A stretch of DNA of 61,344 nt, counting the filler, from Basidiobolus ranarum (lineage: Eukaryota): NCBI GenBank assembly GCA_040143965.1. It is 10 parts of 10 records of this genome, joined end to end, with 100 filler letters (N's around TTAATTAATTAA, not from the genome) between each part and the next. Parts side by side here need not be neighbours in the genome. Positions count along the whole stretch, not along the records: positions 24,615 to 30,662 come from JASJQH010008303.1; 9 more parts are not named here. One strand, given 5' to 3'. How positions within the stretch are numbered: position 1 is the stretch's first letter; every line of letters begins with the position of its first letter. Positions 1 to 61,344 of this stretch are shown here, one piece after another. The notes beneath the pieces were generated by a model. It did not search any database. It was not told the origin of the DNA and worked only from the letters and a program-made list of their open reading frames with translations. Both the position numbers and the translations under genes were made by a program.

Positions 1-10
1 TGTTAAAGAA

Positions 11-3000
11 ATGTCAACCAGTACAATTACTAATGTTTTTGCATCCACCAAGAAGTTTGATGGTGAAAACTTTTGCCATTAGAAGTTCAAGATGCAAATG
101 GTGCCTGAAGATAAGGACATCTAGGATTTGTTTCAGGAGAAGAAATAGAGCCATAGGGAGCACCACAAGCTATCCTTGCTTTTCACAAAAGCAGAGGAAA
201 GCACTCTCTACACTTTGTCTACTTCTTGGAGACTCTCAATTGAGGTACATACCACCAGCTGAAAACATCCAACATGCTTGTGAAACACCAGAAGGACTAT
301 ATAAGACTAAAAGTCTGGCTAATAGGTTATATTTTTGGTGAAATCCAATGATTCTATGCTTAATCATATATGTCAGATAAAAATATGGTGGATCAGCTCT
401 CATCCATAGGAGCACCTCTAATGAAGATGACCTAGTCATGACACTACTTGGGGGCCATACAGACAAGTTTGGGAACCTCATAATTGCCTTAGACTTAAGA
501 TCAGAGCCATTAAAAATGGAATATGTTGGTGCTAGGCTTTGTATGTGGAATTAAGGAGGTCCAATTCTCGGAAAAATAATGCAGTTCAGGCATTTACGGA
601 GCTGTGAAACATCCAACAGGCTTCAATAATGGTGCTCCTAATAGCAAATCAATCATCTGCAAGTAATGCAAGAAACCAGTCAATTTAATCTAAGATTACA
701 GAAAAGGGATTGTTGCTTAAAAGCAAAAATCAGAACAAGCAAATCAAGAGAGTTCTAATTGGGAGCATGTACTTTTGCCTGCCCTATCAGTAACAACTAA
801 AGACTCAAAAATGTGTTACATTGATAAAGGGGCTTCCCAGCTTATGTTAAACAAGAAAGATTGGTTTTCTGGCTTAAAACCCTTTCAAAAAATGAAAGTC
901 TACTGAGATGATGAATTTGCACTCTATGCAGTTGGTAAGGGCATGGTTGTGCTCATTTTAGACCAGATTCAGCCAAATTGTCTGCAAAATTGGATGATGT
1001 ACTTTATGTACCAAATATAGCCAAGAATCTACTCTGCATAAGCAAAGCAACAACTCAAGGACTAAAATTTGTGTACAGCAAGGCTGGGTGCACTATCACA
1101 GATCAGAATAATAACAAATCAGTGATGGAGATCAAAACTCAGAACCAGTATAAGCTCAAAATCATCATATTGCATTCGGAGCATGCACACTTGGCCAAAA
1201 TTAGTTAAATAAGCTATTAAATGTGGCATAGAAGATTTGGCCACATTTGTGAATAATAACTATCCCAAAGGATCTGAAATTAGCTTGTGTCAGGCTTAGA
1301 TATTGTAATTATCACTATATTAGATATGTTTACAGGTTGCATGTATGAAAAACATCACAGACAGCCATTTTTAAGCTCTGGAGAGCTCAAATAAACTCAG
1401 AATTTTGCCCTGATTTATTTTGACCTATGTGGGCCAATGAAAACCTCTCACTAGGTGGGAAAAGGAACTTTATGACCTTTATTGATGACAAAACCAGATA
1501 TACTTAGGCATTCTTTCTCACAATAAATTCTAAATCCTTTGCTACATACAAGCATTACAAAGCAATGGTAGAAAAATGCATCAGCATAAAAAATAAGGGT
1601 ACTCAAGTATAATAATGATGGAGAATACTGCTCTAAAGACTTTACTAGTTGTTATTCTAAACATGGAATTAAGCAACAAATTATTGTACCTTATACTTCA
1701 TAGCAAAATGTAGTTGCAGAACATGGTAATATGACCATAGTTGAGATGGCAAGATCATTGTTACATGATCAAAAGTTAGATAACCAATATTGGACTGAAT
1801 CTGTCTCCACTGCAGTCTATGTCAAAAACAGATGCCCAACAAGATGGCTACAAAATTCTAATCCATTTGCAGCCCTATGTTGATCAAAACTAAGTGAGGA
1901 TCATCTCAGGATCTGTGTTTAATAGCATACTGCCTAATTCCGGGCCAAAAACACGTTAAATTAGAACCCAAAAGCAGAAATACATGTATCTTGGTTTCAC
2001 CAATAGATTCAAGGCCAATAGACTTTTTGATACCAGAAATCTGAAACTTTTCAGGTGCAGAAAGCAACAGGCTCTAGAGCAAGTTCTGGAGTGTCCAGAA
2101 TCAAAATTATTGGAAATAGCAATGTCTCATGAGTTTTCTTCACTTCAGGAAAATAAAACATGGGCTTTCAGTCCCCTACCATCAGGGAGACAGCCAATAG
2201 GTTGTAAATGGGTCTACAAAGTCAAAAGCTAAGCAGACGGAACCATAGAAAGGTAAAAAGTAAGATTAGTTGCAAATGGTTATTCCCAGGCACCAGGAGT
2301 TGATTTTGATGAAACTTTTGTTCCAATATCTATGTTAAGCTCCATTAGATCAATTGAGGCACTCTCAGCCATCCGCAACCATAATTTACATCCATTTTAT
2401 GTTAAACCAGACTTTATGAATGGAAATCTAGAAGAAGAGATCTATATGGAGCACCAGATAGATTTGTTGACCCAAAACGTGCTGATATGGTCTGTAAACT
2501 GCAAAAATCACTATGTGGACTAAAGCAAGCACTCAGAGCATGGTACAACAAGATAGATACCTCTTTGGATTCATACGAATTCCAAAAATGCATTGCAGAT
2601 CTCAGTTTTTACATCATAACAACCAGATATAGGAACCTTTTCTTGGCACTGTATGTGAATGACTTGATCATAGCCACAAATGTTCTATAAGCACTCAATC
2701 AGATGAGCAGCAGCTTATCAGACTTATTTCAGATGACCAATATGTATGAATTAAATTATTTTCTTGGAATCCAAATCAAGAGAGATAAACCCAATCAGAA
2801 AATCAAGCTGAATCAGTCTAGATACATCCTAGCTAAACTAAAAACTTCAACATGGAGAATAGCAAGTCTGTATCAACACCAGTAAATCCTGATGTAAGAT
2901 TAATCAAAATTTCATCCACTTTGGCCCAAAATGACTCAAAGCAAAGCCAGGAGTTACCATATCACTCCATGGTGGGTAGTTTAATCTATTCCATGGTTGG

Positions 3001-3630
3001 TACACATCTACACATTGCTGTGGCAGTGGGAACTGTGAGCTAATATCTCATAAATCCAGAATCTGAGCACTAAACTGCAGTAAAACAAATATTCAGGTAT
3101 TTGAGAGGAACTGTAGATCTAGTTCTGGAGCACTCTGCCAAACCTGATGCATGAAATTTTGATGGCTTCAGTGATGCATACTGTGGAAGAAACCTTCATG
3201 ATCAAAGTTCAACAACTGGGTACACTTTCTATATGGAAAATGAGCCATGACTTGGAATAGTAAGAAGCAACCAACTGTAGCACTTTTTGCTACAGAAGCA
3301 GAGTATATAGCTGCCTCTGCTACTACACAAGAAGCTGTTTGGTCAAGGAAGTTACTTACAGACTTAGGATACAAGCAAAAACATGCTACTAATGTATTTG
3401 AAGTAAATCAAAGTTGTTTTCATTAATCAAAATCCCTACATATCATGCTAGAACAAAAAATATAGATAATAGGCATCATTTTGTTAGAGAATCAATAAAG
3501 AATGATATAATTGAGCTTGTTTAATGCCCAACTGCAAAAATTATTGCTAGCATCTTAACAAAACCTTTAGCTAAAGCACAATTTGAGTTATCAAGATATG
3601 AGTTAGGTTTAAGAGTAATACAAAATAATT
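11..3630 (+). mobile_element. Decayed Ty1/copia LTR retrotransposon internal region (gag-PR-IN-RT-RH), family A
   Basis: Gag start MSTST..KKFDGENFCH*KFKM at 11. Also protease region DKGASQ, integrase HxRFGH..C..C, RT motifs PIGCKWVYKVK, LKQALRAWY and LYVNDL, and RNase H WNSKKQPTVALFATEAEYIA. The copia domain order (IN before RT) holds. Many stops and frameshifts. Confidence 0.95.
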
Positions 3631-3643
3631 AGTTGTATGGGAA

Positions 3644-3998
3644 TGTGGACATGAGGGGAATAGCAACTCATTTTATAGTGGTTAGTTTATTCCAATTCTG
3701 ATTTTTTAGTACGTAACTCTGTCATTCAAAAAACATGTGTTTATTGCTCTAATTGCTAGAAAAGCAATTAGATCACTTTTACCATTTTTCACTATTTTCT
3801 CCAATCTTCTCCAAATCATCTCAAATTCTCACCCCTGCTAAACAGGCTTGTTTATTTGTTATGATCTAAGCACATCCAATTGTCCTCTTTTATTTTAAAC
3901 TATAAATATGACATATTCAATTAAAACAACTCAAGTGTCCAATTTACAAATCCTAATCTTGTCCATAACATTTTCAAATCCACTAAACACTTTTACCA
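3644..3998 (+). repeat. 3' LTR of copia family A
   Basis: Follows the RNase H end and a purine-rich tract (GTATGGGAA). Has TG...CA termini and is homologous to 5134-5484 and 58612-58950. Confidence 0.85.
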
Positions 3999-4000
3999 AA

Positions 4001-4083
4001 TATGAGATGATCTGGCAAAGTTTTGAGAAAATAGTGAAAAATAGTAAAAATGATATCATTGATATTTCTATCCAGTAAAGCAA
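4001..4083 (-). repeat. Inverted fragment of LTR family A
   Basis: Reverse complement (..ttttcactattttctcaaaac..agatcatctca) matches the LTR interior at ~3745-3825. Confidence 0.75.
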
Positions 4084-4084
4084 C

Positions 4085-4240
4085 AGACTGGTTCCATTGG
4101 AACAAGTCAGAATGTGCCACTCAATCCAGCCTGCTATCACACCTTCAGGTGTAATCTGTCAATTGCCATGGCTAGGTCCTATGACACTTGATTGGACACA
4201 ATAAGGAACAATATAGCATTATCTGTCCACTATTGGACAC
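4085..4240 (+). repeat. Subterminal segment of the CACTA-like element (inverted homolog of 6159-6310)
   Basis: agactggttccattggaacaagtcag...aaggaacaatatagcattatc is the reverse complement of the start of contig 2, with scattered substitutions. Confidence 0.8.
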
Positions 4241-5133
4241 AATAATTTTTTGGAGACATTGTGCCAGCACATACCAAGTTACACAATTTGGTATTCCAAA
4301 TTAAGATTTTTGATAACTGACAAAGCAAGTTCAAATGTATAACCAAGACATTCTTATTTTTTTATGCCAAACATATGCCTCTTGCTCACACAATATCCTG
4401 ATCTTCAATTGGGCCCATTGGCTCCTATATCATGAAACATCAGTAATTTTGGTGCAGCAGTGACAGATCACAGCACTCAATGATGGATCAATTTGCAGTA
4501 TGAGAGTAATGAGCAGGATTGTTTGATGCATCATTTTTAGATCAGCAAATTATTCATTCAAGCATGTAAGCTTCTAATTGGATGGGAATGTGAGCAGATA
4601 GGCCATAACAAGGAAATAGAGCTGTACAAGCTTTTTATTGACAGACATTATTTATTTAATAGTAGTAAAATAGCTTCTATTGATAGGCTATCATTGATTT
4701 TTTTGATATATCACAATTTCATGCTATTAGTATTTGTAAAGAGTTAATGATCATGATCAAACTAAAGCAGTTTATGCAATATTTAACCCCAATCCATATT
4801 GATTTTGCAGGATGCCCTGAACAGTAAAGCTAGGATAATATAAATATTATCAAGAGCATTCACCAGTTGCCCAGGTTTGAAGTAGTACATGCTGATTTGC
4901 TTCTATTATTTTTGTTGTCTCCTGGATATTTCCAAGGAAGGAAATTTGCTTGAAACTCAGCACCAGGTTGGTTGGTTTGATCCTGCTGAAGTTCCTCTAC
5001 CTTTTGCCAGCATTAGTTGTGGCTTGAGGTTAATGTGTTGTGGTATGTGTTGGCTCAACTGGTATAGTTTGTGGTTTGTTTGTATCTACAGTCTCTTCTT
5101 CAGATGTGGAGTGTTCACTTAATTGGACAACTA

Positions 5134-5484
5134 TGTTGAAATTAGGTAAATAGCAACTCATTATTTAGTAGTTGTTTTATTCATATTCTGATTATTTATC
5201 ACACAATTCTGTCATTGAAAAACATGTTTTTATTGCTCTAATTGATAGAAATTTCAACTAGATCACTTTTACCAATTTTCAATATTTTCTCAAAACAACT
5301 CCAAATCACCTCGAATTTTGACCCACACTTAATAGGCATGTTTGTTAGGATCTAAGCATATCCAATAGTCATATTTCATAGTAACTACAAATAGGACATA
5401 TTCAATTTGATAAATTTCAAGTGTCTAATTCACAAATCCAAATCTTGTTCAAAACACTTCCAAGTCTTCTAAACACTTTTATCA
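5134..5484 (+). repeat. LTR, copia family A (isolated copy)
   Basis: TGTTGAAATTAGG...AAACACTTTTATCA, aligning along its length with 3644-3998 and 58612-58950. No matching TSD seen. Confidence 0.9.
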
Positions 5485-6058
5485 GGTAATGATCAGAATC
5501 ATGACACCCACTGGCAGGTTGACTTATTTCTACTCCAAGCTCATATCATTACTATTGCACAATTTCCATTTTATTATCCTTATTTGACTTACCCAAAATA
5601 TCTAGCCAATCAAATCACACTATTAGTATTATCCGCTATTATTTCAGATTTATCAGTATTAACCCACATTAGCCCTATTATTTTCTGGAAAATTCTACAA
5701 TCTTCTAGAACATTCCATAAGATTTTCAGACTATTTGATGATTGATTGAGTTTTGACAAATCAAAACTTGATTTTGCCTGAACATTTCATGACTTTCTGG
5801 ATTATTCTACAACCTTCCGGAACACTCCATGGATTGCTAATCTTGTGATTTATGATGATATCATAACCACAGATCCCCACCAATAGAATTCTCCGTAACA
5901 TTTTGGAAATTCTCATTAGTAATCATATCCACCACCAGAAAAGTATAAATAGGAGCCATATCTTTTCAAATAAAAATCATCCTAGTTTTCAACTAACAAT
6001 TAATTCTTGTGATCATCCCTTATTTTCATCACTGCTTACAAGACCTTTGAAGAGGAAG

Positions 6059-6158
6059 NNNNNNNNNNNNNNNNNNNNNNNNNNNNNNNNNNNNNNNNNN
6101 NNTTAATTAATTAANNNNNNNNNNNNNNNNNNNNNNNNNNNNNNNNNNNNNNNNNNNN
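6059..6158. other. Artificial contig linker (also at 12214, 18366, 24515, 30663, 36806, 42946, 49083, 55215; each 100 nt)
   Basis: 44 N + TTAATTAATTAA (stops in all six frames) + 44 N. Contig lengths decrease monotonically from 6058 to 6030. Confidence 0.99.
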
Positions 6159-9100
6159 CCAATTGTGGTGGGATAGTGCCATATTGTTCCTTATAGTCTC
6201 CAATCAAGTTTTATAGGACCCAGCCATGGTAATTGACAGATCATGCCAGATGGTGTACTAGCAGGCTAGATTGAGCGGCACAATCTGACCTGGTCCAATG
6301 GAACAAGTCTAATAGATTACCCCATGGCTAAAACAATACTACTGCATATCTCAATCAACCCCACCAAGAAGTCTGTCTTACAGGTTTGCTTGAAATACCA
6401 TCAGATTGTCACACTAACAAAGTTAGTTTGAATTATAGAGATACTTACTCTGTGTCCTGGGATTGGGTTTTGTTCCTGATATTGTGCTCAAACAATATAA
6501 AAACCAATGAGTACATTGAAAAGAGCCCTTTGTTGGAAGGTTAGTATACTCCGGAGTTTCCCTAACCCATTGCATGACATCCATCACTGATTTTGCTTAT
6601 ACAGTGTTAATCAGATTAGTATATGGTAATACTGATGATTCAAAGGGAGTATCATTTGACTGCAGGTTCGCTCCATTGGGTACTCCCAGAATATAAAGCA
6701 AAAAAAGTTTTTGATATCTAGTTACAAATTCTTTGCACAGTTACTGCATCTGCATGAGATCTGCCAATGTGAACTGAGGCCATAAGAATAGACCAACAAT
6801 ATCAACAAACAACTCCCAATGTTGCCAATACTTACCAGACAGAATATTCATGGGAGTCCAGGTAAAATATGATGGTATCTTGATGTTTTCAATCATATTT
6901 CCAACAGAATCAAACTTTAATCCTATCTCCAATGGCTTATTCCAATTGAATTCTTGACTATACAGCTGAGTAAGCAGTATTGGAATGATATTTAATACTA
7001 AGAGCATGGTGCTCAATAGCAAGCTCTGGCTGCAGGTGATCCCCTTTGCAATACAATCCAAGGCTTATGGCTTAACCATAGTTTGATGTCAGACTGACTA
7101 TTTGGTGTATTGATATCAGTAAGCAAGTTGAAATCTGACCAGGCTCTTGATGGTAAAATCATGGAGTTTTGTTTTGCATTTGAACAGTAGTAAAGCATAT
7201 GCCTGATAGAATAAACTCCAATGATTTGTCAAAGTCTACAGCAGGACAATATATTGTTCTTACCAAAACCTCCAAGTTTACTGATGGTGGGAGTGTCTCC
7301 ATTGCATACAATGATATTAGCTTGAGAAAATATTCACTATCTGAATCCCATTAGATAACCATTCCAATTCTGCAATCAAAAGCTGCAAGAAGCTATCTAT
7401 AAGCACTGGTGATTTAGCTCCAGATATGATGGATAGTATCAAGATATTTTGACTTCTATACCCTTCAGAAGGAGGAAGATCCAAGTTAATTAAAATTATA
7501 GGCCAGCAAGCCTTTCCATCAGTATAATTATTTAGTGAGAAACCATCCAGAGCCAATCCAAATGCATGAGCATACATGTTTGCAAAGAAACCTTGCCTTT
7601 TCAGATTCTGGTATTGATATCCATCAAGTATATTAGTAATACCATCAGCATTGTGGTGAGTACTTTGGCATTGGATCAATGATTGATATTTGTGTGATTT
7701 CATCAAAACTTTAAGATGGGGAATTCATGGTATGTAAGCCAAATATGAGCAATATCTACTTGGTTCAGTGATTGCCAATTGTGTGCAAACAGTACATGAC
7801 TTCAGGTTTTTTGTATTACTAGTGAAAGCCAAACAATTATTTGGACATGAAGGTAGTTTAATTACTGAAGGATTTTATGTCATACAATTGACAAGTGTTA
7901 TCCACTTGTACCAGGTCTGTGGCAAGCAACAGTTGCCAATAAACTGTGATAAAAGTGTAAGAAAACCAATAAACACCTGGTTGCTAAGATTCAATTGAAC
8001 TCTCAACTCCTCAACATTCAGAGCTGCTTCCTTTACTGTAAGTGTTTTGAGTAGACTAATGCTTGCCAATAACAAAGAGTCTGTAACAAAACCGCCCCTT
8101 TCTTCTTCAACTTCTGATATACTACCATTGATGCTGGAATAATCAAAGTTAACATCTATCAGCCTGTCCTCAAAGTTGTCTGTACATACTGGTTCAACCA
8201 AAGTTGCACTCCTACATACATCATTCTGATCATATAAATGTGGTAACTCCTTAGTATCTTGACTTTTGTCCATGCTATCAACACTTTGAGACAAAGCACA
8301 GCCATTGGGCTCAGTGGGCAAAACTAAAGTTGATTTTGGGCACTTATTACTGTTGATATTCACCAGACTTTGTGCAGCTAGTGGCTTTGTACAGTGACCA
8401 TGCTTGTGATTATTTTTTATATGAAGCCTGCAGCTTTTGTAGCACCAGAATTGGTGACAACAATAGCAGGGCTTCTTTAAACATTTGTGTTGTGGAATGA
8501 GAAGGATATGATAGAGACAGAACACCTCCTATGTACCCTAACAGAGATTTGTGGATTGTTATTGGAGGAAAACCATCACAATTTTAATCCATTTGGGATT
8601 GACCATCAGAAAATCCCTAATCTCTTTAATATACTCTCCTGAACATTTTTATTGAGTTCTTCCTACCCTAGGTTTAGCTCATATGCAACACAATTTTGTA
8701 GCAATATCTCCATCAAAGCCAACCATAGTATTAATATTTCTGAATCAACATTCTTCCAGCTATCTTGTAGATATCCTGCAACATTGTTCCACTCCGTATT
8801 AAGTTATTCCCAGATATCTATATGGTTAACACCAGAATGAATGTCAAGTTGAATCTTCTTCTTCCAAAGCCACTTTCAGCATACTTGAAATGCATTTTTT
8901 CCTTCATACTTTTGAAAATACCTCTCAAGCACTTTGACTATTTTTATATGGCCTTGTAGTGTTACACTACTGAGGGTGCTTTGCAGTGTTTTTATGCCTT
9001 TTTGCTTGCCTTTAACTTTGGCCTAATTTTAACACTTGGAAAAGTACCACTTGAGGTTGGAGAACCATAAGTTTCATTTGCTTGTGTTTTGGCTTGTTGA

Positions 9101-10145
9101 CAAGTGCCAGGTGTTGGATAAGGTTCCAAATTCAGCACTCTTCCAACTGGTGTACCTGGTTCTATTGTGAAACTAAGCATTGTTGCCAGTATATCTGACT
9201 CTGTAAATGCAGATCTTTGTAATGGTGTGAAGAATTTGGTAAGTGAGACAGTAGAGTCTTAACTCACTAGCTGCTTTGCTTTTTGCTTGGGTTTACTAAC
9301 TTTCTGCTCCCTGAGTACTTCTTTAACTTTTTTCTTTTCTTTCCAAGTCAAGAATTGCATATATTTATGAGATGTTTCATGAATAAGCCTATACTAGCCT
9401 GAATACCATTTGCTTGCAAAAACCCAGGATAAGCCACTTGAATTAAGTCAAGAACCTTCAGAGTAGCATCTGGTTTTTGATTTGTCCACAATTGGCTCAA
9501 GTCCAGGTGATTTTGGGCATGATTCTGCACAGTTTCCAAAATGTTAAACCACTCATCATCAGAGAAAGTGATGGCAGTTCTGACATTCAGAGTCTTTTGG
9601 TTAGATGGTTTTCCTATGAGATTTCTACTTTCATGTACCTAAGAAATTTTAGGTTATTGTGCCAGCTTAATGGTCTAACTCATATTCTGCTCTGCTAAAT
9701 TGTCACAGTGACATTTATATGTATGGTGCAAGATTGACTGAAATCCCATATGAAAATGGATGGTGGGAGCAACATGTTGCTGTAGCTCAAGTACAGCATT
9801 CCAAAGGTCTAGTATCATTGTTGAGTGACTCTCTAATTGTTGCCTAGTTGCTTCTGAGCACTGCATCAACTGCAATATTGTGATGCTATTACATGTCATG
9901 GCCTGTAGAGCAACTTTGTAGTTTTTACTTATGTTTGTATACAAATCATTATAGTGTACTGCCTACAATACCCTTGTCAAAGTAACTCTATCCAAATTTT
10001 CTACAAAGGGTTGTTCAATTGTGGGCAATTTAACTGTTTTGGAAGTGATGATCTTGATGGTGTTTCTGTTGAACCTTGCTCTAATATTGATTTATTATGT
10101 AATTGGGGGATTACAATCTCTTCACTTGCACTATTGCTGGACAGG
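6159..10145 (-). mobile_element. Decayed CACTA/En-Spm-type DNA transposon (tnp2/Transposase_21 relic plus upstream ORF fragments)
   Basis: ORF 7317-7706 reads AFGLALDGF..ACWPIILINLDLPP..YRSQNILILSIISGAKSP..DSFLQLLIAELEWL, the hallmark tnp2 core. Co-oriented fragments lie at 6741-7061, 7875-8525 and 8992-9944. Boundaries are approximate. Confidence 0.8.
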
Positions 10146-10270
10146 TGTTGAAATTAGCACTGCCTGAGCACCTATATAGTCATACATAACTTAGTACCTA
10201 GTTATCTTATAATTCACTAAGATATTATCAATTATTCCCAATTGCAATTTACTTGGAATATTTTAATTAG
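10146..10270 (+). repeat. Truncated LTR, family B
   Basis: TGTTGAAATTAGCACTGCC...aatttacttggaatatttt, near-identical to the first ~120 nt of 30093-30440. Confidence 0.85.
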
Positions 10271-10409
10271 GGGTTCTGGGCTGCTTCCCTTTTTACCTTG
10301 AATCTTAGCACTCAATGTCTGACTATTCTCACCATGTTGTCTTTAGTTTTCCCACGGTTAGATACAATTGATAAAGCTACAAGACCCCCAATTTCTGGGG
10401 AGGGGGTTT

Positions 10410-12213
10410 TGTTAAGTCAGGATGCACCATTACTGATCAAAATAGGTATTATTTAGCTTTGTGAGAAAGGGATCCAAATTTATACAACTTTACATATATT
10501 CCCAGAGGTTTATGTGTAAATATAAATTATTCCAATCAAGAAACTATTCAAATTATGGCATAAGAGATTTGGCCATATTTGATGTGTTTGTTGGTGCAAA
10601 ATGATCAAAAATTGCCTAATTTCTGGAATTCAATTAACCCCCCCCAACCAAAATGGAAATTTGTGAGGGTTGTATATATGGAAAACAAACCAGGCAATCA
10701 TTCAAGAGCTCTGGTTTAGTCAAATCTGTCAAAAAATTGGGTCTAATTCTTTCAGATTTGTGAGGACCTATGCAAAATTTATATCTAGGCAGAAAAAGAT
10801 ATTTAATCATATTTATTGATGCTTATACAAGCTACACATAGGTCAACTTTATGGAAAGAACAGAAGAAGCTCTTTCTGTCAATAGAGATTTAAAGCACTT
10901 GTGAAGACTGAAACTGGAACTAAAATCAAGATAATACACACTGATAATCATGGAGAATATACTTGAATGCTATTTAAGCACTTTTGCAAAGTTCACGGAA
11001 TTAAGCAAGAAACTACTGCCCCCTATTCACCTCAACAAAATGGAGTTGCTAAAAGAGCTACCAAGACTATAATAGAAATAGCAAAATCAAAGATAAATGC
11101 ACAAAATATATCTCATAACTTTTTGGCAGAAACAGTTGCTACAGCTGTACATCTGAAGAATTGGAGTTATACTAGAAGACCATCTAACTCTACACCATAT
11201 CATGCTTGGTTTGGAGATAAACCTGATGTAAAACATTTAAGGATGTTTGGATGCATTGCTTACGTCAAAACTATAACAAAAAATTGGTCAAAACTTGATC
11301 CAAAGAGTAAGAAGTGCTTATATCTGCGTTATTGTACTCAAACTAAGGCCTACAGACTCTATAACACCAAAGTTTTACAAGTTAATCAAGTCCAGAGATG
11401 TCTTGTTTAATGAAAATGAAACTTTTTCACCCAAAATGACCTCAGATGATGACAAAAAGCAATATTCTCCTGATCCAATCATATAAATTGTTTGAAACCA
11501 AAACAATTAAGAAAATAGCATTCTTATGGACCCATCTACCAAAATTGTGCCTACTGAAGTGCCCAATACAGTGCCAGAAGTTGTAGTACCTTTATCCCAT
11601 ATCAGGAGATCAAATTGGATCATTAATAGCCCAGATTACTACATCAATGAGTCCCAAATTGGGCATATGCTTGCACAGCTCAAATACATGGACCCCAGAC
11701 TGTGAAAGAGGCCTTGAATGGCCCGCACAAGATATTATGGAGATCTGCAACATCTGATGAATACCAGGCTTTGGTTGATAATCATACTTGGATTTCAACC
11801 AACCTAGCTGATGATAGAAAATCAATTGGTTGCCAATGGGTGTTTGAAGTTAAATTCAACACTGATGGCAATATAGAAAAGTACAAGGCTAGACTAGTAG
11901 CCAAAGGATATCCCCAAATGACAGTGATAGATTATACAGAAACTTTTGCTCCTGTAGCAAAGTTTAATTCAATTGGATTGATTTTAGCAATTTCAGCTAA
12001 ATATCAGTTTATTATATATCAAATGGATGTTAAAACTGCTTTTTTGAATGGAGAGCTTGCTGAGGAGATCTTTTTGGACCAGCCAGATGGATTTGTGTTC
12101 CAGAAAACCCTAAAAAAGTTTGCAGACTCTGTAAAAAACTCTATGGCTTAAAACAATCTCCAAGAGCTTGGAATAGCAAGATAGATGCTTTTGTGGAAAC
12201 ACTCAAGTTCCAA
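10410..12213 (+). mobile_element. Decayed Ty1/copia pol fragment (integrase + RT), truncated by contig end
   Basis: TAPYSPQQNGVAK, LRMFGCIAY, KLDPKSKKC, IGCQWVFEVK, YKARLVAKGY, QMDVKTAFLNGEL. Frameshifts present. Confidence 0.95.
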
Positions 12214-12545
12214 NNNNNNNNNNNNNNNNNNNNNNNNNNNNNNNNNNNNNNNNNNNNTTAATTAATTAANNNNNNNNNNNNNNNNNNNNNNNNNNNNNNN
12301 NNNNNNNNNNNNNACATCCTCTGAGCTTGATTACATTGGTCATCAGGTTAAGTATGGATATGATTCAGTATTGTCACAATATCTCAAAAGATTGATGTCT
12401 TGATTGTCACTTTGCTTAGATTAGAATTTAAGCTAAATAAAGTCTACACCATCTGGTGCTTTTCATCCCCCCTAACCCTAACCCTATTACAATGGTTAAA
12501 CTTAGCTTTGACTCAATCAAGAATATTGGTATTTAGCTTGATAAT

Positions 12546-13966
12546 TTAAGTGTTAATAGGTCTTGTAAGAACGCTATTGATGAATACTTTGATGGAAGCC
12601 AAAGTTTGCTTTCCTACTGGGATGATATTCTGGGGTGGTAGTACAAAACCAGGATTATTTTGCTTTGGAGAAAGCTCCACTGTCAATGAGGTACTTCTGA
12701 ATTTTTGCTTCTGAAGGACTTCATCACTATAGAACCAATCTGCCGCGCTGCCGGAGGCAATATAAAGAGCACTAATCTGTTGGGCAACATATTGCTCGCT
12801 AGGGTTGACACTACGAATGGCACTCTTCATGTTCTTTGCTAACTCAGTATATGGAGCAGCAGTTGTTGGCTTAGAGTATGTCCAAGCGTAGGGCCACATG
12901 ATTAGCTCACTATAAGAGTGATAGTCAATGGCACCAACAATACCAGTTTGCTGAAAGTAGTAGTTCATCAATGCTTTAACCTCAGGCTCACTTGCAGCTG
13001 AAGGACCCATATAGGTTTCATCCCTAGGATCGGTAGACGATCCTCCTTTGTTCCAATGATCAGGCCAGTTGCGGTTCTAAAGATATAAAGGTGGTGTTAG
13101 CTTCTTGTTTGATGTGGTGAGATATTTGATGATATATTGCAGTTGTGAGTCAGACAACTCAAAAGAATATCATACTATATATTGATATCTCTGTAGCATT
13201 CAGAGTTTGCACTTACTGTGTCAACTCCATATATCCCGCTGCCATTGTTGCGGCGATTCTTACGCCACAAACGATCTCCGTTCCAAGTGTACTCGTAGCC
13301 ATCAGGGTTTGATACGGGGATGATAATAATCTCGGTTTCATCAAGAATCTTCTTGATACTTGCGTCAGTGGCATATCCTGAAGCAAGACCGTCGGCCACA
13401 TATTGCATAGTGGTTGTGGCAATCCATTCTCTAGCATGTTGAAGTCCTTGGAACCAGAATTTCTTCTTTGTCACTCCATTTTTGCTGGTAATCCTGAGAG
13501 CTGGGATGTCCTTGCCGAGGGTCGTTTTTCCAATGGAAGGTACAAGGGTTACAAGGTCTGGATACTTTACGGAGAGATTTTGGAGCCACTGGACGATATC
13601 AGTGAAAGTACGATAACTCTGGAACCAAGTAGCATCATCCACCGCACGTTTGGACAAAGCGGTGTGTTTCAATACCTTCGTCTCCTCGTCAATGTTCTCC
13701 TGGATATTCTCGATTAAAACTTCTGGTGAGAAGTCATTGAGCTTTTCAATATCATCAGGTGAAGCGCGAACATGAAGAACGTCAGTAGATTTATGCCAGA
13801 CATCTAGATTGTTCTTGCTGATGAAATCCATGACAGCATCCGAGAGTTTTACCTGAACCAACTTGTGATTGTCATAACGGACTGGGCGAGCCAAGAACTC
13901 AGTAACTGGGACTGATAGAACACTGGAAGCGGATAAGATCAGAGAGAGTAGAGTGGTATAGCGCAT
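12546..13966 (-). CDS. Secreted zinc carboxypeptidase, M14A (carboxypeptidase A/B-like) with propeptide; 2 exons (13966-13217, 13076-12546), ~426 aa
   Basis: Signal peptide MRYTTLLSLILSASSVLS. Zinc ligands HAREW and DYHSYS, WRKNR, catalytic Glu in TVEL. The GT-AG intron 13216-13077 joins GVDT|NRNW in frame. Confidence 0.93.
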
Positions 13967-16900
13967 GATGAACAAAGGCCAATATTGTATTCACACCGGC
14001 GTCTATTTCATTTTATACCTTTTGGTCATCAACAGTAGATGAAAGTGGTATAGCGATATCTATGGCAAGTATTTTTCATACCATTTACTCATGTAAACCA
14101 GCGAAATACCTGAAAATTATTTTTTTTTGCTGGAAATCACTACTAAAACTGAAGAAAGCATGCATACAAGAGTTTACATGCTAAAATTTCCAACCTTGCT
14201 CACTGTTGGTCGGTGTTGAAACCAAAAACATAGTATTTTACTGGATTTTTCTAGCACCATGTGGTAAAATACGAGTGAATTGTACAACTCTGACTATACT
14301 TGATGACTGTTATGTATTTACAAGGAGTAAATCAAGAAGTGTCAGGAATGACAGTTTAGCTTTGTACTAGGGCACCTCAAGTGAGCATTCGAATGTGTTA
14401 CAATATTCCCAATTATTATTGGTAAATTCGGCTTTCGCTTATGGAATTGAACCAAGTGATGATTATCTAAGAACCTCAGATCTACTCTAGCTAATTCTAG
14501 AGTAAAAACTGGTTAAGTAATCTTCATTTTTCCTCGATTCATTTGGTAAATGATCGTAACATCAGAGACACCACTGATATCATTTACCTTTCGCCAAAAA
14601 ATGATTTTTTGGTTTGAATAACTAATAACTGCAACGGATGATAAACTCCTCATACTAACATACTAACATGTCTGTACACACGCAATCCGGAAGATCCTTG
14701 GACTTGGTGGAAAAAATAGCGTCGGCCTCTTATTTCTGAAGCTTATAGCATTAAACAATATTTTTTTTAATATTTCCAAAAGTGGCCTTGTAGGTCACTA
14801 ATCCTAATGCGAAGTACCTGATACGTGAATGCCAACGGAATTAGATAGCAAGCAGAAACTTTTGGTTTCAATTTCTTTTGGTGGGAAGATTCTTCACAAA
14901 TCTTGTTCGTGGAAAGGATGTTATATGATAGGAACATTGTAGAGCTTAGATACTTGTATGAATGAATCACATTCCGGTTGATTAAGTGATGTATATTTCC
15001 TTAAAACGTTCCCATCACCAGAATTTGGAACTCTCGGATTTTTAGAAGAAAACGGCATATCTTCAATGATTTACGCTATATTGAGATTATGTTCAAAATG
15101 GTGGATACATATGCACGAGGCTTTCCATGTGACTAACGAACAGTATCCAAAAAACCTTTCTTTTCTCATCAGATGACATTCAACAATGATGGGCTTCGAG
15201 TAACCAACATTTCGGTCACATTCAATATTCCAATGGCATTGCACTATCCATTGTTCCACTAAAGCATGTGTAATAGCGTTGTCATACTCTCTACTTATGG
15301 ACTAGCCGGTCCACAACTGTATATCTTAAATTCAAGCATTTAAATAGTTACTTATTGCTTAAAATTGATGTACTTGCGAAATATTGATATTTTAAATTCG
15401 AGCATATATGACGAATCCATTTGAAGAATATAAAGGAGAGGTGGATTGTTTACACCTGTCTAAATCTCTTCAAACTCCTTACCTCATCAATATGTATATT
15501 TCACCTAGTTTCGTATTAATTTGAAATATCACTGGTAGCATCAAATATCATACAATTTAGCATTCCAATAAACAGAGGATTTATCTCCTCGAAATATTTC
15601 TTAACTTACAAGGCATAATCACCAGTAGAGTCACCACAACGTGAGAAACGATAGGCTTGATATAATCAGGTATATGATACAATGGTGATCTAACTACCTT
15701 ATTTGGGTGAAGAAGTAGTTCCTTTTACTAGCAATGTTTCAGAGGAAAGATGGGCCAGTACAAAGACTTATCTGCGAAACAAGGTAAATACCATATCATG
15801 GTAAAATTCTCTTGCGGTAAATAGTGACATATCAATCCAAGTTCAGAACATCTAAATAACTAGAATTAGATTTGTTTCTAAATCGTATTTAACCAATACT
15901 TGACTTGACTCGGTGAGAAATGACTGGGCCTCGATGGTAACGCGTTAACTCCATCCTGAAGCACCAACTATAGATCTGAAACTGCTACTGTAATGATGCA
16001 CAAATAGATGACCTATAAATAAATCTAGTAACAAATCATAAAAACTCACCCAGAGGTTGCAGTAAACTAAATGGGAGCGAATGTTCAGCAACCGTAGCTA
16101 TTGGTTAAGAAGTAGAGAGTTCTTTTCATGTCATCTATTCAATAAAATTTTGAATTCAAATATCATTTTTCGTGTGTAAAAAATCAGCTCTGCTCAAATT
16201 ATAGATTTTTTGAACCACCTGATTTAGGCATCTAAAGATATTTCTCGATGGCAACTATACTGTTTGTAACTTGTAAGATTATTATTATTTAATACTTCGT
16301 AACCCTATACCATCTAATTCTCCATATCATCCAAATCTCTATTTTTGGAAGTCGTAAACTTGAGAAATTTCTAATGTTACCCTAAAAATGATCAAATTTA
16401 ACATACCATGATTCTAATAATCTCAACTTTGCTCATTGTTGCTATACATACTTATGTATCTAATAATTTGTTTATTTCTGTTAATGCTTGCTAGTTTCAA
16501 CCATGACTGCCTATTGCTAAGTAAATAACTCCTCCACTACTCTGTTCCTGAAATATATATATATACTTGTATTTTGCACTTTCCATTGCCGGCACATACG
16601 TCTCATATTGACTGGAGGTTAGTACTATTATGAGAAAATACTGAAGGAAATGCTGGTAAATAACAATGGAAATTGCTACAAACGGGAGTTGAATTCTTGC
16701 ACATTGCTATATACTGTTTTCAAGTTTCGATAGGTAAAGCCCTATGAAAAAACAATTATTATTGGACCTTTCATAAGCTACCTAATTGTTAAATCTTCTA
16801 ATATTGGCAAAACAATGAGTGGAAATCATTAGGTTTTGTTAATATCAGCTTCATGTGTACTTTAATTTGGCCAGCATATGTAACTTCGACCACCCAGAGT

Positions 16901-17836
16901 GTTGTGAACACCACAAAGACTCCAAAGATAGCAAAAGTAGTGTATAGGGCAACATTACCGCACTTGGCGATAGTAGCATTCTTTAGAGCACTACTAATAC
17001 CACTAATGACATTGAACATACCAGGACAGTAGAGACTTACGTACAGAAGTGGCCAGTAGGACCTTGGTCACAGGGCTGTTATACCAAATACCGATCCTGT
17101 TTGTGAAATTGGGTACAGTATTGTTTGATGAAAGAAAATTGTTAATGTATGAAAATTGAGCTTTGCCCACTGCTCACATCCAAATCAAGATTCTTCGGGC
17201 CTTGATCAGAATTGAAACTTCATCAGCGATACCATTATTGGCCAAGTACTATATAAATATGATCGACTGTGTGACTGCTATATATGATATAATTCAGAAA
17301 AAGAGGTTACAGCAGCTTAAATAAATCTAGAAATTTTCCCCTTCAGGTTGGAGCAACCTAGATCGTATCTGTCTGACAATGTAGAACTATCTTAATATGT
17401 ATATACACATTTGGATTTCGCGCATCAATAGTTCCCCGGATTTGTACAAGTGACTTCCTTTCACTTTACTAGTCAGCTCATAATAATAAGTAAAACTTCA
17501 GTTCCCTAATATGGCGGAAATTTAATCCTCATGATATTCTTACCGAGGTTGTTCATATTGCCAAGCATGTCAACTGCCGTAATGCTAGCACTACTGAGCT
17601 TTTAGCTGATCAATCCTGTGTTTAAAATAGGAGGACACCATTGATATCATTACTCACCGTATCCTAACTACTGACCAACGCAATATCAAGACACATGGAT
17701 ACACTATTGATGTACCATGAAAAATCTATTTATCCAGAATTAGGCTATAATCAAAGTTAACTTGATTTCTTTTTGGAAAATATATTCAGTTTATTTCTAA
17801 TAAAGATTGAGGATTCAAATCAATTCTTGTGTACAT

Positions 17837-18365
<529 letters not shown>

Positions 18366-20744
18366 NNNNNNNNNNNNNNNNNNNNNNNNNNNNNNNNNNN
18401 NNNNNNNNNTTAATTAATTAANNNNNNNNNNNNNNNNNNNNNNNNNNNNNNNNNNNNNNNNNNNNTAGCTTTGGGAGAAAAGGATCAGAACTTATACAAA
18501 CTTACATTCAGCCTCGGATGAATTTTTGCTAACTGGAAAGCGAGATTCAGTTCCTACCAAATGATCGTGGTTGTGGGAACATTATACTTGATGGATCGCT
18601 TACTCTCTGACTTAGACTCGTTATGAACCTGATCCGGACTCCAGTGTATGGTATACGGATACACTGTATCAGAAAATCAATGCCAGAATATGAGATCGGA
18701 AGGTGAGTCCTAAAGGAATCGTAATCAAAGCTGTCGGTGAGCGAATCAGAGCGATGATCTCTCCCCCAATGATGTCATATTCAGCGGAAAATCCAGAGAA
18801 TTGAAAATCACTTTTTGGTACATTTTATCTTGGCTAATAGGTATGTTGGTCAGATCATGGAAAAGATAAAGGACCCTTCGTTGACATGTGGATAATAGGG
18901 TTAGGCAAGGGAACCATGGAACTTCGCAGCACTGAGTCCACAATTATTAATATTCCTTTCAGTCATCCCAAAACGGACCTAATGTGATAAAAGTAGAGGA
19001 TAGTGGCTAAATAGGGAGATAAACTTCCGCATCCGGTTAATCCGTCCTTACCCAATGACCTCCACTGTGTCAGGCTTCAATTGGAATGGGGGCCTTCATG
19101 GTTAAGACTAAAATAGAGAGGTTGCGCGGCATTTGCTTGGTCCACTTCTCTTTGAACTTTAAATCATGGTTAATGTAATGTATGCATTTGCTTGATGAGA
19201 ATACATTGGTTGAACACATCCAATTGGGAAGAATCAGTGATACGAAGTGCTTGTAAATAGAAACATTACCAGAGTAAATTTGGAAGCGACTTGAATTCCA
19301 TGTTGATCATGAGGGTTTCGTTTGTATGTATTCTATATTAACTGTAACATTATCTACGTCGCTGTACTCCAAAATATTCTCCCCCGAATCACACCCTGTC
19401 TCTTTCGACTAAACTTGGAATATCGCAGACCATGCAGTACCTATTTATCAAATGTTTGTCAACTGATCTCCAGATATCCCTTTATGTCAAACTCCCGCCC
19501 ATAGCCATGGTGCAGCTAAATGATAGATATGGTGTTGTTCATCATGCATTCGCAGGTAGTGTAACAGTGTGCTATGCTCAGGAAATTGGGCCGTTTCTTA
19601 GCACCATTCGAATTCACTAGTCAAGGCTAAGTTCAATGGAATCCTAAATGGCCACCCCGTGATCATCAGCCAAATAGAGGATTCTTTTTCCACGCTAAAA
19701 AAATCCAAACTTATTCCTGGATTGTTCCCTTGTTTACATGTCCCAAATCAAACATCTCCTTGGCTGGCCCATATCAAGTTGCGCGGAAAAAGGGGACTCA
19801 TGAAAGTTCATATTGAGTTAAGCGGGGTCAATTTGATCTGGTTGCTGGTTACTATCCGGCCAATGATGACGCTTGTTGATTGATTGCACCATGAGTGTCC
19901 CTAGTATGAATTGCATTTATTTGATAGGCTGCTAGTAGCAGAGTCTCGAGTGGGTTCCCAATACGTTTCAGCGTATAGCTGTTAGGGTACATCTGTCTAT
20001 GGAAAACACCTTTTAATGTACTGTTGCAGGGTATTTTCATAATGTGCACTTGAATTAGGGCTCGATCTATAAGCATGAAATATCGGGATCCTCTCCGGTT
20101 GCTGATCCTGTGAGATATTGCTAAGTGCGAGTTGAAGGATTCCTCACCGTCATCTTAAGTCTATCAAGTAGACACTTTCCGATATATTCCAATCATTGGC
20201 AATTATCACTGCCCCTATTTTGCCCCCTTCATTTAGTAAAGCTATACCGACTTGGTTACCTTGGCGACAGGCCCTTGGAACTTGCTAATTATGAGTGAGA
20301 GTTCACTCTATTAGCTACAGCCAAGAGTGTCTCTGATAGGCTGGACTTCAGCGTAATGATCATGTATATGCAACTTGCTTAAATCATGCTGTGATTTGGA
20401 ATTGTTAATCAAGTCTGGTACACTTCTCTTTCGACATTTGAGTCCAGACGTAGCTTTGGAGTTTGAACGGTTTATTTACATATAATCTTCAAATGGTTCA
20501 ATTAATGATCTATTAAATAATCAACATAACCAATGAAGCGAGTGATTCAAAATGAAAACATAAACGGAATAATAGTGGATTAGGCTGTAGGTTTGGCTAG
20601 CAAATCAAGTATCTTGCATAGGTTTTAGGCAGTGCAATTAATCACTATTCTCGCCACTATATCTTCACCAGTGCCAAGAAAAAAATCATTTAGAAATACA
20701 GTTATTATACATCAGGTTCTAACACAAATAGGGGCTTTGACGAG

Positions 20745-21590
20745 TTAAAGTTCCATTTCTTCCGAGTCCTCCCCTTCGGAATCACTAGTGTAACATAAAG
20801 AAAGTGAGGACGGTCTATTAGCTGCGTAGAAATCTCCTCGTCGGGGTAAATAGTGTCGTGGCTTTAACGGACGAAGGATTTTGTTTGCCTTAACCATGCT
20901 CGACTCGGCGAGACTTATGCGAAGGTACTCTTGATTCGAACGAATATTCCGTGGGCCTGATAAACGAGGGGGAAGAAGCTCTTCGACGTCGCATTTAGAT
21001 TCTCGGATTTCTTTGGGGTTGGTGGAGGGGCAAATTCCAAAGCTATCTTTGATCTCGGTGTTTCCCGTAAATCCTTCAAAATTGGTGCGTTTCCCATACT
21101 GACATAACAGCTCGTTGGTGTATTTAATAAAAAGTGCTTTGGTAGGATGAAGTATTTCTATTAGAGAATCACGGGCTTGCTTCAGTCGGATGTCAGGTCG
21201 GGGGAATTTATTAGTAGTGGGTCCGGAATTCGCTTCAAGCGGATTCGAGGATAGGGTAACGCACAAGACGCCGGACACTCCATCGCCCTTAACTGGGAGT
21301 TCTTTATATGAAAAGGGACAGATGGGAGAGACTTCGGGGTGAACAGAGTGCTCTTTTGAGAGGTTCATATGAAGAGAATTCAAATCGGCGGAATTATCAT
21401 GTATGTACACAGCCGGGTTGGATTTTTCCCAACATTCTGAAGATATGGTTAAAACAGGTAACACTGGGGAGGCTTTCGCAGTGATGTTGCTTCTAAAAAT
21501 TGTGGGTTGAGGATAGACTTTAGGTGTGGATGATCTGCGCTGCTTCTTGGGTCTACTACTTGACTTCAAGAATAAACGTCCACGATCCAT
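20745..21590 (-). CDS. Uncharacterised protein (~281 aa), Ser/Pro-rich with basic N-terminus and motif-like C-terminus
   Basis: Long intronless ORF. A TATAAATA at ~21672-21680 (minus strand) argues for the ATG at 21590 rather than 21704. NLS-like RPKKQRR. Confidence 0.65.
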   Translation of the reverse strand: MDRGRLFLKSSSRPKKQRRSSTPKVYPQPTIFRSNITAKASPVLPVLTISSECWEKSNPAVYIHDNSADLNSLHMNLSKEHSVHPEVSPICPFSYKELPVKGDGVSGVLCVTLSSNPLEANSGPTTNKFPRPDIRLKQARDSLIEILHPTKALFIKYTNELLCQYGKRTNFEGFTGNTEIKDSFGICPSTNPKEIRESKCDVEELLPPRLSGPRNIRSNQEYLRISLAESSMVKANKILRPLKPRHYLPRRGDFYAANRPSSLSLCYTSDSEGEDSEEMEL

Positions 21591-24500
21591 GATGTTAAAA
21601 GAAGAGAATGGGGAGAGGGAGTGGTGATATGATTTGGAAGTGAATTTGTTTTCGATGATGAATCTGTCGCTATATTTATATTCGACCGCTCCCTCTCCTC
21701 TCATTCCATACTACCTATCTCGTCGAGTTTTGCTATTGTCATAACTAATTTAAAGTATATGGAATATTCCAAGATTTTATACTGTTTAAAATAGCATTCG
21801 AGTGTTTAAGAAAGTGAACCAATACCGAGGGGAATCGGATGAAATCTATTTGGTTGGCGACCGATAAGAGTGCACATTTCGGGATGGTTTTACTTACCTA
21901 GTTTGCTTCCCACTTTTAGATCGCAATATTAATTCAGCATATAATAATAGAGTGGAATACATAGAATCCACCGCACCAGTGATCCTGCACGACGACGGTA
22001 GCCAATGGAAGCAGGGGAAAACAAAATAAAGATGATTTGGGATCCTACTCCAACACGAATATCATTGGAGCCAGAGAAATTCCTGATAAGGAAGCTGTAG
22101 TGTGTTTCCACTCTACCATGTGGTCGGCTTCGACAGGACTTTTCCCATGGCATCAACCGGTTTACTTCAAGATATCAAGGTTCACAAAGAATCCGAGGTT
22201 ATGTCTTGGTACTATGTGTATTTCCCGAACGGATAGTAACCAAACTGTTTCATTGTGTTGCTCGTGTTTCTTGATCATATATGTCCAATCGGGAACACAG
22301 ATCGTCGTGGGTTTCCCACTCTGCAAGACTTCCCTATCAGTCAGCCTTACCCACTGGCGTTTCATGGCAGCAATTGATAGCGGCCATTAGAAGCAGATGT
22401 CTTCTGGGATGCGAAGAATTCGAGAGAAATGGGTGGTGTATCCTGCAGGAGAGCTCTCGACATGTTTTGAGACCCACTCTAGCTGACGACGCAAGCAGAT
22501 AAGTCGTGTTCGAGATCAGTTTGAGCATAAACTTGGAGCATACGCATGGATGAGGTTATTTCGCATCATGGAATTGGTTTGTTACTAAAGCTTATTTCGC
22601 ATAATTTCGGTAGTTACCTGGACCATACATACCTTACAAACAATATTTGCCTATCGCTACCGACGTAATCCTGTTTAGCCAAATATTTGCAACCAAGATT
22701 TTTTCCTGACTCAGGAACTGATACAGGATGGAGCCGAGAACACTGCTTGAGTACCATCACTCACCTAGTACAAACTAATCAGGGTCGTTATCTCCTGTTT
22801 CATTATGCTCTTGCAGTGTGGAACCTGAAACATCTGATGTTTCTTTACAGCTCAGAAAGTAATGTGATCACTCCGGAGAAACATCAAATGCAACTCTTTG
22901 GCTTCTATGGCGACCTCCCTAGACTCTGGAAATATTCTTGAGTCATATCAAACAACATCTTGGCCGCTAATACTGTCTCGTGAGTGAGGGTTTTGGTTTT
23001 CATTCGAAGCATGTAACTCAAGAACCCATATTCAGTCAATGTCTTTGGGCTGGAGTCCACATACTTGTTATCTCTATACTTGCTTAAAATCCAAAAAATA
23101 TTCTCACCACAAGGTGATATGCAAAGGTCGGCCCCTTGTCGTCAGATGATGAGCACATCATTGCGTTATCATGGTTTGTAGAGTGCAGGGTCGGAAATAT
23201 TCTTATCATCTCGTTGTTTTACATTACTCGACGTTTTGTTATCGAAATTGTACTTGGCTAATGTAAGTGATGCATAATAAGGGAGACAAAGCGATTTTAG
23301 TGTAGTTGTGGCGAGGTTTCAACGTGTTCCTGGTGACAACACCTATCTCTCTCATTCTCCACACACAGAGAGAGTGTATCGGAGATTTAAAAAATTCACT
23401 CAAAATTGGATCTAGCTATCTTGAAACGGAACAAGTGTACTGGGATGTTAACCATTGAAACAGGGTATTATCCTGCAAGGCTACTAGGTAATTTGGCCAA
23501 CTCACGAGCTTCAGTATTTGTACTACTCTATTGTTCCCACATTTCTTTTTCACCTGCTTTTTTCAGGGTACATCGAGTATGGTATACCCCGTTTTTAAGT
23601 CAATCTTCGCTAGCGCTTGGAGATGTTCTAAAGCATTTCTATCATCGATGCTCTGGACTGACAGTTGAGAGGATCGGTTGATTGCCAACCGGTAGAGAGA
23701 AGTTGTAAGTTACATGGTGGGAAATCAAGTAGCAATTGGAGTCACGCAATGGTAGTTCGATATAGAACAGGGTATGTGAACATCCCAGTGCTGGGCACTT
23801 TCAGCGTGAGTTTGCCAATTCGATTTGTGCAAATAAGAATTCAGTGGAATCTCAAGTTCCGTGTTGAGCTTACAATCCGCCGAAAATGGATAACAATCAG
23901 TCGATTCCAAATCATAAGGTTACTCAACCCGTTCGTCATCGGGATTTTTCTTCGGTAACTAAGGGTACATATCTGCTATGGTAACTTGATGATCGTTGGA
24001 GTTGATTGTCAGGTGTTAAGTTCTAATCGAAGTATCATGGGAACCTAGTCCAACACTTGACATCTCCCCATCAATTATAGTACCGGACACTGTGGGTCCG
24101 AATAAGAACACAATACATTGATGAAGGGCCAAGGAGCTTGATGACTATCTCGCTACTCTTTCCAGGCCAACTACGTGTTTTCTAGAGAATCCAACAACAA
24201 ATACTTACTATGGGCTGGTTACTGAGTCAAACTACAGACAGTCGAGAATATGCACCTATATAGTGGATTCGTACCAAAACGCATAGAAATGGTCGGTGGA
24301 TGCTTTATTCATTGATTTGGGTGCGTTATGGTTCGAAACATTACATATAATCGGCTATATATCTCGTAACATACCGGATTCTCCGCTTATATATCGGGAA
24401 AGGGGGAGCTAGGGAGCTGACTTTCAATACTGCAAGTATTTCAAAAACATGGAGGTGTAGAGATGCTAACATTTATTTCACTTGAACGGAGAGAGAAGCG

Positions 24501-25753
24501 TCATATTGAACACGNNNNNNNNNNNNNNNNNNNNNNNNNNNNNNNNNNNNNNNNNNNNTTAATTAATTAANNNNNNNNNNNNNNNNNNNNNNNNNNNNNN
24601 NNNNNNNNNNNNNNTCCTGTCTGTGGAAACGGCGAGCTTGAAATATTCAAAGAAGTACAGAACCCGAGACCTTTTAAAAGAGAAAAGAATCCCACTGTAA
24701 CATGCCATGGCCTTTTAAGGTAAAAGCTTTTTATATGTAAGCCAAAAAAAACGAAGCTGATTGTTTTCAATTTAGGTGCAAAAACCAAAAATGTATGGAT
24801 GCCATGACTGAGAGTGCTAGGACTTCTGGAGGTACTCTTCACCATCGTCTTTGGAATCGTAATATGGCAGCTACTTTGAATTTCCGACATATTCTTTTTG
24901 GGCTGCGGGAAAACGGGGTCTCATTAGCTAGTAGTAGTCGACCTACTAAAAAACCAACCCATCCTTTGTAGTTACCGCTACACTAATCCAAGATACAGTG
25001 TAAGTCTTTGAACATTAATGCGCTTCGTCTACAAAAAAAATTACACTGCCTATTTTTTTTACATTCACTCGTCTCAAAGTTTTTTTTGCAATTGTCCCAT
25101 ATATTTTATGAAGCGTCTAATTTTTTTTTAAATTGTCTCATTTTAGGCTATAAACCTCTATAAGAAACGCACGAATTAGATGTGATATAGCTGGTAGTAA
25201 ATATTACCAGACCAACATTAGGAACCTATTACTGCGGATAAACGAAAGCAGTTAAATGATAATAATCAGAGTTACTACTGTTTGTGGACGTTCATAGAGA
25301 GTAGAGTCTGAGATAGTATCTCTCTTGTTACTCCATGTATTTGCGTATCATACATTGCAGTTTACAAACAGTAGTTAAATTATCAGTGCCCTATACTCTA
25401 TACTACATATATACTATCTGGATTCATCTACCTACTTACTATTTATCCTCAGAAGTCAACCATATCTAGCTAGTTGACCAATTAGTAGTATATTCGGTAC
25501 TACCTGTGCCTTTACCTCCTCTACCCTCTATATTCATGGTTCCGGTGCTAATCGTGTAGTCTCTTAACGTTTGCTCAAAACATATGATTTCTATTGAATC
25601 AACGTGGCGTTTCTATCAGAAATATAGAGATACTCAATGCAGTATATCACCTCCCACTTGTGCTTTGAGCTTGCCAATAAAACAATTTATTAAAAGATTT
25701 ATCACATTAAAACTATTTCGGCTCTCTTATAATAAATTATCGGGATATGTAAA

Positions 25754-26413
25754 CTAGACTAATAATGTAACAGTAAGTACAGCAGCTATGGTCATTATCC
25801 CGGAGCTGAATACATTCTTACTTGGTGAAGCATTGGTACTTTTGGCTGGCAGAGTAAAGTTCTTTGTATTAGACACATCACTATGATTAGTCTTGTCAGC
25901 GTCATGCCAGATGAATGATACTCCCTCTCCTAAATAGAAGTTCACATATGTAGTGATGTAGGGACCTCCTTTTCCATTAATAATATAATTCCAGTCACTA
26001 GTGTGTACACTACCATCCTCGTTGATGCTCTCCACCACTGCCACATGTCCATATGAATCGCAGCCTTGATAACCAGGCTGAATAGCAATAATAGAGGGAA
26101 CACGTGGTTTAGTAGAGACTACCCAGCCCGTAGTGTTCATGGCATGAGCAGGCCAGGTTTTGGCATTACCCCACCATTGAGTATGATGACAAGTAAGCTG
26201 ATAGTACCGAGCATCCGCCCAATCGGTACATTGGCCATTGTGGAAGCGAAACTGGAGAGGGCAGTGGTCTATGAGATTACTTCCGATGTTTGATTCTGTG
26301 GTGTTATAGGATAGTGGAGAGGCAATGGATGCTGTAGAAGCTTGGACGGCCACATTCAAGGAATTAACAGTAGCCAAAACGGCACACGAGAGGATGGAGA
26401 GCACTTTAACCAT
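25754..26413 (-). CDS. Secreted, probably GPI-anchored CHAP-domain (Cys/His-dependent amidohydrolase/peptidase) protein, 219 aa
   Basis: N-terminal signal peptide. CHAP motifs GQCTDWA (Cys codon 26228-26230), WGNAKTW, YGHVAVVE (His codon 26045-26047) and SDWNY. S/T/N-rich linker, then terminal hydrophobic IMTIAAVLTVTLLV. TATA at ~26475-26483 and AATAAA at ~25686-25691 on the minus strand. Confidence 0.9.
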   Translation of the reverse strand: MVKVLSILSCAVLATVNSLNVAVQASTASIASPLSYNTTESNIGSNLIDHCPLQFRFHNGQCTDWADARYYQLTCHHTQWWGNAKTWPAHAMNTTGWVVSTKPRVPSIIAIQPGYQGCDSYGHVAVVESINEDGSVHTSDWNYIINGKGGPYITTYVNFYLGEGVSFIWHDADKTNHSDVSNTKNFTLPAKSTNASPSKNVFSSGIMTIAAVLTVTLLV

Positions 26414-27089
26414 TATTTTCTATTTTGATCAGTGGACAAAATTATTAATACAGTAATAGTAGTCCTACGGCTCACTATTTATATGAAGTATTTAATGTTC
26501 AAAGGATTAACAACGACCATCATTGAATAGCCAGTTATAACCAATCATTCTTGGACTGATGCTTTTGGATTTCCTTACCAGAAACGAGTAAGCAATTTTG
26601 ACCCAGAATAGAAGCAAACCATTTATAGCGGTTATTGCTCTTACGAGGTACTAATTTGGCCGACTGTTCCCTATTATAGATTAGTTTCGCTCGATTTGGT
26701 CATTCGATTCTAGCAGTCTAATGATTATGATTTTCGTCGATATTGGTCACTTTACAGTAACTCATTCTAGACTAAGCCAAGAACTAAAATTTCACACTAT
26801 CTACCACTTAATGTGACCACCAAGTAATTTCGTAGGCCATTTCTATTTTTGATTTCGCCCATACTTTGGACGTGGGGGGGGGTTCAAAATCCCCCGTGTT
26901 CCAACTGAATTTCTTGAAATCAATAATGACCAAGTGTAGCTTGAATTTCAAAAAACCGTTTTTACACTCTTGAAAATCGCAATTGCGCATATTAGGTAAT
27001 ATAAAGTGATTCACCTATTCAGTTCATTAGGCCTTTGCATTATTGATATATCTATGGTAAAATCTAACAATGAGCCTGTTCATTCCATG

Positions 27090-27430
27090 CTACTTCCTAG
27101 ATAGAAATTGTGGTTCTGTAAGATCCATTTTCTACGTCAATAATGTAATTTCAGTCAGTTGGTGTATACTTTACAAATCCAATTGAGGCTCTCTATTACC
27201 ACGGCATGTCCGTATAAATCACAGTCGGGGTACGCAGATTGAATAACAACGATAGAGAAGGCGACGCTAAGTAGAGACTACCCAGATGTCAGTGTTCCTG
27301 GCACTTTCAGGCCGAGTTCTAAGGCTACCTAATAGGATCACACCTCTATTGACAGTAAATGTAGGTAAGGATATGTAACTATCGGGCCAATCAGTGCATT
27401 GGCCATTGCAGAAGAGAAACTGGAAAGGAG
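27090..27430 (-). pseudogene. Decayed tandem paralog of the CHAP gene
   Basis: Manual translation across frames gives PFQFLFCNGQCTDWPD..WVVST*, SIVVIQSAYPDCDLYGHAVVIESLN, D*NYIIDVENGSYRTT and NFYLG. These are colinear with the intact gene's PLQFRFHNGQCTDWAD, SIIAIQPGYQGCDSYGHVAVVESIN, DWNYIINGKGGPYITT and NFYLG. Confidence 0.88.
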
Positions 27431-28807
27431 AGGCGTAGAGGACAGTGAGGGCTAGGGTATAAGCCAGCTACTTCGATGTTTTTGGAAAGCAAAGAGATGA
27501 TGGGTCCTGCCGAAGTTGTGAGAGGATTCAGCGAAAAAAACTAAGGAATCTACGGTAACCAAATTGGCACATGATAAGAAGGCCATATATGTATTAGTAC
27601 AAAATGCAGTTGGATAATTATTCCACTCCGCCAACACCGCTTCAATGGCAATGTAATATTCAGTAAGGTGGCCTTTGATCTCTGGTCTCTCTCCTTATTT
27701 TGGAACCAGCTCATGTTTCAACATACATAGAGATTCGTTGATTGGATCATGATTTGAGTGATAGTTTCAATCCGATTTTAGGGAGATCTACAGTTGGGCC
27801 AGCTGTTGGAAACCCTAGGTCACAGATATCTATCGAAGCTAGCTCAAAAAATTGGCATAGCTCTGAGATCTTCTTCCAAACTCGGTATCGAAGCTCTTTC
27901 TGATCAAGAATCTAGACTCTGCACTGTCAAGCTCTAAATAAAAACAGTCTCTAAAAGTGATTACAAACTATATAGATTTTCTAGTGATAATGGCTACCGA
28001 TGGGGAAATAAATAGATACTGGTGAATACTAGAAACAACCTTGGAAGCATCCACGGAGCCCCTTACTACAGAGTTATCTCTGCCAGTACTTTGTATATAT
28101 ATCTAAGACCCTGTGCACTACTTTGTGAGTGAATGGTAACTCAACGAATCGTACTGTTTACCAACTATTGTTAGGAGATTTGGTAAGCGATGATTGTATC
28201 TACTCATCATAGAATGATTGGGACAAACTCCGGTTTGCGCAATTTTATTTGGGATTGATGTATTCAGAAGAATATAACAGTTCGTTCCTTTCTTCAAACA
28301 GGGATATTGGAGACTTGTCATACTCATCTGGTGACCGATGTTTAGTAAGTATCCTGCTTCTTTACATTACCGTCTTCAGAGAAGCAATCATCAGTAAACA
28401 AAGAGAGCAGCGAGCTCTGTGACTACTTCAGGAATTCATATTCGAATATCGCAAGAATTAGGGAGAAATGCGAGAATTTCATGACTGGAGGAGTTTGAGA
28501 GAAGAGAAATTGAGCTTGCGAGATGTTTGCTCATAGTTAGAAAAGAAGGTATACACTTCTCAAGCACACATGGCCACAACGTATGGGATTAGCTTAAGAA
28601 TATCTGTGAGAGTGTATGAGCAGCGGGAAGGGAGAGGAAGAGCAACAATATTTGTAATCATTATACATTCATAAAACCCAGCGGAAATGTTTAGGATCTC
28701 AATAAATTCCTTCCCTTGATATTGCACTCCAAGTATCCAAGATTTCTGGCGAGTCGTAGCGTGTCGTAGATGTTGTGCTCAATGTTGGCATTGCTACATG
28801 AACATAA

Positions 28808-29250
28808 ATGAAAGATTCTTTTACTGGACTAGTATATTCGTACGGACTGGCACAGGCGCCCCGCTTCAATGGAGTAACATGTGGCAACTATACATTAACA
28901 CCGCCTCAGCTATTCAGCTCACTTTCTGCTCCATGTTCCTTCAACATACACGTTGCCTTAATGGGTTACATCTACTCTACGCTGGAGTCAATACTAGGTT
29001 AAGTCTTAATCACATTGGGCTTAGTGTGTATGGCTAGCAATATGCTATGGAACGAAACAGCCCAGCTATGTTGCCAACACCAAGCGACGTGTGGTAATAC
29101 ACGATATCTTGCTGCAAAGACTTAGGCTTCTACAATATGTGCAACCAGTGAATAATGTTGCTAAGAAGTTGAATCTGAACTGCATGTACGGTAGTAGCGA
29201 GTGCTGAGCATATCAACTCTGGAGATACTTTAAATGTTACATTGATATAT
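28808..29250 (+). pseudogene. Possible decayed LysM-like small protein gene
   Basis: Fragments CCQHQATCGNTRYLAAKT*AST, KKLNLNC and INSGDTLNVT resemble the fungal LysM pattern (HxVxxGDTCYxIA...NxxLNC..LxxGxxLxV). Interrupted by stops and frameshifts. Confidence 0.3.
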
Positions 29251-29855
29251 AATACTACTTGCTACAATAAATACTCATTTCATCAAGATCCATGTTATGT
29301 GGATTACTATCTGGCGCAATTCTCCTTTTAAGTACTAATTTGCTTTTTTCAATATGAGTAGAAGTTCCCTCCCTATAATCACCACATAAATCTGTCCACC
29401 AGATTGGATAAGCTTCAACTTATATGATAGTGTGTAAATGAGGAAATGAGATGTAGTGGCGCTTAGCTCTTTGATGCTCTTTAACATTGAAAAGTCGAGA
29501 AAGAATGCATAGGATAATATGAATACTTATCCAAAGTGAAAACAGCTATAGTATGAGTTACATATACAGTTTTTTTGAGAACAATATTTTTTCCTCAACA
29601 TTCTTTCATGTTTTATCCTCACTTAACATCCAGTTTATCTATTTGGCATGTATTGATAATGCATTAGTGCAAAGAATATGGCTCAAAAGAGTAGCGGCAT
29701 AGATGGATTTCATATTATTCAGATGAGTGCAAGATGTAGGGAGATGAAAAGCACCAGGTGGTGTGGACTTTATTTAGCTTATATATACTAATCTAAACAA
29801 AGTGACATTTAAGACAACAATCTTCTAAGATATTGTGATAGTACAAGATATTTTC

Positions 29856-30070
29856 TGTTGGGAATTCTCAGGGAGAATGGAAGTGAAATGGATTGTGATA
29901 AGAAAGTATGGTTTTCACTTGCTGGTTTATTAGCTAGAACTTTGGTATTTATACTTTGGTCATAAATACCATAAACTCATGATGGGGCCATAGTGAAAAA
30001 TATGTCAGAATACTGTGTACCAAGTTTGGGGGCTTTAGGGAAACTTTCAAATTTCTTCTAAATTTCAACA
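29856..30070 (-). repeat. Short LTR, family C
   Basis: On the minus strand it reads TGTTGAAATTTAG...TATAAATA...CACTTCCATTCTCCCTGAGAATTCCCAACA, with TG..CA termini. It lies downstream of, and co-oriented with, the minus-strand RNase H fragment. Confidence 0.65.
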
Positions 30071-30092
30071 TCTTGGACATCAATAAACAGAA

Positions 30093-30440
30093 TGTTGAAA
30101 TTAGCATTGCCTAAGCACCTATATAGTCATATATAACTTAGTACTTAGTTATCTTATAGTTCACTAAGATATTATCAATTATTCTCAATTGGAATTTACT
30201 TAGAATATTTTTACCAACTTAGAAGTTCTCAGATATACAGATTTTTCAAACTTGTGCTAGAAGCCCCAAACTCAGCACACATGTTCCTGGGACCTTCCTT
30301 ATCACATTCTACATGTTAATTTGTTTACATCTTGACAAAACAATAAATGTAAACTTACTACTCAATAAATCAATAAGTGAGAACCACCAATTCCTCTAAT
30401 TCTCCAAACCACTTCCAACGGGCTCCCAAATACTTTAACA
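30093..30440 (+). repeat. Full-length LTR, family B
   Basis: TGTTGAAATTAGC...AAATACTTTAACA. Homologous to 10146-10270 and, inverted, to 50957-51270. Confidence 0.9.
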
Positions 30441-30662
30441 GAAACTAATCATATTAAAGGTCTAAATTTCTCAAATTTCTGTCTAGCTAATGGTTTGGTT
30501 AATATATCAGCAATCATATCTTCTGTAGAACAATAAGTTAAGTCATTAAACTTATTCTCTATAGTCTCTCTAAAGAAGTATTGCTTAATATCTATATGTT
30601 TGTTCCTATTATGAAACATGGGATTTTTAGCTAATTTGATACAACTTTGATTATCTTGAAAT
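30441..30662 (-). mobile_element. Copia RNase H C-terminal fragment
   Basis: FQDNQSCIKLAKNPMFHNRNKHIDIKQYFFRE..YCSTEDMIADILTKPL. Confidence 0.92.
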
Positions 30663-31611
30663 NNNNNNNNNNNNNNNNNNNNNNNNNNNNNNNNNNNNNN
30701 NNNNNNTTAATTAATTAANNNNNNNNNNNNNNNNNNNNNNNNNNNNNNNNNNNNNNNNNNNNAAAAAGTAAATACTTATGCGATTCAGTTTTATACAATG
30801 CTTTGGCATCCATTATACCTGAGGTAACAGTTCCGGTCGATTCAGCCTCAATTGCTGAACGAGTCCAAGTAATACTTTCACCTCTCTGAACGCCAAAAAG
30901 CCTGGTATATAAGGCAAGTCGACCTCAACTTCCTGAAAATCCTCGTATATTACCTGATATCCATATATATGTATGTGTTATTATGCTTGACAAGGTAATA
31001 CCAATTGAGCCTCTAGTTATTTCACCTTTAGACTAGGATATTCTAATATCACTAAACCTGCAAGTGCTAGGCGATCATTGTCTGTTGGGAAACTCAAATC
31101 TACTCCACCTACTAATCGAAGTCCTTCGACTTGCCCTTGGAAATTTAGTTGAATATCTGAAAGGTCATCAGTTAGAACTAATTTCTGACGCAACTCGATT
31201 TGCTCTCTACAGAAATTAAAGAGTCAACACTTTTCCATTTGTGATACACCTTCTTTGGATATTTATCCAACAATAAATATATGTAACACGTACTTTTTCC
31301 ACAAATCTTTTAGTGTTTCATCTGGTATAGGTAAAGAATAGGTGATTTTGGTAGCCGACATTGCCTTTGATATTGCATAACAGTTAGTCTTGCGTATAGC
31401 GTCTTTTAGTAGTAAACTGACTTGAATATAATCAGATGATTTGATCATTATTGGTCATCAGATAGAAAATTAAAGGGGTATGAATTTTTGTACACTGGGA
31501 TTTTTAATATTACTTTTATCATTACCTCACACATAGTGGTTAACAAATAAACAAGTTAAAGGAGGCAAAAATCAGGGAATTGATTGTTAACATGAAGATG
31601 ACTCCTATTAT

Positions 31612-32166
31612 TCAATAAAAATCCATATTACTCCAATAGGTGCTGTTGTAATTCTCCAGCAGTTCAGGTCGTTGTTTGTATTTTAATTGCCAATCAGTGA
31701 AGCCACCACGAAGAATAAAGACTTCCTGATTGCTAACGTTTCCTCTCTCCTGCAAAGCTTCATTATAGATCCTAGCCGATTTAGGTCCGCGAACTTGTGA
31801 TAAAGCGCAGTGGAAAAATATTTTTGGTACCGCCTGGTATCTGTCTATCAAGTCATCAGCACGTTCAGCAATTTCGTGAGCAGGTATATTGATAGCGTTG
31901 GGAATATTTCCATTCTATTTTTGGTATATTTAGAGAGGCCATATCATCAAACATAACCTTCAAAAATTCTTGGAAATAAACGTACTTGAAAATCTTCATC
32001 ACGAACATCCACAACCAAATAGTCTTTACTAAAGAAATAACGTATATAAGAAAGGTATCGCATTCTTAGGATATATGGAAAGGAGGAAATACCCTGGAGT
32101 TAAAGACTTATTCAAGACGAATTGGGCGAGCTCGTCATTGCTAACATAAGGAATAGTACTGGACAT
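31612..32166 (-). CDS. Small Cdc25/rhodanese-fold phosphatase or arsenate reductase (Ibp1/Ych1/Acr2-like); 3 exons (32166-32093, 32028-31986, 31914-31612), ~139 aa
   Basis: Spliced product contains YLVVDVRDEDF, GNIPNAINIPA, the active-site CX5R loop HCALSQVRGP, and ILRGGF. Two GT-AG introns keep the frame. Confidence 0.9.
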
Positions 32167-32837
32167 CTTTACAAGGTAAAAAGTTTTAATACTGTCATCG
32201 CAAAGTATAAAACTATAACGCTTACCTTTCAAGTAAGTGGTGAGAACAGGTACAATAATGTAGGGCGAAAGGTTCACGCTTAATCTCTACTCCATCTAAT
32301 CTTGCTGATCACCAGCTATGTGTATGATTGGCAACCCAAGTTACCTGAGATATTGAATCATAAATCACGTGAATGGTACAATCTATACGAGATATGTATT
32401 CGTAATATTATATTACAACCTGTAGTTAATAACTGCTTCGAGATTTACTTCAAATACTCTCGTAGAAAGGGAGTTGTAGGCAAGATTAGCGATAAGTAGT
32501 GGATACCATTCTAAAATTGCTCTGTATATTTATTCGATCAAATTCACGATCTCCACGAAGTCTTTTGAATTATTTTAGTAAGGGATGTTGTGTAGAATAC
32601 ATTATAAGTTCTCCCCACTGTCTTTCTCGGATCCAAACAGTAAAGCTAACTATAGTATTTATAACATTAGATTTCTATCATATGACATCTCATCAAATTT
32701 GTTCAATTCTTTAGTACGTTTACAGTGTTTATTCATTTGCCAACAGAAGTGAGATCTAGTGAAACAGGCAGCAAAGGATAGCGTGTTGCGAATATAAAAA
32801 CTATGCATGGCAGTGCTACGAATTAAGGGTAAATCAT

Positions 32838-34688
32838 TTAAATTCCAGGGACTCCTTTCCGTTCACGCTCATAGTATTTGGCAATGAGAAAGGCTATATC
32901 TAAGCTTTGCTCACAATTGAGACGAGGGTCGCAAAAGGTTTGATAGTTTTGAGAAAGATCATCATGATCAAGCTCCATGAATCCACCAATACATTCTATA
33001 AGCAAAGAGTATCATAAATATCGGTTCAGCTCAGGATTGATCCAAATGTATAAATACCTGTAACATGATCTCCGGTTAATTCAAGGTGAATGCCATTTAG
33101 CTGGTTGTTATGTTCTTTGTGAATGCGGATAGACTTGCTAATCTCCTGGATAATGTTATTAAAGTTACGAGTCTTCACCCCGGAGGAGCTCTGTTCGGTG
33201 CTAATAACGTACGAGAGTGATGAGAATTGAGTTCAATGTAGTATATCAACATAAGGTTACGTACTTTCCATGCATGGGGTCACAGGCCCAGACAACTATG
33301 TGACCAGATTCTTGGACAGCTTTAATGTGGCCAGGAAGGTACTGGTCAATCTATGTCGAGAAAGGTCAGTTTGCGGTAAATAACAGAATCCAGAGAACGA
33401 CTTACTTTAGTTGCACTATATCTTGAGATCAGTGTGACTTTGCCAATTTCTTTTCTGGGATTAACAATGTTCAACAATCTGACGAGTTCTTCGTTCTCCA
33501 TGCTTGGACCGACTTTGATACCAATAGGGTTTTCGATACCAGAGAAGTACTCAACATGAGCTCCGTCTATTTGCCTTGTTCTATCACCAATCCAAAGGAA
33601 ATGTGAACTAGTATTGTACCATTTTCTACCACCATTTATAGGGTCAGGCAAGAATCGTGTAAGAGCCTCCTCAAATGGAAGCATCAGCCCCTCATGAGAC
33701 ATGAACAAATCAACACTGCTGAGTGAGGAAGATGCCTGGGGTTGATCAGCACCAATCACTTGCATATAATTAAGGGCATCAGTTAACCGATTAATGATTG
33801 TTTGATACTCCTCACGAACAGCAGTCGAGTTGATGTACTGTATATCCCACTCTGCAGGGCGATGAAGATCGGCAAATCCTGAATTAAGGATAGAGCGTAC
33901 ATAGTTCATAGTGGCAGCAGAATGGAAGTATGCGCTAAATTCGAACGTTAGTTATAAGTATAAACGCTTGGGATGATGAACAATCCATACCTAACTAATC
34001 TTTCAGGATCTGGTTTACGATCGCTGGGACTATAACCATTGATGTTATCGCCTCTATTTTTTAAATGTTAGTTAAAAATCAAAAAGGTAGACATGTTGCT
34101 TCTAGTACCTGAAGGAATAAATCTCTTCGCCTTCGTGTAATTCGGTTGGCTTAGAGCGAGGTTTGGCATACTAAATCAATAAAACCATGAATACGTAGAT
34201 TCTCCAGCAAAGTGTTTGCAAGTAGTAGTACCTGGCCGGCCATTCTAGCAATTCTCACGACTGGGATTCTAGCTCCCCAGGTCAATACCAAACTCATTTG
34301 TAACAGAATTTTAAGCTTGTTTTCAATAGGTTCCTAAATAAATTATGATGTTAAAACCCCATATAGAGCATGAAAGTTGGGTAAAGCTACTTGCCTGTGA
34401 ACAATAATCAAAGGACTCAGCACAATCACCACCTTGTAAAAGAAAAGCTTTACCCAAGGCAACATCTTTGAGCTGCTCTCTGAGTGTTTGAATCTACAAG
34501 AAAACGTTAGCTTAGCTGGGGCTTTTCAAAAGTTGTTGGTAGAATAATACCTCTCGGGGACAAACTAGAGGAGGTAAATGTGCTAATTTGCCCAATACTT
34601 GTTGAACCTTCTCTTCGTCCTCATATGCAACATCCTGTGTTACTGGCTTTTTTCTCCAGGAGGAAGGAGTCCAGGTACTTTCAGCCAT
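32838..34688 (-). CDS. Class II DAHP synthase (3-deoxy-7-phosphoheptulonate synthase); 9 exons
   Basis: WTPSSWR, LLQGGDCAESF, RMAGQ|YAKPRS, SHEGL, HFLWIGDRTRQIDGAHVEYF, NPIGIKVGP, CDPMHGN, GIHLELTG, CDPRLN. Eight short introns reconstructed by hand. Confidence 0.96.
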
Positions 34689-36036
34689 ATTATTGATATT
34701 CAAATATACTCGACTAAACAAAAGTGGCAAAGAAATGCTATGGTGTAGTGACAACCAACAATTCTTCTGATGTGTTCAAATGGCCGGGTGACCTTTTTTA
34801 TATGTCTGGAGAAAACTGAATGAGATTATTATAACAAATAGATACATGATGTATATATTGCAAAGCTAATTGACACAATCCCGCCTTTGAACATGTAATT
34901 CGGATGATTCATAATGGCGCAAGGATCAAAAAGGCATAGTTTCAACCAAAGTATCCAAATATCCACCCATAAGAATGGTCGATGATTACATTGACTGATT
35001 TAAAATATCAGAATCTACCCAAGTTGTTCATATTGATCGAATCCAGTGCGAGGATTGTTACCAAAAATGGGAAGCAACCAATCTAAGAGTATACCATCAA
35101 ATTACTCCTGGGATTGGCCAATTACATTTCCGATACAGCACTCTAAAGCCAGTTACATTATTACTCGACAAATCTACCACATTGAAGCAGACAATGAATA
35201 TTCCTTCGAATCACATTGGTTACAATTCGGATGACTTAGGATGAGTCGAATACTCTTGCTCTTAGTCCTTGTTAATCATATTCCTCATTAATCTATACGT
35301 ACATGATTGTGCCTTTCAATTGGCAGTGCTATTGTGGGAACGTGGTATTACGCTTACTGCTAGGCTCTACAAAGATACTTCTACCAATGCGACCCTATGT
35401 TGCTACATCAGTTATTATCTAACCTGCACCGGGTAGCTAGGAACGCTTGATTAAATTGTTGTTCCTATATATAGTACACTAAATGGTGCCATGCAATCAT
35501 GCCAAACAAATCGTGGGTATTTGTTTAATACAATCATGGCTAACAATTGGCTAATCTTTGTTCAGGTTGAGGCCTCTTATGTAGCAATGTAGAGCTATCA
35601 CAGTACACAAGCGGTTGATCGTACTTGATGCTAGACAGGTGTTGGTTGACTCCATTTTAATACCGTTTATCCCATCAAATTCCTCAAAAATCGAGTTTGA
35701 GCTATTGACACAAGGCAATTGAATTTCCACTGCAAGTGTCTGGGCATATTTGTCACTAGTAGTAGAGTAGATAAATGAGCTTAGCCCTAACATGTTGACT
35801 GTTGCGACAGTATTGTTAATGAAAGTCTCCCCAGACCTCTCTAATGAGTTCTATTCTACAGTATCACGTCACTCAATATTCGCTCCAGACATGGCGGATA
35901 CAATGAACACTGAAAATCAATCTTTAAGTGAGACATAGTGACTTTATCTTCTTGCTTTGTGTTCTCCAATTTCTTATAGATGTAAACTTGTCACTTTAAT
36001 TATTTGAAGTAAAGAGTAATTGACAGTATTATGAAT

Positions 36037-36805
36037 CTAGCTAAATAGCATACTTGCAGCTACATCAGGATTACCGTTAGCAGCATCTAACGCAGCAATA
36101 GCTTCTTCTCTAGATATGCCTAAATTAGTAATTATCTGAATACTCTCTTCAGAGTATTTTGTTTGTTGCGTAGAAGATGGTTGCGAGGATGATGGCCCAG
36201 AAGCGGTCACATTTGGAAGCGGAGCAGACAACCCTGATATGTTAGTTCCGGGGATTGAAGGTCCAGTAGATTTGGTCTCTGTAACAGTTTCATCTTCACC
36301 AAAGTCTTTAGGTAGTTCATGTTCCGCGAGAAATGGAATCTCTCTATCGTTAATGATCAATGAATTGTTACGAAGATCAATGCAAGCCTATCAATAAGTT
36401 AATTAATGGTTGGAGACTGGATAGAGAGAAAGTAAGAACAAACCTGGTGCCGTCTCAACATATCCAGCCCAAACAGTAGATCCACTCCTTTTCCTTCCAT
36501 GACTGTGAAAGAGCATTGAAGGAAAAGGTCTGATCCTACTTTGAGTTGTGCGCTGTGCACACGACCAAGAATTTTTGCAGTTCCTACACCTTTTGCGATG
36601 CCGGCAAACCGCGTGTCTAATAAACGCATTAAGCTAATTATAATTAAAAGAAATGCTTTAGAAATTGTGTCGTTTTGATGATTCGGTTGAGGAGTTTGAA
36701 CTACATACCCACATGCTTGAGCACAATCCGGTGACACTAATAAGTTTAACATTAGTACATCTCATCTGTGATTACGAAGAATATACATAATAACTCACTG
36801 ATTGT
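36037..36805 (-). CDS. DDI1: DNA-damage-inducible aspartic protease/ubiquitin shuttle, 3' part
   Basis: [63 protein letters not shown], and a C-terminal UBA ([27 protein letters not shown]). Confidence 0.95.
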
Positions 36806-36905
36806 NNNNNNNNNNNNNNNNNNNNNNNNNNNNNNNNNNNNNNNNNNNNTTAATTAATTAANNNNNNNNNNNNNNNNNNNNNNNNNNNNNNNNNNNNNNN
36901 NNNNN

Positions 36906-37587
36906 TACCACTACGGAGAAGTATAGAGTTAGAATCATGGAGCTACCGTAAGTGATAGTAAAGGGAAGACGCTCTTTAGAGAAAATATGACGGAAGTGTG
37001 AGGTAGGCCCTTTTAAGAGGGCGAAACTATAAAGTTCATGAGATCTGAGTTAAGATTAATGTCGAAGGAAATAGATTTGGATAGTAAGCACCTAGCCATC
37101 AGCAAAATACTACCCATAGTGAAGGCAAGAGCAAATTTTTGAGGCCGAATAACAATTATAGGAATAGTAAAGAACGCCTTGGTAAAAGTTAATGAATATA
37201 CCAATATAGCACCTAAACAAACTGTCTGTACTCACCACAGTAAAGCATAATAGACCAACTGCTACGCATATGAAGAAACCTACCCAACGCTATTGTAAGC
37301 CAAGAATCGTTGTTAAACCTGACTACACGAATTTTTTGTAATACTGGTTATTAGTTTACCTGCCAATAATTCAACGTAAACCAACTGGGCTCCTGTTGAG
37401 CTTGATTTAGAGGAAGATAACCTTGTGCGGTATTTCTCATATTCGAAAATAAAGAGCCGGTGGAATCAGTGAATCGCGACCAAGTAGATGTTTCACTCTG
37501 CTCTTGAGTAGCTCCTGTCGGAAAGCCAGTTGAATCAACATTAAGAAAGCGAAAAGATTCTGCAAAGGGTCGATTTGTTGAAGTCAT
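36906..37587 (-). CDS. SFT2: Got1/Sft2-family vesicle transport membrane protein, 5' part (truncated at contig edge)
   Basis: Spliced exons: [56 protein letters not shown]. Confidence 0.9.
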
Positions 37588-37961
37588 ACTGCTAAAGTGT
37601 ATACTATTTAAGACTAAAGGCTTGGACAGAAAGAAAGGATACTTTGAATATTAAGGCTTGTGTCGAACATTCATATTTGTATAGCCTCCTTTTCGTTTAC
37701 TGAATTGTAACCTATTTATTTGTATATTGAATACCTATGGCCAATTGGTTATTTCCTGAGCATAGAATCTAACCATAAACTTCCACGTGACAATACAGAT
37801 AAATACTTCAGTTAAGCCAAAAAACTCAATAGGTACAAAAGGATTAGTAATAAAGCCTTATCTAAGAAAATCCCTGAAATATATAAATTTCTGTAATAAA
37901 TTATTTTGACGAGTGACACGTACAAAGTGTTCTTTGACTTTTCATAAATCGAAACTTACAA

Positions 37962-39307
37962 ATGCCATATGCTCAAGTAATACAAATGTCTACTTACTCT
38001 CTATGCACCAAATGTTTAATCGGCTTGAATGTATTATATAGCTCGTTATTGGTCCTCCTGGTTCAGGAAAGACCACGTATTGTAATGGTATGCAACAATT
38101 CTTAACAGCGCTCGGAAGGTATAATTTTTTTCACCTCAACACAAATTTATTTGAACCGAGCCTAAATTACTCTATGCTGATAATAAACAGAAAAGTAGCT
38201 ATTGTAAACCTTGATCCAGCCAACGATTTCGTACCGTACAAATGCGATATCAACATTGCAGACCTAATCACTTTAGAAGACGCTATGGAGAACTTAAATC
38301 TGGGGCCCAACGGAGGAATGATGTACTGCATAGAATATTTAGAAAAAAACTTAGATTGGCTTGTTGAAGAATGTAAAAAGTTCCCTGGTAGGCCTACGTC
38401 ACTTGATCTATGTTGTTTTGTATTGCAAGAGTCTAATTGAATGACTATATGTCTCCCTAGATCATTATTTTCTTTTTGATTTCCCTGGACAAGTCGAACT
38501 TTATACACATAATTCAGCGGTGAAGAACATTGTAGATAAATTACAGAAGCTTGATTTTAGGGTAAAGTACCTTCATCGTTGAGGACTGGTTAGTTTGAAA
38601 ATGATGTCCTAAACATATACTTGCAGTTGGTTGCGGTTCATTTAGTGGATGCTCATTACTGTACAGACCCTACAAAGTATATCTCGGTGCTTTTACTCTC
38701 GTTGAAGACGATGGTCATGCTGGAGCTTCCTCATATCAATGTTCTTTCCAAAATGGATTTGATCGAGGCTTATGGAAAGCTAGGTATGTATCTCACTAAG
38801 TAACTGCTGAATAACAAGGCAATTACAGGACTGATAATAATGCTATCTAGCCTTCAGCCTTGATTTTTACACCGAAGTCATGAACTTGGAGTATCTGTTA
38901 GACCATTTGAACCAAGATGCTTTCGGTCAACGCTTTGCTGAACTCAACAAAGCATTGTGTGAATTGATTGAAGATTTCAACTTGGTTGGGTTCTACACAC
39001 TCTGCATTGAGGTACGTATCAGCACTTTTACGCAGGTTACTTTCGCCTAGAAATACTCAACGCAGTATATGTTTAGGACAAAGCCTCGGTAACAAATCTC
39101 TTGCGCGTGATCGACAAAGCGAATGGATACGTGTTTGGCGGATTGGAAGATGGAAATGAAAGTATTATGCTAACCGCTATGAGATCAGGAACCGGCTACC
39201 AAGAGGATATATTCGATGTTCAAGAAAAGTATATTGATTTTAAAGACTATTATAAGGAGATGGGGTTGGATGAAACCATTCGAGAAACCAATCCACCTCC
39301 TGAATAA
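37962..39307 (+). CDS. GPN2: GPN-loop GTPase 2 (multi-exon)
   Basis: [72 protein letters not shown]. Confidence 0.95.
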
Positions 39308-39866
39308 GTCTATGAGTACTCTCTTCGGTTCTTTGTATCGTTACATCTATCTCTTGCACTTTTCTATATATATTTATATATATTCTAAATACAGAATTTT
39401 ATGTCTTGATTAATTGCTTTTTAAAGATATAGACCGCATTTGTCAACCATTGAAAATATTGAATATAAAGACTTTGTACACCATAGATTTGTCCCTCCCT
39501 CTATTCATTATATTTAATGACTGAGCAGTGTATGTATCCAACGAGGGGCTATTTACTGACTGGCGTGGATTACACTAGAACAATTCATAAACCCATTCAA
39601 CAGTTTCAATCGCAAATGTTTACTCTGTCGGCTTCGTAATTCATTATAGTTCACATCACAAATATCATTGAAGAAAAATAGTTCAGTGTATAGCTGATTT
39701 GCGTAAAATTTTAAAAAATGAGCCCTGACTCGGATGCTTAACTCAGTTGGTGCACATGGCTAAGTACCCTGGTAATACGAATATTTTTGCCTGGTTACAT
39801 ACACTCCGATGAGTTTTTTCAAAGTCCAGAAATTATCGCAGGTTCATTCATATTTCTGACCAGCCA

Positions 39867-40700
39867 TGTCGTTCCGTCGTCAATCTGTAAGAATCTTTAC
39901 TGTCAAATCTTAGATTATTTTCAATCATGTGTATTGACCATCTTTTCTACGCAATAGTACAATTATAAACAGTATACGTTTTGTTATACCTAAATTACTT
40001 CACGGTACACTGGACCATCCAGAGTAAGCTCTTAACAATCGTGTTACTCTGCAACAAAGAATTATACGCACTTGTTGGGTACCTTTAGTTCTTTCGTATT
40101 TCTACCCTACTGGTGGTTGAAGGTTTATCTTTCGTATTTTCAACTTTTGTGTTCGATTAATACCTACAGTAGCTTATGCTCTGTTGAATAACCGAAGTGT
40201 ATTCGCTTTCCTGGACTGTACATTATCCATATCAAGCAAGATATATTGTCGAAACCCTACTTAGGATGGCTAACTTTCATCTTGTACACTCTTAATGTAT
40301 TTAACTTGGGCCTTCACAAATATTAGGAACTACTTTGTCGACCATGTGTGAAGGAGCTTTACAAAAGTCACTGTTGTATCGCCATAACAAAATGGAATTC
40401 AAGCCCCAAATAGATTTGACAATAGGTAAGTTAATGACCATATGAATACTGAACTCTAATAGCCATGGTTGTTGTGATATTCCGATTTTTGTGAGTTGTC
40501 AAATCTCGGGTCTGAACCCAACCTATATTAAGCAAGATAACGATTGGAGAGACTTGATGAGAACAATATTCTCTTTACCTCAATTATCTAATATTCACTG
40601 GATGTTGTCATCAATACACCTCCACATGATATTAACTAAACATAATTTCTTATAGTATAGTTTTCGAGCGCTAGACATCGCTTGGGGTAGCATGCCTTCT
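39867..40700 (+). pseudogene. Possible decayed Rab-like small GTPase gene
   Basis: Segment KSLLYRHNKMEFKPQIDLTIG followed by a GTAAGT donor (~40355-40432) resembles the Rab region from the P-loop to switch I. A short ATG exon with a GTAAG donor lies at 39867. No intact frame. Confidence 0.3.
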
Positions 40701-41689
40701 ACCATGTCACACGAAGTGCCTCTGCTCTTGCTGCTCATGTCTTCCTGGGCTTTTTATTCTGAATAGCCAGCTTAAATACGTGTTCAAATGACTCTGGTCC
40801 CACCGGATATGATAAGCCAAATCTCATCCGGTTCCTCTAGAAACATGGGAGGAAGCTCCTAAAATCGCATATTTACCTTCCATAGGTTCACTTGAATACA
40901 CGCTATCTGACTGCAATAATGTAAACTCTGGAGAATCATTACATTTGAATAGATGTATATAATACATCATTTACACATAAAATACGCATTATATAAACTC
41001 ATGTTACGATATTATCAATTTTTTTAAAACGATTCACTCACAATTACCGCATAATATTCATATTCGCTCGCATCTATATCTACTTCCAGCTGATAACCTA
41101 CTGAACATGCGGCATTCTTTATGAAAGAAACTACATACATGTTATATATATTATACCTCTAACAACAAAGGTCACCGCAGTCGTACATCCCCTTCAACCA
41201 ACGATCCTGGAAAGGTTTACAATTCTTGCTCAAAGGGATACAAGCCAAAGACACGTTCACTTAACTATAATCTCCAAAACTTCTCTGAAGTGTCACCACA
41301 TCATGAACCGATCGCTGTATGGTTCATAGAACAAAGACCAGATTTACTTTTGAAAGTATTTATTGAGTGAGAATCGGTGAATCCGGTAAAGATGGATTTC
41401 AATTTAGATTTCAAGACATGATCCATTTCTTGATATTTTGATACTTGTACCACTAACATCACAACAAGATGCAAAGATATAAAACCACAATTGTTGCTTT
41501 TTGAACAAAGTCGATTAGATCACCTCAAATGGTATTGGCCATTTTAGACGACTAACAAGCTTGCTCAGATTGATAATTATCAAGCTTGGGCATAAGACCG
41601 TTTACATTATATATATACATGGATCAGTGTTGTTGAATATATCTATATACATGAATTGCTGGTTATATGATAAATAAATATCAACTTGA

Positions 41690-42945
41690 TCAAGCCTGCA
41701 CTTCGCTTTCTTGGGCTTGAATTTGGGTCTCTAATCGATTGATCCTCTCCAACATGTCTTGACGTTCAACACTTAGATTGGCATAGTGTCTTTGGAGTTC
41801 AGCTTCGCGATTAGTCAAGTGGCTGACTTGATTCTGAATGCTTTGAATACGATGTGGAATGGCTTCTTTTTCCAAAATATTCAGATTCCTAAATGAGGAA
41901 AGCTCAATTGCCACTTGGTCAAGCTCTTCATAGGACTCGGCAAGTTTACTAACAAGAGCTTCGGAACGAACTTGGTATCCACCCAGTACAACATTCAACT
42001 TCTTTTCAATCTTGGCGGCTCGTGACGCTTCCTTGGTCATTCTCTTGCGATTTTTCTCCAAGATGTCACTCATACTAGCAATTTTTTCACCATCCCCAAT
42101 GTCTTCAGTTTTGACGTACTTTTCCAATGAGGGAGCATACATGTATGACTCGTATGTCTTTAACCACATTTGGTCGAACTCCTCCAGATCAGGCACCAAG
42201 GAATCGCCATTCTGATTTGCGCTCAGTACTTTATCAACCTCATTCTTGATCAAGGTTTGAGCATCTAGCAACTCCTCGTCAGTAAATTGCTCTAGATGTA
42301 CTTTTTTGGAGGAATTGGAGGGACCATAAGGAAACTGTGCTTGATCATTAGCGAGAACAGACACTAGCTCTTCGCTTATCATTTTTTGGGCCTGTCGTAA
42401 CAATTCGTCCTCTTCGTCCATATCAGCACTTAAAATACCCTCTGCATTGATAGATAATGGACGAGGAAGTTGTCTTTGTATAACCTGGGTTCTACGTTTA
42501 AGTTCTGCTTGATGCTCCGCTAAACGCTTCTCCTTTCTACGTCTATCAGCATCAGTGGCATCTTCCTCTATATTAGATGGAGCTACACCATCACGATTAT
42601 CGTCAGTTATCTCGGGAAGGCGAATCTCAAACTCGTTTTTAGGAGCAGGTAAACTTGACAAACCAAGTGAAACTTGCTTTCTTATAGCCGCTAAGCGCAT
42701 CTTTTCAGCTCTTGGAGTACCTTCAACGAATGAGTCGTCACCGTCAGCATTAATACTTAACTCATCTCGGAATGGTGTTCTCATTGGAGTAGCACCAGCC
42801 TGACCACCACGACCTGGTGTACTGAACCCAGTACTTGAACCACCACCGTTACGAAGCGGGGTTAAAAGCGGATTAGGTGTTTGAGTTGGTGCATGGCGAG
42901 GAGTAGCGCCCTGAAAACCGGTTCCAGTAGGGTTATGATTAAGAG
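41690..42945 (-). CDS. CEF1: Pre-mRNA splicing factor Cef1/CDC5L, C-terminal part
   Basis: FQGATPRH, TPNPLLTP, GATPMRTPFRDELSIN, LPAPKNEFEI, RRTQVIQRQLPRP, KIEKKLNVVLGGYQ. Confidence 0.95.
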
Positions 42946-43045
42946 NNNNNNNNNNNNNNNNNNNNNNNNNNNNNNNNNNNNNNNNNNNNTTAATTAATTA
43001 ANNNNNNNNNNNNNNNNNNNNNNNNNNNNNNNNNNNNNNNNNNNN

Positions 43046-46000
43046 TTCAAGGCTCTGGAGACGTCCAATGAGTATTGCGTAGTGGTTTCTATCCTTTTGA
43101 TTGTTTTGATCATAGCTCTTACTCTCAATCAAATCGTAAAGTCTTTTTTGTTGAATGATGAGACATTGGATCTTTTCATCGACAACTTGAACCCTACGAC
43201 CAACAGTTTGAATATCTCTGGAATGGCGTTTCAGAATTTCCGAAAGCTCTTTGCGGTCCATCAATTCCCGCTGGTAATTTGAGACAGAGGCAACTTCTTG
43301 GTAAAGGCTTTCAAACCTCTGTCTTAGGTTGTTCAAGTACCCAACGATCTCGGAACCTTCATCATATCGATTCCTAGGGCTCTCAGCGGTTTGGAGTAGG
43401 CGTTTTTGCAGTTCAGTAATAGCATTTAAGCTATTGGTCATCGAATTGAACTTTTGGTTCAAAATGTTGATTTCCTCTATTATTTCCTTTGGTACGGTAG
43501 TAACAACTTCACGGTTCAACAAAACTGACTGCTTTTCTACTACTTCATTTACAGCACGGCCCAACAATGCTAGCTTTCCCAGTAGGGTTTGGTTAAGGTC
43601 GGTTTCTTTTTGCTGGTTGAGTTTCCAAATGTTGTTCAGAATTGCTTTCTGCTGCCCAACAAGGTTGCGAATCTGATTACCAAAGTTCTGGACTGTTGTT
43701 TTCACTTCTTTGAGATCGCCTAGTTCGCCAGCTATCACCTTCAATACATCTTCATTTCTAAGGATTTGCTTTTGCTGATTTACCAGTTGACGAATTACGC
43801 CACCGAATTCATTTAAATTCTGATTTATAGCATCGATTGCATTCCTATACTCAGAGGCTTGTTCGTCATTCGATGACTTGATAAGTTCTGTCTGTCGTTC
43901 AAATAATTGTCGGATTCGAGTGTCCAAACCACTGAGATTCATGTTGATCTCGTTTACTTTGCCTGCTACAATTGTAGGCAGAGAGTTGCCAACATTGGGA
44001 CGATTAAGCTTTCTTTGTTGTTCGATGAGATATTTGACCTCGTCCTGGAGTTCCTTGAGGTTAGCAACTATAGGCTGAAGATTGACGCCCTTATTAGCAG
44101 CATTCTTCATATAATCGGAAGTTTGAATCAGTTTGAATTGGTTGCTTAAAATACTATTTACTAAGCCACCGATCTGTGCAAGTCTATTATCGATTTGTTG
44201 AATTTCTCTGGAATGTTGTTCCAAAATTTGGACTACTTTCCTATTCGTCGTGATCCGACTTTGGCCATCAGCAATTCGGGCTATTATCTTGGTCAATTCA
44301 TTGAAGCGTCGGTTTAGCTTGGAAAGCTCTTCGTTAACAATGGAATTTTCATTGTTGGCATCCTTTGCTCCGCGTTGAATAAACAATGCTTGTTCCCTAG
44401 AGACTTCTATAACCGTTTGTCGAAGTTCTCCAAGCTGAGAGCTGATTCCATCGATTTGAGATGCAACCTCTCTAGGAATAGCAGCGTAGACTTCTTTGTT
44501 GACGAGTACTTTCTGCTGCTCAAACAAATGTCCGACCTTATCATCCAATCTATGAAGCTCTTCCAAAACACTTTGTATATCTCTATGGCTTTGTTGCGAA
44601 CTACCAGTAGTATTCTTAAGCAGTATTTGTTGTCGGTTAATCAAGGCGCCGAGCTCTCTTCTAAGGTCGTTCACTCCGAGACCTAGCGACCTGATCTGCA
44701 TATTCTGCTTCTTGATAGCATCCAAAACACGATCGTTGTTAGCAACTTTATCTTGGCGAGTTAAAATTTCACCAATAAATTCGCCCAGTTTAACAATTTG
44801 TTCATTTAGGAGTTTAACATCACGACGATTGACTTCATACCCAGCCTGGACCTTCGATTCCGTGATACCGATACGATTCTCGTTTTGGATAATGACCTGT
44901 TGCTGATTACCTAGCATTGTCACTTGCTCGTGTAACTCAAACATTTGTTTACTCAGTACCTGTATCTCATCTACCACCTGTTGAGGAATTTGGCTCATTA
45001 CTTGAGGTTTGGTTAGCTCATTTTGACGATCGATTATACTATTGACGTTATTATTCAGCTCTGTAAACCTCCGAATTAAGACTTCGATTCCAGGATTGTT
45101 TGCTTCCTGATTAGAGCCACTAGCACGTAGGATCTCTGTCTGAATTCTAATCAACTTGGTCATCTGAGAACCAAGTTTACCTAGTCGGTTATTCACTTTT
45201 CCAATGTCCTCTGTTTGGTGCTGTAGTATCTTTATAACATCCTCACGGCGTAACAGGTTCGATTGTTCCGAAAGAATCTGATTCACTGAGTTCTTCAAGG
45301 GACGGAACTCATTAACTATTTCAGAAATATATTTATCGATATTGAAAAGATGTTGCTCGTCGTGTTTCTCAAGCTTCAATAAGTTATTTTGTCCCTGAGC
45401 TAGGCTGGCGATTTGATTGTCTAAAGCTGAAAACCGGGCATTCAATTGTTCGATTAGAGCTAAAGCTTCTCTAGAGACATACGGACTAGCTCTAGCATTG
45501 CCAAGTTTTCTCTGGTAGTCAATGACTTGACTAACAACACTGCGTAAGGCTTGTAATTCCTCATATATCGGCCTCATATTTTGTCTTGCGCTCTCTTCTG
45601 AGCCTTGGTTAGAGTCATCAATCTTCTGAATGATGGCTGATTGCTGCTCTACAATGTTGGAGAATCTCGAGTTGAGTTCATTTAGTTTGGCGTCCAAATT
45701 ATCGATCTGATTTGCTTGGACTTGAAGTAATTTGATCACTTGGTTGTTGTTGAGAACCCTGGATTGAACATTGAATGTTTCCTTTACAAAGTTACCGAGT
45801 CCATTAAGCTGTTCTGAGAGGTTACTGATCTCGCTGACTAAACTTTCCGATAACTTCCTATCCGAATCCTTTGAGACAACGGTCATTTGTTTAGCGGCAA
45901 ACTGATCGACAGAGTGGACGAGTTCTCCGAAGCGAGAGTCAAGATTCCTTAATTCATCATGAATTTCTTTCGGGACACGCCCATTCAATTTGGCTTTGAA

Positions 46001-49000
46001 CAATCTTTCTTGTTGTACAACTATCTGATTTATAAAGCTTTGAAGACCACTAAGCTTCTCAATGATAGCGTAGTCGTTGGATTTCCTTTCACGGTCATCG
46101 TCGTAGCTGTTCTTTTGAACACGTCTCAATAGAATGGCTTGTATGCGTACAATGTCGTCAACCTTCTTGGTCAAACTCATTAGCTGATTGTCAACTTGAT
46201 CCGTTTTCCTGAGATTTTGCCTTAACAGCTCAGTGTGGGTCTGAAGGATTCGTGTTTGCTCAGCATATAAATCTCTAATATATCTTCCGAGTTGTCCAAT
46301 CGAATTGGTTAGCTGCTCCAAGCTTCCTTTCACTTCTTCAGTTAAGCCACTTTCATCTTTACGATTTAAAATGCTTTGTTGCTGATACAAAAGCTGATCT
46401 ACAACATCACTCAATTTAGTGATTTTAGTGTTTATAACAGAGACATCAAACGGAATTCTTTGATTGCTTGAGCCACCCCATTGAGCCTTCAAAATCGTGG
46501 CCTGTTGATTCACCAATCTGAACACAATGTCTCGCAATTCACCAAGCTCATTGACTGCCTTATCAAGTGTATCCGTATTTTGGTCCTCTTTGCCCATTAA
46601 AGCCCTTTGCCCATTCACCAACTGCTGCACTCGTTCTCCCAGAGTGGATACCTTAAAATTAATGTTTTTAAAGCTCTGAAATTGTTGATTACTGAGAGCA
46701 CCGATACGCTTGAGAATTTCAAGCTGTACATTCGAAGTCCGATTGATTCCTTTGTCAAGGTCGATGAGCTCAGAAGTAAGTTTCTCAATTTGAGCGTAGA
46801 TTTCATCCGAATATTTCTTTTCACTGTTCGAATTTAGTTGGATTATTTTCTCTTGTCCCAAATATATCTGGCCAACAAGACTGCCTAGTTGACTTAGTTC
46901 CCTTCGTAGGCTTTCTATCTGTTTATCTACATCCTGGGATGAATAGTTACCACGAATATTTCGAGCCAGCATATTCTGCTGTTCTAAGATTTGACGGGCA
47001 TTTCTACTTATATCCTTCAATACCGTAATGAGGCGAGCATCATTAGCTCTATTTCCGTTAGAACCTCTACGATTCAGCAATTCTTGTTGTTTCAAAATCT
47101 GGTCGATTCTATTGCTTAGCTGGCCAACTTCCAGAGAAAGGTGTTGAATTCCTGTGTTTTGCTGATTAAAAAATCTTACTACTTCGTCCCGAGTAATGAG
47201 TACAGCCTGCGATTGAATCAATTTGTTTACAGTGATAAAGAGCTGTTCAAACAGGGCATTATAGTGTTTGATCTCTCCTTGATTGTTTCCTTTTCCGGCA
47301 TATTGGAGAACTTGATCCTGCTTAGATAAAAGTTCTCGAATAAACAGAGCTAACTGATTTAGGCCACTTTCTATAGCTGTGATTTCTTCTCTCAATTCAG
47401 CAGATGTATCATGGCCAGATTTAGCAAGAATCAATTTACGCTGTTCGTTTATCAATTGGTTGACGGCTCTCTCCAACTCATATAGTCTTCCGTTTATAGG
47501 CGATTCCTTGTTGTAAAGTTTGCTGTTGAACAACCTTTGTTGTTGATTAATCAACTTCGAGACATCCGACCCTAAGGTTGATAATTTTTGATTCACAAGT
47601 TTGAAGTTGCTATCTTGCGACTTCCAGAGTGAATTAACCGCCCGAAGTAACCCATCCTGGTATCTAGTTAATTCTTCAACAGCACCATTGAGTTTATCAA
47701 CTTTGACTTTAATCTGTCGCGCCTCCATTTCAGTATTCTTACTATGAGCGTTAACATTACTGAGTAAAGCTCTTTCTTCCTCGATCACTTGTTGAGTTGC
47801 CTGATTCAAAAGATAGAGCTTCTGAGTCATGTTTCCGATATCATTCAAGCGTTTTCTTGATATATTGGATTTCACATAAGCAAAGAGCTGATCTTGTCCG
47901 CTAGTCAGTCGTTGTACTGCATTATAAAGCCCAGCCAGTTGGTCAATATGTGCTTTCATGAAATTTCCATTCTGACCCTGGTTATTACGGTACCGTTGAC
48001 TTTTTTCTAACTCAACCAAGTCGTTGATTGAGCTTTGAATCTGGCCCATTTGCATACCAAGTTTTTTGAGGTCTTTCGACTGAGATACGATTAAAGAAAA
48101 ATACTCCGGAATATGCAAAAGTACGTTTTGTTGCCTACTGATGAGTGTCGCAATCTCCCTCAACTGGCCAAGCTTTGAATCGATCAAATCAAGCTTCCTA
48201 TCCACAACTCCATTGTTTTCGGAATCTCCTTTACCGAGATAGCTTAGGACTTCGTTCTGTTGATAGACCAATCTATCAATGACGATGCTAAGTTTTCCTA
48301 GTCGCTCATTCATATTTTGAATGCTTCTATCCAACCCATAATTCCTTTGACCATCAGACTTTATCGATATCAATCTTTCTTGATCTTGAACTAGCTGGGC
48401 CACCACAGCGTAGAGTTGTTCTAGCTGTTTTTCAATTTGACTATTATCACGATCATCTCGACCTTCGTGGTTAGCCAAGATACTTCTTTGTTGTCGGATT
48501 AAGACATTCATTGTTGATTTGAGGTTTGCGAGTTGTCCCCCGAGATTTGCAATGTCACCAGAATAATCCTTCAATTTCAAATTGAAATCACCACCCAAAA
48601 TGCGACCTTGTTGCCTAGTAAGAAGTACAAGTACGTTATTTAGCTTACTCAACTTCCCGTTGATATCTTGAATATCCCGTGCTTCCCCTCGACCGTTATT
48701 CAAGATCTGTTCTTGTTCATCGCTAATCTTTTCTATGACCTTGTAGATGCGGGTGCTTTGGTCAGCTAAATATTCAATCACTCTCTCGAGTCCGGCAGGT
48801 ATCTTATCTCCCGATCCCCGCACCAAGACTCTTTGCTCTCTGATTACCTGCGTAACCGAATTACGAAGTTGATTGAGAATGCCCTCAAGGTTGCGGTATT
48901 CATCTGAGTTGCCAAGTCTTTCATAGATGCTTCGCTGTTGCTTAATAAGACGATTCATTCTCTGACCTAATGCCTCTAGTTTAGCATCTAGTATTGTGAT

Positions 49001-49082
49001 TTTGTTGTTGTAATCTGGTGTGTTTACAGTGATCGATTTTCCTTGAAGGAGATCTCTTTGCTGGTATACAATAAGACTGACT
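43046..49082 (-). CDS. Giant alpha-helical/coiled-coil tandem-repeat protein, internal fragment (>=2012 codons, both ends missing)
   Basis: The frame is open across the whole contig; upstream of the listed ATG it reads VSLIVYQQRDLLQGK..LEALGQR. Heptad Leu/Ile/Val pattern with a recurring xQQxxLL ending. Confidence 0.9.
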
Positions 49083-50956
49083 NNNNNNNNNNNNNNNNNN
49101 NNNNNNNNNNNNNNNNNNNNNNNNNNTTAATTAATTAANNNNNNNNNNNNNNNNNNNNNNNNNNNNNNNNNNNNNNNNNNNNGGACCACAGATGGGCATG
49201 TAGTTCTTATATGGGATACCTAGGCAAGGGGGGGGCTGATTTAACCATCGACGTTCGACGATACGCACCGTCCAAAATACTGGAAAGATCGATTCCGACA
49301 TACCCATTGGCTTCGCAGATATCCTCGATGCCATTCATGTGTGGTGTGCGGAACCAGTGATATGTAGCATTTGCACTTGGAATGCATTGTCACGTAGATT
49401 AATCGGGAGCCACTTCACAATAAGGTACGAGCAGGGGCCAATGGAGGCCTTTGACATGGGCGGTAAATCAAAATCCCTTGTGTCATTACAGAAACATCCT
49501 ATCAGCAAGTATTTGTCAGATGGACCCAGTGCCACCAATTTCAATTACGTCAATGTTGCAGCGAGCGCGATGAATTCGCCGGCTAGTTACAGAAACCTAA
49601 ATTAAAGTCCATGAATTCATCACAAATGTTGTTGCAGCCCTTTCTCAGCTACCATCTTGCTACACACAGATATTGAACCTGTGTTAAGGGGCGAATTTGC
49701 CATGATGATTGATAATCACCGAATGCACTCTTACGTAAGCATCTAGTATCCATACTGTCCAGACTTAGGGTTGTAATGACTTCTAAACCTTGACAAACTC
49801 ATTGTACTATGTTGCAAAATAGGCAATGGTTTTACCAGACGAACCTGCCCATTGAGCCAATCAATCTCTATCAAGACACTGTGGTTTCACTAACAAGATA
49901 CTACTATCATGGAGGATGTAATTGGTATGCAGTCCATGTTTCTCGAATATCAAATCATTGATGGTTGTACGATTGCCAAATAGTGTCAAGAAAGGCAAGG
50001 AATCCTGGAATGCGCAGAGATTGGCCGTGATCGATTCCTACCTCAACCAATATGCTGCACTGCAATGTTCAGACTCCGTTGAACAGGGATCTTCAATAGT
50101 TCACCTTTGTAGAGGGGATGTCCTCAGAAACATTCCCATTGGCATTTGGTTTGGGAATTGCAATATGAATCTGACTTTGTCTGATTTCCTGTTACAATCG
50201 CGGTCTCTGGGATCAATTAAGATCGCGATGTTCTTGGTGTCCAGATATAATTTCCGCAGTTTGAGCTTCGCATGCGGCACTGAAATACTGGAGATCTATT
50301 GATTTTCGCATAGGGTTAGGTTTGAAGTGTGGGATATTTTGGAGTGATTTAGTCAATGAGTGTAATGCTTGCCTAATCTACATACGCTGGATATCTGTAG
50401 AGTATGCACATATACTTGATCCAAAATGTTTGTAACTTTAGAAGGGGGAGGGATGTTGCTTATTGCTGACTTTTGTGATCCACATGATGGCGGGAATCGG
50501 GATTCATGTGTCTTATCAGCTATCCAAAACCTGCAGCGCACAATCTCCTTCGCATTAAGGATCTCCTCTGATAACGCTTTTCTAAGTATTGCAGATTGTT
50601 GTGTTAGGAGGCAGTGGTTCACACAATGGATTTAAGGTTTGAATACTTAGCACTCCAAGCGCTAGGTGACTCATAACCATAGTGCACAGATTTAAAGAAA
50701 TTGCATTTCTATATCAACCTACCATAAATCAGAGCTTGGAAATAACCACAGAATAGATGTCGCTGTTACTCAGTTTGTGCTTTCCAGCATCCATGTAGTT
50801 CTCCATTAAGAGTTCTTGGAAAAATAGGTGCAACTATGAGTGCATCATTATACTTTTATTTCTTCAAGATCCAACTTGGTCTGATTGATGTCCATGCTTG
50901 TGAACAATTGGTGATGACTATCATTTAGATGATATCTATGAGATATATGCTGAAAT

Positions 50957-51270
50957 TGTTAAAGTATTTGGGAGCCTGTTGGAAGTGGTTTGGAGAAATA
51001 GAGAAATTGGTGGTTTTCACTTACTGAGCTGATATTTATAGTTTTGTCAAGATGTAAACTAACTAAAGTGTAGAATGTGTTAAGGAAGGTCCCAGTAGCT
51101 TTTACGCAATGCTTGGGGCTTCTAGCACAAGTTTGAAAAATCTATATATCTGAGAACTTCAAAGTAAATTTCGATTGAGAATAATGGGTGATATCTTAAG
51201 TCAATATAGGATAACTAAATACAAAGCTATATATGACTATATAGGTGTTTAGGCAATGCTAATTCCAACG
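50957..51270 (-). mobile_element. Solo LTR, family B, with 5-bp target site duplication GAAAT
   Basis: Reverse complement of 30093-30440. GAAAT at 50952-50956 and 51271-51275. Confidence 0.92.
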
Positions 51271-51862
51271 GAAATATCAGACTTGAGTACACCCTGCATA
51301 TCTGACATTACGAATACCTCTAGTTAAGATTGTAGTACTTTATATCATATTCGCCTAATACTTTATCCAACTCTATTGTTACCTTTACATTACAATCTTT
51401 TGCTATTTCTTTCTATTTCTACCACAGCAATACATACTGTTTTCAATTCAATATAGCACCAGCATAATACACCTATATCTTCTAATGGTCCTGAAAATCA
51501 GCTACAAATATTTACAGCAGTATAGTTACATGCATTTTGTTTTCTATATTGTCCAAACTTATGATGCGCTTGTAAGGAAAAAGAAAATACAAACTGATAT
51601 TATGACATAATCAAGACATATAAATCTTATAATGCCTCACATTTACTCAAGTTAAATCATATATTGTTAGCATTAAAACCAATCGTCCTGGCTAAAATCA
51701 TGTGATTTGTTGAAGGTGTTCTGCAGCAAACTATCAAGCTGTATTTCTACAATTCACTTTCAACTAAAATAACTTTTTGCTTAACCTAATATAAAATTGA
51801 ACACTTGGTATTCCCAAGACTTCTATTAGTCCAAATATGCGCTGGCAATATCACCGGCTTAA

Positions 51863-51980
51863 TGTTGAAGTGCTTCGGGAGTTGTTGGAAGTGATTTAGA
51901 GAACTAGAAGACTTGGTGGCTTTTACTTACTGATTTATTGAGTGCAAGTTGACATTATACTTTTGATGTCATTTTCAACA
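51863..51980 (-). mobile_element. Internally deleted mini solo LTR (family B-like)
   Basis: TGTTGAAG...TTTCAACA termini; first ~75 nt homologous to 50957 onward; flanks CTTAA / CTTTA (4/5 TSD match). Confidence 0.7.
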
Positions 51981-53345
51981 CTTTAACGGTTCCAAAATTC
52001 TGCACTTGATTATTTCTTCGGTCTAGTAAAGTTCGAGACTTTTATCACTGGTCTTTCAGACACAATAGCTGGCAATTAGGCCCAGAATCTAATTCAATCC
52101 TGATTGACATAATCAATAGAGAGCTGCTAGTCTTGAAGTTGTCATTTTTTGTAGCTCTTTTGTATGTACGATAAGGAAGCGATGACTTTTGAGGCCTGGC
52201 TAACATCAAGTTTTTCATCATATTCTTAGAACATCATGGAGATACATCCGAATCATTATCTCAGTATCAAGAACAACAAATACCTCACTTCTAAAATTAC
52301 TCACACATCTATCTCTGAGCTGACTACCTGAATATAGCACAGGGAGTACAATCATTCGATAAAGGATATCAGCAGAATCTAGGCACCTTGTTTTCCACCT
52401 AACAGCATGGCCTGAAAATAGTTACTTTATAGATCCAAATCGAAACAAATCAGAGGAGTAACTCAGTATAGAGGCCTACTATCTGTATGGTGTGCTTCAA
52501 CAATGGTAGTTTATCTTCATATGGATCAACTCTATGTCATATTCAAGCGATATGATATCAGATAATGTAAAATTATTTTTCGGCTTAGTTGTTCACTATC
52601 CGGCTCCCTCAAGCTTGATCAGTTTCAATCAACCTTGATCTTGTATACAAAGAATCGAGCTTTCAGTATATTGGAACAAGTATTAAACATATACTTCTCA
52701 CCGGATGCCATGAAGTTTGCTCGTATACACAGACAACGGCCTTTTGATATATCTCTAGCTCTGTATGTTTGAAAGCCTAAGCACAGGCTACTTACATCAA
52801 TCCATAAGTACTGAGAAAGCTGCTTTGCCTTCCACGCTGTATTCGGCATATTTCTTGGTCCAATACATTATGCTAATAAGGACGGTGGCATTTGTTATTA
52901 TTTCAACTGGATGCGAATCACGTTACTTCACCCAGTCCAATCGGTGATCTCCGTAGCCCACGAGTACCAGGATAAATACGAATATTGGACATATTGTGAT
53001 CATCACGTGTCTCACGGGATAAATCACTGTGTGAACCATAGAATTGTTTCTGGAGTGTCACTGAGAAAATTGCATTTAGTTAGACGAACGAGGATTGTGC
53101 TACATAGCACCTTCAACTATCGATTTCAATCAAATATCATTTGCTTGAATTTCATGTAGTTGTTGTAACCGCAACCATGGCTATAACGTAACTACTGGCT
53201 GCATATGTTGTAAAGACCATATTTAATTAGTTGTCTTGGATATCTGAATGCCAATTGGGAAACATTAAATAGTACAAAGCGATGGAATGATTTACAATGA
53301 GTAGCCATTATTAGTCCTGGAATGCCAGTAAATAGATATTAACGA

Positions 53346-54881
53346 TTATGGAAAGGGCGTACACAAGTCCAGCTTGTGAATCATCTCATCTACCACTGCT
53401 TCTTCAGCATCTGTTCCAAAGTAGTGAGCATTATCGGGACTAGTATCCAGCATGGAGTAAGTCATCTCGAAGGAATTCATGGCGCGAATTCCCTTGGAGC
53501 GAACCAAATCCTCCGCTAAATGATTCCAATTCTTTAGCCTACTGATGGTTCGCCAATCACCCCGCTTCTTTGAATATATATTTTTCATGGAGAAGGCGTG
53601 AATCCCTTGCCATATCAAGCGTAGTGGTCTGTTGTTAGGACGTCGATTCTGTACTCCAGTTAGGAAATCAGTAGCGTTATTCAAGGCGTCCATGTATTCT
53701 TCTGTGGTCCAATGGCCGCCAAATACAGTTCCAGATGCTGGCCAATGAGCAAAGTTAAATACAATGGTATCGTAATTCATTAGGAAAGTATCATCTCTGG
53801 ATACAAAATCTTGCAGAAATACGTCCTTATGATGCCAAAGTACAACATTCCCGATCTTTTTCTTCATATCAAAGAATCTGTTTAACGTTGGTACTCTTTC
53901 AGTGTACCCCTCCAGACGTCTCCACAAATTATCGTACATTACGCGAATTTGCGAGTCTCCAAAGAATAATATGGATCGAGGATTCTCAAAACACTTGGAA
54001 TCTTTCACTCCACGAAATCTATTGGGATATCTGCAGCCTAGTGGCTTCCAGACATATCCAGAGGTGGATATATTTGTAGCCAGATTGGTGTCTGCAGGTA
54101 GCCAAGAACCAGAGGTTGGATTTTCACGATCACACTCTGGGATTTCCTCGCTTACAATTTCTGGGTAGGTGCTATCACTACCGATGGCAAGACATCCTGG
54201 GCAGATTTCTATTCGATGCTGGGTTACTAGTGTTGAGTCAAGATAAGGAGGCCATCTCTGAGATACTTCATTAACTCCGTCATAATCTTTGTATACATGA
54301 ATTATATCCAAGAAGAACTCGCCAGCATTAGAGAATTGATAGGGGAACTTATAGGCGCAATTGCCGTCGTACGTCCATTCATGAATAGAGTATTTCTCTG
54401 CGCCGGTAAAGTTGACATAGAAAGTATCGGGTCCATCTAAGGTGTGGAATAGCTCAGTATATGATGGATTTTTAGATATCTCAATGGCTTTCGCCTGTTT
54501 ACAATAGTTTTCATCGATCCTTTCAATGAAAACATATCCCGAATAACAGCTATTCTTTGATTGGCATGTAGAAATCTGAAAACCGGTAGAGTTGCTTGAT
54601 ACCTCGGTGCAAACATGTTCACCCGCAATGATACCGGAGATTCTTTTTTCTCTAGTACTAGGGCAGCTCAATGTACTTGATAATCCCTCATAGTGAGAAG
54701 TTTTGGAGGAAAAATTGAGGACAGTGAAGGCAAGTATGCTTAGGCAGAATAAACTCAATACAAGACATATTAGGCGAGATCTTCTTTTCAATAATTTTCG
54801 CAAGGGCAAGACCGGTCTGCTTGCCTCTATATCGTCCTCCGAACTTTGAAGCAATTTCTCTGTAAAGCTATCACGAAACAT
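53346..54881 (-). CDS. Type II membrane protein with PC-esterase/SGNH-like domain (NXPE/TBL/Cas1-N-like), 511 aa
   Basis: Basic cytosolic tail plus a single TM (LICLVLSLFCLSILAFTVL) and a Cys-rich stem. Motifs WKPLGC, ILFFGDSQIR (GDS), FNFAHW and SPDNAHY (DxxH). Confidence 0.8.
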   Translation of the reverse strand: MFRDSFTEKLLQSSEDDIEASRPVLPLRKLLKRRSRLICLVLSLFCLSILAFTVLNFSSKTSHYEGLSSTLSCPSTREKRISGIIAGEHVCTEVSSNSTGFQISTCQSKNSCYSGYVFIERIDENYCKQAKAIEISKNPSYTELFHTLDGPDTFYVNFTGAEKYSIHEWTYDGNCAYKFPYQFSNAGEFFLDIIHVYKDYDGVNEVSQRWPPYLDSTLVTQHRIEICPGCLAIGSDSTYPEIVSEEIPECDRENPTSGSWLPADTNLATNISTSGYVWKPLGCRYPNRFRGVKDSKCFENPRSILFFGDSQIRVMYDNLWRRLEGYTERVPTLNRFFDMKKKIGNVVLWHHKDVFLQDFVSRDDTFLMNYDTIVFNFAHWPASGTVFGGHWTTEEYMDALNNATDFLTGVQNRRPNNRPLRLIWQGIHAFSMKNIYSKKRGDWRTISRLKNWNHLAEDLVRSKGIRAMNSFEMTYSMLDTSPDNAHYFGTDAEEAVVDEMIHKLDLCTPFP

Positions 54882-55314
54882 TGTAGAATTACGGAGCTGG
54901 CGGAGATTGATTGGAGAGAGTTGCAGCTATGGCATCAAGATCTAGGCATCGATTTATATCCAAGTTGCGATTTGAGCGGACTCGAACCTTGGAATTGTGG
55001 ATAATGAAGTATGAGACCATATGAGGTATCCGAGAGATCGCATTTGTATTCAGCATGACACAGTACATTTTCCACTGATATATACTTCCACTTCAAATTC
55101 GTTGATATAATTCGAGTTCGAAATCAAACTTTCCCGAAAATAATTTTAAAAAATTTAAATTAAGTTTAAATTAAGATCTAAATCAAATTTTGTTACGAAA
55201 ATAATTTTAAAAAANNNNNNNNNNNNNNNNNNNNNNNNNNNNNNNNNNNNNNNNNNNNTTAATTAATTAANNNNNNNNNNNNNNNNNNNNNNNNNNNNNN
55301 NNNNNNNNNNNNNN

Positions 55315-58300
55315 GTGCTAGGCTTTTGAATGAGAAATTATGGAGATCTAATTCTACGCAAATTAATGCAAGACCAGCATTTTTTGGAGCTGTAAAGCAT
55401 ATAACATAATTCCCTAATTGTGCCCCCAATGGGAAATCAATCAGCTGCAAGTATTGCAAGAAACCAGGCCATCTAATAAAAGATTTAGACAATGGATTTT
55501 GGCCAAAAAGCTGAAATCAGAACAAGCAAGTCAAGTATGCACTGATAGGATTCATCTATCTGTGCCTGACCAATCAGTAACCACTAAAGAAGGCTCATAA
55601 ATGTGGTATATTAATTTAGGAGCTTCCCAGCATGTGTCAAACAAGAAATATTAGTTTTCCAGCTTAAAACCCATTAAAACAAGGAAAGTCTACTTGGGTG
55701 AGAACTGTGCACTAGATGCAGTTGGTAATGGCCCAGTGATGCTCAATTTAGACCAAAATCCAGCTACACCATCTGCAATGATATACACTATGTACCAATT
55801 TATTGCCAAAATCTACTCTCAGTATGCCATGTAGCAACTCAAGGACTAAATTTTGTGTTCAGCAAGGCTGGATGCACTACCACAGATCAGAATAATACCA
55901 TACTAGCTACTGGGATCAAAATTCAAAACCTGTGCAAGCTGGAAATCAACAAACTGCAATAGTGAGCTTGCAAACTTGGCCAAAACTGGTGAAATATACG
56001 GCATAGAAGAAAAGGCCACATAGGGAACAAAAGCTGACCCAAATGATCTAAAATCAGCTTGTTACAGGCTCACAAATTGAGAATATGACTAAGTTGGATC
56101 TGTGTGAAGGTTGCATAGATGGAAAACATCATAGACAGCTGTCTTCAAGCTCTGTAGAAATTAAATCCACTCAAAAATTTGCCCTGATTCTCTGTGACTT
56201 TTGTGGGCCTATGAAAAACATCTCACTAGGTGGGAAAAAGTAACTAATGACCTTTACTGATGACAAAACATGATATAATTGGGTATTCTTTTTCAAATGA
56301 TTATCTGAGGCTTTAGCTACAATCATGCATGACACAGCAATGGTTGAGAAAGAATTAGCACAAGAAAAAATGGTACTAAAGAGTTATAATGGTGGAGAAT
56401 TCTGCTCTAATAATGATGCTAGTCATTGTTCCAAACATAAAATTAAGCAACCAACTACTGTACCTTTTACTCCACAGCAAAATGAGCTTAGAAATTGAAA
56501 ATATCACTAAGTTGGATCTGTGTGAAGGTTGCATGTATGGAAAACATCACAGACAGCCATTTTCAAGCTCTAGAGGGATCAAATCCACTCAGAATTCTAC
56601 CCTGATTCATTCTGACCTATATGGGCCCATGAAAAATGTCTCACCAGGTGGAAAAAGATATTCTATGAACTGTATTGATGACAAAACAAGATGTACTTGT
56701 ATATTCTTTCTCAAATCATAATCTGAAGCTTTGGCTACATTCAGGTGCCAAGAAGCAATAGTAGATACAGAATTGGCACAAGAAATATGGGTACTATGGA
56801 GTGATAATTGTGGAGAATATTGACTTAAAAACTTTGCTAGTTTCTGTTCAAAACAAGAAATCAAGCAACGAACTACTGAACGTTATTCTCTACAGCAAAA
56901 TGGAGTTGCAGAATGTGCTAATATGAGCATAGTGGAGATGGCTAGAACCAGGTTACATGATCAAAAATTAGATTACCAATATTGGGCTGAATCTGTCTCC
57001 ACTGCAGTCTATAGCAAAAACAGATGCCCACCAAGATTGCTACAAGATTCTACCCAATTTGAAGTGCAATATGAATCAAAACCAAGTGTGTGCTCAGGAT
57101 CTTTGGTTGAAGGGCATATTGCCTAATTCCAGCTCAAAATGCTCAAATTTAAAACTCAAAAGTAGAAAATACATACTTCTTGGTTACTGTGATATATCTA
57201 GGGCCTACAGACTTTTGATACTAAAGACAAAAGCTGATTAAGTGCAGAGATGTGAATTTTGATGAAAAAGCAAATATCTCAATTGAAATCACAATTCATG
57301 CTCCAGAAGATACACTCAGCACTATTCAGGGAGTGTCTGACAGAATTTGAGCTGCTTCTGAGCCTCATTGAACTAAAGTTCTGGTCCCAATAACATCAGA
57401 GGATGATTCAGGGCCCAGAATATCATCTAGAAGGAGAAATAAGCCAGTAAACTGGTGGAACACTTCCAATGAAGATGTATATGCTTATGCAGCATTTTAT
57501 GACAAGCCACAGACACCAGATTGAGTTCTGAGTGTCCAGGATCAAAACAATTGGAAAAAGCAATGTCTGGTGAGTTTCCTTCAGTTCAACACAATTAAAC
57601 AGGGGCTTCAAAGTCCTCTACCATCAGGGAGAAAGCCAATAGGTTGCAAAGAGTCTACAAAGTCAAAAACCAACCTGATGGAACCATAGAAAGGTACAAA
57701 GCAAGAAAAGTTGCAAAAGGTTATTTCCAGATTCCCAGAGTTGATTTTTATGAAACTTTTGCTCCAGTAGCCAGGTTTAGCTCCATTACATCAATCCTGG
57801 CAATTTTAGTTGTCCATAAGCTTGATTTATATTATATGGTTGTACAAACAGCCCTCCAAAACTGAAATCTTGAAGAATAGATCTATATAGAGTAACCAGG
57901 TGGATTTGTTGACACAAAACACCTTGATATGGTCTGTAAACTGCAAAAATTGCTATATGGACTTAAGCAAGCACCCAGGGCATGGTACAACAAGATAGAT
58001 ACCTATTTGCAATCACTAGAATTTAAAAAAATGCACAGCAGTTCACAGAATGTAGTCAAAGCAACCAGAAACAGAATCCTTATCTTGGCACTATATGTGG
58101 ATGATTTGAGCATAGCCACAAATGATCTAGAAACACTTAATCAAACAAAAAGCATCTTATGAAACCAATTTCAGAAGACTGATAAGCATGAATTAAGTTA
58201 TTTTCTTGGAATCCAAATCAAGAGACATAATTCCAATTGGAAAATCATGCTATGTCAATCTAGTTACATCCTAGACATTTTGAAACACTTCAACATTGAG

Positions 58301-58600
58301 AATAGCAAGCCTGTATCTACGCCAAGGGATCCCAATGTGAAATTAATCAATGCTATTACTGTATTTGAAGATAATCAAAGTTGTATTTCCTTAGCTAAAA
58401 ACACTGCAATTCATGCTGGAACAAAACATATAGAAATTAGGCATCATTATGTTAGGGAAGCAACAGAGAGTGTTATAATTGAACTTGTCTATTGCCTTGC
58501 TGAAGAAATGGTTGTTGACCTCCTAACCAACCCTTGAGTGCAAGTGCAATTTGAATTATGAAGACATAATTTAGGAGTAAGAGAAATACAAACTAATTAG
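55315..58600 (+). mobile_element. Decayed Ty1/copia internal region, family A (second copy)
   Basis: Gag zinc knuckle CKYCKKPGH, LCEGCMYGKHHRQPF, HSDLYGPM, YKARKVAKGY, LYVDDL, EDNQSCI..TKHIEIRHHYVRE. Colinear with contig 1. Confidence 0.95.
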
Positions 58601-58611
58601 TTGAGTGGGAC

Positions 58612-58950
58612 TGTTGAAATTAGGTAAATAGCAATGCATAATTTAGTAGTGAGTTCATTCATATTGTGATTACTTAGCATTCAATTCTGCCATTCCAAAG
58701 CATGTGTTCATACTCTGAGTGATAGATATATCAAATAGATTACTTTTACCAATTTTTACTATTTTCTCAAAACTCCTCCAAAGTACTTCAAATTTTCACC
58801 CATATTTAACAGGCATGCTTGTTATATTCCAAGAGCATCCAATAGTCCTATTTCATAGTAAGCTTTAATTAGAGCATAGTCAATTCAATGAAACCTAAGT
58901 GTCTAATTCCCAAATCCAAATTTTGACCAAAACACTTCAACAATCTTACT
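58612..58950 (+). repeat. 3' LTR family A (3' end truncated), preceded by polypurine tract TTGAGTGGGAC
   Basis: TGTTGAAATTAGGTAAATAGCAA..., homologous to 5134-5484. Confidence 0.88.
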
Positions 58951-59519
58951 TGGTTCAGATGGGTAAAGATTATTGTTAAGCTCATATCAGTATTGGTGAC
59001 TCTCCTGCCATCAGTAAACTTGAAGGCTTTTTGCAGGCGCAATGCACTATCTTGCTGTAGATTTTGTCAAATTAATGGAGTTTACTCTACCATGCATATG
59101 AATTACTACATTCCAAATCCAACACTAAACTCCATGACTTAACCATCAAGAGCCCAGTCAGATTTCAGCATACTCACTAATATCAATTCACCAAATAGTC
59201 AGTCTAATATCAAACTTGGTATTAGCCATAGGCCTAAGATTATATTGCCAAAGGGATCAGCTGAAGCCAGAGAATTCCATTAAACCCTAAGAAAACACAG
59301 CTGCTGTACAAAGATTTTGTCATTGCATGTGAAAAACTTAATTACAGGTTTAAACAAGATACACTGAAGCTATGCTGGTATTCAATACTTTCCCTGCTAC
59401 ATCTTTCACAATGCTTAGAGCTTATTGGATCTAGCTATACATTCTGAGAGTTCCCAATGGAGTGCATGTGCAGTGAATTGATGCTCTGTGTGAAATTGTC
59501 ACTAATACCATATGCTACT

Positions 59520-60010
59520 CTGATTAATGATGGACTTGTTCCATTGTGCCAGGATTTATTGAACCTTGGATCAATATATTAGAGTAAATGTGATTGAAAT
59601 TGATTGTGCCAGAGGGTGATGGATAGTGCCAAATTGTGCTGCATAAATTTTAGAAAACTTTTTCCAATATAATATATACCCCACAATCTGGCACTATCAC
59701 AGGGAACAAGTCCTATGTATCAGCATAATCAGTGATGGATGTAATGCAATGGGTTAACATGACTCTGGAGTATATTGACCTTCCAGAAAAGGGCCCTTTT
59801 GAATGTGTTTATAGGTCTTTGCATGAATTGAGCACAATGACAGCAACAAACCCCAATCCTAGGAATCAGACTATGTATCTCTATAATTTGGATTAATTTG
59901 TTGGCTTGATAACCTGACTATATTTCTAGGAAAGCTGCTAGACAGACTTATTGGTGTGATAGATTGTGACATGCAGCACCATTGTTTTAGCTATGGAGTA
60001 GTGTATTCAA
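59520..60010 (+). repeat. Fragments of the CACTA-like element's subterminal region
   Basis: 59935-60005 is the reverse complement of ~6310-6385. Shared motifs GATAGTGCCA.ATTGT and GGAACAAGTC. Confidence 0.65.
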
Positions 60011-60699
60011 GCAATAACACATCTACTTGTTGCCAACCGTTTGTTGACTGCAAGTTGGGGACATTTTAGCTAATTTCTTTAGGTAAATTTTGCAAAAAAT
60101 CAAAGAACTTATTCTCATTGTGAGCAGTAACAGGAGTCAGCTATATGCCCAGTGTCAGTGCTGTTCAAAATCTCAGATACTTACCAATATTTCCACTGCT
60201 AGTTTTCTGGAAAAGCTATTGGTGTTGTTGAGTCATACTTGATCAGTCAAGTATGTGTTTATGTAGAGACTAAACACCACAAGGTTCTTGTATTTTTTGA
60301 TTCTGATTATGGCCGGAATACAAAGCCTAAAATATCTGAATGAAAGCATGCATATGAATTCACAATATTACAGCAGTAAACCCGGTAATTTGCCCTTTGT
60401 AAATAATTTTTTTGCAAAAATTGTTGGATATTAAAAAATACATGTCAAATGTGAGGATCAATATTCTACTATGTATGAGTATCATCAAAATACCATCCAG
60501 AGGCTGCCATCTTACCTTCTTAATCCCTGGCAGAATGCAAGCCACTAACATTGTAACAGTCTTCTGACAGTTTTGCAATACCAATGTGGATTCAATCCAG
60601 ATCAAATTGATTTCATTTTTGGTAGTGCTACATATAGGTGAATTATATATCATATGGATGTTAAAACTGCTTTTGAGTCAAGAGTTGGCTTAGGCAATT

Positions 60700-61260
60700 T
60701 GCATGCACCAGCCAGAAGAGTTTGTACAGGTGGAAAAGCTTAAAAATGCTTGCATTGAGATCCATTGGCACTAATGCAGGCTTGCTTTTCTCCATCTGGA
60801 AGTGTATTAGAATGTCTAGGACATATCTAAACTGATTCAGCATGATTTTCTGGGTGGGCATATTACTCTTGATTTGGATTCCCAGAAAATGACTTAATCC
60901 ACCAATATCAATGATCTGAGATTGGTTGGATAAGCTGCTTTTTGTCTCAATAAGTACTTCTACATCATTTGTAACTATGATCAAGTCATCCACATATAGT
61001 GCTAAGATAGGATCCTATTGCCAGTTGTTTTGATGTAAATACTGTGATCTGCTGTGCATTTTTAGAACACCAGTGATTCCAAATAAGTATCTATCTTGTT
61101 GTACCGTGTGCTGGGTGCTTGATTAAGTCCATACAGCAAATTTTGCAGCTTACAGTCCATATTTGGGTATATCAGCTCAACAAATCCATATGGTAGCCCA
61201 TATAGGTCTCTTCTTCTAGATTTCCAATTGGACAAGCTTTCCTTACCTCCATTTGATGTA
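60700..61260 (-). mobile_element. Copia RT fragment (family A-like), opposite orientation
   Basis: CKLQNLLYGLNQAP, LYVDDLIIVTND, FLGIQIK, MLNQFRYVLDIL. Confidence 0.88.
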
Positions 61261-61344
61261 AATCAAGCCAGAATATGAGTATTTTAAGCATAGATCCACA
61301 GTACCTTTCAAATATCTGAAAATCCACTTAACTGCTATGATTTG

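Follow-up and report, generated by a model that had tools for sequence, protein, structure and literature searches.

The locus considered here raises the question whether a fungus has converted a bacterial-type CHAP cell-wall hydrolase into a protein of its own surface. It lies in a window of 61,344 nucleotides from the genome of Basidiobolus ranarum. The window is composed of ten pieces, 6058 to 6030 nt each, linked via spacers of the form N44-TTAATTAATTAA-N44. The positions of the N-runs show that the true contig of the gene is the 6048-nt piece at 24615..30662. Since the window is a concatenation of contigs, the housekeeping genes of the other pieces are unlinked to the CHAP gene. The original prediction had assumed that fungal sequences are linked to it within one contig, which is wrong, as spacers separate the ten pieces. 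Physical linkage to the genes of GAPDH, M14 peptidase, DAHP synthase and Cef1, all of which reside on other contigs, was therefore dropped as an argument against contamination.

The far part of the gene's contig (29739..30662, no strand assigned) contains dispersed repeats common to pieces 1, 2, 3, 9 and 10 (blastn, 69-93% identity; one 119-nt repeat pair is 93% identical). They had been described as LTRs shared with fungal sequences on the same contig. The sharing is with five other pieces of the window, and the repeats are at most putative LTRs. GAPDH, an intron-split M14 peptidase and copia lie on pieces with which the gene's contig shares repeats. On another piece, a Cef1 fragment has 74% identity to the B. 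meristosporus sequence, the next best match being at 41%. A Pfam scan of 35 small ORFs of the gene's own contig produced no match above the threshold; the sole match is a weak Iron_permease fragment scoring 21 bits against a cut-off of 25.

The CHAP gene, encoding protein P0001, occupies positions 25754..26413 of the minus strand and consists of 219 codons and a stop codon. As originally described, it is intact and intronless, with a frame uninterrupted across the whole CHAP domain. The GC content of the ORF is 0.444 (GC3 0.418), and it resembles the coding ORFs of other pieces. The expected upstream TATA and downstream AATAAA signals were found. TATAAA occurs 70 nt 5' of the ATG (26478..26483, minus strand) and again at -214, and AATAAA is located 63 nt 3' of the stop codon (25686..25691, minus strand).

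Residues 1-25 (26339..26413, minus strand) form a predicted signal peptide, called by simple rules, namely hydropathy and the pattern of MVK, a hydrophobic core and VQA followed by S. The mean Kyte-Doolittle hydropathy of residues 4-14 is 2.62. This hydrophobic N-terminus, common to paralogs P0002-P0004 and P0007, agrees with the eukaryote-style secretion features proposed for the gene. It is followed by a Ser/Thr/Asn linker (residues 26-49; 26267..26338, minus strand), modelled with low confidence (pLDDT about 50). The linker contains N37, one of the five N-X-S/T sequons reported initially; the others are N93, N176, N185 and N194. The protein also has three extra cysteines.

The CHAP catalytic domain spans residues 50-172 (25898..26266, minus strand), as delineated by Pfam, sequence matches in PDB, AlphaFold2 and Foldseek. 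The CHAP profile PF05257 matches residues 58-142 with 56.4 bits at a cut-off of 26 (E 4.3e-15). Both catalytic residues are intact: Cys62 within GQCT (codon at 26228..26230 of the minus strand, aca on the plus strand) and His123 within YGHVAVVE (26045..26047 of the minus strand, atg on the plus strand). Each is retained in 44 of the 45 fungal rows. The third polar position of the triad, taken as Glu, Asp or Asn about 17-19 residues past the His, falls in D-W-N at residues 140-142 (25988..25996, minus strand), which aligns with E-M-N of the Staphylococcus saprophyticus CHAP 2k3a. D140 and N142 thus align with E and N of the SEMNY pattern in 2k3a, and either may take part in catalysis. Of the 45 fungal rows, 44 have N142, and position 140 is D in seven rows and N in 36.

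The AlphaFold2 model has pLDDT of 90-98 across residues 51-170 and the papain-like alpha+beta CHAP fold, where Cys62 opens helix 62-74 and His123 lies within strand 123-130. The best PDB sequence match is 2k3a (E 9.4e-11). Foldseek returned 19 PDB matches for the model at E <=0.001; among the matches listed, all are CHAP peptidoglycan hydrolases, with 5t1q (E 5.8e-7), the phi812 hub CHAP, LysK and PcsB at the top. P0001 shares the fold, the order of motifs and the Cys-His core with a polar third residue with the hydrolases of bacteria and phages (PF05257, MEROPS C51; 2k3a, SAOUHSC_02979 5t1q, LysK CHAPK 4csh, PcsB 4cgk), and its probable activity would likewise be on peptidoglycan. However, the identity is only 20-32%, and, unlike them, P0001 is encoded by a fungal gene and has a predicted eukaryotic signal peptide, sequons for N-glycosylation and a C-terminus of the GPI type. 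The gene does not match a phage endolysin. A PHROGs search gave a single weak match to a family of unknown function (E 6e-4), neither SH3b nor LysM nor any other cell-wall-binding module was detected in P0001 by the Pfam scan, and the modular lysin architecture is absent.

The CHAP gene is not a new kind of system. The original prediction had called it the best candidate for an undescribed one, but P0001 is one member of a large family in the genomes of Basidiobolus and Entomophthorales. The family includes at least 37 named Basidiobolus proteins and 10 named proteins from Entomophthora muscae, Massospora cicadina and Neoconidiobolus thromboides. A sequence search yielded 62 matches, of which the best 32 after the query belong to Basidiobolus meristosporus or B. 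ranarum, and those of the next 26 that have a name come from Ktedonobacteraceae. Five further Basidiobolus members were named in additional searches. Within the scope of these searches, which covered the best 150 of 953 representative matches, the named eukaryotic members are from Basidiobolus, Entomophthora, Massospora and Neoconidiobolus only, a patchy distribution of the kind expected for a gene transferred from bacteria.

Published Basidiobolus genomes already hold the family as "Peptidase C51 domain" models, with roughly 18-19 named copies per sequenced genome. Text searches of PMC7466969, PMC8778642 and PMC11105155 found no mention of it; Table S5 of PMC7466969, with annotations of transfer candidates, may include it. 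Similarly, no discussion of the family in Basidiobolus and Entomophthorales was found in searchable main texts, and the literature search found no enzyme assay for any fungal or Ktedonobacterial member.

Within the family, P0001 is the counterpart of P0002/P0003. A decayed tandem CHAP paralog, not noticed in the original prediction, is situated 670 nt upstream of the gene (27083..27428, minus strand). It was identified by tblastn in two frames (45% and 37% identity, E 3e-12). The fragments FCNGQCTDW and CDLYGH are kept, and in-frame stops and a frameshift mark it as a pseudogene. As this dead paralog adjoins the P0001 gene, the birth and death of copies seem to be ongoing.

The nearest non-fungal relatives are Ktedonobacteria, in accordance with a lead that the original prediction had drawn from sequence motifs. 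In a search of 185,579 species genomes, the 78 loci that were kept are all titled Chloroflexota, and every finer title is Ktedonobacteria, with which the named cluster members agree; the search patterns were drawn from the subfamily of P0001 and so favour its bacterial members. Ktedonobacteria encode membrane-anchored CHAPs, represented by Dictyobacter vulcani WP_151755742 (P0068) and proteins from Ktedonobacteraceae MAGs. These best bacterial proteins are 50-58% identical to P0001 over the CHAP domain, compared with 88% for P0003, and have the motifs GQCTxWA, PSIIVLQPG and GHVAVVE in common with it. They are 310-375 aa long; a long N-terminal region and a single membrane helix precede the CHAP domain, right behind which they end, whereas P0001 has a predicted cleavable signal peptide in front and a putative anchor at the back.

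In the IQ-TREE phylogeny of 62 rows, a single clade (98/92) unites all 28 rows that are fungal or fungal-like. Inside it, Basidiobolus (90/94) and Entomophthorales (94/80) are apart from each other, and P0001 groups with P0002-P0004 (100/97). The sister of the fungal clade is a Dictyobacter group (88/85). As to the expected nesting in a bacterial clade, the fungal rows are placed together beside or within the Ktedonobacteria CHAPs; a tree constrained to unite the bacterial rows is worse by 1.39 log-likelihood units and is not rejected (p-AU 0.488). In a FastTree phylogeny of 271 rows, the Entomophthorales rows fall outside the pair of Basidiobolus and Ktedonobacteria. Since the two methods differ in this placement, a single origin depends on the method. 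The proposed horizontal acquisition retains its support in that Ktedonobacteria are nearest outside fungi; a single recent acquisition does not stand, since the family is large and occurs also in Entomophthorales. Given the span of the family across Basidiobolus genomes and Entomophthorales, any transfer would be old and family-wide. The best reading is one old transfer from a bacterium to a fungus, followed by expansion.

What sets P0001 apart is a 47-residue C-terminal extension, known from one sequence on one 6-kb contig and absent from all 47 named fungal relatives. P0001 shares its family and origin with the "Peptidase C51 domain-containing" paralogs of Basidiobolus (P0002-P0033 and others) and with the members from Entomophthorales, but none of those named (47 of 47) has a hydrophobic C-terminus, and in most the chain stops with the domain's last strand. 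The extension starts with a polar stalk (residues 173-205; 25799..25897, minus strand; pLDDT 40-66) containing the sequons N176, N185 and N194, with A190, N194 and S203 as candidate omega sites. The remainder is a hydrophobic end, IMTIAAVLTVTLLV (residues 206-219; 25757..25798, minus strand), whose last 11 residues have mean hydropathy of 2.79. It reaches the stop codon with nothing beyond, consistent with the hydrophobic C-terminus without a cytosolic tail noticed at the outset. The S/T-rich stalk of the same description is indeed polar; it is, however, short, and Ser and Thr account for only 29% of residues 171-219.

The consensus of fungal GPI omega sites, [NSGDAC]-[GASVIETKDLF]-[GASV]-X(4,19)-hydrophobic(10), as quoted in PMC12387857, is matched at three starts, A190, N194 and S203. 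This one regular expression and hydropathy are the basis of the GPI call, and by them the C-terminus of P0001 fits the probable GPI signal of the original prediction. Only one of the 363 window ORFs of at least 49 aa, namely P0001, passes the same GPI-tail test. As that source describes them, fungal GPI-anchored hydrolases such as yapsins begin with a signal peptide and a catalytic domain, followed by a short polar stalk with the omega-site consensus and a hydrophobic end; P0001 shows the same order, its signal peptide being a predicted one. P0001 differs in having a bacterial-type CHAP domain instead of an aspartyl protease or glycosidase, and in its case GPI attachment is a prediction. Judging by the sequences, the tail was probably gained in P0001's own lineage and probably reads as a GPI-attachment signal. 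By this tail the enzyme is probably tethered to the surface of the fungus.

Several other explanations should be considered. The tail could be accidental, if the ancestral stop codon was lost or shifted, or if the assembly is in error, and translation proceeds into the 3' sequence of an ordinary soluble member or a decaying copy. Indeed, the tail is seen in one of 48 fungal family members, the close paralogs all end at ...GVSFIWHE, and a dead paralog is adjacent. GC3 is 0.347 in the tail versus 0.435 in the core, close to the overall GC of the flanking DNA at 0.36-0.40 and lower than the core value, and hence the tail could be young or accidental. Simulated read-through remains open for 30-99 codons in 12% of cases. 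On the other hand, of 200,000 simulations only 100 produced the consensus together with the hydrophobic end, and such a tail is seen in none of the remaining 362 window ORFs of at least 49 aa. The hydrophobic run stops exactly at the stop codon, and elsewhere the gene is intact and retains every catalytic residue. We regard an accidental tail as rather unlikely. The hydrophobic end could also be a permanent C-terminal membrane helix, an echo of bacterial relatives with the CHAP-linker-transmembrane architecture. This architecture, in which a Ser/Thr/Pro linker connects an N-terminal CHAP domain to a hydrophobic helix at the C-terminus, characterizes a bacterial sub-clade of 46 rows in the 271-row FastTree (e.g. 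P0142, P0081, P0122), and phmmer aligns P0142 to residues 52-215 of P0001. However, the run in P0001 has just 14 residues and is not followed by charged residues. A membrane span is usually longer, whereas a run of this kind is what GPI signals typically have. Moreover, P0001 is deep within a Basidiobolus clade whose other members are tail-less, and thus the tail is not inherited from the bacterial architecture, which was rejected as its source. A permanent helix is accordingly very unlikely, and a GPI-attachment signal remains the preferred reading of the tail.

Bacterial contamination of the fungal assembly is extremely improbable, despite the small size of the contig (6048 nt), which has no recognisable eukaryotic housekeeping gene, and the intronless structure of the CHAP gene. 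The domain is far closer to Basidiobolus proteins than to the best bacterial ones, and a predicted eukaryote-type signal peptide replaces the cytoplasmic and transmembrane part at the bacterial N-terminus. ORFs of at least 100 aa cover only 21% of the contig, its GC agrees with the other pieces, it shares repeats with the pieces bearing GAPDH, the intron-split M14 peptidase and copia, and a pseudogene copy lies beside the gene. The relatives of P0001 sit on large fungal scaffolds of 120-270 kb. As for the substrate, the enzyme could cleave an amide other than that of bacteria, in the fungus's own wall or secreted peptides, in host molecules or in glutathionylspermidine-like compounds. CHAP domains include non-peptidoglycan amidases, and Gsp amidase and trypanothione synthetase appear among the Foldseek matches; insect-inhabiting Entomophthorales also retain the family; and, the stalk being short, an enzyme anchored beneath the fungal wall may not reach whole bacteria. 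These points are set against the uniformity of the listed Foldseek matches at E <=0.001, all of them peptidoglycan hydrolases, with Gsp amidase far weaker at E 3.3e-2, and against the closest relatives, which are membrane-anchored extracellular CHAPs of bacteria having peptidoglycan walls. A non-bacterial target thus seems unlikely.

With moderate confidence, we favour the explanation that a fungus of the Basidiobolus lineage has here a functional gene encoding a secreted CHAP cysteine amidase/peptidase, derived by an old Ktedonobacteria-related transfer and expansion, with later addition of a GPI-type tail. The donor would be a bacterium related to Ktedonobacteria (Chloroflexota) and the recipient an ancestor of Basidiobolus and Entomophthorales, most likely once. 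The cytoplasmic and transmembrane part at the N-terminus of the bacterial protein would have given way to a eukaryotic signal peptide, the family would have grown through tandem duplication, and the lineage of P0001 would have acquired the 47-residue extension. The signal peptide would direct P0001 into the ER, where it may be N-glycosylated and a GPI anchor may replace the hydrophobic end, with N194 or S203 as the attachment site. The protein would then be displayed at the plasma membrane or wall. There, Cys62, His123 and Asp140/Asn142 could cleave an amide bond in bacterial peptidoglycan or in soluble fragments thereof. The antibacterial or bacterivory role of the original prediction is likewise a putative one.

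Eukaryotic uptake of bacterial cell-wall hydrolases is also known through lysozyme transfers. Another such hydrolase is tick dae2 (bioRxiv 10.1101/2020.04.10.036376), and a secreted CHAP family has been described in the oomycete Saprolegnia parasitica (PMC3681718). Both cases are analogous to the fungal family: a eukaryote living among bacteria took up a bacterial peptidoglycan-type hydrolase, which gained a signal for secretion and was duplicated. The fungal family differs in its recipient (Entomophthoromycotina), its donor lineage and the GPI-type anchor signal on one copy.

A stronger version can be put forward only tentatively, as a possibility. A gut-dwelling fungus may have made one copy of its bacterial-derived peptidoglycan hydrolase arsenal a GPI-anchored surface enzyme, taking the anchor signal from new 3' sequence. 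The enzyme would serve either as a contact-dependent weapon against bacteria touching the hypha or spore, or as a surface device for trimming and sensing peptidoglycan fragments. If P0001 is indeed GPI-anchored at the surface, it would be the first CHAP enzyme bearing a eukaryotic lipid anchor, and if the signal arose from new 3' sequence, it would provide a dated case of a de novo GPI signal. P0001 offers a natural experiment in relocalisation, the same enzyme being soluble in the sister species but, in the present case, probably lipid-anchored. The family as a whole, with Ktedonobacteria as a probable and unusual donor lineage, suggests that fungi of guts, dung and insect bodies have long kept, and repeatedly duplicated, a tool with which they would deal with bacteria.

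The CHAP gene lies at 25754..26413 on the minus strand as an intact ATG-to-stop frame of 219 codons, with TATAAA at -70 and AATAAA at +63 as originally described. Its product, P0001, scores 56.4 bits (gathering score 26) for the Pfam CHAP domain at residues 58-142. Its NCBIfam matches, to staphylococcal amidases and PcsB, are partial and all far under the cut-off. The closest solved structure by sequence is the CHAP domain of S. saprophyticus (2k3a, E 9.4e-11), with whose counterparts the GQCT, GHVA.VE and S-x-x-N-Y stretches of P0001 align. An AlphaFold2 model built from an 89-row alignment has pLDDT of 90-98 at residues 51-170 and low values at 1-49 and 175-219. Foldseek with this model gave 19 PDB matches at E <=0.001, and those listed are CHAP peptidoglycan hydrolases only (S. 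aureus 5t1q, the phage phi812 hub, LysK, LysGH15, PcsB and PlyGRCS); glutathionylspermidine amidase is a weak match (E 3.3e-2). As modelled, P0001 has an intact CHAP fold with the catalytic residues present. Three of its five cysteines, C51, C75 and C118 (codons 26261-26263, 26189-26191 and 26060-26062, minus strand), are extra in the family alignment, each confined to 13-14 of the 45 fungal rows, and may form a disulfide stabilising the secreted enzyme.

A word-indexed protein search with P0001 yielded 62 proteins. The top 32 after the query, all from B. meristosporus or B. ranarum, are labelled 'Peptidase C51 domain-containing' or hypothetical; they have 49-73% identity and mostly 160-320 aa, and for several the encoding scaffold measures 120-270 kb. 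The 26 matches that follow (165-374 aa, most 320-374), labelled 'surface antigen', Ktedonobacteraceae or uninformatively, align in the CHAP domain only. An exhaustive representative search gave 953 proteins at E <=0.001, 14 of them at <=1e-30; the analysis covered the best 150 of the 953. Cluster look-ups added five Basidiobolus members, a Dictyobacter vulcani protein, proteins from Chloroflexota/Ktedonobacteraceae MAGs and, unexpectedly, proteins of Entomophthora muscae and Massospora cicadina. E. muscae accounts for seven of the 13 proteins retrieved by a profile of the distant fungal rows; Massospora contributes two, Neoconidiobolus thromboides and Streptococcus one each, and the remaining two are unnamed. 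Altogether the family has at least 37 named proteins in two Basidiobolus genomes and at least 10 in Entomophthorales. The observation behind the original prediction is real. Rather than being acquired on its own, the gene belongs to a fungal family that databases already annotate. Of the 45 fungal rows compared, 44 keep the catalytic Cys, 44 the His and 44 Asn142, which argues for retained enzyme activity; this count omits three of the 47 relatives, with too short a domain segment.

Several B. meristosporus paralogs have the same listed scaffold length: P0004, P0017 and P0018 (176536), P0009, P0012 and P0013 (122520), P0006 and P0010 (160813), P0021 and P0030 (145671). This suggests clusters or tandem arrays of the family in B. 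meristosporus as well. P0187, P0199 and P0201, which fall inside the fungal CHAP clade, have signal peptides and low-complexity Asn/Gln/Pro linkers, and the P0187 domain is nearly identical to that of an E. muscae protein. There are probably more carriers, fungal or fungus-like, yet to be sampled.

The window is split by nine spacers, N runs of 44 bases on both sides of TTAATTAATTAA, at 6059-6158, 12214-12313, 18366-18465, 24515-24614, 30663-30762, 36806-36905, 42946-43045, 49083-49182 and 55215-55314. The ten pieces have descending sizes (6058, 6055, 6052, 6049, 6048, 6043, 6040, 6037, 6032 and 6030 nt), and the CHAP gene belongs to the piece of 6048 nt at 24615..30662, in agreement with the longest-contig value of 6048 recorded for P0001. 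Thus GAPDH, DAHP synthase, Cef1, the GPN ATPase, the copia fragments and the M14 carboxypeptidase split by an intron are on other contigs of the same assembly. The assumption that they share a contig with the CHAP gene is refuted, arguments from neighbouring genes across spacers are invalid, and those genes prove no linkage.

On its own contig the CHAP gene is the sole recognisable gene. None of 35 small ORFs scanned there matches a Pfam family above threshold. The low-affinity iron permease family is matched weakly, under the cut-off (28720-29037, plus strand; 21 bits against 25), by what may be an exon or a relic. ORFs of at least 100 aa cover only 21% of the contig, a coding density unlike that of bacterial DNA. 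Its right end (29739-30662) contains repeats common to five other pieces at 69-93% identity, among them the piece with GAPDH and the M14 gene. The GC content (contig 0.375; ORF 0.444, GC3 0.418) is similar to that of other pieces and their coding ORFs. A decayed tandem CHAP copy lies at 27083-27428 on the same minus strand, upstream of the intact gene by about 670 nt; it retains FCNGQCTDW and CDLYGH but is broken by a frameshift and in-frame stops. The Cys of QGC persists, which places this copy in the Cys-rich subfamily of the intact gene. Finally, the Cef1 fragment on another piece has 74% and 68% identity to two B. meristosporus Cdc5 proteins, the next match having 41%. Together, the low coding density, shared repeats, GC content, decayed copy and Cef1 make contamination very unlikely, and they assign the organism to the Basidiobolus lineage, somewhat removed from B. 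meristosporus.

Other features were seen elsewhere in the window. The entire contig 43046-49082 (minus strand) is one frame, open at both ends, of about 2000 aa; its product is repetitive, Gln/Leu/Asn-rich and coiled-coil-looking, with no Pfam match. Pieces 1 and 10 contain diverged copies (75-85%) of a repeat element (1-5400 and 55500-58900), and fragments of a Tnp2-type transposase and of a copia-type integrase and RT occur at 7317-7724 and 10967-12151.

A scan of one genome per species for 185,579 prokaryotic species, with patterns derived from this CHAP subfamily and favouring it, produced 585 pattern matches, 312 of them confirmed as relatives. Among the best 78 loci every title is Chloroflexota, and each one with a finer name belongs to Ktedonobacteria (Ktedonobacter, Dictyobacter, Thermogemmatispora, Thermosporothrix, Tengunoibacter, Ktedonospora, Ktedonosporobacter). 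In the bacterial proteins CHAP is preceded by a long N-terminal part with a single membrane helix; in the fungal proteins a signal peptide stands there instead, often together with an Asn/Ser-rich linker. A bacterial sub-clade of 46 rows in the 271-row FastTree (P0081, P0122, P0142, P0075 and others) has CHAP at the extreme N-terminus without a signal peptide, followed by a Ser/Thr/Pro linker and a C-terminal membrane helix. It is seen only in metagenome or Logan assemblies, with none of the 78 species-genome loci inside.

In the FastTree of 271 domain rows, the Basidiobolus clade (36 rows, support 95) is sister to 229 bacterial rows (95), and the Entomophthorales rows fall outside both groups on long branches close to the outgroup. 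All fungal rows are united in the quick and careful trees under a site-heterogeneous model (62 rows; 98/92 in the careful tree, rooted on Macrococcus and Streptococcus-type CHAPs). This clade consists of 17 Basidiobolus rows, the window gene, seven Entomophthorales rows and three eukaryote-like rows, with Basidiobolus (90/94) apart from Entomophthorales (94/80) in the careful tree. Its sister there is a Dictyobacter/Ktedonobacteria group (88/85). A tree keeping all bacterial rows together was not rejected by the AU test (p 0.488, log-likelihood difference 1.39), and hence the fungal clade is either sister to the Ktedonobacterial radiation or nested in it. Of the predicted acquisition, bacterial ancestry is well supported. 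The bacterial outgroups and the narrow eukaryotic distribution indicate the direction from bacterium to fungus. We read the trees as pointing to one old transfer into an ancestor of Basidiobolus and Entomophthorales, which are treated as one lineage in PMC3734969; two transfers, or transfer from fungus to fungus, are possible alternatives.

The nearest kin of the window gene are P0002, P0004 and P0005 of B. meristosporus and P0003 of B. ranarum (100/97; 88% identity to P0003 in the CHAP domain). They share the predicted MVK... signal peptide and C51, C75 and C118 with P0001. Their C-termini read ...GVSFIWHE, and P0001 runs 47 residues further. The five sequons of P0001, its hydrophobic N-terminus and its hydrophobic last 14 residues, which reach the stop codon, were confirmed from sequence and hydropathy. 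The tail has three of the sequons and small residues at A190, N194 or S203 fitting the omega-site consensus quoted in PMC12387857. At the level of sequence features, P0001 combines an N-terminus of eukaryote type, sequons and a C-terminus of GPI type. The pairing of omega site and hydrophobic end is absent from all 47 named fungal relatives. The tree is explained more economically by a single gain in the lineage of the window's gene than by several losses. A chance read-through was considered as the source of the tail. Of 200,000 read-throughs simulated from the local base composition, 24,615 kept an open frame for 30-99 codons; the consensus was present in 675 of these, and 100 of the 675 had the hydrophobic end too. 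Among 363 stop-to-stop ORFs of at least 49 aa in the window, 13 have the consensus, and only the CHAP gene has the hydrophobic end as well. The lower GC3 of the tail (0.347, core 0.435) counts against its being more than chance. The novel element is the lineage-specific tail, plausibly a GPI signal; of the predicted anchoring, the consensus and the hydrophobic end stand.

Bacterial genes are reported to form 2-5% of Basidiobolus genes, mostly intronless and of host-like composition (PMC7466969); the main text of that paper mentions neither CHAP nor peptidoglycan, and its supplementary tables may list the CHAP genes. The literature search returned no paper joining 'CHAP domain' with Entomophthor* and no relevant match for Basidiobolus plus CHAP; C51 was absent from its best-matching papers on this topic, and the E. 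muscae genome paper does not mention the CHAP family. Comparable cases are a CHAP family of the oomycete Saprolegnia parasitica, secreted, duplicated and suspected to derive from bacteria (PMC3681718), and the acquired bacterial amidase that ticks use against skin microbes (bioRxiv 10.1101/2020.04.10.036376).

The window's protein would enter the ER, be glycosylated, receive a GPI anchor near residues 194-203, and reside at the plasma membrane or in the wall, where it would cut amide bonds of bacterial peptidoglycan. As the stalk is short, distant cells are less plausible as substrates than soluble muropeptides or touching bacteria. The enzyme may also be shed following anchor cleavage. The many soluble paralogs would be in keeping with secretion for antibacterial or nutritional purposes, in habitats as rich in bacteria as those of these fungi.
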